This document shows, in pieces, positions 1-64,000 of a stretch of 64,000 nucleotides of DNA (positions are counted from its first letter, which is position 1; each line of letters opens with the position of its first letter). The position numbers and the translations under genes were made by a program. The stretch comes from Anaerolineales bacterium. GTDB lineage: Bacteria > Chloroflexota > Anaerolineae > JAAEKA01. The notes below the pieces were generated by a model. It searched no databases. It saw only the letters and a program-made list of their open reading frames with translations, and was not told where the DNA came from. The stretch spans positions 100,230-164,229 of the forward strand of contig JACKBI010000015.1 of NCBI GenBank assembly GCA_020634615.1. The letters are read 5' to 3'.

Positions 1-249
1 GGGACCAATGAAGCGTAGCACCTGCTCGCGGCCTTCGGGTGAACTCTTGACCGCCTTCAACCAGCCGTGGCGCAGCAGATAGAGACCTGACGCCGGCTCC
101 CCCTCCAAAAAGACCACCTCACCCGGCGCATACTCGCGCCAGAGCGCGTGCCTGGCCAAGTCGTCGAGGACTTCGCCCTTCAGTCCCGCGAAAAAGGCAA
201 CCGTGCGCAGTTGGGCGATGAGGGAGGACATTTTGAAATCGTTGGACAT
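1..249 (-). CDS. Crp/Fnr-family cNMP-binding transcriptional regulator, N-terminal part (gene continues beyond the window start)
   Basis: The reverse-strand translation from the ATG at 249 reads MSNDFKMSSLIAQLRTVAFFAGLKGEVLDDLARHALWREYAPGEVVFLEGEPASGLYLLRHGWLKAVK, a typical cNMP-binding beta-roll. I translated this by hand. Confidence 0.45.
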   Translation of the reverse strand, partial: MSNDFKMSSLIAQLRTVAFFAGLKGEVLDDLARHALWREYAPGEVVFLEGEPASGLYLLRHGWLKAVKSSPEGREQVLRFIGP

Positions 250-257
250 GAACGGGG

Positions 258-1073
258 TTACGCGGTGACAAACAGGCCGCTGGCCTTGCTGATGTGGATT
301 ACACCGTCGCGCGCCAGAACGGTCTCGAAATGTTGCGTCAACGCCTCGACCGACGGTTCGGCGCTGGCAGTCCAGAGCATGTTGCGCGTCGAGAGGACAT
401 ACGCCACCAGCGGGGCAACCTCGCTGATCTCCAGGCTGTCCTTGTAGTCGTGGCGCTCGACATGAGCAAATACCCGCGCCAGTTGCTGCCCGCCGTTTTC
501 CAGGCCAAAGCGTCGTTCAGGCGCCAGCAACGCTGACCGATTGCTGGAAAACGGCGCCAGCAGGTCGCCCAGTTCCTGCATGTGACCTGCGCCGTTGGTG
601 GCTGCGAACAGCCGGCCGGCGGGCCGCAACACACGTCTGATCTCTGCCAGCGCCCGCGGCAGATCGGGCACGTGATAGAGCATGTGGTTGGCCAGCACCG
701 CGTCGAACGCGTTGTCGGCGAAGGGGAGGGTTTGCGCGTCGGCGGTTTGAAAACGGAAACGAGGATCGTCGCCGGCGCCCGCAGCGCGCAGATTGGCTTC
801 GGCCTGGGTCACCATCCCGGGCGACAGGTCGGCCAGCGTGATCCGCCAGTCTGGTGGGATGCATTGCAATTGGTCACACCAGAAGCGGCCCGGCCCGCAG
901 CCAATGTCCAGAATGACGGCAGCCGGCGGCAACCTCAGGTGGTCGAAATACCAGCGGTACCACCCGACCGGGTTCGTGCTGAACAGTTGGTGGACGGCGA
1001 TGCGTGCGTCCAGATTCGACGAGTCGCGATATTGGCTGTCCAGCAGAAAGCTCTGGTCGGTGATGGACGGCAT
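258..1073 (-). CDS. Class I SAM-dependent methyltransferase
   Basis: Motif I ILDIGCGPGRFW, followed by an acidic loop and motif post-I. The ORF is 271 aa. Confidence 0.75.
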   Translation of the reverse strand: MPSITDQSFLLDSQYRDSSNLDARIAVHQLFSTNPVGWYRWYFDHLRLPPAAVILDIGCGPGRFWCDQLQCIPPDWRITLADLSPGMVTQAEANLRAAGAGDDPRFRFQTADAQTLPFADNAFDAVLANHMLYHVPDLPRALAEIRRVLRPAGRLFAATNGAGHMQELGDLLAPFSSNRSALLAPERRFGLENGGQQLARVFAHVERHDYKDSLEISEVAPLVAYVLSTRNMLWTASAEPSVEALTQHFETVLARDGVIHISKASGLFVTA

Positions 1074-1132
1074 AGTGGTTTCTGGTCCGGCTTCGCCAGG
1101 TGACAGCCACGATCTGTCACCTTATTCACGGC

Positions 1133-2536
1133 CTACCCGTTGCTTTTGCCGTTCTTGCGAGGGCGTTGCTTGCCCGGACGCGGCTCCTCGGGTGTCTGCT
1201 CAGCCGGGGCTGACTCGGGATCCGGTACTTCAGGCAGATGAACGAGGACGGTCTGCACAGCCAACCCTTCCACGGCTTCCACCTCCAGCGTGACACCATC
1301 GATGGTTGCCGCATCGCCAGGCTGCGCCACGCGCCCCAACTCCGCCATCACCATGCCGCCGACGGTATCCACCTCGGGGTGCTCGATCTCCAACTCCAGC
1401 AACTGGTTCAACTCATCGATCAACAGGTCACCGCGCACCCTCACAAGAACCGGCGACAGCCGCTCCAGCGGCGCGATCTCCTGGTCGAACTCGTCCAGAA
1501 TCTCGCCCACCACCTCTTCGACCACATCTTCCAGCGTGATTAAGCCGGCTGTGCCGCCATATTCGTCAAACACGATGACCAACTGGCGGCGCTCGCGACG
1601 GAAGCGGATCAGCATTTGATCGAGCGGCAGCGACTCAGGAACGTAGGCGACTGGCCGAACAAGCTGGCGCAGGTCGAAAGGCTGGCGCTCGCGGTTGGCT
1701 TGCTGGCGCGCCAGTGTCTTGACATGCAGCATACCAACGATTTTGTCCAGGTCGTTGTCGTATACCGGGTAGCGCGAGTGGCGCTCTTCGCACACGAAAC
1801 TCAGAATCTCGTCTTCGGTTGCCGAAATGGGAATACCGACGATATGGTTGCGCGGCGTCATGATCCGCCCAACAGTGCGCGCCCGCAGATCGAATATGTT
1901 CTCGATAAAGAGTTGCTCGCCCGGCTCGACCAGGCCGACCTCGGCGCTTTCGTCGACCAGGTATTCCAGCTCTTCTGCTGAAAAGAGACGCGCCTGCGCG
2001 CTTGCTGCGGGGATGCCCATCGCGCGCACCACCAGATTGCCGATCCCGTTGAACAGCCAAATGATGGGGCCGAACAGCTTGCTGATGAACCCCATGGCGC
2101 GGTCCAGCCGCAGCACGGTCGGCTCGGCGTATTGGATGGCCAGCGACTTCGGCACCATCTCGCCCAGGACGACATGCACATAGGTCAGCAGCCCGATGGC
2201 CAGGATAGTCGCCAGCGTGTGCGACAGCGGTTCTGACAGCGCACCCAGGCTGCTCAGCGGATGGAGCAGCCAGTCTGCAATGGTGTGCTCGCCATACATA
2301 CCCAGCCCGAGGCTGGCAATGGTGATGCCGATCTGAGCTGTGGCCAGATAGCGGTTCTGGCTGTCCGGGTTCTTGAGAACCCGCAACACATGACGCGCCG
2401 GTTTGGATCCCCGCTCAGCCGCCTGAACCAGGCGCGTCTTGGGCACGGCGACGATGGAGAACTCAGCCGCCACGAACAGGCCGTTGAGCAGGATCAGCAG
2501 GCTGATAATAGCGATTGGCAGCAGGTACTCGTTCAT
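1133..2536 (-). CDS. HlyC/CorC (CNNM) family transporter with DUF21, a CBS pair and a CorC_HlyC domain
   Basis: N-terminal 4-TM DUF21, tandem CBS domains and a C-terminal CorC transporter-associated domain. The 4-nt overlap with the downstream paralog suggests an operon. Confidence 0.85.
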   Translation of the reverse strand: MNEYLLPIAIISLLILLNGLFVAAEFSIVAVPKTRLVQAAERGSKPARHVLRVLKNPDSQNRYLATAQIGITIASLGLGMYGEHTIADWLLHPLSSLGALSEPLSHTLATILAIGLLTYVHVVLGEMVPKSLAIQYAEPTVLRLDRAMGFISKLFGPIIWLFNGIGNLVVRAMGIPAASAQARLFSAEELEYLVDESAEVGLVEPGEQLFIENIFDLRARTVGRIMTPRNHIVGIPISATEDEILSFVCEERHSRYPVYDNDLDKIVGMLHVKTLARQQANRERQPFDLRQLVRPVAYVPESLPLDQMLIRFRRERRQLVIVFDEYGGTAGLITLEDVVEEVVGEILDEFDQEIAPLERLSPVLVRVRGDLLIDELNQLLELEIEHPEVDTVGGMVMAELGRVAQPGDAATIDGVTLEVEAVEGLAVQTVLVHLPEVPDPESAPAEQTPEEPRPGKQRPRKNGKSNG

Positions 2537-3879
2537 TCGGCGGCCTCGCGCAGGATTTCCACCTGATCAGGCGTGGCCGGCAGACTAACGGCCGCCACAG
2601 CCTTGCCCTCGATCCGCTCGACGCGCAGCGAGACGTCGCCGAACTCGACGATGTCGCCAACCTCGGCAACCCGCCCCAGTTCCGTCAGCACCAGCCCGCC
2701 GATGGTGTCAGCCTGATCAGTGGGCAGATTGAGTTCCAGCAGTTCGTTGAGATCGTGCACCAGCCAATCCCAGCGCACCAGAACCCGATTGCCGGGCAGT
2801 CCGCGGAACAGCGCCACCTCCTGATCAAACTCGTCCTGCACTTCGCCAAAGATCTCCTCGATCAGATCCTCCAGCGTCACGATACCGGCGGTGCCGCCGA
2901 ATTCATCCAGCACGATGGCGACCTGGTAGCGCTTGTGTTGCAGGAGTGCAAACGCTTCGCCTGCGGTCATCGTCTCGGAAATGTTGAGCGCCGGCACCAT
3001 GACCTGTCTGATGTCAACAGGCGGCGAGTCAGGATCGTGGCGCACCTGGTGGCGCAGGCAAAGCAGGTCTTTCAGATGCACCACCCCCAGAATGTTGTCG
3101 ATCGACTGTTCGTAGAGCGGCAAGCGCGAAAAAGGCGAAGTCGCCAGCAGGCTGAACAACTCGTCGCACGGCCGCTCTACCGAAGCGGCCAGCACGCGCG
3201 TGCGCGGCACCATCAACTGACGCACGGTGGTGCGTCGCATCCACAGGGTGTTTTCGATCAGTCGCCGCTCCTGCACATCCAGTACACCGCCCTCACCGCT
3301 TTCCTCGACCAGAATGGCGATCTCTTCGGGCGAATGGACGTGGACGTGCTCAGTGGTGGGATCGACGCCAAACAGACGTAGCACCAGCCGGCCGCTGCCG
3401 TTGAACAGCCATCTGAGGGGGCTAAACAGGACCATCGACCAGCGCAACGGCAGCACCGTCAGAAGCGCCAGTCGCTCAGGATATTGCACGCCGATGTTTT
3501 TCGGCACCAGTTCGCCAAAGATCACCTGGAAACCCGTCAGTACCAACAGGACAATGGTTGCCGACAGAGACGCGGCCGCGGCCGGCGCCAGCCCTCCCAG
3601 ATTCGTCAACCACGGCGCGATCACCGGTGACAGGGCTGCCTGCGCGTAAAAGCCCAGCACCAAGCTGGAGACGGTAATGCCGATCTGACAGGCTGCGATG
3701 TAGTCGTCGAGTCTGGAGGGATCTTCGACCACCGGCAAGACCATGCGGGCAAACCGGTTGCCCTGGTCACTTAACTGCGACAGGCGTGACCGGCGGGAAC
3801 TGAGGGTGGAGAATTCTGCCGCTACGTAGAGGGCATTGAAAAGCAGCAGTATGATGATAACTGCGAATGTGACTAACAA
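2533..3879 (-). CDS. HlyC/CorC (CNNM) family transporter, paralog of the 1133..2536 gene
   Basis: Same DUF21-CBS-CorC architecture, roughly 40% identical by eye to the neighbouring gene. Confidence 0.85.
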   Translation of the reverse strand: MLVTFAVIIILLLFNALYVAAEFSTLSSRRSRLSQLSDQGNRFARMVLPVVEDPSRLDDYIAACQIGITVSSLVLGFYAQAALSPVIAPWLTNLGGLAPAAAASLSATIVLLVLTGFQVIFGELVPKNIGVQYPERLALLTVLPLRWSMVLFSPLRWLFNGSGRLVLRLFGVDPTTEHVHVHSPEEIAILVEESGEGGVLDVQERRLIENTLWMRRTTVRQLMVPRTRVLAASVERPCDELFSLLATSPFSRLPLYEQSIDNILGVVHLKDLLCLRHQVRHDPDSPPVDIRQVMVPALNISETMTAGEAFALLQHKRYQVAIVLDEFGGTAGIVTLEDLIEEIFGEVQDEFDQEVALFRGLPGNRVLVRWDWLVHDLNELLELNLPTDQADTIGGLVLTELGRVAEVGDIVEFGDVSLRVERIEGKAVAAVSLPATPDQVEILREAAE

Positions 3880-3991
3880 GTACTAACTCCGCTGAACCGT
3901 CGATTTGTCGGGTGATAGTATAAGCCAGATTGTGATCTGTTGACAACTCCAAACGAGATGTGCTATGCTCGACCAGCCAGGAGGCACATCG

Positions 3992-5215
3992 ATGGATTTC
4001 TCACTGTCCGACGAACATTTGCGTGCACAGCAAATGGTACGAACATTTGCCCAGCGGGAAGTTGCGCCGATCATCAAGGAAGCTGATCGCAATCAGTCCA
4101 TGCCACCGCACCTACTGCCGCGCATGGCCGAGCTGGGCATTCTCGGCATCTGCATCCCTGAACGCTATGGCGGCCAGGGTTTCGATTATATCACCCTGGG
4201 GCTGGCCTGCGAGGAACTGGAGGCGGCTGATACGAGTCTGCGGACAGCCATGTCGGTTCACGTGGGACTGAACAGCCTGACGCTGCTGCAGTGGGGCAGC
4301 GAAACGCAGAAGCAGCGCTTTCTGGCGCCACAGGCGCGCGGCGAGAAGGTGGCGATGTTTGGCCTGACCGAAGCAGGCGCAGGCAGTGACGTGGCTGCCA
4401 TGGCTTCCACTGCCCGTCGCGACGGAGCGGAGTACGTCGTCAACGGCGAGAAGATGTGGATCTCGCTGGCCAGCCTGGCCCATCACATCCTCTGGTTCGC
4501 GCGCACCAATCCGGAGCGCTCCGATCCGCACGAACAGCTTTCGGCCTTCATCATTGAGACCGACCGGCCCGGCGTCACCCGCGGCGACATCCACGGCAAA
4601 CTGGGCCTGCGCGCTGGCTCCACCGGCTGGGTGCATTGTCAGGATGTGCGTGTGCCGGCCGAGAACCGGCTGGGCGAGGAGGGCGAGGGGTTCAGGATCG
4701 CGATGTCGGCGCTGGACAACGGCCGTTACACGGTGGCCGCCGGGGCAACTGGGTTGATCCGCGCCGCGCTGGAGGCCAGCGTCAAGTACGCCAAAGAACG
4801 CAAGACCTTCGGTCGCGAGATTGGTCGTCACCAGTTGGTGCAACAGAAAATCGCGCGCATGTCCCGTGACTACGAGCTGGCCCGGCTGGCTTATCTGCAA
4901 GTGGGCTGGATGAAGAACCAGGGGCTGCGCAACACCAGGGAAGTATCACTGGCCAAGTGGTTCGCAACCGACGCATCCTTTGATGCGGCCAATGAGGCGG
5001 TACAAGTCCACGGCTCCTACGGCTACAGCGACGAGTACGATGTGGAGCGCTACCTGCGCAATTCAAAAGCGGCGGTGATCTACGAAGGGACCAGCGAGAT
5101 CCACCAGTTGATGCAAGCCGGCTATGCGCTGGGCTACCGCCAAGATGGCGACCTGCGCTGTGAACTGCCGACCTACGATCCGCAGGTGTGGCAGGGGGAG
5201 AGCGGTGACCAGTGA
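3992..5215 (+). CDS. Acyl-CoA dehydrogenase
   Basis: ACAD N, middle and C domains (…GLTEAGAGSDVAAMAST…YEGTSEIHQLM). An AGGAGG ribosome-binding site sits 7 nt upstream of the ATG at 3992; the ORF track's upstream start is unlikely. The final five codons and the stop lie inside a heptamer repeat element. Confidence 0.85.
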   Translation: MDFSLSDEHLRAQQMVRTFAQREVAPIIKEADRNQSMPPHLLPRMAELGILGICIPERYGGQGFDYITLGLACEELEAADTSLRTAMSVHVGLNSLTLLQWGSETQKQRFLAPQARGEKVAMFGLTEAGAGSDVAAMASTARRDGAEYVVNGEKMWISLASLAHHILWFARTNPERSDPHEQLSAFIIETDRPGVTRGDIHGKLGLRAGSTGWVHCQDVRVPAENRLGEEGEGFRIAMSALDNGRYTVAAGATGLIRAALEASVKYAKERKTFGREIGRHQLVQQKIARMSRDYELARLAYLQVGWMKNQGLRNTREVSLAKWFATDASFDAANEAVQVHGSYGYSDEYDVERYLRNSKAAVIYEGTSEIHQLMQAGYALGYRQDGDLRCELPTYDPQVWQGESGDQ

Positions 5216-5300
5216 CCAGTAATCAGTAACCAGTGATCGGTCAGGGGCAAAGCCACCGTCTACTGACTACTGACTACTGATAACTGATTACCGTTCACCG
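5204..5300. repeat. Heptamer-repeat hairpin element (CAGTGAY)n…(RTCACTG)n, family C, copy 1
   Basis: ggtgaccagtgaccagtaatcagtaaccagtgatcggtcagg…ctactgactactgactactgataactgattacc. It sits between convergent genes and probably acts as a terminator. Confidence 0.7.
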
Positions 5301-6137
5301 CGGCTTGCGCGCCACGAAGAGCTCGCCGCCGCCGGAGTCCCAGATTTCCTCGTCCGCTTCGATGATCAACTCCGGGGTGAAACCAACTTCGGCCAGCAGA
5401 CGCAGCCACGTGTCGCGGCTGAACAGCCCCACCACGTGCCGGTCGTGGATCGCACGCGCCGAGCCGTCGCCCTCCAGCAGCAAATACGCCATGTCCATGA
5501 CAAAGTGCGTGTCAGTCGGATCCGGATCGTGGACCCACTCGACGTAGCGCAGCGCGCGTCCGCTGCCGTCGGCTGCATCATGCCCGCCGTGGTCGGTGTA
5601 TGGACGATAGCTTTCGCGCGTCTCGTCGGGGCAGAACAACGCCACGCCACCCGGCTTGGTATGCACAAACGCTGTGACCATCGCCTGGCGCAGGTCTTCT
5701 TCGCTGGTCAGATATGCCACCGCGTCATGCACGAAGACGGCGTCGAACTGGCGGCCAAGGCTCACCGTGCGCATGTCACCCTGGACGTGTTCGCACTCGG
5801 GATTGAGCGCGCGGCTGACCGCCAGCATGGGCGGGGAAAGATCGACCAGCGTCAGTTGGAAGTGCGCTTTGAGGTGTGAGGCGTTGTTGCCGCCGCCGCT
5901 GCCCAATTCCAGCACCTCGACCGGCGGCTGTTTACAGGCGTTCACCAGCGTGCGATGATAGACGGCCGCCTCACCGGCGTAGTCGTCCGGCGAGGACAGG
6001 ATCGGCCACCAGTCGGCCAGTTCAAAGTAAAGCGAAGGCAGCGAGTAGTACTCGCTCTTGAAGTCAGCGGCGCGTTCCATCTCCAGGTATTCCTGCGGCG
6101 TCAGCATGGCTTTGCGCGCTGCGGTCATCGTCGTCAT
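5295..6137 (-). CDS. Class I SAM-dependent methyltransferase
   Basis: VLELGSGGGNNASHL motif I; 280 aa. Confidence 0.7.
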   Translation of the reverse strand: MTTMTAARKAMLTPQEYLEMERAADFKSEYYSLPSLYFELADWWPILSSPDDYAGEAAVYHRTLVNACKQPPVEVLELGSGGGNNASHLKAHFQLTLVDLSPPMLAVSRALNPECEHVQGDMRTVSLGRQFDAVFVHDAVAYLTSEEDLRQAMVTAFVHTKPGGVALFCPDETRESYRPYTDHGGHDAADGSGRALRYVEWVHDPDPTDTHFVMDMAYLLLEGDGSARAIHDRHVVGLFSRDTWLRLLAEVGFTPELIIEADEEIWDSGGGELFVARKPR

Positions 6138-6155
6138 CTCCTCCCGCGTAGCAGG

Positions 6156-6575
6156 TCAGTCGTCCTCGATGATCTGATAGCAGGTGATGATCTCAGCTCC
6201 CGGCCGGATCGTCGCGGCCACTGAGCAATACTTGGTCTCCGACAGGTGAATGGCCTGCGCGACGTCCTTCTCTTTCAGCCCCTTGCCACGCAAAACGTAC
6301 TCCATGGTGATGCGGACAAAGGGCCACGGCGATTCGGCAGCGTTTTCGCCCGACACGTTGACCTGCAGGCCAGTCATGCGGGAACGCTTCTTGGCCAGAA
6401 TGCCGACCACATCGTAGGCCGAACAGGAAGCCAGACTCAGCAGCAAGAGCTGTGAAGGGGCCATACCTGTGCCGTTCTCCTCGTCCTGTGCCGAGATAAC
6501 GACAGAATGCTTGGAATCATCGGTGCCAACGAATTGTTTGTTCTGTACCCAGGTCAGGGTGACGTCTTTAGTCAT
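6156..6575 (-). CDS. OsmC/Ohr family peroxiredoxin-like protein
   Basis: 139 aa with conserved Cys residues (LASCSAYD…KYCSVA), a typical OsmC fold signature. Confidence 0.8.
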   Translation of the reverse strand: MTKDVTLTWVQNKQFVGTDDSKHSVVISAQDEENGTGMAPSQLLLLSLASCSAYDVVGILAKKRSRMTGLQVNVSGENAAESPWPFVRITMEYVLRGKGLKEKDVAQAIHLSETKYCSVAATIRPGAEIITCYQIIEDD

Positions 6576-6793
6576 GGTGGTTCTTTCGTTCGGTAGTTTA
6601 GTAGTGCGCTAGTTCGCAGGCGCAATCGTGCGCCAGTGCTTTGATGCAGAATGCAGGCAAAAGGTTATCACAACCATGTGCGTCGGAGTGACTATTGTCG
6701 CACCCGGCAGGTCATCACCACGTCGCCTGCCATGCAAATCAACGACCATCGCACCAACGCACCCCCAAACTACCGCACCACCGAACTAACGCA

Positions 6794-8362
6794 CTATTCC
6801 TGGTCCACCAACTCGCGCTTGAGGATTTTGCCGGTGGCGGTCATCGGCAGAGCGGAGCGGAACTCGATATAGCGCGGGTATTTGTAAGCTGCCAGGCCCT
6901 CGCGGGCGAAGGACATGATCTCGTCCACGGTCGCCGTTTCGCCCGGCTTGAGAACGACGTAGGCCTTGATCTCCTCGCCCATCTTGTCATCGGGCACGCC
7001 CTTGACGGCAACCAGCGACACCTTGGGATGGGTCATCAGGTATTCCTCGACCTCGCGCGGATAGACGTTGAACCCACCGCGGATGATCATCTCCTTCAGC
7101 CGGTCGACGATGTAGAAATAGCCGTCGGCGTCGATCTTGCCCATATCGCCGCTGTGGAACCAGTCGTCGCGTATCACCTCGGCGGTCGCGTCGGGGCGCT
7201 TGTAGTAGCCTTTCATCAGTTGGTGACCGCGGATGACAACCTCGCCCACTTCTTCAGGCCCCAGCGCGGCATGGCTGTCACTGGCCGGATCAACAATGCG
7301 CATGTCCGTCAGCCAGATCGGCTGGCCGATGGAGCCGACCTTGCGCGGCCGGTCGAGCTGGTTGAAACAGGCTACCGGCGACGTCTCGCTCAACCCGTAG
7401 CCCTCAAGAATCGGCACGTCGAAGCGCTCCTCGAAGTTGCGCAGCAGCTCCACCGGCAGCGCCGAGCCGCCGCTGACCGCGATGCGCAGGGTGCTGCGAA
7501 TCAGGTCGAGATCGAACTTCTCTGCGTCGGGGTAGCTCAGGAGGCCCCAATACATCGTTGGTACGCCCGCAAATACCGTGACGCCGTCGCGTTGCATGAT
7601 GCCCAGCACAGCATCGGCGGCAAAGCGCGGCAGCAAGGTGATGGTTGCGCCGGAGCAAAAACCGGTATTCATGAGCACCGTCTGGCCAAAGGAGTGGAAC
7701 AGCGGCAGCACCACCAGGCAGACGTCGTCCTTGTTCATCTGGATCATATCGCGCGTGGCTACCGCGTTCATGACCATGTTGCTGTGGGTCAATTCCGCAC
7801 CCTTGGGGCTGCCCGTGGTGCCGGAGGTGTAAAGGATCACTGCCGTCTCGTCGGGCATCGTCTGCACCGTGTCGAAGACCGGCGACTGGCCGGCCATGAC
7901 GCGGCCCAACGTCGTCACGCCCTCGCCTTCCACCGGCGAAGCCGCGGTTGGATCAGCCGTGGCCACGATGAGGTGGCGGCAGTCGGGAGCCTGCTGAAAC
8001 CCCTCCAGCGCCATCTGCGCCATGGGCAGTTCAGGCGTGCCCTGGAAGACGATCAGCGCGACCGCATCACTGTCTTTGAGGTGATAGGCGATCTCGCGTC
8101 CTTTGAACAGCACGTTGAACGGCACCACAGTCGCGCCCAGCTTCAGAATGGCGTAGTAGGCGATGGGAAAGTAAGGGATGTTGAGGCACGACAGCGCGAC
8201 CTTGTCGCCGCGCTGCACGCCAAGTTGGCGCAGCCCGTTGGCCAGTTGGTTAGCTGCGCCGTTGACCTGGGCATAATTGAGCTTGGTGTCGTTGAAGATC
8301 ACGGCAGGCTGAGCCGGGTTGGCCTGAGCGCTGGACTCCAGCAGCATCGCTAGGTTGAGCAT
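6794..8362 (-). CDS. fadD: Long-chain fatty-acid--CoA ligase (AMP-dependent synthetase)
   Basis: AMP-binding motif YTSGTTGSPKGA; 522 aa; GGAGGT ribosome-binding site before the ATG. Confidence 0.9.
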   Translation of the reverse strand: MLNLAMLLESSAQANPAQPAVIFNDTKLNYAQVNGAANQLANGLRQLGVQRGDKVALSCLNIPYFPIAYYAILKLGATVVPFNVLFKGREIAYHLKDSDAVALIVFQGTPELPMAQMALEGFQQAPDCRHLIVATADPTAASPVEGEGVTTLGRVMAGQSPVFDTVQTMPDETAVILYTSGTTGSPKGAELTHSNMVMNAVATRDMIQMNKDDVCLVVLPLFHSFGQTVLMNTGFCSGATITLLPRFAADAVLGIMQRDGVTVFAGVPTMYWGLLSYPDAEKFDLDLIRSTLRIAVSGGSALPVELLRNFEERFDVPILEGYGLSETSPVACFNQLDRPRKVGSIGQPIWLTDMRIVDPASDSHAALGPEEVGEVVIRGHQLMKGYYKRPDATAEVIRDDWFHSGDMGKIDADGYFYIVDRLKEMIIRGGFNVYPREVEEYLMTHPKVSLVAVKGVPDDKMGEEIKAYVVLKPGETATVDEIMSFAREGLAAYKYPRYIEFRSALPMTATGKILKRELVDQE

Positions 8363-8410
8363 GGTGTACCTCCAAAGAGTGGGTGTGGGTTGGCCGATGG
8401 GCCTATCTTA

Positions 8411-8480
8411 GCGTAGGAATGAGGGGATGGCAAATGATAGGGAGGGGAGGAAAAGGAGGAAAAAGGGGGAAAGGGGGGTC
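8411..8480. repeat. Purine-rich arm of the family-A G/A-rich repeat (half element)
   Basis: gggaggggaggaaaaggaggaaaaagggggaaagggggg, immediately followed by a family-B element. Confidence 0.5.
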
Positions 8481-8485
8481 AAGAG

Positions 8486-8574
8486 ACTTCGGAAGTCGCC
8501 GGTTGTGTACACATCTACATTTGCAACGAGAACGACCAGTCCGCGACGTGCTGGCGACTTCCGAAGTATGAGGG
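8486..8574. repeat. Family-B palindromic element with GACTTCGGAAGTCGCCG terminal inverted repeats, copy 1
   Basis: gacttcggaagtcgccgg…N52…ctggcgacttccgaagt. Confidence 0.7.
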
Positions 8575-8762
8575 GCGGCATCCGGTTTGACAGGCGGACA
8601 TGGGCGGGATACACTGGCTACACCACGCTTCACGACCAGGAGTCGTAACTACTCACCCGTCTTTCCCGCGGAGGCGGGAATCCACGCTTCACGAGCACCA
8701 GACTCCCGCCTCCGCGGGAGTGACGTAACGATAAAGGCTGAGTAGCAACCAGGAGTCACTCA

Positions 8763-9179
8763 ATGCCGCTTGCTGTTATCCACGACCGACTTGCTGTTTC
8801 CGCTGTCCTCTTTGCCGGGGTTTGCGCCGTCTGGGGCTTCATCAACTACCTTCGCGGGCAGGACATGACCAGCGGCTACTGGGGTGCTCTGGTGATCTGC
8901 GAAATCCTGATGATTGTCCAGGCCCTCTTTGGGATCATCCTCGCCATCGAGGGCAACCACCCACCGCGCGCGATCGTCCACTACCTCTACGGCATCAGCG
9001 CGGTCATCTCGCTGCCGGCAGTCTATGTCTTCACCGGTGGGCGGGACACACGACGCGAGAGCCTGCTCTACGCGGTTGTCAGCCTCTGGCTCTTCGGCCT
9101 GGCGATCCGCGGCATCACCACCGGCTCGGAGCAGGAGACGGTGGCAATGGTACTGCGTTCGATTGTTGGGTTGATTTAG
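8763..9179 (+). CDS. Hypothetical 4-TM membrane protein
   Basis: Hydrophobic 138-aa ORF followed by a strong terminator. Confidence 0.5.
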   Translation: MPLAVIHDRLAVSAVLFAGVCAVWGFINYLRGQDMTSGYWGALVICEILMIVQALFGIILAIEGNHPPRAIVHYLYGISAVISLPAVYVFTGGRDTRRESLLYAVVSLWLFGLAIRGITTGSEQETVAMVLRSIVGLI

Positions 9180-9195
9180 GACGCGTCTACGAGAA

Positions 9196-9242
9196 AGCCA
9201 GGGCCTCCCTGCTGTTGGACGGCAGGGAGGCCCTGGCTTTTT
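9196..9242. terminator. Bidirectional rho-independent terminator
   Basis: aaagccagggcctccctgc-tgttggacg-gcagggaggccctggcttttt: a 16-bp stem with flanking A and T tracts. Confidence 0.8.
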
Positions 9243-9276
9243 ACTTCCGGTTAAAGTTCGGTGGATGCAGCGAACC

Positions 9277-10551
9277 CTACCAGGATTCGCTGTAGATGAG
9301 ATCACCGAGTGGTGGAGTGTAGTAGGTGAAGTCGGTCAGGTTCCCGCGCATCATCCCTCCGTTGGTGTCCAGTACCGAGAAGATGTTATCGTAGGTGGGC
9401 AGCACACCGCCAGGTGGCGGAATTATGGGGCCGGGCAGGCAGCTAAGGCCGCCTCGGGCATGCACAAACCAGACATCGTCGTAGTTGTTCAATATGGTTG
9501 GGTCGAGAGACGTGATCCCGGCGGCTTCCCATTCCTGGCGCACTTCAGCCGCGGGGCGTCCCTGGATGTCGGCGGTTTGAGCGATAGCCCCGTCGCTCAG
9601 CCACGTTTCCAGAGCGTCCACCGATGTGTGAATCGCGTAGATATTGGTCGTGTCTCCGGGCACGCCTGAACAATTGTAATTCACCAGCGAGAGTGCATAG
9701 TCGGTGATCCAGTCGGGTTGAAGCTGTGAGCGGTTAGCGCGAACGCCGACATCTGGCAAGTATGTCTGTGAACTCTGCAATGGCGCGCGCGAGCTTGCTT
9801 GCCCGATCATGGTCTGTGCCACAGGGATCATCTTCTCGACAGACCATTCGGACGTGTACATGACGTAGCTCAGGTCGCCGTCCACCCACATCAGCACTCC
9901 CAATACGGCCTGATTGATGCCGTCTACGGCTACCACGCCCGGATCGTGCGCTAGGACAGGCGTCCCGTTGATATCGATGATGCGGCTCTGGCCCCTGCCG
10001 GCCTCAGCTTCGCTCAAAGCCCACCTGTGATACTCGATTGCCGCATGATCTCGATAAATCGAGATCATGATTCCGTCCGAGTAGTGAAGCGCGACGGCGT
10101 GCTGGGTGGGAGATAACTCGATGAATTTCAGCGTAATGCCGTCGGGCAGCAGCGATGGCAGCCGGATCGGTACTCCCAGGGCGGCTTCAGCCTCGTCCAA
10201 CGTCACGTATTTGCCGCCATCATAGTTATGACCATCTGCGCGCGGGATCGGGGGAATGAAATGAAGAACCGGCCCCGTGGGGGTGATATAGGGCAGGGGC
10301 GGCGGCATGGTAGCAACTGGCTGCGGCGTTTGACCGTTGGGCGTAGGCAGAGGGTCGGCCGCTGTAGTCGGTGGAGGCGGGGCAAGGGTGGCGATGATGG
10401 GCGAGGATTGGTCTGCGGCAGCAACTGCCGGCGACAGAGCGCTGCCTCCGGCGCAGCCACTGGCGGCCGCAGCAACGACCAGCAATCCGGCGACGAGAAC
10501 GGCAATTTCCAGACGTACAAACGAATGGTTTTTCACGGTGTGTCTCCTCAA
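9277..10551 (-). CDS. Secreted lipoprotein with a Pro-rich linker and a conserved C-terminal ~160-aa domain of unknown function
   Basis: Lipobox LVVAAAASGC. The C-terminal 160 aa are near-identical to the C terminus of the 10720..11868 gene. Confidence 0.6.
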   Translation of the reverse strand: MRRHTVKNHSFVRLEIAVLVAGLLVVAAAASGCAGGSALSPAVAAADQSSPIIATLAPPPPTTAADPLPTPNGQTPQPVATMPPPLPYITPTGPVLHFIPPIPRADGHNYDGGKYVTLDEAEAALGVPIRLPSLLPDGITLKFIELSPTQHAVALHYSDGIMISIYRDHAAIEYHRWALSEAEAGRGQSRIIDINGTPVLAHDPGVVAVDGINQAVLGVLMWVDGDLSYVMYTSEWSVEKMIPVAQTMIGQASSRAPLQSSQTYLPDVGVRANRSQLQPDWITDYALSLVNYNCSGVPGDTTNIYAIHTSVDALETWLSDGAIAQTADIQGRPAAEVRQEWEAAGITSLDPTILNNYDDVWFVHARGGLSCLPGPIIPPPGGVLPTYDNIFSVLDTNGGMMRGNLTDFTYYTPPLGDLIYSESW

Positions 10552-10719
10552 TTCAACCCGGCTTGAAAAGCGCTGGTGCTGTGATCACAAGCTAGCAGGA
10601 CACTGCATTGGGATTGGCCTTAAACTCCTGAACCGAAACGCACAGGCCTCCTTGCTATTCGACAGCAGGAAGGCCCTGACTTCTTACCTCCGGTCAAAGT
10701 CTGGTGGATGCAGTGAATC

Positions 10720-11868
10720 CTACCAGGATTCGCTGTAGATGAGATCACCGAGTGGTGGAGTCCAGTAGCTGAGGTCGGACAGGTTCCCACTCATCAGCGA
10801 GCCACCTGTGGTGTCCAGTACCGAGTAAATGTTATCGTAGGTGGGCAGCACACCGCCAGGTGGCGGAATTATGGGGCCGGGCAGGCAGCTAAGGCCGCCT
10901 CGGGCATGCACAAACCAGACATCGTCGTAGTTGTTCAATATGGTTGGGCCGAGAAACGTGATCCCGGCGGCTTCCCATTCCTGGCGCACTTCAGCCGCGG
11001 GGCGTCCCTGGATGTCGGCGGTTTGAGCGATAGCCCCGTCGCTCAGCCACGTTTCCAGAGCGTCCACCGGTGTGTGAACCGCGTAGATATTGGTTGTCTC
11101 TCCGGGCACGCCTGAACAATTGTGATTCATCAGCGAGAGCGCACGGTCGGTGATCCAGTCGGGTTGAGGCCGCGAGCGGTTGGCGCGAACGCCGACACTT
11201 GGCAAGAATGTCTGTGAACTCTGCGATGGCGCGCGTGAGCTTGTCTCACTCTCCACCACATTTATGTTTACCATGTAATCATCATCGAAAAATTGGTCCG
11301 GATTAACCAAGCTACCAAGTGGTGGTGTGAAATCAGGCTCGGTGAACGCTCCGATCCCGATTTGAACAGCATCTTCAGTCAGAATTACGTAAATGTTGTC
11401 ATATTCCGGCGGTTCCCAACCTTCTGGTCTAAGGTCTTCCGAAGGAAGGGTCAACGGCATTGTCTTGGTACCAACTTGGAAATTGACTCCTCCACGGACA
11501 TCAATCACCCAAATTGTATCTTGCAAAGCATAAAACTCATCTGGCAGCCGGCCAATCTGAGTTCCATTCCATTCGTTACGCACATCGGCTTCGGGACGGT
11601 TTTGCACGCGCGCCGCAGTACGGATTTCGCTTTCACGTAACCAATTTTCGAGTTGCGTAGCGGAAACCTCTGCGGCGTAGACCTTTGTGTCCGCGCTTAG
11701 ATTACCAGCATCTAGTTCAACACTACGTAAAGCTTGTTCCACAATGGAAACCTGCGACACAGTTGATGCGCTTGCCCCTGATCGCCTAAGAAGGCTTGTA
11801 CCTGTAATGATCATGCTTATCACGACAAGCATGATTCCAACACTAACTACTGCGCTACGGTGTGACAT
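10720..11868 (-). CDS. Membrane-anchored secreted protein carrying two copies of the same unknown ~150-aa domain
   Basis: N-terminal signal anchor. The proximal domain copy is diverged and AT-rich; the distal copy is near-identical to the 9277..10551 C terminus, and the duplication includes the downstream terminator. Confidence 0.6.
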   Translation of the reverse strand: MSHRSAVVSVGIMLVVISMIITGTSLLRRSGASASTVSQVSIVEQALRSVELDAGNLSADTKVYAAEVSATQLENWLRESEIRTAARVQNRPEADVRNEWNGTQIGRLPDEFYALQDTIWVIDVRGGVNFQVGTKTMPLTLPSEDLRPEGWEPPEYDNIYVILTEDAVQIGIGAFTEPDFTPPLGSLVNPDQFFDDDYMVNINVVESETSSRAPSQSSQTFLPSVGVRANRSRPQPDWITDRALSLMNHNCSGVPGETTNIYAVHTPVDALETWLSDGAIAQTADIQGRPAAEVRQEWEAAGITFLGPTILNNYDDVWFVHARGGLSCLPGPIIPPPGGVLPTYDNIYSVLDTTGGSLMSGNLSDLSYWTPPLGDLIYSESW

Positions 11869-11925
11869 AGAATACGCCTCCTGATTATGTTTGCAGGGAT
11901 TGGTAGTTGAAAGTAAGGAACGAGG

Positions 11926-12762
11926 TCAGTTACAGCCACCTATGAACCACGAGTTACTTCCATAGGAAGTAGCCTGATAGCTCGTGTTAGGTGTAGTGAT
12001 GACCATGCCGTAGTTTGTCCCTACATTTACCCACTGATGGCTTGTATTTTTATACTTGACTTGAGAGAACGTACTCGGCCCCAATCCATTGTTAGGGGGA
12101 TTCTGGACTTCTCCGCCGCCAATGGTAAGTGCTGGCACTACGAAGTCTAGCCAAGCTCCAGCCACCAAGTTACTATCGATATAGGCAAGATGGCCTGGCC
12201 CACTTGCGTCTTTCTCAACCCTGTATTCATGTGTTTGCCCAGGTGGTGCATTCGCAACATCCATTTTCGAGTATCCGTTGTAGTTCTGCACAATTACAAC
12301 GTGGCGGGTTTCAAGTTTCCAACTACCGTAGCGACTACAGCCTGGCGTCACGAAGCAAGGATCCTTTAACCAGCCACTTTCAAGGACATGCCAACCACCT
12401 TGGGTTGGGTAGCCTGCTATTCCAACTCTCATGAACGACCACAGGCCATCACGTATAGTTGGATCACCCACGGCAATGTAAGATCGAATGCCAATTGGCT
12501 GGAGAGAAGCATTTATTTCTCCCCACGCATTACATAGCGTACCGCTAGATCCACAGTAGCCACATGTCCCCGTTTGGAGAAGAGGCTTCTCAACTTCCTC
12601 TTTTGGAGCACCGCTGTTTTGCGGTTTTGCGTTGGCTCCAGGTACCATGATCAATAACAGGAAGATCAGAGAAATTCCCGCCATTGTTGCTCTACGTATC
12701 ATGTTTGGTTCCTCCTGTCTCGAAGCAAATATCCGTGGGTTTGAACGCCCTCGAATGCGCAA
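11926..12762 (-). CDS. Secreted Cys-containing hypothetical protein (low-GC island)
   Basis: Signal peptide MAGISLIFLLLIMVPGANA; CGYCGSSGTLC motif; GGAGG ribosome-binding site; local GC about 50% against a 65% background. Confidence 0.55.
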   Translation of the reverse strand: MRIRGRSNPRIFASRQEEPNMIRRATMAGISLIFLLLIMVPGANAKPQNSGAPKEEVEKPLLQTGTCGYCGSSGTLCNAWGEINASLQPIGIRSYIAVGDPTIRDGLWSFMRVGIAGYPTQGGWHVLESGWLKDPCFVTPGCSRYGSWKLETRHVVIVQNYNGYSKMDVANAPPGQTHEYRVEKDASGPGHLAYIDSNLVAGAWLDFVVPALTIGGGEVQNPPNNGLGPSTFSQVKYKNTSHQWVNVGTNYGMVITTPNTSYQATSYGSNSWFIGGCN

Positions 12763-12840
12763 TTTGTCGCATCCCTGTTTTTAACCTCTATTTGGAAAAC
12801 CCACATTCCAGCTTCATTATCATCAATACAATCATATCAT

Positions 12841-12852
12841 CCCCCCCCCCCC
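12841..12852. repeat. C12 homopolymer (G12 on the coding strand of the flanking genes)
   Basis: Twelve consecutive C between the LuxR stop and the start of the secreted-protein gene. Confidence 0.9.
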
Positions 12853-12896
12853 GTGTCTACTACACTTTAGAGCAGTTTTTCACTATTCGGCGCGTG

Positions 12897-13178
12897 CTAC
12901 GTCTTCACCCATCCCTGCCGAATCGCAACCAGCGCAGCTTCGGTGCGCGAGGCCACGCCCAACTTGCGAAAGATGTTGCGGATGTGAAACTTGACCGTGT
13001 CTTCCGTGACGTTCAACTCCCTGGCGATCTGGGCATTGGTCGCGCCTCTTGCCAGCACGCGCAACACCTCCAGTTCCCTCGACGTAAGAGGGCATGGCGT
13101 AGGCTCTTCGTCATGCTCCGGTGCCGCGTCGTTGTTGGTTGGATCTTCTGTACCCATGACATCCCATCCCGATCCCAT
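12897..13178 (-). CDS. LuxR-family HTH transcriptional regulator (stand-alone GerE-type HTH)
   Basis: LTSRELEVLRVLARGATNAQIARELNVTEDTVKFHIRNIFRKL. Confidence 0.8.
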   Translation of the reverse strand: MGSGWDVMGTEDPTNNDAAPEHDEEPTPCPLTSRELEVLRVLARGATNAQIARELNVTEDTVKFHIRNIFRKLGVASRTEAALVAIRQGWVKT

Positions 13179-13208
13179 GACCCTGTCGAAGTCGTTCTGG
13201 CGGTTGGT

Positions 13209-15110
13209 TTATCCGTTGGCTGCCGGAGCCGCGCCGGGCCCGACCAGGAAATACGCAGCCCAGGGGGTGTAGCTGCTCTCCAGCACCTCATCAGTGAGCA
13301 CCTGGCCGGCGCTGTCGCGGATCACGCGTCGCCAGGCCACATCCATGCCGTTCTTGGCGTATTCGACTTGGCGCACTTCGCCCTCAGCCAGGCTGGCGTC
13401 GGTCTGGTAAATCGGCGCAGGCGGCGGCGATTCTTTCAGAATCTCCGGACCGGTGACTTCCACGTTCCAATCCGGTTTGGTACCGTAGAAGTTGAAGGTC
13501 AGCGTGCCTTTGACCTCATCCATGACCGACTTGATGATGATGTGGTGGTCGGTGGTGTTGCGGAACTTGAAGTCCACTGTCGGCGTGTAGATCGTGGCAT
13601 CCAGACCGGGCTGACCGTACCAGCCAACCACGTAGCCGTGGTTCCAGCGCTCCTCGATGGGGAAGCCGCCGTAGAACGCAGCGCGGAACGCCGTGGTGCT
13701 GACCTGGCAAACGCCGCCGCCGATGCCGACGGCCGTCCGGTCGCCCCAGATGATCAGCGAGTCGGTGTAGCCGTTTTCAGCGTTCACGTCGCCGATGGCG
13801 TTGTTGAAGGAGAAGACGCCGCCGGGCGGCACCACGGTGTTGTCCACCGCGTTGGCCGCCGTCGCGATGTTGTGGACGCGGTCGGCGCTGGAGCCTTTGA
13901 AGCTGGTGGTGCCGGTGGCGACCAGCTCCACGATGCCCATCTCGTCGATCTTGTGCATGTTGACGGCCGGCTCGACCAGCGTCAGCGGCAGCAGCGCGTT
14001 GTGGTCATTGCTCAACACGGCCTGGCGAATAGTGGCCAGCGTCGCGTCGACGTCCAGCACGCGGCCGGTCTGACTGGGTGTCACCACCTTGATCTCGCCG
14101 GTCTTCGGGTCGTAGTCGAGGCGAGCATCGCGCGGCTCGCGTGCCAGCTCGGCCGCCCATTCCTGGACCTGCGGGCGCAGCGGCTCCACATCCAGGCTGG
14201 CTAGCAACTGCATGCTGCCGTCCAATTGGGGTGTCAACTCGAGGCTGGCCAGATCGGTCAGCGTCTCTTGCGAGATGGTGAAGTTGGGCGGCGGCGCTTG
14301 GGCGTCCAGGTCCGGCTCGGCGGCGGTCAGGACCACCGGACCGCTCAATACCTGGCGCATGAACACCTCAGCCTGGCTGACGTCCGCCAGCAGCGGGGTC
14401 TCTTCTTTGACCACCAAGTCGACCGATCCACCCTCGTTAGCCAGCAGCGCATCGTAGATTGCCGAGTGGCTGGCCGATACATCCAGCGCGTAGCCGGTCT
14501 GGCTGGCTGTTGAAATCACATCCTGTCCGTCAACGCGCAGCGTAGCCTCGGCCACGGGACGGTTGATCTCGCGAGCCCGCGCTTCCAGCCAGGCCAGCCC
14601 GGCGGAGCGATCGACCGCTTCGTCGGCCAGCACCTCGCGGCCGAAACGGTAGGCCGAAAGCTGCTCCTGTAGATTCGCCTGCAACGCAGCAATCTGGTCG
14701 GTGAACTCCAAACCTCCCCCTTGGCGCCGGCCGATCTCATAGGCAGCCGCGGCCGCGCTGTCCGCGTCGAAGTTGACACCCAGGTCGGCGGCCGTCAGCG
14801 TCCACGACTGGTCGCCGTAGCGAACCACCACCGGGGCCAGCGGGTACGGGTCAAAGGCGACACTCAACCGTTCCCTGGCTTCAGCCAGCGTCAGCCCGCT
14901 CATGTCGATGCCGCGCACCGAAACGCCATCGTAGATGCGGTTCTGGTGTTCGCGCTGATAGTAGGCGACGCTGCCAATGGCAAACACCGCCGCCATCCAG
15001 ACGATCAGCGTCAGCAGGATCAACAGGACGCGCAGCAACGTGCCAAACCAGGAGGACTTGGCTGACTGTGGTTGAACAGTGGGTGGTGTCGTGGCTCTGG
15101 CGTTGGCCAT
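13209..15110 (-). CDS. VanW family protein (N-terminal TM, peptidoglycan-binding-like repeats, VanW domain)
   Basis: The C-terminal GGGVCQVSTTAFRAAFYGGFPIEERWNH is the VanW signature. Confidence 0.75.
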   Translation of the reverse strand: MANARATTPPTVQPQSAKSSWFGTLLRVLLILLTLIVWMAAVFAIGSVAYYQREHQNRIYDGVSVRGIDMSGLTLAEARERLSVAFDPYPLAPVVVRYGDQSWTLTAADLGVNFDADSAAAAAYEIGRRQGGGLEFTDQIAALQANLQEQLSAYRFGREVLADEAVDRSAGLAWLEARAREINRPVAEATLRVDGQDVISTASQTGYALDVSASHSAIYDALLANEGGSVDLVVKEETPLLADVSQAEVFMRQVLSGPVVLTAAEPDLDAQAPPPNFTISQETLTDLASLELTPQLDGSMQLLASLDVEPLRPQVQEWAAELAREPRDARLDYDPKTGEIKVVTPSQTGRVLDVDATLATIRQAVLSNDHNALLPLTLVEPAVNMHKIDEMGIVELVATGTTSFKGSSADRVHNIATAANAVDNTVVPPGGVFSFNNAIGDVNAENGYTDSLIIWGDRTAVGIGGGVCQVSTTAFRAAFYGGFPIEERWNHGYVVGWYGQPGLDATIYTPTVDFKFRNTTDHHIIIKSVMDEVKGTLTFNFYGTKPDWNVEVTGPEILKESPPPAPIYQTDASLAEGEVRQVEYAKNGMDVAWRRVIRDSAGQVLTDEVLESSYTPWAAYFLVGPGAAPAANG

Positions 15111-15256
15111 AGGTCTTCGTCAGGGAGTGTCGCTTCGGGAAGTAACGGTTTGGTAGGTGACAGTCACTTTCGGAAAGTGACTGTCACCTGTCAGCGTTTA
15201 TTCTATCACAGACTGCGCAACAGGCAGTCGGCATTGCTACATTTTTCGCGACGCGT

Positions 15257-17767
15257 TCACACGCCGCTGAGCAATTCGACGCGGCTGTCGCCGCCCGGCT
15301 CGGCTACCGTCACTTGCCAGAAGGGTGTCCAGGCCAGCGCAACCCGGTCAACGTCCACATCGGTGCGCCGTGGCTTGACTTCATAGGTCTGGATATCGTC
15401 CACCGCTGTCTCCCAACGCTGCGTGATCTCGGCGGTAGCGTCTTCCAGTTCCTTCTCCAGATCCTTGATGTCCTGTTGATAGGTGGCGATCTGGTCCTGC
15501 GATTCTTCCACATCGCGCTTGGCGCGGGCGGTCATCTCGCGCTTCTTGGACGCCGAGGACAGGATCGTACCGGCGCGCCTTCTGCGGCCGCCGAACAGAC
15601 TAAGGATCGTGTCGCCTGCCGAAACCATCTCCTGTTGCTTGCGCGCATCATAGGTGGCCTGGTCATCGGCCAATTCCTGTTCCTCGCGCCGCAGCTTTGC
15701 TTCAAGCGCGTCGATCTTCTTTTCATATGCATCGCCCAGCTTATCGACCTCGGCATCGCGCTGCTCGCGCGCCAACTGCTGGCAACGAATCTTGAAAGCC
15801 CGCTCGTCCTCGCCCGGCTCACCATAAGCCGCCAACGCCGGATTGAAGAGCAGCGGATAAGTCCAGTTGCGATAGAGATAGTCGCTCAAGTCCTTGGACA
15901 GTGCGGAAAGCTCGCGGGCGCTGTTGATCGAGTCGGGCACGTCGCCGAAGATGGCATCCGCTTCGGGCTGTCCGTCCAGCGCGCTCAAGTCAAGGTCAAG
16001 TTGCACCGCCTGATCCCAGCGTACCAGTCCGCTGCCGCCGGGCGGCTCGACCGCCAGCACGACCGCCTGCCGCTGATTGACGTTGCGTTTGTCGTCTACA
16101 AAATGAACCGTACCTGTGCCCAATATCTGTGCTTCGTAACGAATCTTCTTGTCGGTGACGTTGAGCCGCGTGCCCTGTTCCTTTTCCAGCGCGCCGACTG
16201 CATCGACCATCGACCGGGTCGCAGGCAGGTAGACCTGTGGCAGGTCGGGCGGCAAGGCCGGCGCCACGGCGCTGGTAGTCGCTGCGTAGCTGGCAATGCC
16301 TGGGGCCGGCGGCGCGGCCGGCTGACTGACCTCCTCAGCCGGTTGGGTGGCGGCCGGCTGGCTGGCCATCAACGTCTTGACCTGGCTGCGGGTCAAGGGA
16401 CCGCGCAGATAGCTCATGGCCCAGCGGGTTTGAAAGATGACTGGACTATCTTCGTTGATGTTGTGCATCAGAAAAACGCGGCTGCCCAGGCTGGGGATGA
16501 TCTTGTCAAGCTGGCTGCGGTTGAAGCCGCTGCCGGCTGTGGCCGAGACGGTTTCCAGCCCTTCCAGCACGCGCGCCTTGTCGCGCTCCGCCTGCAGCTT
16601 GCCGATGAACCAGGTGCCGGCGTTGGTCAGTCCCTTGTAGTCCAGGTCCACCGGGTTCTGGGTCGTCAGCATCATGCCGACGCCGAAAGCGCGCGCCTGC
16701 TTCATCAGCGTCAGCAGCGGGCGCTTGCTGGGCGGTTCGCCGACGGGCGGGAAGAAGCCGAACACCTCGTCCATATAGACCAGCGCGCGCAGGCTGGTGG
16801 TACCTGGCTGCGCGCGCATCCAGGTGATCACCTGTTCCAGCAGCAGGGTGACGAAAAACATCCGCTCGGCGTCGCTGAGATGTGCAATGTAGAAGATGCT
16901 CATGTTGGGCTTGGCATCGCCGCCGTAGAGCATATGGTCGATGTTGAGCGGCACGCCCTGTATCCACGCACCGAACGCCGGCGAGGCGATCATGTTATTC
17001 AGCGTAATCGCCAGCGCGAAGCGGTCCTTCTGCGGGAAGAACGTATCGACGTCGAAGACGCCCAGCTGACGCACCGGCGGGTTCTGGATCGAAAGGATCA
17101 GCTTGGGCAAGTCGAGATCCTGGCCCTTACGCCAGTAGTACTCGAAGATCGTCGCCAGCAGGATATGCTCGCGGCTGCGCATCGGATCGGCTGCGATGCC
17201 CACCAGTCCCAGCAACGCGCTGACGGTGCCGCTGATCTGTTCGCGCAGCGCCTCCTGGTTGTCGTCCCAGTTCAGCTCCGGCGCGGCCAGCGAACTGACA
17301 ATGCTGACCGGCACACCGGCATCGGATCCGGGTGTGTAGATGACGAAATCGGCGCTCTCCTTCAATGCCCGGATGCGCTCCGGTCCCTGATCCCACGACT
17401 CCAGCCCGTTGCGCCAGTCGTTGGCCGTCTTCTCAGCAAAAGCCTCGGGGGTCATGTCCTTGCGGCGGGCATCGTCGGCATTGATCCAGGGCAGGAAATC
17501 CTCACCGCGGAGGTCGGGAAATGTCAGCAGCAGGTTGGTGATGTCCCCCTTGGGATCGATGATGATCGCCGGCACCTTGTCCAGCGCAGCTTCCTCCAAC
17601 AGGTCAATGCAGAGGCCAGTCTTGCCGCTGCCAGTCATGCCGACACAGACCGCATGAGTGGTCAGGTCGCGGGCGTCGTACATCAGGGGCGTCTCACCCA
17701 GCGTGCCGGCGGCAAGGTCAAAGTCCTTGCCAAGATAAAAAGCGCCAAGTTTCTCTGCGACGGGCAT
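15257..17767 (-). CDS. HerA/FtsK-like (DUF87) P-loop ATPase with a C-terminal coiled-coil region
   Basis: Walker A GMTGSGKTG followed by IIDPKGD; Walker B VYMDEV; a coiled-coil tail of ~150 aa. The start is at MPVAEKL, preceded by a GGAGAG ribosome-binding site. Confidence 0.65.
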   Translation of the reverse strand: MPVAEKLGAFYLGKDFDLAAGTLGETPLMYDARDLTTHAVCVGMTGSGKTGLCIDLLEEAALDKVPAIIIDPKGDITNLLLTFPDLRGEDFLPWINADDARRKDMTPEAFAEKTANDWRNGLESWDQGPERIRALKESADFVIYTPGSDAGVPVSIVSSLAAPELNWDDNQEALREQISGTVSALLGLVGIAADPMRSREHILLATIFEYYWRKGQDLDLPKLILSIQNPPVRQLGVFDVDTFFPQKDRFALAITLNNMIASPAFGAWIQGVPLNIDHMLYGGDAKPNMSIFYIAHLSDAERMFFVTLLLEQVITWMRAQPGTTSLRALVYMDEVFGFFPPVGEPPSKRPLLTLMKQARAFGVGMMLTTQNPVDLDYKGLTNAGTWFIGKLQAERDKARVLEGLETVSATAGSGFNRSQLDKIIPSLGSRVFLMHNINEDSPVIFQTRWAMSYLRGPLTRSQVKTLMASQPAATQPAEEVSQPAAPPAPGIASYAATTSAVAPALPPDLPQVYLPATRSMVDAVGALEKEQGTRLNVTDKKIRYEAQILGTGTVHFVDDKRNVNQRQAVVLAVEPPGGSGLVRWDQAVQLDLDLSALDGQPEADAIFGDVPDSINSARELSALSKDLSDYLYRNWTYPLLFNPALAAYGEPGEDERAFKIRCQQLAREQRDAEVDKLGDAYEKKIDALEAKLRREEQELADDQATYDARKQQEMVSAGDTILSLFGGRRRRAGTILSSASKKREMTARAKRDVEESQDQIATYQQDIKDLEKELEDATAEITQRWETAVDDIQTYEVKPRRTDVDVDRVALAWTPFWQVTVAEPGGDSRVELLSGV

Positions 17768-17931
17768 ATGTTCTCTCCAAAGTACCGGTTTGGGAACAGT
17801 CTGATCTGGTGCGCGCGGCGACCCTGCCGCCATCGCCGCAATTATAGCATACTGGCGAAAAACATGGGAAGAGAACCACGATGTGGAAGTTCGACTTTGC
17901 GGAACAAGTCGAACTTCGCACAGATCCCGAT

Positions 17932-17959
17932 TTGACGCATGGCTCGTCTCGCCTATAAT
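17932..17959 (+). promoter_or_regulatory. Candidate sigma-70 promoter TTGACG-N16-TATAAT for fur-znuCB, with flanking inverted repeats that may be an operator
   Basis: ttgacg at 17932, tataat at 17954. ATTGAGA-N19-TCTCAAT lies directly downstream, and a 32-bp palindrome lies upstream at 17886-17917. Confidence 0.45.
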
Positions 17960-18011
17960 TGAGACTCGGTATCACTGAGAACCAATCTCAATCCATACTG
18001 CAAACGACAAG

Positions 18012-18425
18012 ATGGAACAAAACGTTACGGAACGGATGCAACTGGCCGGCTACAAGCTGACGCCGCCGCGGCTCGCGGTGCTGCAAGTGCTGGACGAAAC
18101 TGATGAGCACCTCAGCCGCGCCCAGATTCTTGAGCGCGTGCAGGCGGTCCAGCCGGCCATCGGCCGCGCAACAGTCTATCGCACGCTGGAGTTGTTGATC
18201 CGCCTCGGCGTCGTGCGCCCGATTTACCTGGGCGAGCAGAACGTCTGCTTCACGCGCGCTGACCGCGGCCATCACCACCTGATCTGCTCTGAGTGTGGGC
18301 AGGTGGTCGAATTCGACGAGTGCACAGTCGGTCAACTCCAGGAAACCCTGGCGCAGCGGCTCAACTTCGACATCCGTGGCCATCTGCTGGAGTTCTACGG
18401 CCTGTGCGAGCGCTGCCAGGGGTGA
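18012..18425 (+). CDS. zur: Fur-family metalloregulator (Zur-like)
   Basis: HHHLICSECGQVVEFDEC metal-binding site and a winged-helix N terminus. Confidence 0.85.
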   Translation: MEQNVTERMQLAGYKLTPPRLAVLQVLDETDEHLSRAQILERVQAVQPAIGRATVYRTLELLIRLGVVRPIYLGEQNVCFTRADRGHHHLICSECGQVVEFDECTVGQLQETLAQRLNFDIRGHLLEFYGLCERCQG

Positions 18426-18432
18426 GGTAACC

Positions 18433-19257
18433 ATGCAAAACCTGCGCCAGATTCCTTCACTCATGGGCAAACCACAGCCGCACCTGGCCGGCGAGCCGAT
18501 TCTCGCGCTGCGTGATGTTTCGGCGCGCTACAACGGCCGCTTTGCCCTGCAGGACATTTCGTTCGACCTGATCGCGGGCGAGCAGGTGGCGGTGGTCGGT
18601 CCTAACGGCGCGGGCAAGAGCACACTGTTCAAGGTCATCGCCGGCGTGCTGCCCAGCAGCGGCGGTGAAGTCACAGTGGCCGGCAGCGGGCCGGGCAAAC
18701 ATATCTGCATCGCCTATGTGCCACAGCGCAGCCAGGTGGACTGGACATTCCCCGTCGACGTAGCCGATGTTGTGATGATGGGACGCATTGGCCGTTTGGG
18801 GCTGTTTCGCCGACCCAAACGACTCGACTGGGACTATGTGCATCAGTCGCTGGCCGTGGTTGGCATGTCAGAGTTTGCCGAACGCCAGATCGGTGAGCTG
18901 TCCGGCGGCCAGCAGCAGCGCGTCTTCATTGCCCGCGCGCTGGCCCAGGAGGCAGAGCTGATGCTGATGGACGAACCGCTGACCGGGCTGGATGTGCGCT
19001 CTCAGGAGGACATCTTTGCCGTGCTGGACGAACTACGCGCCCGCGGCGTCACGGTAATGATTGCCACCCACGACCTCAACCTGGCTGCGGAGCGCTTCGA
19101 CCGGGTGATGCTGCTCAACGGCCGGCTGCTGGGCTTTGGCCGGTCCGAAACAGTATTCACCTCAGAACGCCTCCTGAGCGCCTACGGCGGTCACATCCGC
19201 ATGCTGGACACCGGCGACGGAACCCTGATCGTCAACGACACCTGCTGCGACCCGTAA
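18433..19257 (+). CDS. znuC: Zinc/manganese ABC transporter ATP-binding protein
   Basis: Walker A GPNGAGKST; signature LSGGQQQRV. The start is at MQNLRQ; the ORF track's upstream extension overlaps fur. Confidence 0.85.
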   Translation: MQNLRQIPSLMGKPQPHLAGEPILALRDVSARYNGRFALQDISFDLIAGEQVAVVGPNGAGKSTLFKVIAGVLPSSGGEVTVAGSGPGKHICIAYVPQRSQVDWTFPVDVADVVMMGRIGRLGLFRRPKRLDWDYVHQSLAVVGMSEFAERQIGELSGGQQQRVFIARALAQEAELMLMDEPLTGLDVRSQEDIFAVLDELRARGVTVMIATHDLNLAAERFDRVMLLNGRLLGFGRSETVFTSERLLSAYGGHIRMLDTGDGTLIVNDTCCDP

Positions 19258-19360
19258 GCAGTGATCAGTGATCAGTAGACAGTAAACAGTAGGCACGGGT
19301 CAGAGGACCGCGCTGATTACAAGGTTCTGATTACTGAATACTGGTTACTGGTTACTGGTC
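19258..19360. repeat. Heptamer-repeat hairpin element, family C, copy 2 (intra-operonic)
   Basis: cagtgatcagtgatcagtagacagtaaacagtag…ctgattacaaggttctgattactgaatactggttactggttactgg. Confidence 0.7.
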
Positions 19361-19371
19361 ACTTCCCGCCC

Positions 19372-20232
19372 ATGCCCAACCTGCTTAATTTTTTCCTCGA
19401 ACCTCTCTCCTACCCCTTCATGGTGCGCGGCATGGCCGCGGCGGTGATCGTGGGGATCGTCTGCGCGCTGGTAGGCAGCTACGTGATCCTGCGCGGCATG
19501 GCCTTCTTCGGCGACGCACTGGCCCATGCGATCCTGCCGGGCGTCGCGATCGGCTATCTGATCAGCGGCGCTGCCAGCGCATCGCTGTTCTGGTGGGGGC
19601 TGGTGACTGCCATCCTGACCGCGGTGGGTATCGGTGCGATCAGCAAGGGCGCACAGCTTAAGGAGGATACGGCCATCGGCATCGTCTTTGCCGGCATGTT
19701 TGCGCTGGGCATCGCGCTGATCTCGACCATGCGCAGCTACACCGTCGATCTGGTGCACCTGCTCTTTGGCAACGTGTTGGGGGTGACAACTGCCAGCCTG
19801 TTGTTGACAGCCGTCTTCGGTGGGCTGGTCGTGTTGATCATCATCGCCTTCTACAAAGAATTCCTGGTCATCTCCTTCGATCCGGTGCTGGCCGAAACAT
19901 TGCGGCTTCCGACCGAAGCGCTGCGCTACCTGTTGCTGATGCTGATCGCCGTAACCATCGTAGTCTCGCTGCAGACGGTGGGCGTTGCGCTGATGCTGGC
20001 CATGCTGGTGACGCCCGCCGCGACCGCCTACCTGCTGACCCGCCGTCTGCCGACCATGATGGCCGTGGCTGCCTTGATCGGCGCGATCTCAGGTGTCGTC
20101 GGTCTGTACCTGTCCTATTACATCAGCATCGCCTCGGGCGCCGCCATCGTGCTGGTCTGCACGGGCATTTTCCTCGTCGTCGCGCTCTTCGCCCCACAGC
20201 GCGGCTGGGTCTGGCGAATGCGCCCGGCCTGA
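19372..20232 (+). CDS. znuB: Metal ABC transporter permease (ABC-3 family)
   Basis: A polytopic membrane protein of 286 aa typical of ZnuB/MntB. Confidence 0.85.
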   Translation: MPNLLNFFLEPLSYPFMVRGMAAAVIVGIVCALVGSYVILRGMAFFGDALAHAILPGVAIGYLISGAASASLFWWGLVTAILTAVGIGAISKGAQLKEDTAIGIVFAGMFALGIALISTMRSYTVDLVHLLFGNVLGVTTASLLLTAVFGGLVVLIIIAFYKEFLVISFDPVLAETLRLPTEALRYLLLMLIAVTIVVSLQTVGVALMLAMLVTPAATAYLLTRRLPTMMAVAALIGAISGVVGLYLSYYISIASGAAIVLVCTGIFLVVALFAPQRGWVWRMRPA

Positions 20233-20246
20233 TCGGCAATAACACC

Positions 20247-21383
20247 GTGAGCCATATTGTTGTCAACGGCTGGTTTTGGGGACAGATGAACACCGGATCG
20301 GGGCAGTATCTGCACGGTCTGGCAGAACATCTGCCCGCGGCTGCTCCCGATCATCGCTTCACACTGGTGCTCCCCTCGGCCAGCGAGAACGACGCGCCAG
20401 CGGGCTGGCAGGTGGTGATCGCGCCGCCAGCCGCTCGTCGGCTCAGCGAGAACCTGGCCAAGCTGTGGTTCGAGCAGGTGACCTTCCCGCGCGCCTGTCG
20501 CCGTCTTGCTGCGGGTATCGCCTTCGTGCCATATTGGGGATCACCGTGGCAGCGTCCCTGCCGGACCGTTGTCACCGTCCACGATATCATCCCGTTGTTG
20601 CTGCCTGCCTACCGCGGTGGCAGCTTACAGCGCGCCTACACGTGGCTGGTGAGCCGGACAGCCCGCCGGGCGCACCTCGTTCTCACCGACAGCGAAGCCA
20701 GCCGGCGTGACATCACCGAACACCTTGGCATCGCGCCGGGTCTGGTCCACGCGGTGCTGCTGGCTGCCGATGAGTCGTTCCGCCCGGTTGCCGACCCGGC
20801 TGAACTGGCGCGGGTACGCGCCAGATACGCGCTGCCCGACCGATTCATCCTCTATCTGGGCGGGTTTGATGTGCGCAAGAACGTACCGCGACTGATCCAG
20901 GCCTATGCCCGCTGGAGTCGACAAGAGTTGCCAACTTTCGGAAAAGTTGGCAACTCTGAAGCGCCACATCTCGTCATCGCCGGCAAGCTGCCCGCGGCTG
21001 ACACGTCGTTCACCCCCGACCCGCGCCGGGTGGCCACCGAAGAAGGGGTCGCCGATCAGGTTCACTTCACCGGCTGGGTGGACGAGGCCGACAAACCGGC
21101 GCTGTACAGCCTGGCCAGCCTGTTCGCCTTTCCGTCGCTCTACGAAGGCTTTGGCCTGCCGGCCGCAGAAGCCGCTGCCTGCGGCACGCCTGTGCTGACA
21201 TCCAACCGTTCCTCGCTGCCCGAGGCCGCGCCCAGCGCGATCCTGGTCGATCCAGAAGATGTGAATGCCATAGCGACCGGCCTCAATGAAAGTCTGCGAT
21301 TGCCGCGAAGCATTGGTCCCGCTGCCTCGCGCACCTGGAAAGACACGACGCACAAGACTCTGCAAGTTCTCTTGACACCTTGA
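20247..21383 (+). CDS. Glycosyltransferase family 4
   Basis: GT-B C-terminal motif EGFGLPAAEAAACGTPVLTS. Confidence 0.75.
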   Translation: MSHIVVNGWFWGQMNTGSGQYLHGLAEHLPAAAPDHRFTLVLPSASENDAPAGWQVVIAPPAARRLSENLAKLWFEQVTFPRACRRLAAGIAFVPYWGSPWQRPCRTVVTVHDIIPLLLPAYRGGSLQRAYTWLVSRTARRAHLVLTDSEASRRDITEHLGIAPGLVHAVLLAADESFRPVADPAELARVRARYALPDRFILYLGGFDVRKNVPRLIQAYARWSRQELPTFGKVGNSEAPHLVIAGKLPAADTSFTPDPRRVATEEGVADQVHFTGWVDEADKPALYSLASLFAFPSLYEGFGLPAAEAAACGTPVLTSNRSSLPEAAPSAILVDPEDVNAIATGLNESLRLPRSIGPAASRTWKDTTHKTLQVLLTP

Positions 21384-21475
21384 ACGATGTGCTATAAGAT
21401 GCCGTATACGATACCCATGTGTTATTTTGGTGAAAATGCATCTGCTCCGGAAGGAGTGACAGGAGAAAACGCATC

Positions 21476-21895
21476 ATGGCCCGCTACCCCCTCAATCTAC
21501 CTGTGGTTCTCAAGCAAGAGGCTGAGCAGCTTGCCGCCGATCAGGGCGTTTCCCTGAACCAGTTCATCCTGTGGGCGGTCTCCGAAAAGGTCGGCAGCTT
21601 GCGGCAACAGTTGGATGATCCGGCTTTTCCGCAAGTGACCTACCGCCGCGGGGCCAGCGGGATGCCGGTGGCGGTTGTGCGCGGTACCGGTTTGCGCGTC
21701 GAAGCAGTCGCCATTGCTGTAGAGCAGTGGGGACTGTCACCGGCCGAAGCAGCCGCAGAATACGGGCTGGCCGAAGCGCAGATCGCCGATGCGCTGGCGT
21801 TCAGCCGTGCCCACCGGGCTGAGATCGAAGCTTCTATGGCGGTTGAGACGAGTCTGGAGGCCACCATGGTCAGGGCAGCGCATGTCGCTGCCTAA
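21476..21895 (+). CDS. DUF433 domain protein with an N-terminal HicB/CopG-like region (putative antitoxin)
   Basis: The C terminus (TYRRGASGMPVAVVRGTGLRVEAVAIAVEQWGLSPAEAAAEYGLAEAQIADALAF) matches the DUF433 pattern. Confidence 0.65.
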   Translation: MARYPLNLPVVLKQEAEQLAADQGVSLNQFILWAVSEKVGSLRQQLDDPAFPQVTYRRGASGMPVAVVRGTGLRVEAVAIAVEQWGLSPAEAAAEYGLAEAQIADALAFSRAHRAEIEASMAVETSLEATMVRAAHVAA

Positions 21896-22247
21896 GCTCC
21901 ATCTCGACGCCGATACCTCAATCCGTGCGCTTCAGCAGGCACTGGTGGCACGCGGCCACGACGTCACAAGGACTCCAAATCCCTGGATGCCGCACGACGC
22001 GTCCGATCGCAGCCAGTTGCTGGGCGCCAGCGCACAAGGGCGTGTCATTTTCACGTTCAACGTGCGTGACTTTCTTGCTCTGGCGCAGGTATATCAACAA
22101 CATGCCGGAATCGTACTGGCCGCCCAGCAGAGCTGGAGCATTTCGGATCTGATTGCAACACTTGATCGGCTCTTGTCAGAAACGAATGCAACTGACTGGA
22201 TCGGCCAGGTCCGCTGGCTCAACCAATGGCGCGACAAGCTCCCGTAA
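21880..22247 (+). CDS. DUF5615 (PIN/Mut7-C-like) protein, putative toxin partner of DUF433
   Basis: LHLDADTS…GHDV…PHDASD…GRVIFTFNVRDF. It overlaps the upstream gene by 16 nt. Confidence 0.6.
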
Positions 22248-22270
22248 CTCACTTGCTGCAAAGGCTCACC

Positions 22271-23170
22271 ATGACCGCTTACCTCGCTCTCGAATCGACC
22301 CTTATTTCCCACGGATTGCCCTATCCGCAGAATCTGGAGACTGCCCGTCGCCTGGAGGCGATTGCGCGCGAATCCGGCGCCGAGCCGCGGACTGTGGCGG
22401 TGATCAATGGTCAATTGCGCGCCGGACTGACGGGGGAGGAATTGGAATGTCTGGCCAGCACAGCAGGCGTGCGCAAGCTCTCACGCCGCGACCTGCCCAT
22501 CGCGGTCGCACGCGGTTGGACCGGCGCGACCACCGTCGCCACGACGATGTGGATCGCCGCGCAACACGGCATCCGCGTCTTCAGCACCGGCGGAATCGGC
22601 GGGGTACACAGGTTACAAGTGGCAAGTGGCAGGTGGCAGGTTGCTGGCGGCGCGATTGCAGCGGATGTTTCCGCGGATTTGCCTGAACTTGCGCAGACGC
22701 CGGTGGCTGTAATATGCGCTGGCGCCAAGGCGATCCTCGATCTGCCGGCGACGCTGGAATACCTGGAGACGTGGGGAGTGCCAGTAGTCGGCTACGGCAC
22801 CGATGAGTTCCCGGCCTTTTACACGCGGTGCAGCGGCCTGCCGGTCGATGTGCGCGTCGATACGCCAGAGGAAGCCGCTGCCATCATCGAGGCCAAGCGC
22901 AAGCTTGGGCTGCCCGGCGGCGTGCTGATCTGCGCACCGGTGCCGGCAGAGTTCGAGTTGCCCGCTGACGAAGCCAACGCGGCCATCGAGCAGGCGCTGG
23001 CTGAGGCCGACGAACAGGGCGTGCGCGGCAAGGAGATTACACCATTCCTGCTGGCCCGCATCGTCCAACTGACCGGTGAGCGCAGCCTGCGTGCCAATCT
23101 GGCACTTTTGGAAAACAACGTGCGCGTTGGCGCACAGATCGCGAAAGCGCTTGCTGCAATCACGTCATAG
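22271..23170 (+). CDS. psuG: Pseudouridine-5'-phosphate glycosidase
   Basis: MTAYLALESTLISHGLPYPQN…, an indigoidine synthase A-like fold. Confidence 0.85.
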   Translation: MTAYLALESTLISHGLPYPQNLETARRLEAIARESGAEPRTVAVINGQLRAGLTGEELECLASTAGVRKLSRRDLPIAVARGWTGATTVATTMWIAAQHGIRVFSTGGIGGVHRLQVASGRWQVAGGAIAADVSADLPELAQTPVAVICAGAKAILDLPATLEYLETWGVPVVGYGTDEFPAFYTRCSGLPVDVRVDTPEEAAAIIEAKRKLGLPGGVLICAPVPAEFELPADEANAAIEQALAEADEQGVRGKEITPFLLARIVQLTGERSLRANLALLENNVRVGAQIAKALAAITS

Positions 23171-23174
23171 TGGC

Positions 23175-23262
23175 CGGACTTCGGAAGTCGCCGCTTGATA
23201 GTGACAATCGGTTTCACGCGTTCAAACGGCCTTCGTTACGCAACCAGCAACTTCCGAAGTCT
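23175..23262. repeat. Family-B palindromic element, copy 2 (between convergent genes)
   Basis: ggacttcggaagtcgccgc…N50…caacttccgaagtctgc. Confidence 0.65.
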
Positions 23263-23264
23263 GC

Positions 23265-24272
23265 TCAGAACGCCTCCACCCACGTCCGCCACAGCTTCAC
23301 TCGCTGCGGATCAAAGGGCAGATAGAACGTCACCCGGTCCAGCAGACCGACGTAACGCATTTTCACAAGATAGGGGAGTTCTTCCGGCTGACCCTCGACC
23401 GCAAACTGCGCCAGGATGTCGTCGCTGATCAGCGCTGGCATCTCGCTCCAGCGCTGGCGGATGGCCAGACTGCTCAAGCGCTCGCGGATTTCGCCCCAGC
23501 CGTGCAGTTCCATCACCTTGCTGTAGCTGGGCGTCGACGCGTAGAACGAGACCTGGCTGCGGATCTCCTCGCGCATCCGGGCCATCTCTTCAGCCGTCTC
23601 GCCGGTGATGACGAAGATGCTGCTGGACAGCGCGAGGTCGCTGCGCCTGCGGCCTGACTTTTCCAGACCGTCCTGCACGTTGGGCATGATCTGCTCGCGC
23701 AGATAACGGGTGGTGTGGAAGGGATGGACGTGCAGCCCCTGGCACAGCTCGCCGGCCAGTTGGCACATCTGCGCGTTGACCGCGGCGATGTAGACGGGTA
23801 TCTGTGGCCGGTCGATGGGGCCGGGGCTGAAGAAGGGCGCCATCAGCGTCAGCTTGTAGTACTCGCCGCGGAAATTGAGCCGGCCGCCGGTTTGCCACGA
23901 CTCCCAGACGGCGCGCATGGCCAGAATGAACTCACGCAGGCGCGCGGCGGGCGGCCCCCAGGGCATGCCGAAACGGCGCTCGATGTGCGCCTGCACCTGC
24001 GTGCCCAGACCGAGGATGAAGCGTCCGTTGGAGGCGGCCTGCAAGTCCCACGCCAGATAAGCGGTCGAGGCCGGGTTGCGGGCGAACGCGACCGCGATGG
24101 CCGTGCCCAAGCCAATGCGCTCCGTGTTCAGCGCAGCAACGCCCAGTGGCAAAAAGGGGTCGTGTTGCGTCTCGCTGGTCCAGAGCGTGTCGAAACCCAG
24201 CGACTCAGCAGCCTGCGCCAGTTCCGCCGCTTCGCGCAGTCCAGTAGTCATCAGCGCAACGTCTAGTTTCAT
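23265..24272 (-). CDS. LLM-class (luciferase-like) flavin/F420-dependent oxidoreductase
   Basis: TIM-barrel LLM signatures (GFDTLWTSETQHDPFLPL…). 335 aa. Confidence 0.8.
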   Translation of the reverse strand: MKLDVALMTTGLREAAELAQAAESLGFDTLWTSETQHDPFLPLGVAALNTERIGLGTAIAVAFARNPASTAYLAWDLQAASNGRFILGLGTQVQAHIERRFGMPWGPPAARLREFILAMRAVWESWQTGGRLNFRGEYYKLTLMAPFFSPGPIDRPQIPVYIAAVNAQMCQLAGELCQGLHVHPFHTTRYLREQIMPNVQDGLEKSGRRRSDLALSSSIFVITGETAEEMARMREEIRSQVSFYASTPSYSKVMELHGWGEIRERLSSLAIRQRWSEMPALISDDILAQFAVEGQPEELPYLVKMRYVGLLDRVTFYLPFDPQRVKLWRTWVEAF

Positions 24273-24304
24273 TTCAACTCTTTTCTGTTTTCATGTGACC
24301 AGCG

Positions 24305-24895
24305 TCAATCACCCGAGAGCAACACACCGGCCGAAAGCACACCGACGTACGGCAGATTGCGATACAGTTGGCGATAATCCAGGCCGTAGCCGACCACGTA
24401 GCGGTCCGGCAGTTCGAAGCCGACGTAGCGCAGCGGCAGGTTAAACAGCCGCAGCCGCGGCTTGTTGAACATGGTGCAGACATGCAGGCTGGACGGCTGA
24501 CGATCGCGCAGCAGGCGCAGCATGTAGTTGAGCGACAGCCCCGTGTCCACCATGTCCTCGACGAACAACACGTGACGGCCCGCGACGTCGATCTCCAGGT
24601 CTTTGGTGATGCGCACCGGGCGCTGCACACCAGACTCGGCGCGCGCGCCGTAACTGGTGATCGCCAGAAAGTCGATCTGGAGCGGGATGCTAATCGTGCG
24701 CACCAGGTCCGCCATGAACAGCGTCACCCCGCGCAGCGCGCCGACCAGCAACGGGTCCAGTCCCGCGTAGTCGGCGGAGATCGCCGCGCCAAGCTGCACA
24801 ACCCGCTGTTGGATCTGGTCCGCGGTCAACAGCACCTCCGCAACCGCGCCGGTCTCCACAACACGCCGCTGATCAACTTCCAGCACGCCGCTCAT
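24305..24895 (-). CDS. hpt: Hypoxanthine phosphoribosyltransferase
   Basis: PRPP-binding motif VLFVEDMVDTGLSL. Confidence 0.85.
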   Translation of the reverse strand: MSGVLEVDQRRVVETGAVAEVLLTADQIQQRVVQLGAAISADYAGLDPLLVGALRGVTLFMADLVRTISIPLQIDFLAITSYGARAESGVQRPVRITKDLEIDVAGRHVLFVEDMVDTGLSLNYMLRLLRDRQPSSLHVCTMFNKPRLRLFNLPLRYVGFELPDRYVVGYGLDYRQLYRNLPYVGVLSAGVLLSGD

Positions 24896-24904
24896 CCGCT
24901 ACCC

Positions 24905-25318
24905 TCACCCGTGTTCAAGCCCAATTTCCTCATTTCCCTCGTTTCCCTGTCCCTCCGTCCCAATCCACGGGACGCGCGCCAGATCGTCCAGACCGTGCTT
25001 GGCCAGCAGTTGCCGGAAGTCACTGCGTTTGTAGAGCTTGATGTTAACCTCGGGATACTGCTCCGCCAGCCAGCGGATCTTGCGGTTCTTGCGCCGCACC
25101 TGCTTGGGCCGCATCGTCGTGATTTCGACAAAGAGATCCTCGTCGGGCAGGTAGAAGTCAGGGGTGAAAGCCACCGCGGGATTGCCGTCCTGATCCGCAC
25201 GCAACACGAAGGTGCGCGGCTCGTATTCCCAGCGCACGCCATAGAAATCCAGCAGCCGCGCGAACTCCTCCTCCGCGGCGTGGGCAAAGGCGGGCAAAGA
25301 CGGTGGGATGTCGGGCAT
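24905..25318 (-). CDS. Hypothetical protein with a possible PD-(D/E)xK-like motif
   Basis: FTPDFYLPDEDLFVEITTMRPK. It is divergent from the Lon-like protease gene. The start is uncertain. Confidence 0.35.
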   Translation of the reverse strand: MPDIPPSLPAFAHAAEEEFARLLDFYGVRWEYEPRTFVLRADQDGNPAVAFTPDFYLPDEDLFVEITTMRPKQVRRKNRKIRWLAEQYPEVNIKLYKRSDFRQLLAKHGLDDLARVPWIGTEGQGNEGNEEIGLEHG

Positions 25319-25721
25319 CACAGGTTGGAGGTGGCGTCTTTCAGGGTGCACTATGAGTGATGAAACGAAGCGCCATGGCGGGGGATTTGAGAAACAATGA
25401 TGGGCGTCGTCGTTGTTACAGGTCGAAAATCTCTGGCACGTGCTCGTCTTCGTACTTTTCGATCAACACGCCAAGCACCTCCATCAACGACGCCAGCGGA
25501 TGTGCTTCGTTCTCGCCTACTTCGTCGATCAGGTTGTCAAGAAGAAAAACGGCCTCTTTATACTCTTGTTCAGTGTGCGGTACCATATGCGGCAGATTAT
25601 AACACAGCCCCAGACGCGCACCAACTCGTTTTGTTGGCCCTTGCCGCTATGGTACAATCGTCGCGGGCCACGCGTGGCCTGCGAGCTTCTTCGATCCGGT
25701 ATCCCACCGAGGTACATCTTT

Positions 25722-28310
25722 ATGCCAATCACCCCCCGCGAGTTGAGCGCGGAACAACTGCGCCGCCTGTGCTCGCCTGACGATCTGTCTTTCCAGTCCA
25801 CCGCTGAGCTGGAACTGCTGGATGACATCATCGGCCAGGAACGGGCGACGCGCGCCATCGAGTTCGGGCTGGACATCCCCTATTACGGCTACAACATCTT
25901 CGCCCTCGGCCCGTCGGGCGCCGGCAAGACGACCACGATTACCCAATACCTGGAGCGCAAGGCGGCCACCCTGCCGATCCCCAACGACTGGGCCTACGTC
26001 AACGACTTCGAGCGGCCGGATGAACCCAAGGCGCTGCGGCTGCCGCCCGGCGGCGGTGCGAAGCTGCGCGACCGGTTCGACCAACTGCTGGATGAGCTGG
26101 AGGAGTTGCTACCCAAGGCCTTTGAGAGCGAGAACTACGAACAGCACCGCAAGGAGATGGTCCAGGAGTTGGACGAGCGGCGGCAGCGGGTGGTGGAAGC
26201 CATGGAGGCAAGCGCGCGCAGCCAGGGCTTTGCGATCATCGAGACGCCGACCGGGCTGCTCTTTGCGCCGCTGATCGACGGCAAGGCCGCCACCCGCGAG
26301 CAGTTTGAGCAGCTACCGGAGGAGCAACGCAACGCGTTGGAGGCTGCCGAGCCGGCGCTGGTCGAGCAGATGGAGAAGACGCTGCGCGAGGTAAAAACCA
26401 TTAACGACGAGGCCATCAGCCGCTTGCAGCACCTTGACAGGGAGATCGCGGCGGCAACCCTTGGTCCGGGCTTCGATGAGCTGAAAGAGCAGTACGCCGA
26501 GTGGGACGACATACTCACGTATCTCGAAGACGTGCGCCAGCATATCGCCCACCACGTCGACCGGTTCAAGTCCCAGACCGATGACGGCGAAGCGCCTGCC
26601 AGCGATATCCCGGCAGCGCTGCTGCTGCGCCCGCCCGAGTCGCTCTTCGACAACTACCAGATCAACGTCGTGGTTGATCATCAGCACAGGCGGGGCGCGC
26701 CGGTGATCGTCGAAACCAATCCGACCTACTACAACCTGGTGGGCCGCATCGAGCACGAAGCCGAGTTCGGCGCGCTGATCACCGACTCCAGCATGATCAA
26801 GGGTGGGTCGCTGTTGCAGGCCAACGGCGGCTTCCTGGTGGTCGACGCGCGCGCACTGCTGCGCCAACCGCTGGCCTTCGAAGCGCTCAAGCGCTCGCTG
26901 CGCCATAAGCAGGTCAGGATCGAAGAGTTGAGCGAGCAACTCAGCGTGGTCGCCACCACCAGCCTCAGCCCGCAGCCGATCCCGCTGAACGTCAAGGTCA
27001 TCCTGATCGGCGACCCGTACACCTATTACCTGCTCTACGCCTACGACGACGAGTTCCAGAAGCTGTTCAAGGTGCGGGCCGACTTTGCCAGCGAAATGAC
27101 GTGGAACGATGAAAACACGGTCAAGATCGCCCGATTTATCCGTACACGCTCCGAAGAAGAGGGACTGCGGGCGTTCGACCTGACCGGCGTCGCCAAGGTG
27201 GTCGAGCACGCCGGCCGGCTGGTGGAGGATCAACGCAAGCTGACAACACGCTTCGCCGACGTGGCCGACGTCATCCGTGAGGCCGACTACTGGGCAGGCA
27301 AGGCCGGCCACACGCTGGTAACCGGCGCCGATGTGGAACGGGCCATCGAGGAACGCCGTTATCGCTCCGGCCAGGTGGAGGAGCGGGTACGCGAGGCGAT
27401 CGTCGACGGCACGATCATGATCGATGTCGACGGGGCGGTGGTCGGGCAGGTCAACGGGCTGGCGGTGCTGATGCTGGGCGACCACATGTTTGGCAAGCCG
27501 TCGCGCATTACCGCGAAAACTTTCCTGGGCCAGGCCGGCGTGGTCAACATCGAGCGCGAGGCCCGACTGAGCGGCAAGATCCACGACAAAGGGATGCTGA
27601 TCATCAACGGCTTCCTGGGCGGCCGCTATGCATTGAACAAGCCGCTGAGCTTGACGGCGACCATCACCTTCGAGCAGAACTACGACGGCATCGACGGCGA
27701 CAGCGCCAGTTCCACCGAGATCTACGCGCTGCTGTCATCGCTCAGCGGGCTACCCATCAAACAGAGCATCGCCGTCACCGGTTCGGTCAACCAGCACGGC
27801 GAGATCCAGGCCATCGGCGGCGCAACAGACAAGATCGAGGGCTTCTTCGACATCTGCAAGGAAAAGGGGCTGACCGGCGCGCAGGGCGTCATCATCCCGC
27901 AGGCCAACGTCAACAGCCTGATGCTGCGCGAGGATGTCGTCCAGGCGGTCGCCGACGGCCAGTTCCACATCTACCCCGTGCGCACCGTGGACGAGGGCAT
28001 CGCGATCCTGACCGGCGTCGAGGCCGGCGAGCGTGGCGAGGATGGCAAGTTCCCCAAGGAGACGGTCAATCGGCTGGTGGACGACGGGCTGCGCAAGCTG
28101 GCCAAGCGACTGAAGACCTTTGGTCGGCCGCCCAAGAAAAAGGGCGACGAGGAAGCGCCTGTCGAGGAAAACGGCGAGGAGTCCGACGAAGACGAGACGC
28201 CGGAAGTGCCAGGCGAACCGGGCCTGCCCGGCGATACGATCGACGGCATCGGCGATGACCCCGAACAGCCTGATGGCGGACCGGAGCCACCCGAAGACCT
28301 TGAGGATTAA
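25722..28310 (+). CDS. Lon-like protease (LonC type): AAA+-like domain with a large helical insertion, S16 peptidase domain and an acidic C-terminal tail
   Basis: Walker A GPSGAGKTT; S16 catalytic region GDSASSTEIYALLSSL…K; tail rich in D, E and P. Confidence 0.8.
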   Translation: MPITPRELSAEQLRRLCSPDDLSFQSTAELELLDDIIGQERATRAIEFGLDIPYYGYNIFALGPSGAGKTTTITQYLERKAATLPIPNDWAYVNDFERPDEPKALRLPPGGGAKLRDRFDQLLDELEELLPKAFESENYEQHRKEMVQELDERRQRVVEAMEASARSQGFAIIETPTGLLFAPLIDGKAATREQFEQLPEEQRNALEAAEPALVEQMEKTLREVKTINDEAISRLQHLDREIAAATLGPGFDELKEQYAEWDDILTYLEDVRQHIAHHVDRFKSQTDDGEAPASDIPAALLLRPPESLFDNYQINVVVDHQHRRGAPVIVETNPTYYNLVGRIEHEAEFGALITDSSMIKGGSLLQANGGFLVVDARALLRQPLAFEALKRSLRHKQVRIEELSEQLSVVATTSLSPQPIPLNVKVILIGDPYTYYLLYAYDDEFQKLFKVRADFASEMTWNDENTVKIARFIRTRSEEEGLRAFDLTGVAKVVEHAGRLVEDQRKLTTRFADVADVIREADYWAGKAGHTLVTGADVERAIEERRYRSGQVEERVREAIVDGTIMIDVDGAVVGQVNGLAVLMLGDHMFGKPSRITAKTFLGQAGVVNIEREARLSGKIHDKGMLIINGFLGGRYALNKPLSLTATITFEQNYDGIDGDSASSTEIYALLSSLSGLPIKQSIAVTGSVNQHGEIQAIGGATDKIEGFFDICKEKGLTGAQGVIIPQANVNSLMLREDVVQAVADGQFHIYPVRTVDEGIAILTGVEAGERGEDGKFPKETVNRLVDDGLRKLAKRLKTFGRPPKKKGDEEAPVEENGEESDEDETPEVPGEPGLPGDTIDGIGDDPEQPDGGPEPPEDLED

Positions 28311-28364
28311 CATGACAGCGCCGCTTGCTGCCTGCACACCGACCCCGAAACTCCAGCAACGACC

Positions 28365-29537
28365 GTGACTCCACCCGCCGGACCACTGAGCGTTGCGTTG
28401 CTCGCGGCAAACCCGTCGACGCCAACCCGTACATCGCATTGTTGCGCGCCGGGCTGGCCGACGCCGGCGTCGCGGCGACCATCGTTGATGACCCTGGACC
28501 AGACGGCCTGCCAGAGCCGGCCCGCCGCGCCGACATCGTGCATCTGCACTGGCTGGAACTGTGGGGCAGACCGCCCTATCGCAGCCTGCAACATCTGGCG
28601 CGCTGGGGTGTAGCAGGGCGGGCGGCGCGCGACGCTGGCTGGAGCCGGCCCTCAACAGCCCGTCCGTTCCGCTGCCCGCCGCGCACAGTTTCTTGACCGG
28701 TTCTTCGCCGCGTTGGCTGACTACAAAGCTGGCGGCGGGCGGCTGGTCTACACGCTGCACAACTGGGGCCAGCACGAAGGCGAGGGCGAGCAGGTGGAAG
28801 CGGCAGCGTTGGATCGATTGCTGCAACAGGCCGATGCCGTTCACGTCCACGCAGACTACATCGTCCCGCAGTTGCAGGCCAGGCTGCCCGCGGGTGCGTC
28901 GACCGTTGTGACGGTCATTCCCCACGGCAACTACATCGGCGCGTACCCGAACACCGCGGATCGCAGCGAAGCCCGCCAGCGCCTCGCCCTGCCAGACGAC
29001 GCATCTGTCTACCTGTTCTTCGGCCTGATCCGACCGTACAAAGGATTGGAAGAGCTGCTGCCGGCCTTTGTTCAGGTCGCCGACCCACAGGCGCGGCTGT
29101 TGATCGCCGGGCAGTCGCGGCCGCGCGACTATGCTGGTCAACTTGCCGGGAATACCAACGATGCCCGCATCCACTGGCATCCACAGTTCGTGCTGGATGA
29201 CGACATTCAGCTGTGGATGAACGCCGCGGACATCGTCGTCCTGCCGTACCGCCGTATCACCACCAGCGGCGCGGCCATGCTCGCCTGGAGCTTCGGCAAG
29301 CCGGTGATCGCCCCGGCGTTGCCTGCCTTTGTTGAGCCGATGGATAGAGCGCCTTTCCTCGGCGTCCTTTACGATCCCGGTGACCCAACAGCACTCGTAG
29401 CAGCGTTGCAGAAAGCGCAAGGCGGCGACTGGCAAATTTTCCAGCCCGATATCCTGACGTGGGCCGCGCAGTTCAACTGGCAGCGCATCGGACAGCGCTT
29501 CGCCAAACTTTACGGAGAGGTGATCAGTGACCAGTAA
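28365..29537 (+). pseudogene. GT4 glycosyltransferase with two frameshifts between about 28610 and 28685
   Basis: GT-like peptide occupies three successive frames: …ADIVHLHWLELWGRPPYRSLQHLARW (frame 2), then RRWLEPALNSP (frame 1), then RRAQFLDRFFAALADYKAGGGRLVYTLHNW… (frame 0), continuing to a GT-B C-terminal domain. Stop codons interrupt each frame. Confidence 0.45.
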
Positions 29538-29630
29538 TCAGTGATCAGTCCCGGATCCACCCAACGCAAGTTAGGCCGGTCAGGAGACTGTTTACCGATT
29601 ACTGATTACCGATCACCGATTACCTCCTCC
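29515..29630. repeat. Heptamer-repeat hairpin element, family C, copy 3
   Basis: gaggtgatcagtgaccagtaatcagtgatcagtcc…accgattactgattaccgatcaccgattacc. It supplies the last codons and the stop of the upstream gene. Confidence 0.7.
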
Positions 29631-29631
29631 C

Positions 29632-30843
29632 ATGAACTTCGTCGTCTTCGCCCCCAACCCCTGGCACGACATCTGGCGCAACCGCCAGCAGATCTTCAGC
29701 CGGCTGGCAGGACGTCACCGCGTCCTGTACATAGAGCCGGCGCGCGCCAGCCTGGCAGACTGGCGCCGCAGTCGCGTTACTCTGGCCGATCTGCGCCGTC
29801 CCGCCGTGGCCAAAGAACAGCCCAATCTGTGGCTATACCGCATCCCTGCTGCCCTGCCCAGCCGCGACACCGGCGACCTCTTCGACCGCACGACTGACCG
29901 CTTGCTGGCCGCCCACCTGCGCCGCACCCTCCGCCAACTCGATTTCCTTCCCAGCCCCCAGTCCCCAGTCCCCACGCCCTACGCCCCAGTTCTTTGGCTC
30001 TACCGTCCTACCCACTGGCGCTGGGCCACGGATAACATCCCGCACAGCCTGCTCGTCTACCACATCACCGACGACTACACCGCCTTCGGCCACCTCACAG
30101 CCGCCCAGCGCGACGCGATGGCAACCGCCGAGCGCAACCTGCTGGCCGCCGCCGACCTGACCATCGTCACCGCTCCGCGCCTGCTGGAGCTGAAACGCCC
30201 TTCCGCCCGCCGCATCGAACTCGTCCCCAACGGCGTCGATTTCGACGCCTTCCAACGCGCCCTCGCCAACCCGCGCAAACTCCCACAACTCGAGGCTCTC
30301 CAGCCCCCACACCCCATCCTGGGCTACAGCGGCCACATCAGCAGCCGTCTCGACCTGCCGCTACTGCGTGACCTGGCGCTGGCGCGACCGGAATGGCAGT
30401 TCGTCTTCGCCGGCAGCGAGGACGCGCGCGGTTGCGAGGCGGATCTGGCCGCCCTCAAATCGCTCCCCAACGCCCATTTTCTGGGCGTACTGCCCGTGGA
30501 AGACGTGCCGCACTTCATCGTCGCCTGCGACGTCTGCCTGATCCCCTACCGCATCAACGACGAGACGCGTGCCATCAGTTCGCTGAAGCTGTACGAGTAT
30601 CTCGCCGCAGGCAAACCCGTGGTCAGCGCGCGTGTGCCGGCGGCCGTGGAGTACGCCGATGTCGTCGAAATTGCAGATGGAACCGTGGACTCCTGGCTGC
30701 TCAGTCTGGCCAGCGCCCTTGGATCACAACAAGACGGTGAAGCAGCGACAGCCCGTCAAACCGTGGCTCTGGCAAACACGTGGGACGCTAGAGTGCAGCA
30801 GATCGAAACACTGATGGCGGATGCTCAACGAAACACAGCCTGA
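29632..30843 (+). CDS. Glycosyltransferase (group 1, TuaH-like), paralog A
   Basis: GT-B C-terminal motif …CDVCLIPYRINDETRAISSLKLYEYLAAGKPVV. Confidence 0.75.
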   Translation: MNFVVFAPNPWHDIWRNRQQIFSRLAGRHRVLYIEPARASLADWRRSRVTLADLRRPAVAKEQPNLWLYRIPAALPSRDTGDLFDRTTDRLLAAHLRRTLRQLDFLPSPQSPVPTPYAPVLWLYRPTHWRWATDNIPHSLLVYHITDDYTAFGHLTAAQRDAMATAERNLLAAADLTIVTAPRLLELKRPSARRIELVPNGVDFDAFQRALANPRKLPQLEALQPPHPILGYSGHISSRLDLPLLRDLALARPEWQFVFAGSEDARGCEADLAALKSLPNAHFLGVLPVEDVPHFIVACDVCLIPYRINDETRAISSLKLYEYLAAGKPVVSARVPAAVEYADVVEIADGTVDSWLLSLASALGSQQDGEAATARQTVALANTWDARVQQIETLMADAQRNTA

Positions 30844-31403
30844 CACAGCCGCGACTCATCGTCCACATTTGCCCTGCAGAGTCACAAGAGGTGAAACACC
30901 TGCATCACGACGTGGATGCTACTTCGAGAATTTTAAGTTGACGAATGACACGGGACGTAGTATAATTCCCAATAGAACATCCGTTCCGCAATGGTGTGTT
31001 CTCATCTTTTCTAGTAATATTCCATAACCCGAATGCTCTCAGCAGGACTGTCCGTAGGCAGTCCTTATGGCTCATCTCCATAGTCTCCGCAAAGTCCGCC
31101 GCAATCATCGCTATGAGAATTCCTGAGTCACGCTTCTGTTTCTCATGAAATCCGACGTCTATCTGCGCTCCCAACTTCAGGACATCATCGCTGGCATCGC
31201 AAGCACGGCTAACTGGCTGCCGGCAGTTGCATCGTCGGACGATGCTGATTTGTTCCATGCCGGCTTTCTTGCAGCACTCAACGCTGTGGCGGTGTCGCTC
31301 AGCATTGATGTCCGCGCAAATCAAGTGCCTGCGCCAGTAGTTCTGGTCACAGATGATTCGAAGAGCACGTCGCACACGGGGATCAAATGAGCGGCAGCCG
31401 TTC

Positions 31404-32597
31404 TTACGGCCTCAATGACTGCAGCAGACTGTTCAATTCCGGGGAGAGCATGATCTTGTTGCCCGGGTCCTTGAACATCGTTTCCAGAACCTCGCGCAGC
31501 AAGAAGCGATTGATGTCATCCTCAGACATGCCGTTCTCTTTGGCATGGTTATATGCATCGGCCAAGGTCATCAAGGCATCGTGCGTTGCCGCAGCTCGCT
31601 GTTTATGAATTTCACCGCTTGCCATTGCGACTCGCATTGATGTTCGGGCAGCCTTTATTTCAACAGGTGGCTGAACATTCTCAATCATGACTGATGTGAC
31701 CTTCACATTCCACGCAGTTGCAGCAGCATGCGCCGTGGTCTCTATGGACTTCTGCATGGCAGCGTATTGAGATGGATCGAGCAGTTGGTCAAGGTTCATC
31801 TTGTGGAACTCGACCCGAGCCGCCGCTTCAATAGCTGATTGCGTTTGCCTGGTCCAGTCAGGCGTATGCAGTAGGATATTCTGCAACACGACAGCGTGGG
31901 TATCTTCATCCCAATCCTCCTTGCCCAGCACCACAGCGTCTGGCAGGTCAATTCCATAGCTGGCACACAGGGTCACTGTCACCGGAATGCAGTCACTGCT
32001 CAATACATGGGGGATGTCGAGACGTATCTGTTGTCGTCCTAGAGGGATGGACTTTTTGGGATATTCAAACGGGTCAGTTTTCAGCCGCGAAGGACCTACA
32101 ATGCGCGTCTGCTGTTTTCCGCGTTCCAAAACAAGGGCGTTCATGGGCTTGACGATCAGCTCATGCGGTCCCATCAGCGGCCCCTTCTTGTCTTTGGGCA
32201 CCACTATCTTCGCATCCTCAACGATCATGAAGCCGCGCGTCATGCCCAACGCCAGACGCAGGTGATGCATTAGTGCCTCCCATTCTCCACCAGGATAAAG
32301 GTGGCGCACAATCACCGCCGACAATATGAAGGTTAACGCCGTGGCTGCCAGTGCCGCCAAGAGTGCAATGATCCCGCCTTGAATGTAGCTGACTACATAC
32401 AACACAGCCAACAGCCCAACGATGAACCAGCGCCGCTGTTTTGTGATATGCCACATCTCTGACAGCGCGCCAAGGGCGAAACCGGCAACCGTCAGCTCAT
32501 GCTGCCAGCCATCCAGAAAGACGCCGATGAAGTAGCCGACGAGTCCGCCGGCTGCACCTGCGATTAGGACTCTGATGATGCTACGAAGTCGGGGCAT
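31404..32597 (-). CDS. SPFH (band 7/stomatin-like) domain membrane protein
   Basis: Four N-terminal TM helices followed by an SPFH-like beta/alpha domain. It lies in a low-GC segment (30850-32760). Confidence 0.65.
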   Translation of the reverse strand: MPRLRSIIRVLIAGAAGGLVGYFIGVFLDGWQHELTVAGFALGALSEMWHITKQRRWFIVGLLAVLYVVSYIQGGIIALLAALAATALTFILSAVIVRHLYPGGEWEALMHHLRLALGMTRGFMIVEDAKIVVPKDKKGPLMGPHELIVKPMNALVLERGKQQTRIVGPSRLKTDPFEYPKKSIPLGRQQIRLDIPHVLSSDCIPVTVTLCASYGIDLPDAVVLGKEDWDEDTHAVVLQNILLHTPDWTRQTQSAIEAAARVEFHKMNLDQLLDPSQYAAMQKSIETTAHAAATAWNVKVTSVMIENVQPPVEIKAARTSMRVAMASGEIHKQRAAATHDALMTLADAYNHAKENGMSEDDINRFLLREVLETMFKDPGNKIMLSPELNSLLQSLRP

Positions 32598-32853
32598 TGA
32601 GTGTCCCTCCCAAACAAACGCAAATTTACTTTAGACTTTGATCACCGGCTGATCTGGCCGAGGAACGGCTTTTCAGTCGATTAACGATGCGACAGCATTA
32701 GTATAGCACAAGCTAGAGCAATTACATATGCGCAAAATCATGTTTGATACGGATCATTCAGCCGATTGCAAACCGGTGTGGAGTACATAACATTCGCCAG
32801 GTTGCTGGCGGCAACAGATTGCGGGACTGGGAGAACAATGTTACTATTCCACC

Positions 32854-34080
32854 ATGCCGCCCATCCTCTTCTTCACTCCCGACCCACCCACCGCGCTGTG
32901 GCAGGACAAGCCGCAGATCGCGCGGCGGTTGGCGCGGCGATTCACGGTGGTGATGGCCGGACCGGAGCTGCATCTGCCGTCCCTGCGCAGCCAGCATCGC
33001 GCCGGCCACTGGCATCTGGCCGATCTTCGCACGCCTCCGCTGACCCGCCTGGACGACAACCTCTACCGTTTCACCTGGTCGCCGCTCACCGCGGCCACCG
33101 GCGCGCCTATCCTCGGTAGCTGGACCGCTGCCGCCCGCCAACGACGCTGGCAATCCGCCCTGAACCAACTCGCCGCCACCCAGCCCCTAGTCCCCAATCC
33201 CCAGTCCCCATCCCCCATCCTCTGGCTCTTCCGTCCGGGCATGCTGCACTTCGTGGACGAGTTCAACCCGCAGTTGGTGATCTACCACGTGGTGGACGAG
33301 TACAGCGCATATCCTGGCCTCAGTGACGAGCAGCGAACTTTGCAGCGCAACCTGGACCGGCGGTTGACAGAGCGCGCGGATTTGGTATTCTGCACGGCCC
33401 GCAGTCTGGTCGAGGAGCGGCAGGCCATCAATCCCAACACGCACTACATGCCCAACGCGGTGGATTTCCGCGCCTTTCAACGTGAGCTGGCATCCGCGGA
33501 CGCCACGCCGCTGGACGAGCTGCCCCGGCCTGTGCTGGGTGTCGTCGGCGGAATCAATGCCAAGCTGGACCTGGAACTGCTGGCACCAGTGGCGCGGCAG
33601 CGGCCGGATTGGACGCTCGCGCTGGTGGGGCCGGTGAGCTACGGCGTCAGCGATGCAGACCTGGCCAGCCTGCGCAGCCTGCCAAACGTGCACTTCACGG
33701 GGCCGGTCGCGCACGAGCAGGTGCCGGCGGTGATCGGCGAGTGCGACGTTTGCCTGATCCCGTACCGGTTGAATGAGCAGACGCGGCACGTCAATCCGCT
33801 GAAAGTGTACGAGTACCTGGCAGGCGGCAAGCCAGTAGTGGCGACGCCGCTGCCTGAGTTGGCACAGTTCGGCAACACAGTACGCTTGGCCGGCGACGCG
33901 GCCGGCTTCATCGCTGCAGTCGAGGCGTCACTGCCCGAAACGGCCGATCCGCTGGCGCAGGCGACTCGACGGGCTGTGGCGGCAGCCAACACCTGGGATT
34001 TGCGCGTCGCGCGGATGATCGAGCTGGTGGACAGCGCACTGAGGGCTGCCCCACAGACGCCGCCAAACGATGCATGGTAA
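32854..34080 (+). CDS. Glycosyltransferase (group 1, TuaH-like), paralog B
   Basis: …CDVCLIPYRLNEQTRHVNPLKVYEYLAGGKPVV. Same architecture as the 29632..30843 gene. Confidence 0.75.
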   Translation: MPPILFFTPDPPTALWQDKPQIARRLARRFTVVMAGPELHLPSLRSQHRAGHWHLADLRTPPLTRLDDNLYRFTWSPLTAATGAPILGSWTAAARQRRWQSALNQLAATQPLVPNPQSPSPILWLFRPGMLHFVDEFNPQLVIYHVVDEYSAYPGLSDEQRTLQRNLDRRLTERADLVFCTARSLVEERQAINPNTHYMPNAVDFRAFQRELASADATPLDELPRPVLGVVGGINAKLDLELLAPVARQRPDWTLALVGPVSYGVSDADLASLRSLPNVHFTGPVAHEQVPAVIGECDVCLIPYRLNEQTRHVNPLKVYEYLAGGKPVVATPLPELAQFGNTVRLAGDAAGFIAAVEASLPETADPLAQATRRAVAAANTWDLRVARMIELVDSALRAAPQTPPNDAW

Positions 34081-34133
34081 CGTTTCACCAGAATTATGCA
34101 TCTATTGGCTGACAGAGAGATCAAAGGAGACGA

Positions 34134-34598
34134 GTGAACAAGACAATGAAACGATATCCACAATTCCTGCTAGGCGCGATTCTGGTCGCTGCCATCGCCT
34201 TGAGCGGCTGCGGCGCGAGTGCAAACCCGGCGCAGGCGCCTGCATCTGGCGCAGCATCCGCCCCGGCGGCGCAAGCCGTCGAAGCCCTCAACCTGCCGGT
34301 CGACATCAACGCCGCTCAATTGAACGACATCCGCAACCGCGACGACGTGTATGTGCTGGATGTGCGCGAGGATTTTGAGTATGCCGACGGGCACGTGCCC
34401 GGAGCAAACCTGATCCCGCTGGGCCAGTTGTCCAGCCGGCTAAGCGAGATTCCGACCGACAAGACCGTCGTGGCCGTTTGCCGCAGTGGCAACCGCAGCG
34501 GTCAGGCGACACAACTCCTGCGCCAGGCCGGCTTCGATGCTCACAACATGACGGGCGGGATGAACTCGTGGACCGCTTCGGGGTTCGCGGTCGAGTAG
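34134..34598 (+). CDS. Rhodanese-domain lipoprotein (sulfurtransferase)
   Basis: Lipobox ALSGC; active-site loop CRSGNRS. Confidence 0.85.
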   Translation: MNKTMKRYPQFLLGAILVAAIALSGCGASANPAQAPASGAASAPAAQAVEALNLPVDINAAQLNDIRNRDDVYVLDVREDFEYADGHVPGANLIPLGQLSSRLSEIPTDKTVVAVCRSGNRSGQATQLLRQAGFDAHNMTGGMNSWTASGFAVE

Positions 34599-34616
34599 TT
34601 CGAACCTGTTTCCCAG

Positions 34617-34667
34617 AAAACGAAGGAGGCCAGGCATTCACGTGAATGCCTGGCCTCCTTCGTTTAT
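34617..34667. terminator. Perfect 24-bp-stem palindromic bidirectional terminator
   Basis: aaaacgaaggaggccaggcattcac|gtgaatgcctggcctccttcgtttat. Confidence 0.85.
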
Positions 34668-34733
34668 CACAGTTGGTTCAGTCTGGCGCCTGCCGGGACG
34701 CAGGCAAAGACCAGCCAAAGCTGTTGTCGAAAG

Positions 34734-35171
34734 TTAATCGCTGGCCAGTTTGTCTGCTGCATCGTCGAGGGCATCACTGGCTGCCCCGGCAGCATCAGCC
34801 GCCTGCTGTTGCAGCGCCTCGGCGCTGTCGCTTGCCACGTCCTGAGCGGCATCCGCTGCATCCGAAACCTGTTCCTGCAGCGTCTCCGAAGCAGTGGAGG
34901 CCGCATCGGCGACGACATCGACGGCTTCTCCTGCCTGCTTCTGCACATCGGTTGCCATGCCGGCGGCTTTTTGCTGCACTGAGCTGGCTGGCTGCCAGGC
35001 GTAGTCCATCGACTGCTGGCCGCGCGAGGTCAGGCGACTGGCCTGGCTGGTGATCTCGCCGCGAATCTCGCGGCCGGAACGCGGCGTGCGCAGCAGCGCA
35101 AAAGCGGCGCCGCCGATCGCGCCCAGCACGAATCCCCAAAACATCGCGTTAGATTCCTTCTCGTTCGCCAT
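34734..35171 (-). CDS. YtxH-like stress protein (N-terminal GxxxG TM helix, Ala/Asp/Gln-rich tail)
   Basis: MANEKESNAMFWGFVLGAIGGAAFALL…. Confidence 0.55.
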   Translation of the reverse strand: MANEKESNAMFWGFVLGAIGGAAFALLRTPRSGREIRGEITSQASRLTSRGQQSMDYAWQPASSVQQKAAGMATDVQKQAGEAVDVVADAASTASETLQEQVSDAADAAQDVASDSAEALQQQAADAAGAASDALDDAADKLASD

Positions 35172-35673
35172 TGTTCGTCGTCTCCTGCGTAGTATGAGTC
35201 GCGCCACCTGACGGGGCAGCCGTGCCTGTGGACCAATCGGGCTGGTAGCCGGCTGCCGGATCGGGCGTCTGCTTTTTGGCCTTGATGCCGAGGCTTCCCA
35301 GAATGTAACGCACCGAACCCTTCGCACCAGCGGTCTTGGCAGATACGTCGATCATCGGGCTGGTGACACCTTCGCTGACGAAGCTGGCCGTGCCGCGCAC
35401 AGTGCTTGAAGTCTCCTGAAGGCTTTCCAGGACCGGCTTGAGCTCCTCGAGCAGGAACATCAGCAGCTTGATAATCTGCCACATCATCACCATCAGAATA
35501 GCGTCCAGCGCGATCAGCGTGATGGCCAGGATGATGATAGAGATGTCACGCAGCCGGTTGGTGACAACCGGATGCGTCATCAAATAGAGGAAGATCATCA
35601 CCAGCACCAGGAAGCCGGCGGCTGCGATGATACCGATCCCTATCTTCTGTCTTTGTGTCAATTGCGTTGGCAT
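35149..35673 (-). CDS. DUF948-like membrane protein
   Basis: Two TM helices and a coiled-coil region. Adjacent to and overlapping ytxH, as in the Firmicutes ytxG-ytxH arrangement. Confidence 0.55.
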   Translation of the reverse strand: MPTQLTQRQKIGIGIIAAAGFLVLVMIFLYLMTHPVVTNRLRDISIIILAITLIALDAILMVMMWQIIKLLMFLLEELKPVLESLQETSSTVRGTASFVSEGVTSPMIDVSAKTAGAKGSVRYILGSLGIKAKKQTPDPAAGYQPDWSTGTAAPSGGATHTTQETTNNGEREGI

Positions 35674-35895
35674 TGGAACCTCGTGACGCGATCCAGAAAA
35701 ATTGGCTTGCGCATTGTAACACAGAATTCTCCGGCTGCCAACGAAATCATTGCCTCAGGAAAAAGACACGCTCGAGACCACCGAACGGGCAACGACACTT
35801 TCACGGGATATCTTTCTGTGAACTTATGCGTTTCCTTGCATATTTCCGAAAGATAGACTATCCTGCCGTAAATCCGTTGACGAAAGCAGGACAGC

Positions 35896-36387
35896 GTGAT
35901 AAAATCCTCGTACGACACCACTCTGGACGACCTGGATCGCCAAATACTGAAAGAATTGCAGGAGGATGGCCGGCTGAGCAGCGTCGAACTGGCCCGCCGC
36001 GTTGGACTGTCTACCTCCGCCACCCACGCGCGCATCAAGCGGCTGGAGCAGGACGGCTACGTCGATCGCTACGTGGCGCTGCTGAACTGGGAGCAGGCCG
36101 GCTACGACATGGTCTGCTTCGTGAACGTCAGCCTGCAGATGCACCAGCCCGACAGCGTGACCGCTTTCAAAGCCGCCGTGCAGGCCATGCCCGAGGTGCT
36201 GGAAGCGTTTCATGTCACCGGCGAATTCGACTACCTGCTAAAGGTGGCGATCCGCAACCGCAAGGACCTGGAGCGTTTCGTGCTCCACCGCCTGACACCC
36301 ATCGCCGGCGTGGCGCGCATCTACACCAGCCTGGTGCTGAGCGTAGTCAAGGCGTCCACGGCGCTGCCGCTGGACGGGGATCAGTGA
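35896..36387 (+). CDS. Lrp/AsnC family transcriptional regulator
   Basis: HTH_AsnC with a RAM domain. 163 aa. Confidence 0.9.
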   Translation: MIKSSYDTTLDDLDRQILKELQEDGRLSSVELARRVGLSTSATHARIKRLEQDGYVDRYVALLNWEQAGYDMVCFVNVSLQMHQPDSVTAFKAAVQAMPEVLEAFHVTGEFDYLLKVAIRNRKDLERFVLHRLTPIAGVARIYTSLVLSVVKASTALPLDGDQ

Positions 36388-36480
36388 TCGGTACGCAGTG
36401 TCCCTGACTTGCCAGTTCCGACGATAGGCAAGCAGTAAGCTGTGAACGGATCGCTCACAGCACAGAAAACGAGACAAAAT

Positions 36481-37722
36481 ATGTTCATGGCGGCCACAGC
36501 AACGCAAGCAGCATTGTCGAACGGAGCACGCACGATACCCGCCCAACTCGCGCTGAGCAGCGAAGCTGGCACACTCAAGCGCTCGGTGATGCGCGAGTTG
36601 TTAAAGCTGACAGCGCGCGCTGATGTGATCTCACTGGCAGGCGGGCTGCCGGCCAGCGAGTTGCTGCCATTGGCTCAGTTGCAGGAGTGCATCGAAACCG
36701 TGTTACGGCGCGACGGAACGCGCGCCTTGCAATACAGCCCGATGATCGAACCGCTGCGCCGCTGGATCTGCGACACCATGCGCGCCAGAGGCGTCGCGTG
36801 TGAGCCAGAGCAGGTCCACATCACCAACGGCGCACAGCAGGGTCTGACCATCCTGTCGCGGCTTTTTCTCAATCCCGACCAGCCTGCCGTGGTCGAAGCA
36901 ATCACCTTCACCGGCATTCAGCAGGTAACCGCCGGCCGAGGCGCAGTGATGCGCACGGTCCCCACCGACCTGGCCACCGGCGTTGATGTCGACGCGCTGG
37001 AGGAGGCATTTCACCGCACGCCGCGGCCGCGGCTGGCCGTGGTCATCCCCGACTTCCACAACCCGCTGGGCGTCAGCCTCACTCTCGAGAAGCGGCAGCG
37101 CATCGCTGAACTGGCAGCTCGCTACCGGGTGCCGCTGGTGGAGGACGACCCCTATTCCGCGTTGAGATTCGACGGCCAGTCGTTACCGCCCATCAAGGCG
37201 TTCGACGAGGCCGGCGCCGTGTTTTACATCGGCTCGTTTTCCAAGATGCTGGCGCCGTCGCTACGGCTGGGCTGGATCGTTGCTCCGGCTGAACTGGCCT
37301 CGCAGGTGACGGTGCTGCGCGAGTCCATCGACCTGGAATCTTCGACATTGATCCAGCGCGCAGTCAGCCTGTTTGTTGAACAAGGGCTGATGGCAGGACA
37401 CCTGGCGCGCTTCAACGCTGCCAACCGCTGCCGCCGCGATGTGTTGTTCGACGCGTTGGCACACTATCTCGGTGACCGGGCAAGCTGGACACGGCCGGAA
37501 GGCGGGCTGTTCGTCTGGCTGACGCTACGCGAGGAAATCGACACGTGGGCGTTACTGGAAGATGCGATCGCAGCAGGTGTGGCTTTCGTGCCCGGAGCGG
37601 CGTTTGCGCTGAACGGCGGCTCCCACAACACACTGCGCCTGAATTTCAGCAACGTGCAGCCGGAGTTGATCCCCGTCGCAGTCGAGCGATTGGCGCAGGT
37701 GATCAAGCAGAAGGGGAAATGA
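36481..37722 (+). CDS. PLP-dependent aminotransferase (LysN/2-aminoadipate aminotransferase-like)
   Basis: Collinear with Thermus LysN (…[27 protein letters not shown]…[15 protein letters not shown]…). Confidence 0.8.
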
Positions 37723-37803
37723 GGGAAAGAAGGGAAAGGAAGGAAACGCCCTCCCGCCCAAGGTTGTTTCGTCGGGTTTCCCTTCTTTCCTTCCTTTCCC
37801 TCC
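37712..37803. repeat. Family-A element: purine arm, spacer, pyrimidine arm
   Basis: gggaaatgagggaaagaagggaaaggaaggaaac…gtttcccttctttccttcctttccc. Confidence 0.65.
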
Positions 37804-37810
37804 AGCTTGT

Positions 37811-38491
37811 GTGATTACCATGACCCAACCCACGTTCATTCCCCTCGACTTCACCGAATACCCGCCCGACGAGATGCAGCGGCGGGCTGAGGCGTTCTAC
37901 GCTGAGCTCAGCCGGCGACGGACGGTGCGCGAGTTTTCCGACCGGCCTGTGCCGCGCGCATTGATCGAAACGTGCCTCCTGGCGGCCGGCAGCGCCCCCA
38001 ACGGCGCCAACCTGCAACCATGGCATTTCGTCGCCGTGGCCGCCCCGGCCATCAAACGCCAGATCCGCGCGGCGGCTGAGGCCGAGGAGCGGGAGTTCTA
38101 CAGCGGGCGCGCGCCGCAGGAGTGGATCGACGCGCTTGCGCCGCTGGGCACCGATCCCAACAAGCCATTCCTGGAGATCGCTCCCTGGCTGATCGTGATC
38201 TTCGGCCAGTCCTACGGTTTGCTGCCTGATGGCCGCAAGGTGAAACACTACTACGTGCAGGAGTCGGTCGGCATCGCGACGGGGATGCTGATCACCGCGC
38301 TGCACCACGCCGGACTGGCCACGCTGACCCATACACCCAATCCCATGGGTTTCCTCAACGACCTGCTGGGCCGGCCGGCCAATGAACGGCCGTTCCTGAT
38401 CCTGGTGGCCGGTTACCCGGCCGCGGACGCGCGCGTGCCAACTCACGCGCTGAACAAGAAGCCATTGAACGAGATCGCGACGTTTATCTGA
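37811..38491 (+). CDS. Nitroreductase-family flavoprotein (iodotyrosine-deiodinase-like)
   Basis: Nitroreductase fold signatures; 226 aa. Confidence 0.75.
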
Positions 38492-38510
38492 GAGGCCTTT
38501 CGCAGATCCA

Positions 38511-38596
38511 GACTTCGGAAGTCGCCGGGTCTACCTGTAGAGCCGGTTTGCGCGTTCAGGGCTGTCTTCTTTGCAAGCCGGCGACTTCCGAAGTCT
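38511..38596. repeat. Family-B palindromic element, copy 3
   Basis: gacttcggaagtcgccggg…N46…gccggcgacttccgaagtc. Confidence 0.75.
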
Positions 38597-38640
38597 TTGA
38601 TAACAGCCTCCAGACGAATCTATACAAGAGGAGTACTGCC

Positions 38641-39765
38641 ATGACCGTGCCAACCAACGGCGCACGCGCCATCACCGAGGAAGCCGATTTCCTGCAACTG
38701 AAAGCTATCGACCACGTTCACTGGTGGGTGGGCAACGCCAAGCAGACCATGTACTACTGGTGGAAGGCGTTCGGATTCAAGCCGGTGGCCTATTCCGGGC
38801 TGGAAACCGGCAATCGCCAGTTCGCGTCATATGTGCTGGAATCGGGCAAGATTCGTTTCGTCATCTCCGCCGCCTACGGCCCCAGCAGCGAGATCGCCGC
38901 GCATCATCTGGTCCACGGCGACGGCATCAAGGCCATCGCGTTGACAGTGGATGACGTGGAGAAAGCCTGGCGCGAGACCACCCAGCGCGGCGGCAAGAGC
39001 GCCTGGGCGCCGCGCGAGGAAGCGGACGAGTACGGTGTACTGCGTACCTCAGCCATCCAAATCTACGGCGAGGTGCTGCATGTCTTCGTGGATCGCAACG
39101 ACTACCGCGGTCCCTTTGCGCCCAGCTACCGACCGCTGGACATGCCGGCCCAGTCGACCGGACTGGCGGCTGTCGATCACATGGTGGGCAACGTGCAGCT
39201 TGGCAAGATGAACTACTGGGTCAACTTCTACCACCAGGTGATGGGCTTCCGCCAGTTGCTGCACTTTGACGACCAGGACATCAGCACCGAATACTCTGCG
39301 CTGATGTCGAAGGTGATGCAGAACGGCAGCGGGCGGGTCAAGTTCCCCATCAACGAGCCGGCTGAGGGCAAGCGCAAGAGCCAGATCGAGGAATACCTGG
39401 ACTACTACATGGGGCCGGGAGTGCAACACGTGGCCATGAGCACCGGCGATATTCTGGCGACGATGAGCCAGTTGCGCGCCAACGGCGTCGAGTTCCTGCG
39501 CGTGCCAGACGCCTATTACGACCAGTTGCCCGAGCGGATCGGCAAGATCGACGAGGACATGGCGGCCATCCGCGAGATGGGAATCCTGGTGGATCGGGAC
39601 GACGAGGGCTATCTGTTGCAGGTCTTCTCGCGCCCCCTGCAAGACCGTCCCACCGCGTTCATCGAGGTCATCGAGCGCCACGGCAGCCGCGGCTTCGGCA
39701 AAGGCAACTTCAAGGCGCTGTTCGAGGCGCTGGAAATGGAGCAGGAGCGGCGCGGCAATCTGTAG
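38641..39765 (+). CDS. hppD: 4-hydroxyphenylpyruvate dioxygenase
   Basis: Two VOC modules, with iron ligands in HVAMSTGD…; 374 aa. Confidence 0.9.
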   Translation: MTVPTNGARAITEEADFLQLKAIDHVHWWVGNAKQTMYYWWKAFGFKPVAYSGLETGNRQFASYVLESGKIRFVISAAYGPSSEIAAHHLVHGDGIKAIALTVDDVEKAWRETTQRGGKSAWAPREEADEYGVLRTSAIQIYGEVLHVFVDRNDYRGPFAPSYRPLDMPAQSTGLAAVDHMVGNVQLGKMNYWVNFYHQVMGFRQLLHFDDQDISTEYSALMSKVMQNGSGRVKFPINEPAEGKRKSQIEEYLDYYMGPGVQHVAMSTGDILATMSQLRANGVEFLRVPDAYYDQLPERIGKIDEDMAAIREMGILVDRDDEGYLLQVFSRPLQDRPTAFIEVIERHGSRGFGKGNFKALFEALEMEQERRGNL

Positions 39766-39852
39766 GGGGTGGGGAGTGGGGAATGGGGACTGGGGATCAG
39801 CCCTCACTCCGGTTTCCCTCCTTTCCCTTCTTTCCTTCCTTTCCCTCTTCTC
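39766..39852. repeat. Family-A element with a G-quadruplex-prone purine arm
   Basis: ggggtggggagtggggaatggggactgggga…tttccctcctttcccttctttccttcctttccc. Confidence 0.7.
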
Positions 39853-39868
39853 AAAGGAGCGTTACCCT

Positions 39869-40494
39869 TGGAAATCACCCCCTCCTCCCTCCCCTGGCAG
39901 TCGCTGTACAAGCTGATGATTGGGTCGATTGTGCCGCGCGCCATTGGCTGGGTGTCGACTGTGAACGAGGCGGGCGAGCCGAATCTCGCGCCGTTTTCGT
40001 TTTTCACCGCGGCCGGGGCCAATCCGCCGCATGTTCTGTTCTGCCCGATGATCCGCTCCACCGACGGCCAGCCCAAGGACACGTTGCACAACGTGCGCGC
40101 CACGGGTGAGTTCGTCGTCAACATCGTCACCGAGGCTCTGGGACCGGCGATGAACATCACGTCAACTGAGCTGCCTGCGGATGTGAACGAGTTCGCGGCG
40201 GCCGGATTGACGCCGGCGCCATCGAGCGTGGTGCGCCCGCCGCGTGTCGCTGAAAGCCCCATCCACTTCGAGTGCCGGCTGACGCAGATCGTCGATCTTG
40301 GCGACCAGCCCGGCGCGGCCAGCGTGGTCATCGGCGAGGTCGTGCATTTACACGTGGACGACGCGCTGCTGATCGGCGGCGACAAAATCGACATCGCGCA
40401 GTTGCAACCCATCGGCCGCCTGGCCGGCAACAGCTACAGCCGCGTCGCCCCGGCCATGTTCGACCTCATCCGCCCGCCTTCACAGATCGGATAG
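39869..40494 (+). CDS. Flavin reductase-like (FMN-binding split-barrel) protein
   Basis: AAAGGAG ribosome-binding site 8 nt before TTG at 39869; …SLYKLMIGSIVPRAIGWVST… The ORF track's upstream start lies in repeat sequence. Confidence 0.7.
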
Positions 40495-40505
40495 AAGCTC
40501 ACCAC

Positions 40506-40588
40506 GGAGAGAAGGAGGGAAAGGAGGGAAAGAGACAAGCGCAGGTCGGCCCCTTGGTTTCCCTCATTTCCCATCTTTCCCTCTTCCC
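40506..40588. repeat. Family-A element
   Basis: ggagagaaggagggaaaggagggaaagagac…ggtttccctcatttcccatctttccctcttccc. Confidence 0.65.
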
Positions 40589-40590
40589 AT

Positions 40591-41070
40591 TCATCGAAAT
40601 CGGTCACGAAATGTCTGAATCTGGCCACTGTGCTCGCGCTTGTGGCCGTAGTATTGATAGGCGATCAGATCTTCCAGGTCGTATTGCGCGCCGTACCAGG
40701 GAATCGCACCGGTCCGCTGCAGCAAGCCGGCCGGCAGATCGCTGACCAGTCCACGGACCTGTTCGTGCGCGGCGAGGTATTCCTCGAGGCACCGTTCGTA
40801 CGTCCAGCCGTTGCGCAGTTCGTCCACCTGATGATCGTTGAACGCCTGCCCGTCGGCTTTGAGCGCATCGCGCAGCGGGGTCGGACACGGTGTCACCACA
40901 TCCTGCAGCACCTCCACCAGCACCAGCTCAAAAGATGCCAGATGCGCCACCAGATCCTTGACCGACCAGTAGCCTACCGCCCCACTGGTGGTGCGCTGGT
41001 CGGCCGGAACCAGATCCAGCGTGCGCATGAACGTAAAATGGCCGTACATCAAAACGTCGGACGCGTGCAT
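40591..41070 (-). CDS. DinB/ClbS(DfsB)-like four-helix-bundle protein
   Basis: …WSVKDLVAHLASFELVLVEVL… pattern. Confidence 0.5.
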   Translation of the reverse strand: MHASDVLMYGHFTFMRTLDLVPADQRTTSGAVGYWSVKDLVAHLASFELVLVEVLQDVVTPCPTPLRDALKADGQAFNDHQVDELRNGWTYERCLEEYLAAHEQVRGLVSDLPAGLLQRTGAIPWYGAQYDLEDLIAYQYYGHKREHSGQIQTFRDRFR

Positions 41071-41074
41071 GGCG

Positions 41075-42262
41075 TTACTCCTTGAAGTGTGACAGCGCAG
41101 CGGCAAACCCGGGCAGGGCGCGATCAATCATCGCATCGCTGGCAGTGATCGAGATACGAAAATAGCCGGGCATCTCGAATGTTGCGCCCGGCAGCACCAA
41201 CACGTCACGCTCCGCCAGCCAGTGGCAAAACGCCACATCGTCGGCCAGCGGTGAACGCACCAGCAGATAGAAGGTCCCCTCCGGGCTGCGCAGGGAGTAA
41301 CCCATGTCGCGCAGCGCGCTCACGAGCCTGTCACGCTTGGCCTGCAGGTGCTCGATGTCGATGGAGAGCTTTTCCAGGTCGGGCAGGGCATGCTGCAACA
41401 GGGCGTTGGGAAAAGCGTAGGCCGTAACGACCTGGGACGCGAGGATTGCCGGACGCATTGCCTCGCGCGCCGGCATTGACGGCGGCAGTGCGATGTAGCC
41501 GATGCGCTGGCCGGGCGTCAACAGCGTCTTGCCATAGGTGTAGAGCAGAAACGACTGATCGTAATAGGCAGTCGGGGTCGTGAACTCGCGGCCATCGTAG
41601 ACGATCCGGTTGTACGACTCGTCGGACAGCAGGTAGATCGTCCGGCCGTTGCGCTGGCTGGCAGCCGTCAGCAGATCTGACAGCGCTGTCAGCGTGGCCG
41701 GCGGGTAGATCCTGCCGGTGGGATTGTTAGGCGAATTGACAATGATGGCGCGCGTCCGCGGCGTGATGGCAGCCTCGATCGCGGCCAGGTCCAGGTCGAA
41801 GCTGACCGGGTCGCACTGCACCCGCACCGGCGTTCCCATGCTGGAGGCAATCATCGCTTCGTAGAAGAACCAGGGCGGGCTGATGTAGATGATCTCGTCG
41901 CCCGGATCGGTGATCGCGCCTAACGCCACAGCGATGGCTGCGAATGCGCCGTTGGTCATGAAGATGTCGTCAGCGTCAAAGGGCATGTCGAAGCGCTGCC
42001 GCAGCGTTTCAGCCACGATACGGCGCGGGCCTGGCTCGCTCATTTTGTAGGCGAACCAATCCTTGTCGTGCGGCGTGCTCCAGCGCTGCAATGCCTCGGT
42101 GAACTCCGGCAGCGGCATCTCCTGCGGATTGCCGGCCACAAAATCGCTGACGCCGGGGTTCCCCATGCGCGAGGTCACGACCGGGTCCTGGAAGAAATTA
42201 AGGAACGGGCTCATGGCCCCAAGCACCGCGGCGATGCGTTTCGATCCTGATACAGGTATGGA
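41075..42262 (-). CDS. Class I/II PLP-dependent aminotransferase
   Basis: …NSPNNPTGRIY… and a PLP lysine region (YGKTLL…). Confidence 0.8.
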   Translation of the reverse strand, partial: SIPVSGSKRIAAVLGAMSPFLNFFQDPVVTSRMGNPGVSDFVAGNPQEMPLPEFTEALQRWSTPHDKDWFAYKMSEPGPRRIVAETLRQRFDMPFDADDIFMTNGAFAAIAVALGAITDPGDEIIYISPPWFFYEAMIASSMGTPVRVQCDPVSFDLDLAAIEAAITPRTRAIIVNSPNNPTGRIYPPATLTALSDLLTAASQRNGRTIYLLSDESYNRIVYDGREFTTPTAYYDQSFLLYTYGKTLLTPGQRIGYIALPPSMPAREAMRPAILASQVVTAYAFPNALLQHALPDLEKLSIDIEHLQAKRDRLVSALRDMGYSLRSPEGTFYLLVRSPLADDVAFCHWLAERDVLVLPGATFEMPGYFRISITASDAMIDRALPGFAAALSHFKE

Positions 42263-42419
42263 CATCCGGGTTTCCTTTCCCTGGTACACATTCACTGCCG
42301 CTAATCACGGCACACCTTACGTCATGTTTAACGTATTGACTCGGCCAATTGCGCCGCGCAACCTGTTGCTGTGTGCCATTCACAGGTATAATGGCAGCCG
42401 GCAACACAGAGACGACACG

Positions 42420-42505
42420 GACTTCGGAAGTCGTCGGCTGCTTGTCAGGAGCGGCCCGCAACGGCTGGCACAAGCCCTCGTGTTGACTCGGCGACTTCCG
42501 AAGTC
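42420..42505. repeat. Family-B palindromic element, copy 4
   Basis: gacttcggaagtcgtcgg…N48…ctcggcgacttccgaagtc. Confidence 0.75.
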
Positions 42506-42548
42506 TTTCCAACCAGCTTCCAAAACTGACGCGCAAGGGAGAGCAACC

Positions 42549-43037
42549 ATGAACACAACCGACATTGGCATGTACTTCGCCTACAACGACTGGGCTAACC
42601 AGCGTATCCTTGATCAGGCGGCGCACCTCAGCAGCGAACAACTCTTGGCGCCCGCCGCTGTGCCGATGGGCAGCCTGTTCGGCACGCTGGCACATACGCT
42701 GGTGGCCGAAGTCATCTGGCGGCGGCGCTGGCAAGCGCTGCCACCCATCGATTCCGGTGACATCGAATCGTATCAATCCTTTGATGCGCTGCACGCGCGC
42801 TGGCAGGTCGAGGCTGACGCGTTGCGGGCCTATGTCGCCAGCGTTACCGACGAGGACTTGCAGCGTACCTTGCATTACCAGAACTCCAAAGGGACAGCGT
42901 TCCAGCAAATCCTCTGGCACCTGATGGCGCACATGGTCAACCATGGCACGCAGCACCGCTCCGAGGCCGCCATCCTGCTGACCAGCGCCGGCCACTCGCC
43001 CGGCGAGTTGGATTTGATCGGATATCTGCGGCAGTAA
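42549..43037 (+). CDS. DinB-family (DinB_2) protein
   Basis: …YNDWANQRILDQAAHLSSEQL…HMVNHGTQHRSE…. Confidence 0.75.
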   Translation: MNTTDIGMYFAYNDWANQRILDQAAHLSSEQLLAPAAVPMGSLFGTLAHTLVAEVIWRRRWQALPPIDSGDIESYQSFDALHARWQVEADALRAYVASVTDEDLQRTLHYQNSKGTAFQQILWHLMAHMVNHGTQHRSEAAILLTSAGHSPGELDLIGYLRQ

Positions 43038-43140
43038 TCTCACGATTTGATGCGCAATCGGCGTGGAGGAAACAGGCATGTCTTGACAGATCATCAATGA
43101 CCGTGTACCATTTGAATACGTACAGTGACAAGGAGGTTCT

Positions 43141-43420
43141 CATGCCGCGAGTTGCCGTTCAAGACAGTAGTCGGGTATCTCTGCGCATTCGTCCAGAAGA
43201 CAAGGCGCTGCTGGTACGCGCCGTTTCCTATACCCACATGGATCTGACATCGTTTGTCTTACAAAATGCCTTACAAGCTGCCAAAGCAGTAATTGCCGAA
43301 GCGGAGCTTATTGCCCTCTCTGAGCAAGATAGTTTGCGCGTGTTGGATGTCTTGGAAGATCCGCCCCCTCCGAATGCAAGGCTGCTTGCAGCGGCTCATG
43401 CGCTGCCGCTCATGCCATGA
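43141..43420 (+). CDS. DUF1778 antitoxin (TacA-like)
   Basis: AAGGAGG ribosome-binding site. It overlaps the GNAT gene by 4 nt (ATGA). Confidence 0.8.
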
Positions 43421-43944
43421 CCGTTGTGCCTTGGCATGAGGAGCCGATTGCCAAGCGGCACAACCGCGATGCTTTTGATTGCGGAGACGCTGCGCTGAAC
43501 GAGTTATTGCGCCGTTATGCCCGCCAAGCCCATGATTCCGGCGGCGCCAAGACCTTTCTTGCGGTTCCAGATGACGACTCGCAACGAGTTCTGGGTTTCT
43601 ATTCCTTGAGTCCTGCTTCGGTTGGGTTTTCCCGAACACCAGAGGTCATCAAGCGTGGTTTAGCGAGATATGATGTGCCAGTCTTCCGCCTTGGTCGACT
43701 GGCCGTTGATCTCAGCATGCAGAGAAAAGGGTTGGGTGGTCAACTCCTGTTGGCCGCAGGCAGGCGTTGCCTGCGCGCTTCCCAGGAGGTCGGCGGCGTG
43801 GCATTACTAATCGATGCCAAGAGTGAGGCTGTTGCAAACTGGTATGCCGGCTTTGGCGCATTGCAGCTTCTGAATACACCCCTTACCTTGCTTCTTCCTT
43901 TGAAAACTGTCCAGACGGCACTGCAATCTGAGGATAGATTCTGA
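43417..43944 (+). CDS. GNAT-family acetyltransferase toxin (TacT/AtaT-like)
   Basis: GNAT motif A RLAVDLSMQRKGLGGQLL. Confidence 0.8.
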   Translation: MTVVPWHEEPIAKRHNRDAFDCGDAALNELLRRYARQAHDSGGAKTFLAVPDDDSQRVLGFYSLSPASVGFSRTPEVIKRGLARYDVPVFRLGRLAVDLSMQRKGLGGQLLLAAGRRCLRASQEVGGVALLIDAKSEAVANWYAGFGALQLLNTPLTLLLPLKTVQTALQSEDRF

Positions 43945-43994
43945 ACGATCGCCCGTCAATTCCTTGAGAACTGTTTGCACACAGGAGCACCCAG

Positions 43995-45035
43995 ATGCGA
44001 TACAAACTATTCGGCCGCAGCGGCCTGCGGGTCTCAGAACTGGCCCTCGGCACCATGACCTTCGGGCCGGAGTGGGGCTGGGGCGCGGACAAGGAGACCA
44101 GCCAGGCGCTCTTCGATCTCTACGCGGACGCTGGCGGCAACTTCATCGACACCGCCAACCGCTACACGGAAGGCACGGCTGAGAAATATGTCGGCGAATT
44201 CGTCGCGAGCGATCGCGAGCATTTCGTCGTGGCCAGCAAGTACACCCTCAAGATGCGCGACGGCGACCCCAACTTCGGCGGCAACCAGCGCAAGAACATG
44301 ATGCAGTCGCTGCAAGCCAGCCTCAAGCGGCTCAACACCGACTACCTGGATATCTTGTGGCTGCACGCCTGGGACTTCACCACCCCTGTGGAAGAGGTGC
44401 TGCGCGGGCTGGACGATCTGGTGCGGCAGGGCACGGTGCTCTACGTCGGCATCAGCGACACGCCGGCCTGGGTGGTGTCACAGGCCAACGCGATCGCCGA
44501 TTTGCGCGGCTGGTCACGCTTCGTGGGCCTGCAAATTCGCTACAGCCTGGCTGACCGCAGCGCCGAACGCGATTTGCTGCCCATGGCGCGGGCGCTGGAC
44601 ATCGCCGTGACGCCGTGGAGTGTATTAGGCGCCGGCGTGCTGACCGGCAAATACAACGCCGATCCGCAGGCCAGCGGACGGGCGGCGCGTTGGGGAGCCG
44701 CCGAACGCGATCTGGCCATCGCCGCCGAGGTGCGCGCCGTGGCCGATGAGATCGGCTGTTCCGCGCCGCAGGTTGCCATCGCCTGGGTGCTGAACCAGCA
44801 AAAGCCGCACGCCGCTCCCATCATCCCGATTCTCGGAGCCACCAAACCGCACCAGCTCGCGGATAACCTGGGCGCGCTGGACGTTACCCTGAGCGCCGAG
44901 CACCTGGCGCGGCTGGAAGCGGTCAGCGCCATCGACCTGGGGTTCCCCCACGAATTCCTGACCAGCGGCGGCGTCAAAGACCTCGTCTTCGGCGGCACCT
45001 ACGACCAGATCGACAACCACCGGCAGATCTACTAG
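43995..45035 (+). CDS. Aldo/keto reductase
   Basis: AKR signatures; 346 aa. Confidence 0.9.
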   Translation: MRYKLFGRSGLRVSELALGTMTFGPEWGWGADKETSQALFDLYADAGGNFIDTANRYTEGTAEKYVGEFVASDREHFVVASKYTLKMRDGDPNFGGNQRKNMMQSLQASLKRLNTDYLDILWLHAWDFTTPVEEVLRGLDDLVRQGTVLYVGISDTPAWVVSQANAIADLRGWSRFVGLQIRYSLADRSAERDLLPMARALDIAVTPWSVLGAGVLTGKYNADPQASGRAARWGAAERDLAIAAEVRAVADEIGCSAPQVAIAWVLNQQKPHAAPIIPILGATKPHQLADNLGALDVTLSAEHLARLEAVSAIDLGFPHEFLTSGGVKDLVFGGTYDQIDNHRQIY

Positions 45036-45116
45036 CGTGAGGCGACGACTTGAGCACGTAGAAAGCGCAGAGCCAGACCGGCCGGTCTGGCTCTGCGCTT
45101 TGTCTCTCTTTGAGAC

Positions 45117-45521
45117 TCATGCCAGCGGTGCAGTCAACTCCACCTGGATGTTGTCTGGGTCGCGGAACGCCAGAACGGCGATACCGAATGGCTCCAACGA
45201 CTTGATCTCGCCGCGCGAGACACCATTGGCGTCAAACAGGCTGGCAGCGGCTTCCAGGTCGGCCACGCTAGCTACGCTCAAGCTGAGGTGATCCAGGCCG
45301 ATGCGGTTCTCGCTGAACTGGTCAGCGGGAGTGGTCTGGGTCGGATCGGGTGGCGGGTTCAGCGCCAGCAGCACGCTGCCGTTGTGCAGCAAGGCCTTCG
45401 GGCCAAAGTCGGTCAGGAAGTTGAAGCCCAGCAACTCGCTGTAGAACTGTTGCGAACGACGCAAGTCGCTGACGGTCAGTGCGACATGGTGGACACCGGT
45501 TGTGGGGATTGGGTTTGTCAT
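45117..45521 (-). CDS. VOC/glyoxalase-family protein. The ORF continues in-frame upstream to 45875, adding a ~110-aa N-terminal region containing VHLFTLRLW…W.GKV.
   Basis: VOC module GVHHVALTVSDLRRSQQFY. There is no stop codon between the upstream peptide and the VOC start. Confidence 0.65.
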   Translation of the reverse strand: MTNPIPTTGVHHVALTVSDLRRSQQFYSELLGFNFLTDFGPKALLHNGSVLLALNPPPDPTQTTPADQFSENRIGLDHLSLSVASVADLEAAASLFDANGVSRGEIKSLEPFGIAVLAFRDPDNIQVELTAPLA

Positions 45522-45811
45522 AGTTGTTTGCTCCTTTAACTCTGTGGTTGCTGACAACTGATCGATCAACTGTTGCCAACTGCGAAAGTAATGCGCTTCT
45601 CCCGTCAGGAGGTGCTGCACCTTGCCGCGCCATTCGATGTGGTCCGTGTCCATTTCCTCCGCCCACAGGCGCAGTGTAAACAGGTGGACCTGGGAAGGAT
45701 GATTTGGCGGTCGACTTGTCATCAGGCGCTCCATCGACCGAAAAAGATACAGGATCGAGGACCACCGGAATCTCCTTGGATCGTGAATTGTGGCGAGCTG
45801 ATTTGGATTGC

Positions 45812-47297
45812 TTACGCCTTGATCAAGGAAACATACGTGCCCTGCACAGTTGAATAGAATGAGACAGTTGTCCAACCAGGCGACCAGATGCGCTGGTCGA
45901 TCCTGGGGCCAATCTTGCCATCCGGGCTAATCTGGTGCATGTGCATACGTCCATTACCATTTTTCAACAAGAACAGGTAGTTCTGCCCGCCGATTGCGTA
46001 GGTCTTCGCAGTTGTCCACCCCGAGGACCAGTCGCGATTGTCAATGACCGGTCCAATCTTTCCGTCGGCGTTGATCTCGTTGACGTGCATCCGCCCATCA
46101 CCCGCTTTCAGCAGGAATAGGTAGTTCTTTCCTCCAATCGCGAATGTGCTCGCGGATGTCCAACCTGAAGACCAATCCTGGTTGTCAATCATCGTTCCAA
46201 TCGTACCATCGGCATTGATTTCATTGACGTGCATCCGCCCGTCACCCGCTTTCAGCAGAAACAGGTAATTCTTGCCCCAGATCGTGTAGATCGCCGCTGA
46301 TGTCCAGCCCGATGACCAGTCCTTGTTGTCGATGAGTGCCCCGATCGTGCCATCGGCATTGATTTCATTGACGTGCATCCGCCCGTTTCCCTCTTTCAAC
46401 AGAAACAGGTAATTCTTGCCCCAGATCGTGTAGATCGCCGCTGACGTCCAGCCCGATGACCAGTCCTTGTTGTCAACGATGTCCCCAAAGCTTCCGTCAG
46501 CATTGATCTCGCGAACAATCATCCACCCATCTCCCTTCTTCAGAAAGAACAGATAGGTCTTCGAGCCGATGGTAAACGGGGCACTTGTCGTCCACCCATC
46601 CGACCACGATCGCATGTCTACCGTGTGATTCACCTCGCCGTGCGGGAACAACTTGTAGACGTGCGAGTTTCCGGCAGTTAGCTCCGCGGCTGTGGCTTGA
46701 TCGCCCGGACTAAACGGACCTGGTGACAGCGAACACAACAGATCGACATACCCGCTGGGTGGAGCAATAAACACATCCTTGGTTGGATCAACTGCAAAGG
46801 CGCGCCGGCAGTAGTGCATCATGGATAGATAATCATAGTTGCCAACATTGACGCTGGCGGCGTCACTCATCTTGATGAAATTTGCAGCCTTCACAGGGTC
46901 AACGTTGTCAAAATCAATCGTTACCCAATCATCCCTGTCACTGCGCATATGTTCATGAATCATCCCCACGGCATGACCAATCTCGTGTTCAATCCTGCAA
47001 CTGATGTTTGGGTTCGGGTTCTCGGGAACCAGGACGATCTGAATGCCGCCAGCCATTCCAGCCGCAGTCGAAAAACAGAAATCCAGCGCGGCCCCGCCAA
47101 ATGATTGAAATGAGATGTAGTTGGTCTGATTGGCACGGGGGATCAATGTGATGCCGACCGCCAGATCGTTCCATGCTGCAATGGCAGTGTTGACACGACT
47201 GACCGTGGTAGGAAAGACACTCTCGTCAATGTCAATTTGATATGGCACACATCCATCCGGCCAGTACGTTTTCTTGTCGCTCGTGATGATTCCCATG
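45812..47297 (-). CDS. Astacin (M12A) zinc metalloprotease with six C-terminal ~45-aa tandem repeats
   Basis: HEIGHAVGMIHEHMRSDRDD and the Met-turn SMMHY. The protein begins directly with a mature-astacin-like N terminus (…WPDGCVPYQID…) and has no signal peptide or prodomain. It lies in a low-GC segment. Confidence 0.8.
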
Positions 47298-47513
47298 GTA
47301 TTGTCTCCTTGTATCGTACGTGCGAAAACAGGTTGATGTGTCGGTTTCTCGTCACCAACATGGTCCGAGCATATCACAAGGCGCGCTTCACCAGCGCTTC
47401 ATGAGAGATTTCACAGGAAACGGTTTACCAACCAGCCGACAGAGGCGTCAGCTTGCTTTGGCCCCCCGCAGTCTGACGTCACAGAGAAAACAGGCGGAAA
47501 CTTCCAGGAAGGA

Positions 47514-50500
47514 TCATGAGTTGAAAGAGGCGTCCAACTGAGCTAGCAGCGGCTCGAGCCGCGCGTCAAGACCGTCAAGATCAACCGGCTCAACCGGGAT
47601 CAGTTCCGAAACATCGGGCAGCGGCGGTGGATCGGGCAGCGTTTCCCCGATCAATTGCTGGTACCGTTGGCGCTGCTCATGAAGCCCGGTCTGTAGGTAG
47701 AGCGACCGATAGAGCTCGGCCGCGGCAGCGAGTGCTGTCTGGTTGTCTGGAGCCAACCGCCACAGTTCATAATGGAGTGCAGCTTGTTGCACGCGCGTCG
47801 GCCTCCGCCGCAACATGGCTTGCAACTCTGCGACCGTGTCTTCATCAGTCAACTCACCCAGCGCGTGGTGCAGCCGAATACCCATGACCTGGAGGTCGAA
47901 GCGCGCGTCCGAGCCTGCCAGATACTGTCCAGCCACCCTGGAGGCCATCTCCACTGCCTCATTGTGGCAAGACAGCGCCTCGGCAGGACAATCCTGCTCT
48001 AACATAAGCCGCGCCAGATCAATGAGCATGCCGCACAGATAGCTGGGAACATCCATCTGCCGTCCAAAATCGATCGCTCTTCGAATCAAGGCCGTGGCAT
48101 GCTCTGGCCGTCGCAGCCCTTCGAGAATAGCACCGATGTTGGCGATGTCGAGACAAGCCGACCACCGATCGCCGATAGCCAGCGAGTTACGCAAAGCCCA
48201 CTCGTAGCCTCCCAGTGCCAGCAGATGATCGCCGTGTCTTGTGAGGATATTAGCGATGAGGTCAACCGCCCAAGATAACGCTTGACGATCATCTATCTGA
48301 CGGGCCAGTAGGCCGGCGCGCAGATACCAGTGCACGGCATCTCCTGTTTTGTGCTGCGACATGCAGACATTTCCCAACGTGAGTGTCGCGCGCGTGACGA
48401 CGAGGTGGTAGCCCAACGGCTCGGCGACCGCGATCGACCTCCGGCAGCAGTCCGCGGACGCGTCCCAATCCCCCTGGCTCCAGTAGACCATGCCCATGGT
48501 ATTCAGCGCCTCGCAGATGCCACGCTGGTCGCCGAACTCGCCGGCGATGCGTAGCTGCCGCTCCAGTGTGGCCAGCGCCTGCTTGTTGTCACCCTTGAAC
48601 CAGTAGATCTCGGCCATAGTCCACAGAGCGCTGACTACACCGCGCCACTCGCCGGTGGACTCGAAACCAAGCTCAGCCTTTGCCAGCCACTCCAACGCCG
48701 TATCGTAGTGGCCCTGCAAGCGCATCACATTGGCCAGGGCACGCTGGGCCTGCGCCTGCAAGGCGACCTTGCCAAGGGTTTCGGCGGCTTCCAGAGCTTG
48801 TCGGTTGATGGCCTCTGCCTCATGCCACTGTCCGTTCACGCGCCAGACCTCACCCAGGGCCAGCATCAGTGCGCAAGTTTCGCTGGCAGACAAGCTTTTC
48901 CTCAGCTTGCCCTCCAACAGATGTTGATAGAGACGAATGGCCTCGGCGTTGGCGTAGATGCGCTGGGCGACCGCTGCTGCCCGGCGGTAATAAGCAATGG
49001 CCGCCCGAGGTCGCCCGGCCTGCTCAAGATGGCCGGCGATCTGACTACTGACGCTGTCCAGATCTGTGGCATGATGCGTTTCCAGCGCCTGGGCTACAGA
49101 TAAATGAATGGCGCGCCGGCGAATCGGACTGACGTCGGCGTGTGCCACAGCTCGGATCTTGTCATGGCTGAAGTCGTATGCGTTCAATCCCTGCTCGCGG
49201 ACGAGGTGCTTGCGCCACAACTCATCCAGGCTTTGCACGACGACTGTTTCATCCTGGCTGCAAGCACTGGCCAACACATCGAAGCTGAACTCCCGGCCGA
49301 TCACCGCCGCCGTTTGCACCAGCGCCTGAGCATCCGGCGACACCATTGACAAACGCCGCCGGATCACCGCCCGAATCTTGGGAGGGAGGGCGGACAGGTC
49401 AGTCAATTCACTTTCCCACTGCCTTCCTGTCTCCCCATCTCCCAGTTCCGCGCGCACTGTCTCTACCACGAACAACGGGTTGCCCTCCGTGTCGTGGAAA
49501 AGCTGCTCGGATTTCGCCGATGTCAGCTCGCGCCCCCCTAGATCCGCGGCCAAACTCGCAGTCTCGGCCATGGTCAGCGGCGACAAACGTAGCTCGCGCA
49601 AGATCGCTCGTTGCTCCAGCATCAGTCGAAAAGCGGCCAATGGGTGATCCTTGCCAACTTCCTCGATCCGCACCGTGCCAAGCACGAGCAGGGGCACGCT
49701 ACCAGCGGCCTGCAACAGATACTGTAGCCAGTCCAGCGTTTTCTGATCGCACCACTGCACATCGTCCAGAAACAGCAGAAGGGGTTGAGCGCTTCCGGCG
49801 CGCTCCTGTCCGGGCAAGCTTGTACCGGTGAGCAGACCATCGCGCCCTGGCGAACGCTCATCGAAATCGATCATGGGCGTTCTCAGCACGACCTGCGCCA
49901 AAGCCTGGAAAAACCGCTGGCGCTGCCATGACTCGGTCATCGGCCCCGGCGCGGGCAGTTCCGGGCGGTCAGATAGCAGATCGGGCAGCAACCTGGCAAC
50001 CTCGCGAATCCAGACATCATCTAGTGCGCGTGTTCTCGCTCGAAGGGCGGCGCTGCGCAACCACTCAGCTACCGGCGCGTATGCCACCAAGGAGTCGCCG
50101 GTGGCATAACAGCGCGCTACTGCCGTCTCCACATCCTGCCGTTCCGCCCAGGCCAGTAGTTCCTCAGCCAGTCGCGTCTTGCCCATGCCTGCTTCGCCCG
50201 ATATCAGCACGAGCTGCGCCCGGCCCGCTTCCGCTGCACGCCAACTATCCAATAGCACTTTCCATTCCGTCTGGCGGCCAACAAAAATGGCACCCGTCGC
50301 GGTTTGCGGGTAGGACGCAGGCCCTGGTAAATCGGCGTTCCTCATCAGAACCTGTTGGTATACAGCCTGTGTTGTTGACCCCGGGTCAACACCCAATTCG
50401 TGGCGCAAGATCGTGGCGCACGTGTGATAAACGCGCAGAGCGTTAGCCCGGTCTCCCAGAGCCAGATGCAGTTGCATCAACTGGCGGTAGACGGCCTCAT

Positions 50501-51089
50501 GTAGCGGGTCAGCCCGTACCAGCCGTTGCGCGTATCCTAGCGCTTCCTTGTAGCTGTGTTTCTCCTTCAATAACACCGACAGTCGTTCGAGGACTTCCAG
50601 ATATGTCTGGCGCAGCCGTTCGCGCTCAGGCACCAGCCACTCGTCATACCATCCGGCCAACAGATCGCCGCCATAGATATCAGCGGCCGCCTTCAGCGCA
50701 GCCAATTCCTCTGCCGAATCGGCGCGTTCCTGCGCAGCTGCGGCTTGCGCGCAGGCATCTTCGAAGTCAACAATGTCGAGCGTGTTTGGTGCATCGTGCC
50801 GCCACTGCAGAGTATGCGGACTAACGTCGAGAAATCGGTCGGCGTCAGGCAGGGATTGACGCATCCGCGCTAGCAGCGTGCGCAGATTCTTGAGAGCTTG
50901 TTTATCGGGGGTGTCGGGCCAGAAGGCGAAGGCGATCTGCTGTCGCGAGCAAGGCACGCGCCGATGCAGCAGCAAGTAGACCAACAACTGCTGCACGCGC
51001 GCCTGATCGAATCCGACCAGCCTTTCATGGCCGGCCGTGATGCGAAAACCACCCAACAAGTTCACTTCCAAGGACGAAGTGTCCACCAA
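47514..51089 (-). CDS. SARP/AfsR-family regulator: OmpR-type winged helix and BTAD, STAND (NB-ARC) ATPase, TPR repeats
   Basis: BTAD N terminus; Walker A GEAGMGKTRL; C-terminal TPR arrays. 1191 aa. Confidence 0.8.
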   Translation of the reverse strand: MVDTSSLEVNLLGGFRITAGHERLVGFDQARVQQLLVYLLLHRRVPCSRQQIAFAFWPDTPDKQALKNLRTLLARMRQSLPDADRFLDVSPHTLQWRHDAPNTLDIVDFEDACAQAAAAQERADSAEELAALKAAADIYGGDLLAGWYDEWLVPERERLRQTYLEVLERLSVLLKEKHSYKEALGYAQRLVRADPLHEAVYRQLMQLHLALGDRANALRVYHTCATILRHELGVDPGSTTQAVYQQVLMRNADLPGPASYPQTATGAIFVGRQTEWKVLLDSWRAAEAGRAQLVLISGEAGMGKTRLAEELLAWAERQDVETAVARCYATGDSLVAYAPVAEWLRSAALRARTRALDDVWIREVARLLPDLLSDRPELPAPGPMTESWQRQRFFQALAQVVLRTPMIDFDERSPGRDGLLTGTSLPGQERAGSAQPLLLFLDDVQWCDQKTLDWLQYLLQAAGSVPLLVLGTVRIEEVGKDHPLAAFRLMLEQRAILRELRLSPLTMAETASLAADLGGRELTSAKSEQLFHDTEGNPLFVVETVRAELGDGETGRQWESELTDLSALPPKIRAVIRRRLSMVSPDAQALVQTAAVIGREFSFDVLASACSQDETVVVQSLDELWRKHLVREQGLNAYDFSHDKIRAVAHADVSPIRRRAIHLSVAQALETHHATDLDSVSSQIAGHLEQAGRPRAAIAYYRRAAAVAQRIYANAEAIRLYQHLLEGKLRKSLSASETCALMLALGEVWRVNGQWHEAEAINRQALEAAETLGKVALQAQAQRALANVMRLQGHYDTALEWLAKAELGFESTGEWRGVVSALWTMAEIYWFKGDNKQALATLERQLRIAGEFGDQRGICEALNTMGMVYWSQGDWDASADCCRRSIAVAEPLGYHLVVTRATLTLGNVCMSQHKTGDAVHWYLRAGLLARQIDDRQALSWAVDLIANILTRHGDHLLALGGYEWALRNSLAIGDRWSACLDIANIGAILEGLRRPEHATALIRRAIDFGRQMDVPSYLCGMLIDLARLMLEQDCPAEALSCHNEAVEMASRVAGQYLAGSDARFDLQVMGIRLHHALGELTDEDTVAELQAMLRRRPTRVQQAALHYELWRLAPDNQTALAAAAELYRSLYLQTGLHEQRQRYQQLIGETLPDPPPLPDVSELIPVEPVDLDGLDARLEPLLAQLDASFNS

Positions 51090-51194
51090 CCTGACCCGCT
51101 TCCTCCACCATCATGTTGATGTGCTGTGACAACCGCCGTCACGGACCAGACTGTACCATAACGCCGTACAAGCTGTCAACCACCGCCGCATCTA

Positions 51195-52382
51195 CTAGCG
51201 CAGAACCAACGCCCGCTGCGGATCGCCCAAATACTCTGCGCCGTCCCCGGTCACCAGCACATCCTCCTCCAGCCCGACGTAGCCGTAGCCGGGCACGGCC
51301 AGCCCTGGCTCGACCGTGTAGACGTGCCCCGCTTCCAGCGGGCGGAAGGGCGTTTGACCGTAGCGTTCCCAGGCCGGTCCCAGCACGCCGCCGCCATCAT
51401 GCACGTTGCGGCCCATGTGGTGACCGGTCGCATAGGGATACGCCGGATAGCCCGCGTCGACGATGACCTGGCGCGCGGCTGCGTCGATTTCGACACCGGT
51501 CGCGCCGGGCCGCATGGCCGCCACCGCCGCATCCACCGCCCGCAGGACGGTATCGAAACCGCGCTGCACCGGCTCGGGGGCCGCCGTTTCGCCGGGACGC
51601 AACATGTAGACCACCCGCTGAATGTCGGAACAGTAGTCATCCTGCTCCACGCCAAAATCGAAGTGGACAATGTGCCCCGGTTCGACGCGAAGATCGGTCG
51701 GGCCGGCGTGGCCGCCCGACGAGTCCGGTCCCGAGTTGACCAGCGGGCAACCCTCGCGATCCCACGCAGGTTGCAGGCCGCGCGCGTCCAGTTGGTCGTG
51801 CATGAACCGGGCGATCTCCCGCTCGGTCAACCCAGGACGCAGCGTCTCAACCGTTGCGTCGTAGATCTGACGCGTCGTCTCGATGGCCGCACGGATACGC
51901 TCGACCTCAGCCGCGGTCTTGCGGCCACGCAGCGCGCCGATGATCGCCTCCGCCGAAACCAGCCGGCCGGCAAAGCGCGTTTCCTCAAGATACCCGGCCA
52001 GCACCTGATACAAGCCATGCCCCAGCCCGTCGGCAAAGACATCGTTGGCCGAATAATTGATGGCCAGTTGTTTGGGATCGAACCGCTCAAGCGCAGCAAG
52101 CAAATCTGGTCGCACTGACTGATCGTAGGCGATAACGTCGGCGAAGAGACCGGTTCGTTCCGCTGTGACAGCATCGCCGCGGCCAACAATTGCGACGCGC
52201 CCGCCGGAGCGCGTGAGAAGCAGCGCACTCTGCCAGGTCAGGCCATGCTCGCCGTAGATCAACGGCAGCACCGGGTCGCCGCCGGCTGATGTCTCGCGCA
52301 CAAAGGTCAGCCACGCGTCCACTTCCATCTCCTGAAGAATATCGATGGCCTGAAGCACTTTCTCGCGATTGATTTCTGACAT
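51195..52382 (-). CDS. M24 family metallopeptidase (Xaa-Pro aminopeptidase/creatinase fold)
   Basis: Pita-bread fold metal ligands (…HFDFGV…). Confidence 0.8.
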   Translation of the reverse strand: MSEINREKVLQAIDILQEMEVDAWLTFVRETSAGGDPVLPLIYGEHGLTWQSALLLTRSGGRVAIVGRGDAVTAERTGLFADVIAYDQSVRPDLLAALERFDPKQLAINYSANDVFADGLGHGLYQVLAGYLEETRFAGRLVSAEAIIGALRGRKTAAEVERIRAAIETTRQIYDATVETLRPGLTEREIARFMHDQLDARGLQPAWDREGCPLVNSGPDSSGGHAGPTDLRVEPGHIVHFDFGVEQDDYCSDIQRVVYMLRPGETAAPEPVQRGFDTVLRAVDAAVAAMRPGATGVEIDAAARQVIVDAGYPAYPYATGHHMGRNVHDGGGVLGPAWERYGQTPFRPLEAGHVYTVEPGLAVPGYGYVGLEEDVLVTGDGAEYLGDPQRALVLR

Positions 52383-52622
52383 ACCGTACCTCTTTCTCAT
52401 GTAGTTGGGGATATTGCAACACCGGCATTGTCAGCGACCGGTAACGCTTTGTCAAAAGACCGCGCCGGCGCGATACGCAGGAATCCAGCTCGCGCGAGCG
52501 CGAACCGGCAAAAATTCGCGGTTGAACTGCGGACACTTCGGGTGTATACTGAAGTGTGCAATAGATCACAGTTCTGTCCTTTTTCTGAACTCACCGCCGC
52601 GAACCTCAACGAAGAGGCCACC

Positions 52623-55600
52623 ATGAATCGGCGTGACGAACTCATAGACGCAATTGCTCTGCTCGAAGCCCAACGCGCCACCCTCGGCGACACGGCTGTC
52701 GACGCGTCGATTGCTGCCATGCGCCAGGCGCTCTCGGCGCACGACCAGGCTGCCCGCGCCGAACAGCGCAAGACAGCCACGGTCATCTTCGCGGACATCG
52801 TGAACTTTGTCGAGCTGACAGCCCAACGCGATCCTGAGGACGTCCGCGAGCTACAGCGAGCCTTCTTCACCACGGTCACCGCACCCATTCTGGAGTTCGG
52901 CGGGGTCATTGAGAAATACATCGGCGATGCAGTCATGGCCGTGTTCGGCGTGCCAGAGGTGCACGAGGACGACGCGGAGCGGGCGGTGCGCGCGGCCCTG
53001 GCCATGCAAGCCGGGCTGGCAGCCCTGAACGTGGCGCTGGCGCACACTCATGCGCTGCAGCTCGCCATGCGCATCGGGATTCATACCGGCACCGTGGTCG
53101 CCACCAGCGAGACGCACAGCGGCTCGTTCATGGTCAGCGGCGATACGGTTTCGCTGGCGTTTCACCTGCAGGAAGTGGCAGAACCGAATTCGGTGCTGGC
53201 CAGCGAAGCGACCCAGCGTCTGATTTCCCATGTCTGCGAGATGGAACCGCTGGGCAGGTTGACGCTGCGCCGGCGCAGCGAGTCGACCATGACCTACCGG
53301 GTCCTGCGTTTGCGGCCAGACACGGGCAAGCTGCGCGGTGTTGCCGGAATGGATTCGCCTCTGGTGGGACGGCAGCCCGAGTTCGCAGCTTTGTGCGCGG
53401 CCGTTGACCGGCTGCATGAGGGCAGAGGAGGTCTCGTGACTCTGGTAGGGGAAGCGGGCATCGGCAAGTCGCGTCTGATGGCTGAGGTCCGCAAGACACT
53501 TGAGAAACAACCGCTTGCTCTGCCGTCGTCCGCTGCTATTCGCTGGATCGAGGGGCGTTGCCTTTCGTACGACGGCAAAGTTGCCTATCACCTTTGGCAG
53601 GACCTGCTGCGCGAGACATTGGGCGCATCGATGGAAGACTCGGCGGAAATGGTCGCATCCTCGCTGGAGCGGTTCGTCCGCGTGATCTGTCCGTACAATC
53701 AGGAAAGCACCGTGGCCTTCCTGGCGCGCCTCATGGCACTGCCGCTGCCGGCTGATTGGGAAGAACGGCTGGACAAAATGGGCGCCCAGGATCTCCAGTA
53801 TCATACCTTCGGCGCCGTGAAAAACGTCCTCAGTCGCGCTGTGCAAAACTGGCCTATCGTCCTGGTCTGCGAAGATCTGCACTGGGGAGATCCCAGCTCG
53901 CTGGCGCTGCTGGCGCAACTCGTGCCGCTGGTCGAACGGACACCGCTGCTGTTGGTCTGCATCTTCCGGCCAGAACCCGACCAGAACCATCCGGTCTGGC
54001 AGATCGCAGCACATGGAGACCGCCTGTCAGCCGGGCAACACCTGAGTCTGCATCTGCAACCGCTGACGGCAGATGACAGCGAGATTCTCCTGACCAACCT
54101 CCTGGGGATGCCGTTGCCCTCCCGGCTGGTCTTGCGCATTCTCAGCCAATCCGAAGGCAACCCGTTCTACGTCGAGGAGATCATCCGCTCGCTGATCGCC
54201 CACGGAGCACTGGTACAAGACCCGGCAAACGGCCAGTGGCAACTGGTGGATGACCTGGCAAATATCGCGATCCCCGAGACATTGCAGAACGTGCTGGCGG
54301 CGCGCATTGACCGCCTGGACTACAATGAGCGCCACGTCTTGCAGATGGCAGCAGTGATCGGGCGAATCTTTCCACTGCGCGTGCTGGCAGCCGTATCCAG
54401 CGACGTCCTCAATCTGGAGGAGTGCCTGCGTTCCCTCGTGCAGCAAGAATTGATTCGGCAGCGCTCTGGCGCACAGGAACTGGAATACATCTTCAAGCAC
54501 GCGCTAACGCAAGAGGCAGCATACAACGGAACATTGAAGCGCCAGCGGCAGGTGTTCCACCGACAGACGGCCGAGGCGCTGGAGCGCCTTTTCGCCGAGC
54601 GTGTCGAAGAACTGTTAAGCATCCTGGCCCACCACTGGGAGCATTCTGACAACCCGCAGCGCGCGGTGGAGTATCTGCTGCGGGTGGGCGACCGCGCGCG
54701 CCTGGCCTATGCTAACCAGGAAGCCGCCGATTCCTACGAGCGCGCGTTGTCGCTGTTGCAGCAGCAAGGCAACGATGAAGGCAGCGCGCGAATCTTGATG
54801 CGTCTGGGACTGGTGCATGTAGCTGCTTTTGATTATCAGCAGGCCAGCAAGGCATACGAGCGCAGCTTCGTGCTCTGGAATCGCCGGTCCCCTTCGCCCG
54901 AAGGAGTCGCGCCGTTACCACTTGCTTCGCAGACGCACCGCCGCATGTGGGGAATAGAGCCCAAGAACTGGGACCCAAACCCGACCTTCGACTACGAAAT
55001 GCCGCTCTTTTCCGGCCTGCTGGAAGAAAGCCCAGACCTTTCGGCCGTTCCCGACATTGCCCGCAGTTGGGAAATGCTCGACGGTGGACGCGCCTACATC
55101 TTTCATCTGCGCGACGACGTGCGATGGAGCGACGGTTTTCCCGTCACCGCGGACGATTTTGAATTCGCCTGGAAGCGGCTGCTGGACCCGGCTGTGCCGC
55201 CGATGAATGCCCGCCGGCGCGCGCTGGACACCTCCACAGGTCTGCGCTCAGCCGGCCCGCTGTACGATGTGTGCGGCGCGCACGCGTATCACACCGGCCA
55301 GTCTGGTAATCCCGATAGCGTCGGCGTCCACGCCACCGATCCGCTGACACTGGTGGTCGAATTGGAGCGACCGGTGGCCTACTGGCTGCACATCATGGCC
55401 AACCCGGCGACGTTCCCCGTCCCCAGACATCGCGTCGAGCAGTACGGCGACGACTGGTGCGAGGCTGACAGGATTGTCACCAACGGGCCCTATCTGCTGG
55501 ATCGCTGGCATCCGCGAGAGCAGGTCGATCTGGTGCGCAACCCACACTACCACGGCCGTTTCAGCGGCAATGCACACCGGGTCGAGTTGCTCTGCCTGCC

Positions 55601-56480
55601 CTATCCAACTGACTGGCCGGAACGACTGGCGCTATATGAGGCGGGCGAGTTGGATTATCTCTTTATCGGCAACTGGCCCATCCCGGGCGTGGCGGAAGCA
55701 GCCCGCCGGCGCAGCGCAGACCACCGCAGGATGCCTGCCCTGCATACAGCCTCAACTTGCTTCAACGTCCAGCTTCCTCCCTTCGACGACCGGCGCGTGC
55801 GCCAGGCCTTTGCCATGGCGTCCGATATCGCAAGCGGCATGGCCTCCGGGCGAGTGCGCAGTCAGGAAATCGTCACCGGCGGCTTCCTGCCGGCTGCCAT
55901 GCCTGGCTACTCTGCCGGCATTGCCCTCGGCTACGACCCGGAACGAGCCAGGGTGTTACTGGCGGAGGCTGGTTATCCCGGCGGTCGCGGCTTCCCGGAG
56001 GTCACATATTACTTCATCATGACACCAGGCAGCAGTATGATGGAAGAGTCCCTGGTGCCTCAGATGGAAGAAACTCTGGGCGTGAAAATCCACCTTGAGA
56101 TCCTGGAATGGGGCGAATATCACTTGCGTCTCAAAACCAAACCACCCCACATCGGCCTGCATACCTGGTCAGCCAACTACCCGGACCCCGACGATTTCAT
56201 GCGCGTCGCCTATCACGATATCCAGCGCTATTTCGGCTGGCGCGATGAGCAGTATGAGACTCTGGTGGATGAAGCTCGCACGCTGACTGACCAGGCTCAG
56301 CGCATCAAGCTCTATCGACAGGCCGACGCGATCCTGGTGCGCGAGGCCGCCATCGTACCGATCATGCACGCACCGACTTCATGCCTGATCCAACCCTGGG
56401 TAGAGCGACTGGTGATCTCTCCGCTGAGCGCGATGTCGCTCTGGACATCGCTGCGCGACGTGGTGATCCGCCCGCATTGA
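52623..56480 (+). CDS. Multidomain signalling protein: class III adenylate/guanylate cyclase, STAND ATPase, TPR repeats, and a C-terminal family-5 solute-binding-protein (SBP_bac_5, OppA/DppA-like) domain
   Basis: Cyclase homology domain (VIFADIVNFVELT…YIGDAVMAVFG); Walker A GEAGIGKSRL; the C-terminal ~520 aa are collinear with peptide/nickel SBPs (…IARSWEMLDGGRAYIFHLRDDVRWSDGFPVTADDFEFAWKRLLDP…). One continuous ORF with no signal peptide. Confidence 0.75.
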   Translation: MNRRDELIDAIALLEAQRATLGDTAVDASIAAMRQALSAHDQAARAEQRKTATVIFADIVNFVELTAQRDPEDVRELQRAFFTTVTAPILEFGGVIEKYIGDAVMAVFGVPEVHEDDAERAVRAALAMQAGLAALNVALAHTHALQLAMRIGIHTGTVVATSETHSGSFMVSGDTVSLAFHLQEVAEPNSVLASEATQRLISHVCEMEPLGRLTLRRRSESTMTYRVLRLRPDTGKLRGVAGMDSPLVGRQPEFAALCAAVDRLHEGRGGLVTLVGEAGIGKSRLMAEVRKTLEKQPLALPSSAAIRWIEGRCLSYDGKVAYHLWQDLLRETLGASMEDSAEMVASSLERFVRVICPYNQESTVAFLARLMALPLPADWEERLDKMGAQDLQYHTFGAVKNVLSRAVQNWPIVLVCEDLHWGDPSSLALLAQLVPLVERTPLLLVCIFRPEPDQNHPVWQIAAHGDRLSAGQHLSLHLQPLTADDSEILLTNLLGMPLPSRLVLRILSQSEGNPFYVEEIIRSLIAHGALVQDPANGQWQLVDDLANIAIPETLQNVLAARIDRLDYNERHVLQMAAVIGRIFPLRVLAAVSSDVLNLEECLRSLVQQELIRQRSGAQELEYIFKHALTQEAAYNGTLKRQRQVFHRQTAEALERLFAERVEELLSILAHHWEHSDNPQRAVEYLLRVGDRARLAYANQEAADSYERALSLLQQQGNDEGSARILMRLGLVHVAAFDYQQASKAYERSFVLWNRRSPSPEGVAPLPLASQTHRRMWGIEPKNWDPNPTFDYEMPLFSGLLEESPDLSAVPDIARSWEMLDGGRAYIFHLRDDVRWSDGFPVTADDFEFAWKRLLDPAVPPMNARRRALDTSTGLRSAGPLYDVCGAHAYHTGQSGNPDSVGVHATDPLTLVVELERPVAYWLHIMANPATFPVPRHRVEQYGDDWCEADRIVTNGPYLLDRWHPREQVDLVRNPHYHGRFSGNAHRVELLCLPYPTDWPERLALYEAGELDYLFIGNWPIPGVAEAARRRSADHRRMPALHTASTCFNVQLPPFDDRRVRQAFAMASDIASGMASGRVRSQEIVTGGFLPAAMPGYSAGIALGYDPERARVLLAEAGYPGGRGFPEVTYYFIMTPGSSMMEESLVPQMEETLGVKIHLEILEWGEYHLRLKTKPPHIGLHTWSANYPDPDDFMRVAYHDIQRYFGWRDEQYETLVDEARTLTDQAQRIKLYRQADAILVREAAIVPIMHAPTSCLIQPWVERLVISPLSAMSLWTSLRDVVIRPH

Positions 56481-56549
56481 TCGAAATATCAGGCGGATCT
56501 GCGGCATCTGGCCACAATAGCTGTTGCAAGATTGGAAACGAGGATCTAC

Positions 56550-57818
56550 ATGACAATGATAAGCGGCGCCAGTCAGTCTGGAGCTCAACCTGAGCCGCGA
56601 AGCCGCAACTACCTGACATTCCTGATCGTGTTCCTGGGATCGATAGCACTGATGGACGGCTATCTCTCCGGGGTCAAAGCGTCGGCCATTCCCTACATTC
56701 TGAAGGCCTATGGCATCGACGCGCCCACGTTTTCGGGGCTGGAGTCGATCGCGCTTATCGTGACGTTCTTCGTTTTTGCCCTCAATCACCTGGCTGACGT
56801 CATTGGCCGCAAGCCGGGTCTGCTGCTGCTGATTCTGGGCATGGGTCTCTCCAGCCTTGCGATATTGATCTGGACACCGACACTGCCACTGTTCATGATC
56901 TTCTACGCTGCGGCGACATTCTTTACCGTCTCGAATATGTGGCAGGTGCCGGCCAGTGAAGAAGCACCGGCCGCACGTCGGGCACGGGTAGTCACCTTGA
57001 CTGCGGCCATCGGTCTCCTGCCGCTGCAAGCCATCCTGCCGCCGATCCTGGTTGCAAGGTTGGGTCTCAACTGGCGCTGGATGTACGGAATCCAGTTTCT
57101 TTTCATGCTTCCAGTGCTGCTGATGTGGCTTTTTATGCGCGAGACCTCCCGCTACCAGGTGGTACAAGAGCAGCGCCGCCAGGACCACGTAAGTCGCAGG
57201 TTCAATCTCGGCCTGGCCACCATGGACCGGCGCGACCTGCGCAACATCATATTTTCGTCGGCAGTCCTGATCTGCATTCTCCTCTTTGTCTCGCTCTTTT
57301 TCTGGTGCGGCTACTTCTTTATCACGCTCAACGGGTTCACACTGACGCGTTGGTCGGCGGTCTTCCTCGCAGTCCTGTTGATGATCATGCTGGGAAATCT
57401 GTCGGGCGGCTGGTTGCTGGACCGCGTGGGCAGGAAACGAGGGTTGATCATCGGCTGCGCAGGATGCTGTATCGCGATTGCCGGTCTGGGATATGCGCCC
57501 GGCACAATCCAGATCGCGATGGTAGCCGCGACAGGGTTCTTCTTTGGTATCAGTTCCTCCTGGACAGCTGTTTACATTTCCGAGGTTTTTCCAACCGATC
57601 GCCGCGCCACCTGCGTGGGTTGGGTGACGGCTGCCAGCCGTATCAGCTACGTGGCGGGACCGGCGTTGGCAGCGCTGCTGCTCAAGGCGTTTCCCGACAT
57701 GACGATTTTCTGGATTGCAACCGGTCTCATCAGCCTGCTGCCGATCGTGATAGTCCTGGTGGCCAGGCCCGCGGAAACCAAGCAGCTTGCCCTGGAAGAG
57801 ATCGCCGCGAGCCATTGA
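56550..57818 (+). CDS. MFS transporter
   Basis: Twelve predicted TM helices; a GRKRG-type loop between TM8 and TM9. Confidence 0.8.
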   Translation: MTMISGASQSGAQPEPRSRNYLTFLIVFLGSIALMDGYLSGVKASAIPYILKAYGIDAPTFSGLESIALIVTFFVFALNHLADVIGRKPGLLLLILGMGLSSLAILIWTPTLPLFMIFYAAATFFTVSNMWQVPASEEAPAARRARVVTLTAAIGLLPLQAILPPILVARLGLNWRWMYGIQFLFMLPVLLMWLFMRETSRYQVVQEQRRQDHVSRRFNLGLATMDRRDLRNIIFSSAVLICILLFVSLFFWCGYFFITLNGFTLTRWSAVFLAVLLMIMLGNLSGGWLLDRVGRKRGLIIGCAGCCIAIAGLGYAPGTIQIAMVAATGFFFGISSSWTAVYISEVFPTDRRATCVGWVTAASRISYVAGPALAALLLKAFPDMTIFWIATGLISLLPIVIVLVARPAETKQLALEEIAASH

Positions 57819-57834
57819 GCGCAACAACGTAACT

Positions 57835-58491
57835 ATGAACACATCCCAATCGACTTCCACTGACCGTTACCAACGCCTTTACGACCGGATGGCGCCCTTC
57901 TATGCGACGGGAATGCGGTTGCTGCCGGTGTGGCAGCGTTACACTGAGACGGTGCTGCCCTGGCTGGACAAGCTGCAAGTCTCCGGCCCGGTGCTGGAGA
58001 TCGGCCCCGGACCGGGCGTACTGTTGACGAAATTGAGCCAGCGCTTCGATGTCGCGGTCGGACTGGACCTGTCGACCGGTATGCTGGTCGAAGCGCAGGG
58101 CCGTCTGCGGGGCGCCGGTCTGCCGGCGCGGCTGGTGCAGGGCAACGCCGTGCAGCTTCCCTTTGCGTCAGGCAGTTGCGCGGCCGTGACCCTGACCTTT
58201 GCCTTCAGCGCGTTCCCCAAGGGGCTGGCGGCGATGCAGGAGATCGCGCGCGTGCTGTGCTCCGGTGGCCTGGTGGTGCTGGTGGATGCGGCTGAACCAG
58301 ACGACAGAAACGCAGCCGGGATGGCGCTGGCGAAAACGTGGGAAATGTTCGGCGACTTCATGCGCGACGAGGCCGACCTAATGCAACAGGCCGGCCTCGA
58401 AATCGTCGAATGCTATAATTTCGGTGCTTTTCACAGCATCCGATTGACAGTCGGACGGCGGGGCTCTACGCCTCGTACGTCCCCGCGGTAA
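57835..58491 (+). CDS. Class I SAM-dependent methyltransferase (UbiE/COQ5-like)
   Basis: VLEIGPGPGVL motif I. Confidence 0.8.
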   Translation: MNTSQSTSTDRYQRLYDRMAPFYATGMRLLPVWQRYTETVLPWLDKLQVSGPVLEIGPGPGVLLTKLSQRFDVAVGLDLSTGMLVEAQGRLRGAGLPARLVQGNAVQLPFASGSCAAVTLTFAFSAFPKGLAAMQEIARVLCSGGLVVLVDAAEPDDRNAAGMALAKTWEMFGDFMRDEADLMQQAGLEIVECYNFGAFHSIRLTVGRRGSTPRTSPR

Positions 58492-59935
58492 CGTCGCCGC
58501 CTTCGCCCGTCCAGTTGGTGTGGAAGAACTGGCCGCGCGGCCGGTCCACCCGCTCGTAGGTGTGTGCGCCGAAGTAGTCGCGCTGCGCCTGGGTCAGGTT
58601 GGCCGGCAAACGATCGCGGCGGTAGCCATCGAAGAACGCCAGCGCGCTGGACATGGCGGGTACCGGGATCCCCAGGGCCACGGCCTGCGCCACCACTCGC
58701 CGCCAGCCGGCCTGCGCTGCTTCGACTGCTTCGGTGAAATAGGGCGCCAGCAGCAGGTTGGTCAGGTCCGGATCGGTGTCGTAAGCTTCCTTGATCTTGC
58801 CCAGGAAGACCGAGCGGATGATACAGCCGCCGCGCCACATCAGCGCAATGCCGCCATAGTTCAGATTCCAGCCATACTCAGCCGCGGCGGCGCGCATTAG
58901 CATGTAGCCCTGCGCGTAAGAGACGATCTTCGACGCGTAGACGGCTTCCTCCAGATCATCGATGAACGCAGCCTGCTTGCCGGTGAAAGACGACGCCTGG
59001 CCATGCAGCACCTTTGACGCCGCGACCCGCTCCTCCTTCAGCGCCGACAGGCTGCGGGCAAACACCGCCTCGCCGATCAGCGTCAACGGGATCCCCATGT
59101 TGAGGGCGCTTTCGGCGGTCCACTTGCCGGTGCCCTTCTGTCCGGCTGCATCCAGGATCAGGTCCAGCACAGCGGCGCCAGTTTCATCGCGATAGGCCAG
59201 GATATCGCGCGTGATCTCGATCAGGTAGCTCTCCAGCTTGCCGCTGTTCCAACGCTCCAGAACCGCGCTCATGGCGTCGTTGTCGAGCCCAAGCCCCTCT
59301 TTCATCAGCTCATAGGCTTCAGCGATGATCTGCATGTCGCCGTATTCGATGCCATTGTGTACCATCTTGACAAAGTGGCCCGCGCCGCCTTCGCCGACCC
59401 AGTCACAGCAGGGCGCGCCGTTGGGGTCGCCTTCCGGTACCTTGGCCGAAATACTTTGGAAGATATCCTTGACTGAGGCCCACGCGGCCGGCGACCCGCC
59501 CGGCATGATGGAGGGGCCGAAACGCGCACCCTCCTCACCGCCAGAGACACCGGTGCCGATGAAGAGCAGCCCCTTCGACTCCAGGTAGGCAGTACGGCGG
59601 ATGGAATCCTCGTAATTGGAGTTGCCGCCGTCGATGATGATATCGCCTGGCTCCAGATAGGGCAGCACCGTCTCAATAAATGCGTCCACCGGTTTGCCGG
59701 CTTTGACCATCAACATCACCCGGCGCGGCCGTTTCAGGAGACTGATCAATTCCTCGATCGAATGGGCGCCGACGACATTGGTCCCGGCGGCAGTGCCATC
59801 CAGAAACTCATCTACCTTCGACACCGTTCGATTATAAACGGCCACGGTGAAGCCATGGTCGTTCATGTTCAATACCAGGTTCTGGCCCATGACGGCCAGT
59901 CCAATCAAGCCGATGTCGGCGACGGGAACAGTCAT
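58466..59935 (-). CDS. gnd: 6-phosphogluconate dehydrogenase (decarboxylating)
   Basis: IGLIGLAVMGQNL NADP-binding motif. The start is at MTVPVADIG. Confidence 0.9.
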   Translation of the reverse strand: MTVPVADIGLIGLAVMGQNLVLNMNDHGFTVAVYNRTVSKVDEFLDGTAAGTNVVGAHSIEELISLLKRPRRVMLMVKAGKPVDAFIETVLPYLEPGDIIIDGGNSNYEDSIRRTAYLESKGLLFIGTGVSGGEEGARFGPSIMPGGSPAAWASVKDIFQSISAKVPEGDPNGAPCCDWVGEGGAGHFVKMVHNGIEYGDMQIIAEAYELMKEGLGLDNDAMSAVLERWNSGKLESYLIEITRDILAYRDETGAAVLDLILDAAGQKGTGKWTAESALNMGIPLTLIGEAVFARSLSALKEERVAASKVLHGQASSFTGKQAAFIDDLEEAVYASKIVSYAQGYMLMRAAAAEYGWNLNYGGIALMWRGGCIIRSVFLGKIKEAYDTDPDLTNLLLAPYFTEAVEAAQAGWRRVVAQAVALGIPVPAMSSALAFFDGYRRDRLPANLTQAQRDYFGAHTYERVDRPRGQFFHTNWTGEGGDVTAGTYEA

Positions 59936-60114
59936 TTTTTCTTCCTTCCGTGGGTAGCGGGACTGACGGTCCTTGTTTTCGACTGGTGCTAATGAAGTGC
60001 CGAGGCAGCTAGTTTGCCGCGAAGCCAGCAATATCAGTCCTGCAGAAGCGCGCCAATCGTATACTCCCCATTTTACACAGGTGACGGAATGCGGGAAACC
60101 TGGCCAGCGACCTC

Positions 60115-60178
60115 GTTCGTAGTAGCGACTTCAGTCGCCTCTGGGGACACCGGAGGCGACTGAAGTCGCTACTACGAA
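60115..60178. terminator. Hairpin terminator with a 26-bp stem
   Basis: ttcgtagtagcgacttcagtcgcctc-tggggacacc-ggaggcgactgaagtcgctactacgaa. Confidence 0.8.
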
Positions 60179-60182
60179 CCGG

Positions 60183-61817
60183 TCATTTTGCGTATACCCA
60201 GTCAGCAAACAGCTGGCCAAGATCGCAGCCGCAGTGCTGTTCAGCCAGCGCGCGCAGCCCCTCGGTCGTAGCAACGTCCCAGGAGAAGGCCCGGTAGTAG
60301 TCGCGCAGGAACGCGGCAAACGCCGTCTCGCCCATCTCCTGCGCCAGCGCCTCGAAGAAAAGCGGCCCGCGTCCGTAGACGATAGCGCCGTACGTGCCGG
60401 GATATTCGCCGCCCTCGGAGTACGCCGCCACTGGCAGGCCAATGGGAATCGCATCCTCGCTGACACGCGCCCAGCGACTCTCCAGCGACGCCCGGAACCC
60501 GTCGTAACCTTCCTGACCGTACTGATCCTGGAAGTACAGCAGGGTGATGTACTGGGTCAGCGCCTCGTCCAGCCACGGGTCGTCCAACTGATCGTCGCCC
60601 ACCACGTTGTAGAACCACTGATGGCCCACCTCGTGTGCAACGGTGGCTTCCAGATACTGCTCGTACTGGCCCTGATACATGCGGTTGGTGAGCGCCATGA
60701 TGCCGGGATATTCGACGCCCAACGCGCTGGTGGCCGTGCTGACAAGATCCATCTCGCTGTAGGGATAGGGGCCGATGTGGCCCTCGAAGCTCCGCATTGC
60801 TGCCGCGGCGATCTCGGCCACCGCTTTTGATCCGATTCGAAGGCTGCGCGGCGCGTAGCTGTTGATCGTCGTTTCACCCACCTGCTGGCTGGTCACCTCG
60901 TAAGCATCGCTGGCAGCCAGATAGAAGTCGCGCGCCGGGCCGGCTGCTACGGTCACCACCTGCTTGCCTGCGGCGCTGCTTTCGTCCACAATGACGCCGC
61001 TGGTTACCAGCACCTGCTTGTCGGGTGCGGTGATACGCGCCAGGTAGTAGCTGCTGTCAGCATAGACGACATCGCCTTCGGGCGGAGCAATCTCGACGTT
61101 CCAGCCTTCATCGTCGTAGACCGCGATCATTGGATAGAAGTGCGCCAACGCCAATACATCGTCAAATGAGGCAAAGGTGCCGTAGTTGCTGGTCTCCGGG
61201 TCGGTCGGCACGATCACGTCGAAATCCATCGCGATAACCGCCTGCTGGCCCGGTTGGAGTGGCTCTGCCAGCGGCACGGTCATGACGCTGTCCTCCAGGC
61301 TATAGACAGGCTCGCCCGGCTGCCCGTTGACGGTCAGATTGCTGACAGAAATTGATCCACCGGTAAGGTTGGGGAACAGACGAAACACCACGCTGTCCAG
61401 CGGCACATCCTCCGTATTGGTGTAGCGCACTTCCTCGCGACCGTGCAGCGACGTCATGTCGTCGCCCAGAGTCACATCCAGATGATAGACGCTCGCGCCG
61501 GGCCGCTGCTCCAGCACGGATTGCTGGCCGGTCACCAGACCAGCAGCAAAGGGGCTGCGGTCGTCCCAGGCAATGTCGAAAATCGTCGACGCCGGCTGGT
61601 CGGCGCTGTCCACAGCCGCGGAGGCCGGTTCAGCCGGTTGCGTGGCGGCCGGCTCGACGGCAGTCGTCGGCGCAAGTTGCGGCGTGTCTGTGGCGGCGAG
61701 CGCAGTCGTGGGCTGTGTTGCCGGCGAAACGGTGGCGACAGCAGGGTTAGCGGGCTGCTGGCAAGCCGTCAAAGCCAGCAGGGAAATCAAGGTGAGGATG
61801 AGAATTTTAGTTTTCAT
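60183..61817 (-). CDS. M1-family zinc aminopeptidase-like lipoprotein
   Basis: Lipoprotein signal MKTKILILTLISLLALTAC; HEVGHQWFYNVVG…E zincin motif. Confidence 0.75.
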   Translation of the reverse strand: MKTKILILTLISLLALTACQQPANPAVATVSPATQPTTALAATDTPQLAPTTAVEPAATQPAEPASAAVDSADQPASTIFDIAWDDRSPFAAGLVTGQQSVLEQRPGASVYHLDVTLGDDMTSLHGREEVRYTNTEDVPLDSVVFRLFPNLTGGSISVSNLTVNGQPGEPVYSLEDSVMTVPLAEPLQPGQQAVIAMDFDVIVPTDPETSNYGTFASFDDVLALAHFYPMIAVYDDEGWNVEIAPPEGDVVYADSSYYLARITAPDKQVLVTSGVIVDESSAAGKQVVTVAAGPARDFYLAASDAYEVTSQQVGETTINSYAPRSLRIGSKAVAEIAAAAMRSFEGHIGPYPYSEMDLVSTATSALGVEYPGIMALTNRMYQGQYEQYLEATVAHEVGHQWFYNVVGDDQLDDPWLDEALTQYITLLYFQDQYGQEGYDGFRASLESRWARVSEDAIPIGLPVAAYSEGGEYPGTYGAIVYGRGPLFFEALAQEMGETAFAAFLRDYYRAFSWDVATTEGLRALAEQHCGCDLGQLFADWVYAK

Positions 61818-62254
61818 ATGAGTCTCGTTGGATGACAAAGTTGATGCGGGCCGATTTTCGGCCAGCTTGCTTGTGATAGTTAAGAAAATGAATCGGCAAT
61901 TGTATCGGTACGCCCGCCGGAGGCTACCCACTCCGCTCCGCTACGGGGTGCTGCGCAAAGCCGTCCGGCTACAACATGGAAGCCCTTTCAGGGCTGGAAT
62001 CCAGGCCCGTAGGGCCTTTCACCTCGTAGCCCGATCCGTTTAACGGTCGGGCGGGCTTCGCCAGGCTATTGCCGGAACAAAATCTTAACTTTCATCATTC
62101 GGTGGGGTGGCGGCGCCGTCGTACTGTCGACACCTCTCTTTGCCCGCCGCGGCAACGGCAGCTATAATCACACCCATCACAGATCGGCCGCTCCGACGGT
62201 TCAACGACGGAGTCGCACGCCCCCCACTTTACCAGCGCCAGGCTGTATTGATCT

Positions 62255-63802
62255 GTGATCCTTCCTTCCATGATTGCAACTCGCCGCCAGATTGCCCGCG
62301 CCGCCGGGCTCGTCTCCGTCCTCTTCGCCATCAGCCGGCTGCTCGGCCTGTTGCGCGAGATCATTATAGGCGCGCAATTCGGCACCGGCGCGACGCTGGA
62401 CGCGTACCTGGCAGCTTTCCGTCTGCCGGACATGATCTTTTATCTGGTGGCCGGCGGAGCGCTGGCGTCCGCGTTCATTCCCACGTTCACTGCCGCCCTT
62501 GCCCGCTCGCAGGATCCGCGCCAACTGGTTGCCTGGAAACTGGCCAGCAACGTCGCCAATTTGACACTGCTGATCACCACATGCCTGGCCATCGCGGCAG
62601 CCATTCTGGCCAAACCGCTGGTCGAACACATCATCGCGCCCGGCTTCAACGAGACAAACGTCGATCTGACGGTGCGCCTGATGCGCATTATGCTGATCGG
62701 TCCGGTCATTTTCGGGTTGAGCGGCCTGGTGATGGGCATTCTCAACAGCTTCCAGCACTTCCTGTCGCCCGCCCTGGCGCCGGTCATCTACAATTTGGTG
62801 ATCATCGCGGCCGCTCTGTTCCTGGCGCCGACCATGGGGGTAACGGGACTGGCGATCGGCGTGGTTGCGGGGTCGCTGGGACATCTGCTGGTACAGGTAC
62901 CAGCGCTGCTGCGCCGCAAGCCGCGCTATTTTGCCAGCTTCGGTCTGGACAGCCCCGATGTACGGGAGGTTCTTCGGTTGATGGGGCCGCGCGTGCTGGG
63001 TTTGGCCGCCGTGCAGATCAACTTTGTCATCACCGTCAACCTGGCATCGCGCCTGGCCGAGGGGAGCATCGCAGCCGTCAACTACGCCTGGCTGATGATG
63101 TTGCTGCCGCAGGGTATCATCGCGCAGGGCATTGCAACGGCAGTCTTCCCGACCCTTTCAACGCTGGCTGCCCAGCAACAGATCGACACGCTGCGACGAA
63201 CCCTCAACGCGGCGCTGCGCGCCATCCTCTGGTTGACCCTGCCTGCGGCGGCCGGGCTGCTCATTCTGCGCACGTCGCTGATCCAGGTGCTGCTGGAGCG
63301 GGGCCAGTTCACCGCGCAATCGACGCAGATGACCGCCTACGCGCTGGCCTTCTTCTCCTTCGGGCTGGTCGCACACAGTCTGCTGGAGGTGATCACCCGG
63401 GCCTTCTATGCACTGCACGACACCTGGACGCCGGTCAAGATCGGCCTTGTGGCAATGCTGATCAACGCGACGCTGGGCATTCTGTTGCTCCATCCGATGG
63501 CGCAAGGCGGTCTGGCACTGGCCAACACCATCGCTGTGACCGTGGAAACTCTGACACTGCTCTGGCTGATCCGGCCGCGAATCAACGGGCTGGGCGGACG
63601 GCAGTTGGTCAACACACTGGGGCGCAGCCTGGCCGCCACGCTGGTCATGTCAGCAGCGCTGCTGTTGTTCACCGCGCGCACAGCAACCATGCCCGCGCTT
63701 GCCACAGTGGTCGCCGGGCTGGTGATCGGCGCAACTGTCTATGGTGTGCTGGCGCTGGCGTTGGGTCGCGAGGAACTCAAACAGCTTCGCAGGACGAGTT
63801 AG
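62255..63802 (+). CDS. murJ: Lipid II flippase MurJ
   Basis: MviN/MurJ N terminus …LLGLLREIIIGAQFGTGATLDAYLAAFRLPD…; 14 TM helices. Confidence 0.9.
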   Translation: MILPSMIATRRQIARAAGLVSVLFAISRLLGLLREIIIGAQFGTGATLDAYLAAFRLPDMIFYLVAGGALASAFIPTFTAALARSQDPRQLVAWKLASNVANLTLLITTCLAIAAAILAKPLVEHIIAPGFNETNVDLTVRLMRIMLIGPVIFGLSGLVMGILNSFQHFLSPALAPVIYNLVIIAAALFLAPTMGVTGLAIGVVAGSLGHLLVQVPALLRRKPRYFASFGLDSPDVREVLRLMGPRVLGLAAVQINFVITVNLASRLAEGSIAAVNYAWLMMLLPQGIIAQGIATAVFPTLSTLAAQQQIDTLRRTLNAALRAILWLTLPAAAGLLILRTSLIQVLLERGQFTAQSTQMTAYALAFFSFGLVAHSLLEVITRAFYALHDTWTPVKIGLVAMLINATLGILLLHPMAQGGLALANTIAVTVETLTLLWLIRPRINGLGGRQLVNTLGRSLAATLVMSAALLLFTARTATMPALATVVAGLVIGATVYGVLALALGREELKQLRRTS

Positions 63803-64000
63803 AACTCCATGCGCCACGCAGTAGTCCCAGTCGAGCACCGTGCAAGTGCTCGCGCTTCGTGCCTGATCCTGGCCTCCGTGCCAAACGCTAGTCTACGGCG
63901 CGTCATCTGACAGCACAGCCCTAATATCGTCCCCATCACAAATACGACAGTCCAGTTTGTAGCCTATGAAACGCGCGCGGCCTGCGGCTTCCAACACCCA

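What the first reader, a model, noticed from the sequence alone, without database searches (positions are those of the whole stretch)
52623..56480. Cytoplasmic adenylate cyclase-STAND-TPR protein fused to a periplasmic-type solute-binding (SBP_bac_5) domain
The nucleotide cyclase, P-loop STAND ATPase and TPR combination is a known regulator architecture; mycobacterial members end in a LuxR HTH. Here the C-terminal ~520 aa are instead collinear with OppA/DppA-type family-5 ABC substrate-binding proteins, in a protein with no signal peptide. In STAND signalling and immunity proteins the C-terminal module is normally the ligand sensor, so a solute-binding domain in that position suggests direct small-ligand (peptide or metal) sensing coupled to cNMP synthesis. 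I do not know this fusion as a described architecture. A partial Crp/Fnr cNMP-binding regulator lies at the window start.
Basis: partly seen in the sequence, partly recalled or inferred. Interest (0 to 1): 0.78.

Follow-up and report, generated by a model that had tools for sequence, protein, structure and literature searches.

The report
Cytoplasmic OppA-like sensor on STAND cyclase
A real, widely conserved gene in uncultured Chloroflexota joins a nucleotide cyclase and a STAND ATPase switch to an OppA-type binding domain kept inside the cell; this points to a large, unstudied class of intracellular receptors, though in this copy the cyclase and the peptide-anchoring residue are atypical.

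Summary
Window 52623..56480 (+) is one uninterrupted 1285-aa ORF with the order class III cyclase, AAA_16 STAND NTPase, TPR, SBP_bac_5. It has no signal peptide and no TM helix. The fusion is not an artefact: four other MAGs carry 99.6-99.8 % identical full-length copies, and more than 80 protein clusters down to 33 % identity share the architecture, in Chloroflexota, Actinomycetota and Dormibacterota. The NOD-TPR-SBP chassis also occurs with other N-terminal effectors (SARP/BTAD, Ser/Thr kinase, CHAT protease). In a tandem array of paralogues the SBP domain is about 54 % identical while all other domains are 77-90 % identical, as expected of a ligand sensor. Two relatives have a Crp-type cNMP-binding regulator immediately downstream, which supports cNMP output for the family. 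The window protein's own clade differs in four ways. The transition-state Arg of the cyclase is His, or Asn in one member; in the window protein the transition-state Asn is also Ser. The Asp that anchors a peptide's amino terminus in OppA is Asn. The Crp gene is absent. An MFS transporter gene always follows and has been duplicated together with the sensor. I found no paper describing this architecture. I file it as a new variant of a known kind. Ligand, activity and mechanism are inferred, not shown.

The parts
52522..52550 (+). Promoter-like site (TTGAAC, 17 nt spacer, TATACT), 73 nt upstream of the ATG
   Evidence: Consensus scan. This is a weak, consensus-only match.
52623..56480 (+). Whole CDS, 1285 aa: cyclase, STAND NOD, TPR, SBP_bac_5
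   Evidence: Identical to NCBI MCB9133175.1, 'AAA family ATPase [Anaerolineales bacterium]'.
52758..53297 (+). Class III nucleotide cyclase homology domain (aa 46-225). Metal Asp58 and Asp102, Lys98 and Arg150 are present. Transition-state Asn is Ser177 and Arg is His181. The second substrate-specifying position is Met170.
   Evidence: Pfam PF00211, 77.7 bits. Alignment to CyaB 3r5g. Column counts over 120 sequences. The same residues occur in four independent copies.
53358..53957 (+). STAND P-loop NTPase (AAA_16, aa 246-445). Walker A is GEAGIGKS (Lys282) and Walker B is LVCEDLHW (Glu417-Asp418).
53958..54542 (+). Helical and winged-helix part of the NOD ('arm'), aa 446-640, including the conserved EGNPFYVEE motif
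54543..54887 (+). TPR helical repeats, aa 641-755
   Evidence: Pfam TPR_12 at aa 699-748, 24.8 bits, below cutoff. The AF2 model is all-helical over model residues 400-515.
54888..54992 (+). Linker of about 35 aa (aa 756-790) between the TPR and the SBP domain, in the place of a signal peptide or lipobox. No hydrophobic segment.
   Evidence: It is the least conserved segment among the close relatives (60-66 % identity).
54993..56477 (+). OppA/MppA/DppE-like family-5 (cluster C) solute-binding domain, aa 791-1285. The position equivalent to OppA Asp419 is Asn1185.
56550..57818 (+). MFS transporter gene, same strand, about 70 nt downstream. A likely functional partner in this clade.
   Evidence: Pfam MFS_1. 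No terminator-like site in the gap. Adjacent in all 8 loci of the clade at 58 % identity or more. Co-duplicated with the sensor in one genome: 76 % identity for the MFS against 73 % for the sensor. 59 % identical in the 58 % relative.

Best explanation
The gene encodes a soluble cytoplasmic receptor of the STAND class (MalT/AfsR-like AAA_16 NTPase plus winged-helix arm plus TPR). Its C-terminal sensor has been extended by a complete OppA/MppA-type Venus-flytrap binding domain, and its N-terminal effector is a class III nucleotide cyclase domain.

Proposed mechanism, inferred by analogy with MalT, PH0952 and Apaf-1:
- In the resting state the TPR-SBP sensor holds the NTPase closed on ADP.
- A small cytoplasmic ligand, peptide-like in most family members, is captured between the SBP lobes.
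- The resulting change releases autoinhibition, ATP replaces ADP, and the NOD multimerises.
- Multimerisation brings cyclase domains together. Class III cyclases are active only as dimers, so this would switch on cNMP synthesis.
- In the ancestral arrangement a Crp-type regulator encoded immediately downstream reads the cNMP.

The window protein belongs to a derived clade with four distinguishing features:
- The sensor is always followed by an MFS transporter. I suggest it imports the sensed compound, or that its expression is the regulated output.
- The amine-anchoring Asp of OppA is Asn, so the ligand probably lacks a free alpha-amino group.
- The linked Crp gene is gone.
- The cyclase has lost one or both transition-state residues, so its catalytic output is probably weakened or altered. 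The domain is nevertheless as conserved as the rest of the protein.

Shown here: domain composition, cytoplasmic location, conservation of the fusion, effector swapping, sensor-specific divergence, and the gene linkages. Inferred: ligand binding, ATP-dependent multimerisation, cyclase activation, and the role of the MFS.
For: - Domains and residues.
- No TM helix or signal peptide.
- The multidomain model is confident as a whole (pTM 0.84 for 1046 residues).
- The same NOD-TPR-SBP chassis occurs behind cyclase, zinc-ribbon plus cyclase, SARP/BTAD, Ser/Thr kinase, BTAD plus kinase, and CHAT plus cyclase. This is the modular logic of STAND proteins, with a variable effector and a C-terminal sensor.
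- Three tandem paralogues on L005 are 84-90 % identical in the cyclase, 84-86 % in the NOD and 77-80 % in the TPR, but only 53-55 % in the SBP. In contrast, the window protein and its closest relatives (P0002-P0006, 73-77 % overall) keep the SBP at 77-79 %, as high as or higher than the other domains.
- All 150 nearest SBP representatives in a library of 1.84 billion are C-terminal parts of long multidomain proteins or fragments; none looks like an ordinary secreted OppA.
- No ABC permease or ATPase gene was called next to any of the 11 fused-member loci whose called genes I read.
- cNMP output: most family members have the canonical D, D, R, N, R residues. A Crp-family gene overlaps the sensor's stop by 14 nt in L088, and a 57 % identical Crp lies 0.7 kb downstream in L006.
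- MFS linkage.
- STAND autoinhibition and activation model: PMC6468293.
- OppA Asp419 role: PMC5736914.
Against: - No biochemical datum exists for any member.
- In this protein the cyclase lacks the transition-state Asn and Arg (Ser177, His181) and has Met at the second substrate-specifying position. It may therefore make little or no cNMP.
- The Asp to Asn change at the OppA-419 position weakens the case for a peptide ligand here.
- I could not inspect model coordinates or PAE, so contact between the SBP and the NOD or TPR is not demonstrated.
- Part of the MFS adjacency among the syntenic orthologues (L002, L003, L087, L089) is shared synteny. The argument for a functional link rests on one within-genome duplicate and one 58 % relative.
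- Crp-family genes are common in these genomes, and I measured no background rate of adjacency.
- SBP divergence in the tandem array could reflect domain replacement by recombination rather than selection for new ligands. Either would still imply that the SBP is the variable, specificity-giving part.
Confidence: 0.6

Rival explanations
1. Conflict or immunity system. The protein is an NLR-like STAND sensor whose SBP domain recognises an invader-derived or competitor-derived peptide (phage protein fragment, bacteriocin or RiPP). The cyclase makes a second messenger that triggers a defence or suicide effector, as in Pycsar or Avs systems.
For: - The cyclase domain matches PycC models (E 8e-17).
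- One family member carries a CHAT caspase-like protease in front of the cyclase (P0280).
- Tandem arrays have rapidly diverged sensor domains.
- The family is enriched in filamentous or multicellular lineages, which are known for STAND-based conflict systems (PMC7159879).
- A small 'Frankia_peptide'-like gene lies next to P0044.
Against: - The PycC hits are generic class III cyclase homology. No STAND defence family in PADLOC matched.
- No cNMP-activated toxin or effector gene was called adjacent in any locus read.
- The commonest effectors on this chassis are SARP DNA-binding domains and Ser/Thr kinases, which are typical regulators.
- The neighbours where a link is seen are a Crp transcription factor and an MFS transporter.
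- The window context is housekeeping genes with conserved synteny, not an island.
- The window protein and its closest relatives keep the SBP at 77-79 % identity, which argues against an arms race.
Confidence: 0.12
2. Pseudo-cyclase regulator. In this clade the cyclase domain is catalytically dead and serves only as a dimerisation or nucleotide-binding module. The protein acts through protein-protein contacts, for example on the MFS transporter or another partner, rather than through cNMP.
For: - Ser177 and His181 replace the transition-state Asn and Arg. His (Asn in P0004) replaces Arg in the whole clade at 73 % identity or more. Independent copies show the same residues, so they are not sequencing errors.
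- The linked Crp gene seen in L088 and L006 is missing in this clade.
- The domain is still 74-81 % conserved among the close relatives, so it is under constraint for some function.
Against: - Both metal-binding Asp residues, Lys98 and the phosphate-binding Arg150 are retained.
- Established knowledge of class III cyclases is that loss of the Asn or Arg lowers kcat but need not abolish activity, and that non-canonical substrate-pair residues occur in active enzymes such as Rv0386 (from my own knowledge, not tested here).
- His could partly substitute for Arg.
- Crp-family proteins are encoded elsewhere in the genome.
Confidence: 0.2
3. The SBP domain is not a small-ligand sensor. It is a scaffold or chaperone-like module that binds a protein partner or unfolded polypeptide, or simply a structural extension of the TPR sensor.
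For: [quoted passage not shown]
- The amine-anchoring Asp is lost in this clade.
- AF2 places the SBP in a closed-like state within the multidomain model without any ligand.
Against: - The full three-lobed fold is retained with high confidence.
- The Asp is conserved in 102/119 family members.
- The isolated-domain model is closer to open forms and the in-context model is closer to closed forms. This is compatible with a working hinge, though it is weak evidence.
- Paralogue-specific divergence of the SBP is what ligand specificity would predict.
Confidence: 0.06
4. Artefact: two adjacent genes (a cyclase-STAND-TPR regulator and a secreted OppA) joined by an assembly or frameshift error.
For: None found. 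The only hint in this direction is that NCBI names for the same protein vary between 'AAA family ATPase' and 'ABC transporter substrate-binding protein'.
Against: - The frame is uninterrupted.
- Four further full-length copies from other MAGs are 99.6-99.8 % identical.
- 83 of 120 aligned sequences share the fusion down to 33 % identity, in several phyla.
- The SBP part starts exactly where a mature SBP would, and no signal peptide is encoded in any frame-consistent position.
Confidence: 0.01

Closest known systems
MalT / PH0952 / AfsR-type bacterial STAND regulators (AAA_16 NOD plus TPR-like sensor)
   Same: - P-loop NOD with Walker A and B motifs, a winged-helix arm and a C-terminal helical-repeat sensor.
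- A variable effector sits at one end of the protein.
- A BTAD-AAA_16-TPR paralogue lies 1.5 kb upstream in the window.
   Different: - The sensor is extended by a complete family-5 SBP domain. In MalT the inducer, maltotriose, binds the helical sensor itself.
- The effector here is a nucleotide cyclase at the N-terminus, not a LuxR or SARP DNA-binding domain.
Mycobacterial Rv0386 / Rv1358 / Rv2488c-type cyclases (class III cyclase, ATPase, TPR, LuxR HTH)
   Same: - The N-terminal order is cyclase, then AAA_16/NB-ARC-like ATPase, then TPR.
- The substrate-defining residues are non-canonical. A Gln/Asn pair occurs in some family members, which I recall as Rv0386-like.
- This architecture is surveyed in PMC2447327.
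   Different: The C-terminus is an OppA-like SBP domain, not a LuxR helix-turn-helix. The output is therefore not direct DNA binding, and the extra domain is a candidate ligand binder.
OppA / MppA / DppE periplasmic peptide-binding proteins (cluster C, SBP_bac_5)
   Same: - Collinear over about 485 residues, at 23-28 % identity.
- Most family members keep the Asp that binds the peptide's N-terminal amine.
   Different: - No signal peptide or lipobox, so it is cytoplasmic.
- It is covalently attached to a STAND regulator.
- No ABC permease or ATPase genes nearby.
- In the window clade the anchoring Asp is Asn.
PrgZ, and SBPs that feed signalling receptors (DppA-Tap, CBP-ChiS, AibA-TlpB)
   Different: In those systems the SBP is a separate, extracytoplasmic protein that docks onto a membrane transporter or receptor. 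Here the SBP is intracellular and fused to the signalling protein.
Cytoplasmic regulators built on periplasmic-binding-protein folds (LacI/GalR, LysR effector domains, AmiC)
   Same: The principle is the same: a Venus-flytrap binding fold recruited into the cytoplasm as the ligand-sensing module of a regulator. This comparison rests on established knowledge and was not tested here.
   Different: Those regulators use class I or II PBP folds of about 250-350 aa attached to DNA-binding domains. Here the domain is a 500-aa cluster C (OppA-type) SBP that gates a STAND ATPase.
TOMM system kinase/cyclase fusion protein (TIGR03903)
   Same: It is the best NCBIfam match to aa 29-710, covering the cyclase, AAA_16 and helical region (267 bits).
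   Different: The score is far below the 705.75-bit cutoff. There is no kinase domain and no TOMM gene cluster nearby, and the C-terminus differs.

Membership tests
STAND NTPases (MalT/AfsR-like, AAA_16) | P-loop NTPase with Walker A GxxGxGK[ST] and Walker B hhhhD[DE] | tested here: met
   GEAGIGKS (Lys282) and LVCEDLHW (Glu417-Asp418). Lys282 and Asp418 are invariant in 120/120 aligned sequences; position 417 is Glu in 110 and Asp in 10. PF13191 scores 87.5 bits against a cutoff of 32.6.
STAND NTPases (MalT/AfsR-like, AAA_16) | NOD architecture: NBD followed by helical and winged-helix domains, structurally like MalT or Apaf-1 | tested here: met
STAND NTPases (MalT/AfsR-like, AAA_16) | Modular layout: variable effector domain plus C-terminal sensor domain | tested here: met
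   Cyclase, SARP, kinase or CHAT effectors occur on the same NOD-TPR-SBP chassis.
STAND NTPases (MalT/AfsR-like, AAA_16) | Inducer-dependent ADP/ATP exchange and multimerisation | not testable with these tools
   This needs purified protein (SEC-MALS or cryo-EM, with and without ligand and ATP).
Class III nucleotide cyclases | Cyclase homology domain fold and profile | tested here: met
   PF00211 scores 77.7 bits against a cutoff of 21.9. CyaB 3r5g matches at E 2e-18.
Class III nucleotide cyclases | Two metal-binding Asp residues | tested here: met
   Asp58 and Asp102.
Class III nucleotide cyclases | Transition-state-stabilising Asn and Arg | tested here: not met
   Ser177 and His181 in the window protein. 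The same residues occur in four independent copies. The canonical Asn and Arg are present in most other family members.
Class III nucleotide cyclases | Substrate-specifying pair (Lys plus Asp/Thr for ATP; Glu plus Cys for GTP) | tested here: inconclusive
   Lys98 is present but the second position is Met170. The nucleotide specificity cannot be read from this.
Class III nucleotide cyclases | Catalytic cNMP synthesis as a dimer | not testable with these tools
   This needs an enzyme assay.
Family-5 / cluster C ABC substrate-binding proteins (OppA, DppA, MppA) | SBP_bac_5 profile and three-lobed fold | tested here: met
Family-5 / cluster C ABC substrate-binding proteins (OppA, DppA, MppA) | Export signal (signal peptide or lipobox) and extracytoplasmic location | tested here: not met
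   The domain starts at residue 791 or so of a soluble protein. No hydrophobic segment is present.
Family-5 / cluster C ABC substrate-binding proteins (OppA, DppA, MppA) | Works with cognate ABC permease and ATPase, usually encoded nearby | tested here: not met
   None was found within the window's neighbourhood or called in 11 related loci. One ABC_tran ORF at 18295-19257 lies 34 kb away.
Family-5 / cluster C ABC substrate-binding proteins (OppA, DppA, MppA) | Asp anchoring the peptide N-terminal amine (OppA Asp419) | tested here: not met
   Asn1185 in the window protein and in P0002-P0006. Asp in 102/119 family members. The role of the residue is taken from PMC5736914.
Rv0386-type cyclase-ATPase-LuxR regulators | C-terminal LuxR-type HTH | tested here: not met
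   No HTH hit. The C-terminus is SBP_bac_5.
Pycsar (PycC cyclase plus effector) anti-phage system | Cyclase with an adjacent cNMP-activated TM or TIR effector gene | tested here: not met
   Only generic PycC homology of the cyclase domain. The neighbours are an M24 peptidase and an MFS transporter.
TOMM kinase/cyclase fusion (TIGR03903) | Score above the curated cutoff; N-terminal kinase; TOMM cluster context | tested here: not met
   267.2 bits against a cutoff of 705.75. There is no kinase domain.

The most novel reading that the evidence does not exclude
OppA-type binding domains, textbook periplasmic transport components, have been recruited into the cytoplasm as the ligand-recognition module of a large family of STAND switches in Chloroflexota, Actinomycetota and Dormibacterota. 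The family has interchangeable outputs: cNMP cyclase, SARP transcription activator, Ser/Thr kinase and CHAT protease. Tandem arrays of paralogues that differ mainly in the SBP domain would then form a repertoire of intracellular receptors for different peptides or peptide-like metabolites, such as imported signals, RiPPs or cell-wall peptides. In the window's clade the receptor has become a two-gene unit with an MFS transporter that supplies, or is controlled by, the sensed compound.
Probability: 0.45. Interest if true: 0.75.

Novelty: new variant of a known kind. Interest (0 to 1): 0.6.

Why it matters
**Relation to current views.** STAND proteins are the bacterial relatives of NLR and Apaf-1 switches. 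How they recognise their triggers is known for very few of them, such as MalT with maltotriose and some Avs proteins with phage proteins. SBPs are treated in the field as extracytoplasmic (PMC8050422).

**Tractability.** A family in which the STAND sensor is a well-understood, crystallisable, ligand-screenable OppA-type domain would give a workable route to ligands and activation mechanisms for many orphan regulators in poorly studied phyla. At least 150 clusters at 50 % identity belong to it. It includes SARP-type regulators of the kind that control secondary metabolism in actinomycetes.

**Possible use.** It would also provide a natural, modular design in which a binding domain gates a cyclase, kinase or transcription factor. 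That may interest biosensor engineers.

**This particular gene.** Its practical value is lower, because its cyclase and its binding pocket are both atypical.

Tried and rejected
- **Assembly or frameshift artefact:** rejected.
- **Hidden TM helix or signal peptide that would place the SBP outside the cell:** none found.
- **ABC transporter partner genes:** none found near the gene or called in 11 related loci.
- **Known anti-phage system:** PADLOC gave only generic PycC cyclase homology.
- **TOMM kinase/cyclase membership:** the score is far below the cutoff.
- **Nickel or metal sensing:** NikA-type models score far lower than OppA-type models. I did not pursue this further.
- **M24 peptidase as a conserved partner:** it is adjacent in the window, in L087 and in L004, but in different orientations, and it is absent elsewhere. 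I treat it as unproven.
- **Crp fragment at the window start as the partner:** it is 52 kb away and only 38 % identical to the linked Crp of relatives.
- **Literature:** nine full-text searches found no description of the fusion (SBP_bac_5 with adenylate cyclase; STAND with solute-binding and Chloroflexi; STAND with periplasmic binding protein; Rv0386, AAA, TPR; substrate-binding protein with STAND ATPase; PF00496 with PF13191; BTAD with SBP_bac_5; Anaerolineae with cyclase and oligopeptide-binding). The library lacks most subscription journals, and InterPro/CDART could not be queried.
- **Specificity-determining positions for the window clade:** the scan gave only seven positions, none interpretable without coordinates.
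- **dN/dS:** not attempted, because the close relatives are 73-77 % identical in protein and synonymous sites are probably saturated.

Full report
**1. The observation**

Window 52623..56480 (+) is a single open frame of 1285 codons starting at ATG. A sigma-70-like site lies 73 nt upstream.

Pfam finds four domains:

| Domain | Residues | Score | Cutoff |
|---|---|---|---|
| Guanylate_cyc | 46-225 | 77.7 bits | 21.9 |
| AAA_16 | 246-445 | 87.5 bits | 32.6 |
| TPR_12 | 699-748 | 24.8 bits | 30.1 (below cutoff) |
| SBP_bac_5 | 809-1198 | 223 bits | 32.4 |

- NCBIfam aligns aa 778-1262 end to end with OppA-type equivalogs.
- The PDB sequence search aligns about 485 residues with E. coli and Salmonella OppA (E 3e-50), DppE and MppA.
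- The most hydrophobic 19-residue window scores only 1.72 on the Kyte-Doolittle scale. It lies in the NTPase core and contains charged residues.
- The N-terminus is not signal-like, and the 35-residue linker before the SBP part is polar.

**2. The fusion is real**

- The protein is identical to NCBI MCB9133175.1 from an Anaerolineales MAG.
- Its 90 % cluster holds four more full-length 1285-aa sequences from other assemblies. They are 99.6-99.8 % identical and have the same junction.
- I aligned the window protein with the other 119 of the 120 best-scoring clusters. 83 of these 120 sequences carry cyclase, AAA_16 and SBP_bac_5 at full length, down to 33 % identity, on independent contigs from JGI, ENA, NCBI and Logan.
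- A scan of one genome per species found full NOD-TPR-SBP coverage in Caldilineae, Anaerolineales, Chloroflexia, Gaiellaceae and other Actinomycetota, and Dormibacterota.

An assembly or frameshift artefact is excluded.

**3. What the parts are**

*NTPase.* It is a STAND NOD.
- Walker A Lys282 and Walker B Asp418 are invariant in all 120 aligned sequences. Position 417 is Glu in 110 and Asp in 10.
- A 1046-residue AF2 model of aa 240-1285 is confident (pLDDT 87.5, pTM 0.84).

*C-terminal domain.* It is a complete three-lobed cluster C SBP.
- The isolated-domain model has pLDDT 89.6 and matches OppA, MppA and DppE at TM about 0.8.
- With the same program (Foldseek), the isolated-domain model is nearest to unliganded DppE (8azb, TMt 0.86).
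- The SBP inside the multidomain model is nearest to liganded OppA and MppA (TMt 0.88) and far from open MppA (0.65).
- I record this as compatible with a working hinge, and no more than that.

*Cyclase.*
- Aligned to P. aeruginosa CyaB, the window protein keeps both metal Asp residues (58, 102), Lys98 and the phosphate-binding Arg150.
- Ser177 and His181 stand in place of the transition-state Asn and Arg, and Met170 is at the second substrate-specifying position.
- The four independent copies have the same residues, so they are not sequencing errors.
- The closest relatives, P0002-P0006 (73-77 % identity), keep the Asn but have His (Asn in P0004) in place of the Arg.
- Among more distant members the canonical Asn and Arg predominate: 72 and 74 of the 83 fused sequences, and 29 and 36 of the 37 non-fused ones.
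- The cyclase domain is as conserved as the rest of the protein among the close relatives (74-81 %), so it is still under constraint.

*SBP pocket.*
- The Asp that hydrogen-bonds the N-terminal amine of bound peptides is Asp419 in S. enterica OppA (PMC5736914).
- It aligns with Asn1185 here.
- It is Asp in 102 of 119 family members, but Asn in the window protein and in P0002-P0006.

**4. Evidence that the SBP is the sensor of a modular switch**

*(a) Effector swapping.* The same NOD-TPR-SBP chassis occurs behind these effectors:

| Effector in front of NOD-TPR-SBP | Example |
|---|---|
| Cyclase | L011, L012 |
| Double zinc ribbon plus cyclase | L008 |
| Trans_reg_C plus BTAD (SARP) | L014 |
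| Ser/Thr kinase | L017 |
| BTAD plus kinase | P0266, P0275, P0285 |
| CHAT protease plus cyclase | P0280 |

One protein has BTAD, AAA_16 and four SBP domains in a row (P0241, 2843 aa).

I searched 1.84 billion cluster representatives with the SBP part alone. That gave 2798 hits at E <= 1e-30. All of the best 150 are either long proteins with the SBP at the C-terminal end or fragments, and none looks like an ordinary secreted OppA. A local classification of those 150 gave these counts:
- at least 33 with SARP/BTAD alone in front;
- 9 with a kinase;
- 9 with a cyclase: 7 plain, 1 with a zinc ribbon and 1 with CHAT;
- 3 with BTAD plus a kinase.

*(b) Sensor-specific divergence.* On L005 four paralogues lie in tandem. 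The three complete ones compare as follows:

| Domain | Pairwise identity |
|---|---|
| Cyclase | 84-90 % |
| NOD | 84-86 % |
| Arm (winged helix) | 80-88 % |
| TPR | 77-80 % |
| SBP | 53-55 % |

Between the window protein and its closest relatives the pattern is the opposite. The SBP is 77-79 % identical, as high as or higher than the other domains.

*(c) No ABC partner.* No ABC permease or ATPase gene was called next to any of the 11 fused-member loci whose called genes I read. None was found among the ORFs scanned around the gene in the window either.

Together these results fit a specificity-giving sensor domain on a conserved switch. None of them is a direct demonstration of ligand binding.

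**5. Output and partners**

- In L088 (P0007, 58 % identical, canonical cyclase residues, Asp at the OppA-419 position) a Crp-family gene (cNMP_binding plus HTH_Crp_2) overlaps the sensor's stop codon by 14 nt. After two small opposite-strand genes comes an MFS transporter 59 % identical to the window's.
- A Crp 57 % identical to that one lies 0.7 kb downstream of the distant member P0044.
- Crp-like genes also occur within 6 kb of seven non-fused cyclase-STAND genes among the fetched loci. I have no background rate for this.
- All eight loci of the clade at 58 % identity or more have the MFS gene downstream.
- One contig (JACKBH010000009.1) carries two copies. One is the near-identical orthologue, in the same neighbourhood as the window. 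The other is a 73 % paralogue in a different upstream context. The paralogue is also followed by an MFS that is 76 % identical to the window's. The pair was therefore duplicated, or retained, as a unit.
- In the window the gap between the sensor and the MFS is about 70 nt and holds no terminator-like site.
- The MFS resembles aromatic-acid and metabolite:H+ symporters only weakly.

**6. Mechanism proposed**

The steps below follow the MalT/PH0952 model (PMC6468293) and the known obligate dimerisation of class III cyclases, which is established knowledge.
1. The TPR-SBP sensor keeps the NOD closed on ADP.
2. Ligand capture by the SBP releases this autoinhibition.
3. ATP binding drives multimerisation.
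4. Cyclase domains pair and make cNMP.
5. The linked Crp reads the cNMP.

For the window's clade I infer a change of ligand (no free alpha-amine) and a partnership with the MFS transporter. I also infer a weakened or altered cyclase output after loss of the linked Crp. All steps after 'domain composition and linkage' are inference.

**7. Rivals**

- **Defence or conflict system (confidence 0.12).** CHAT effectors, tandem diversification and PycC homology favour it. The absence of any adjacent toxin or effector gene, the regulator-type partners, the housekeeping context and the conservation of the SBP among the close relatives argue against it.
- **Pseudo-cyclase (0.20).** This is plausible for this clade specifically.
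- **Non-ligand scaffold (0.06).**
- **Artefact (0.01).** Already refuted by the results in section 2.

**8. Comparison with what is known, and novelty**

- The protein passes the tests I could run for a STAND NTPase.
- It has a cyclase homology domain but fails the transition-state residue test.
- It has an SBP_bac_5 fold but fails three features of a transport SBP: export, an ABC partner and the anchoring Asp.
- It is not an Rv0386-type LuxR protein, a Pycsar system or a TOMM kinase/cyclase.
- Nine full-text searches found no description of a STAND protein with a family-5 SBP sensor.
- The main review on SBPs in signalling treats them as extracytosolic (PMC8050422).
- Automatic annotation already names both halves, as in JGI's 'ABC-type oligopeptide transport system substrate-binding subunit/class 3 adenylate cyclase'. 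The sequences themselves are therefore not new. What appears unreported is the interpretation and the extent of the family.
- I could not query InterPro or subscription journals.

I rate it a new variant of a known kind, with interest 0.6. The family-level finding is notable and testable. This particular gene is an atypical member, and nothing is shown biochemically.

Noticed in passing
window 47514-51089 (-): A second STAND regulator (BTAD, AAA_16, TPR/TPR_MalT; 1191 aa; no SBP) lies 1.5 kb upstream on the opposite strand, beyond the M24 peptidase gene. The same arrangement is kept in the orthologous locus L087.
   Followed up: partly
window 51195-52400 (-): An M24 metallopeptidase gene (weakly Xaa-Pro aminopeptidase or dipeptidase-like) is divergent from the sensor gene. 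An M24 gene also lies next to the distant member P0017 (L004 10121-11407), but there it is convergent. Astacin (45812-47377) and M1 (60183-61931) peptidase genes are also nearby. This may be a peptide-metabolism theme or chance.
   Followed up: partly
window 1-250 (-): The N-terminal part of a Crp/Fnr-type cNMP-binding protein runs off the window start. It is 38 % identical over 73 aa to the Crp linked to P0007, so it is a different paralogue and is unlinked (52 kb away).
   Followed up: yes
L005 1-13985: Four tandem paralogues (double zinc ribbon, cyclase, AAA_16, TPR, SBP_bac_5; about 1300 aa each) lie head to tail. The SBP domains are about 54 % identical and everything else is 77-90 % identical. 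One paralogue has Glu rather than Asp at the OppA-419 position.
   Followed up: yes
P0241 (2843 aa) and P0262 (2704 aa): These are giant relatives with four consecutive SBP_bac_5 domains. P0241 has BTAD, AAA_16 and four SBP domains.
   Followed up: partly
P0280 (1556 aa): A CHAT caspase-like protease is fused in front of cyclase, AAA_16, TPR and SBP_bac_5. It is the only member seen with a death- or defence-type effector.
   Followed up: no
L088 4569-7554: Between the Crp gene and the MFS gene of the P0007 locus sit two small opposite-strand genes (DUF5615/Mut7-C-like and DUF433). They look like an inserted toxin-antitoxin pair.
   Followed up: no
L014 4735-8997: In this actinomycete SARP-NOD-SBP protein, the stretch between BTAD and AAA_16 looks by eye like a relic cyclase domain that has lost the first metal Asp ('LLLVATGS' where the family has 'LFADIVGS'). 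Pfam did not call it at E <= 0.001.
   Followed up: no
L007 7672-9154: The 72 % relative in a Caldilineae MAG matches in two overlapping tblastn pieces, and its open frame ends at 8616, before the end of the match. This is either a frameshift within the SBP region (pseudogene) or an assembly error in that MAG.
   Followed up: no
L006 9948-10193: A small ORF (81 aa) with a weak 'Frankia_peptide' hit lies between the P0044 sensor gene and its downstream Crp gene. It could be a peptide precursor.
   Followed up: no
window 1133-3879 (-) and L003 3385-6132: Two tandem CNNM/CBS/CorC genes plus a methyltransferase lie 49 kb from the sensor gene in the window. In the orthologous locus L003 they lie directly upstream of it, next to a transposase, which points to a rearrangement between these genomes.
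   Followed up: no
window 25413-28310 (+) and 15257-17833 (-): A LonB/LonC-like AAA protease (965 aa) and an 858-aa protein with a weak HerA/DUF87 hit. Neither is related to the finding.
   Followed up: no
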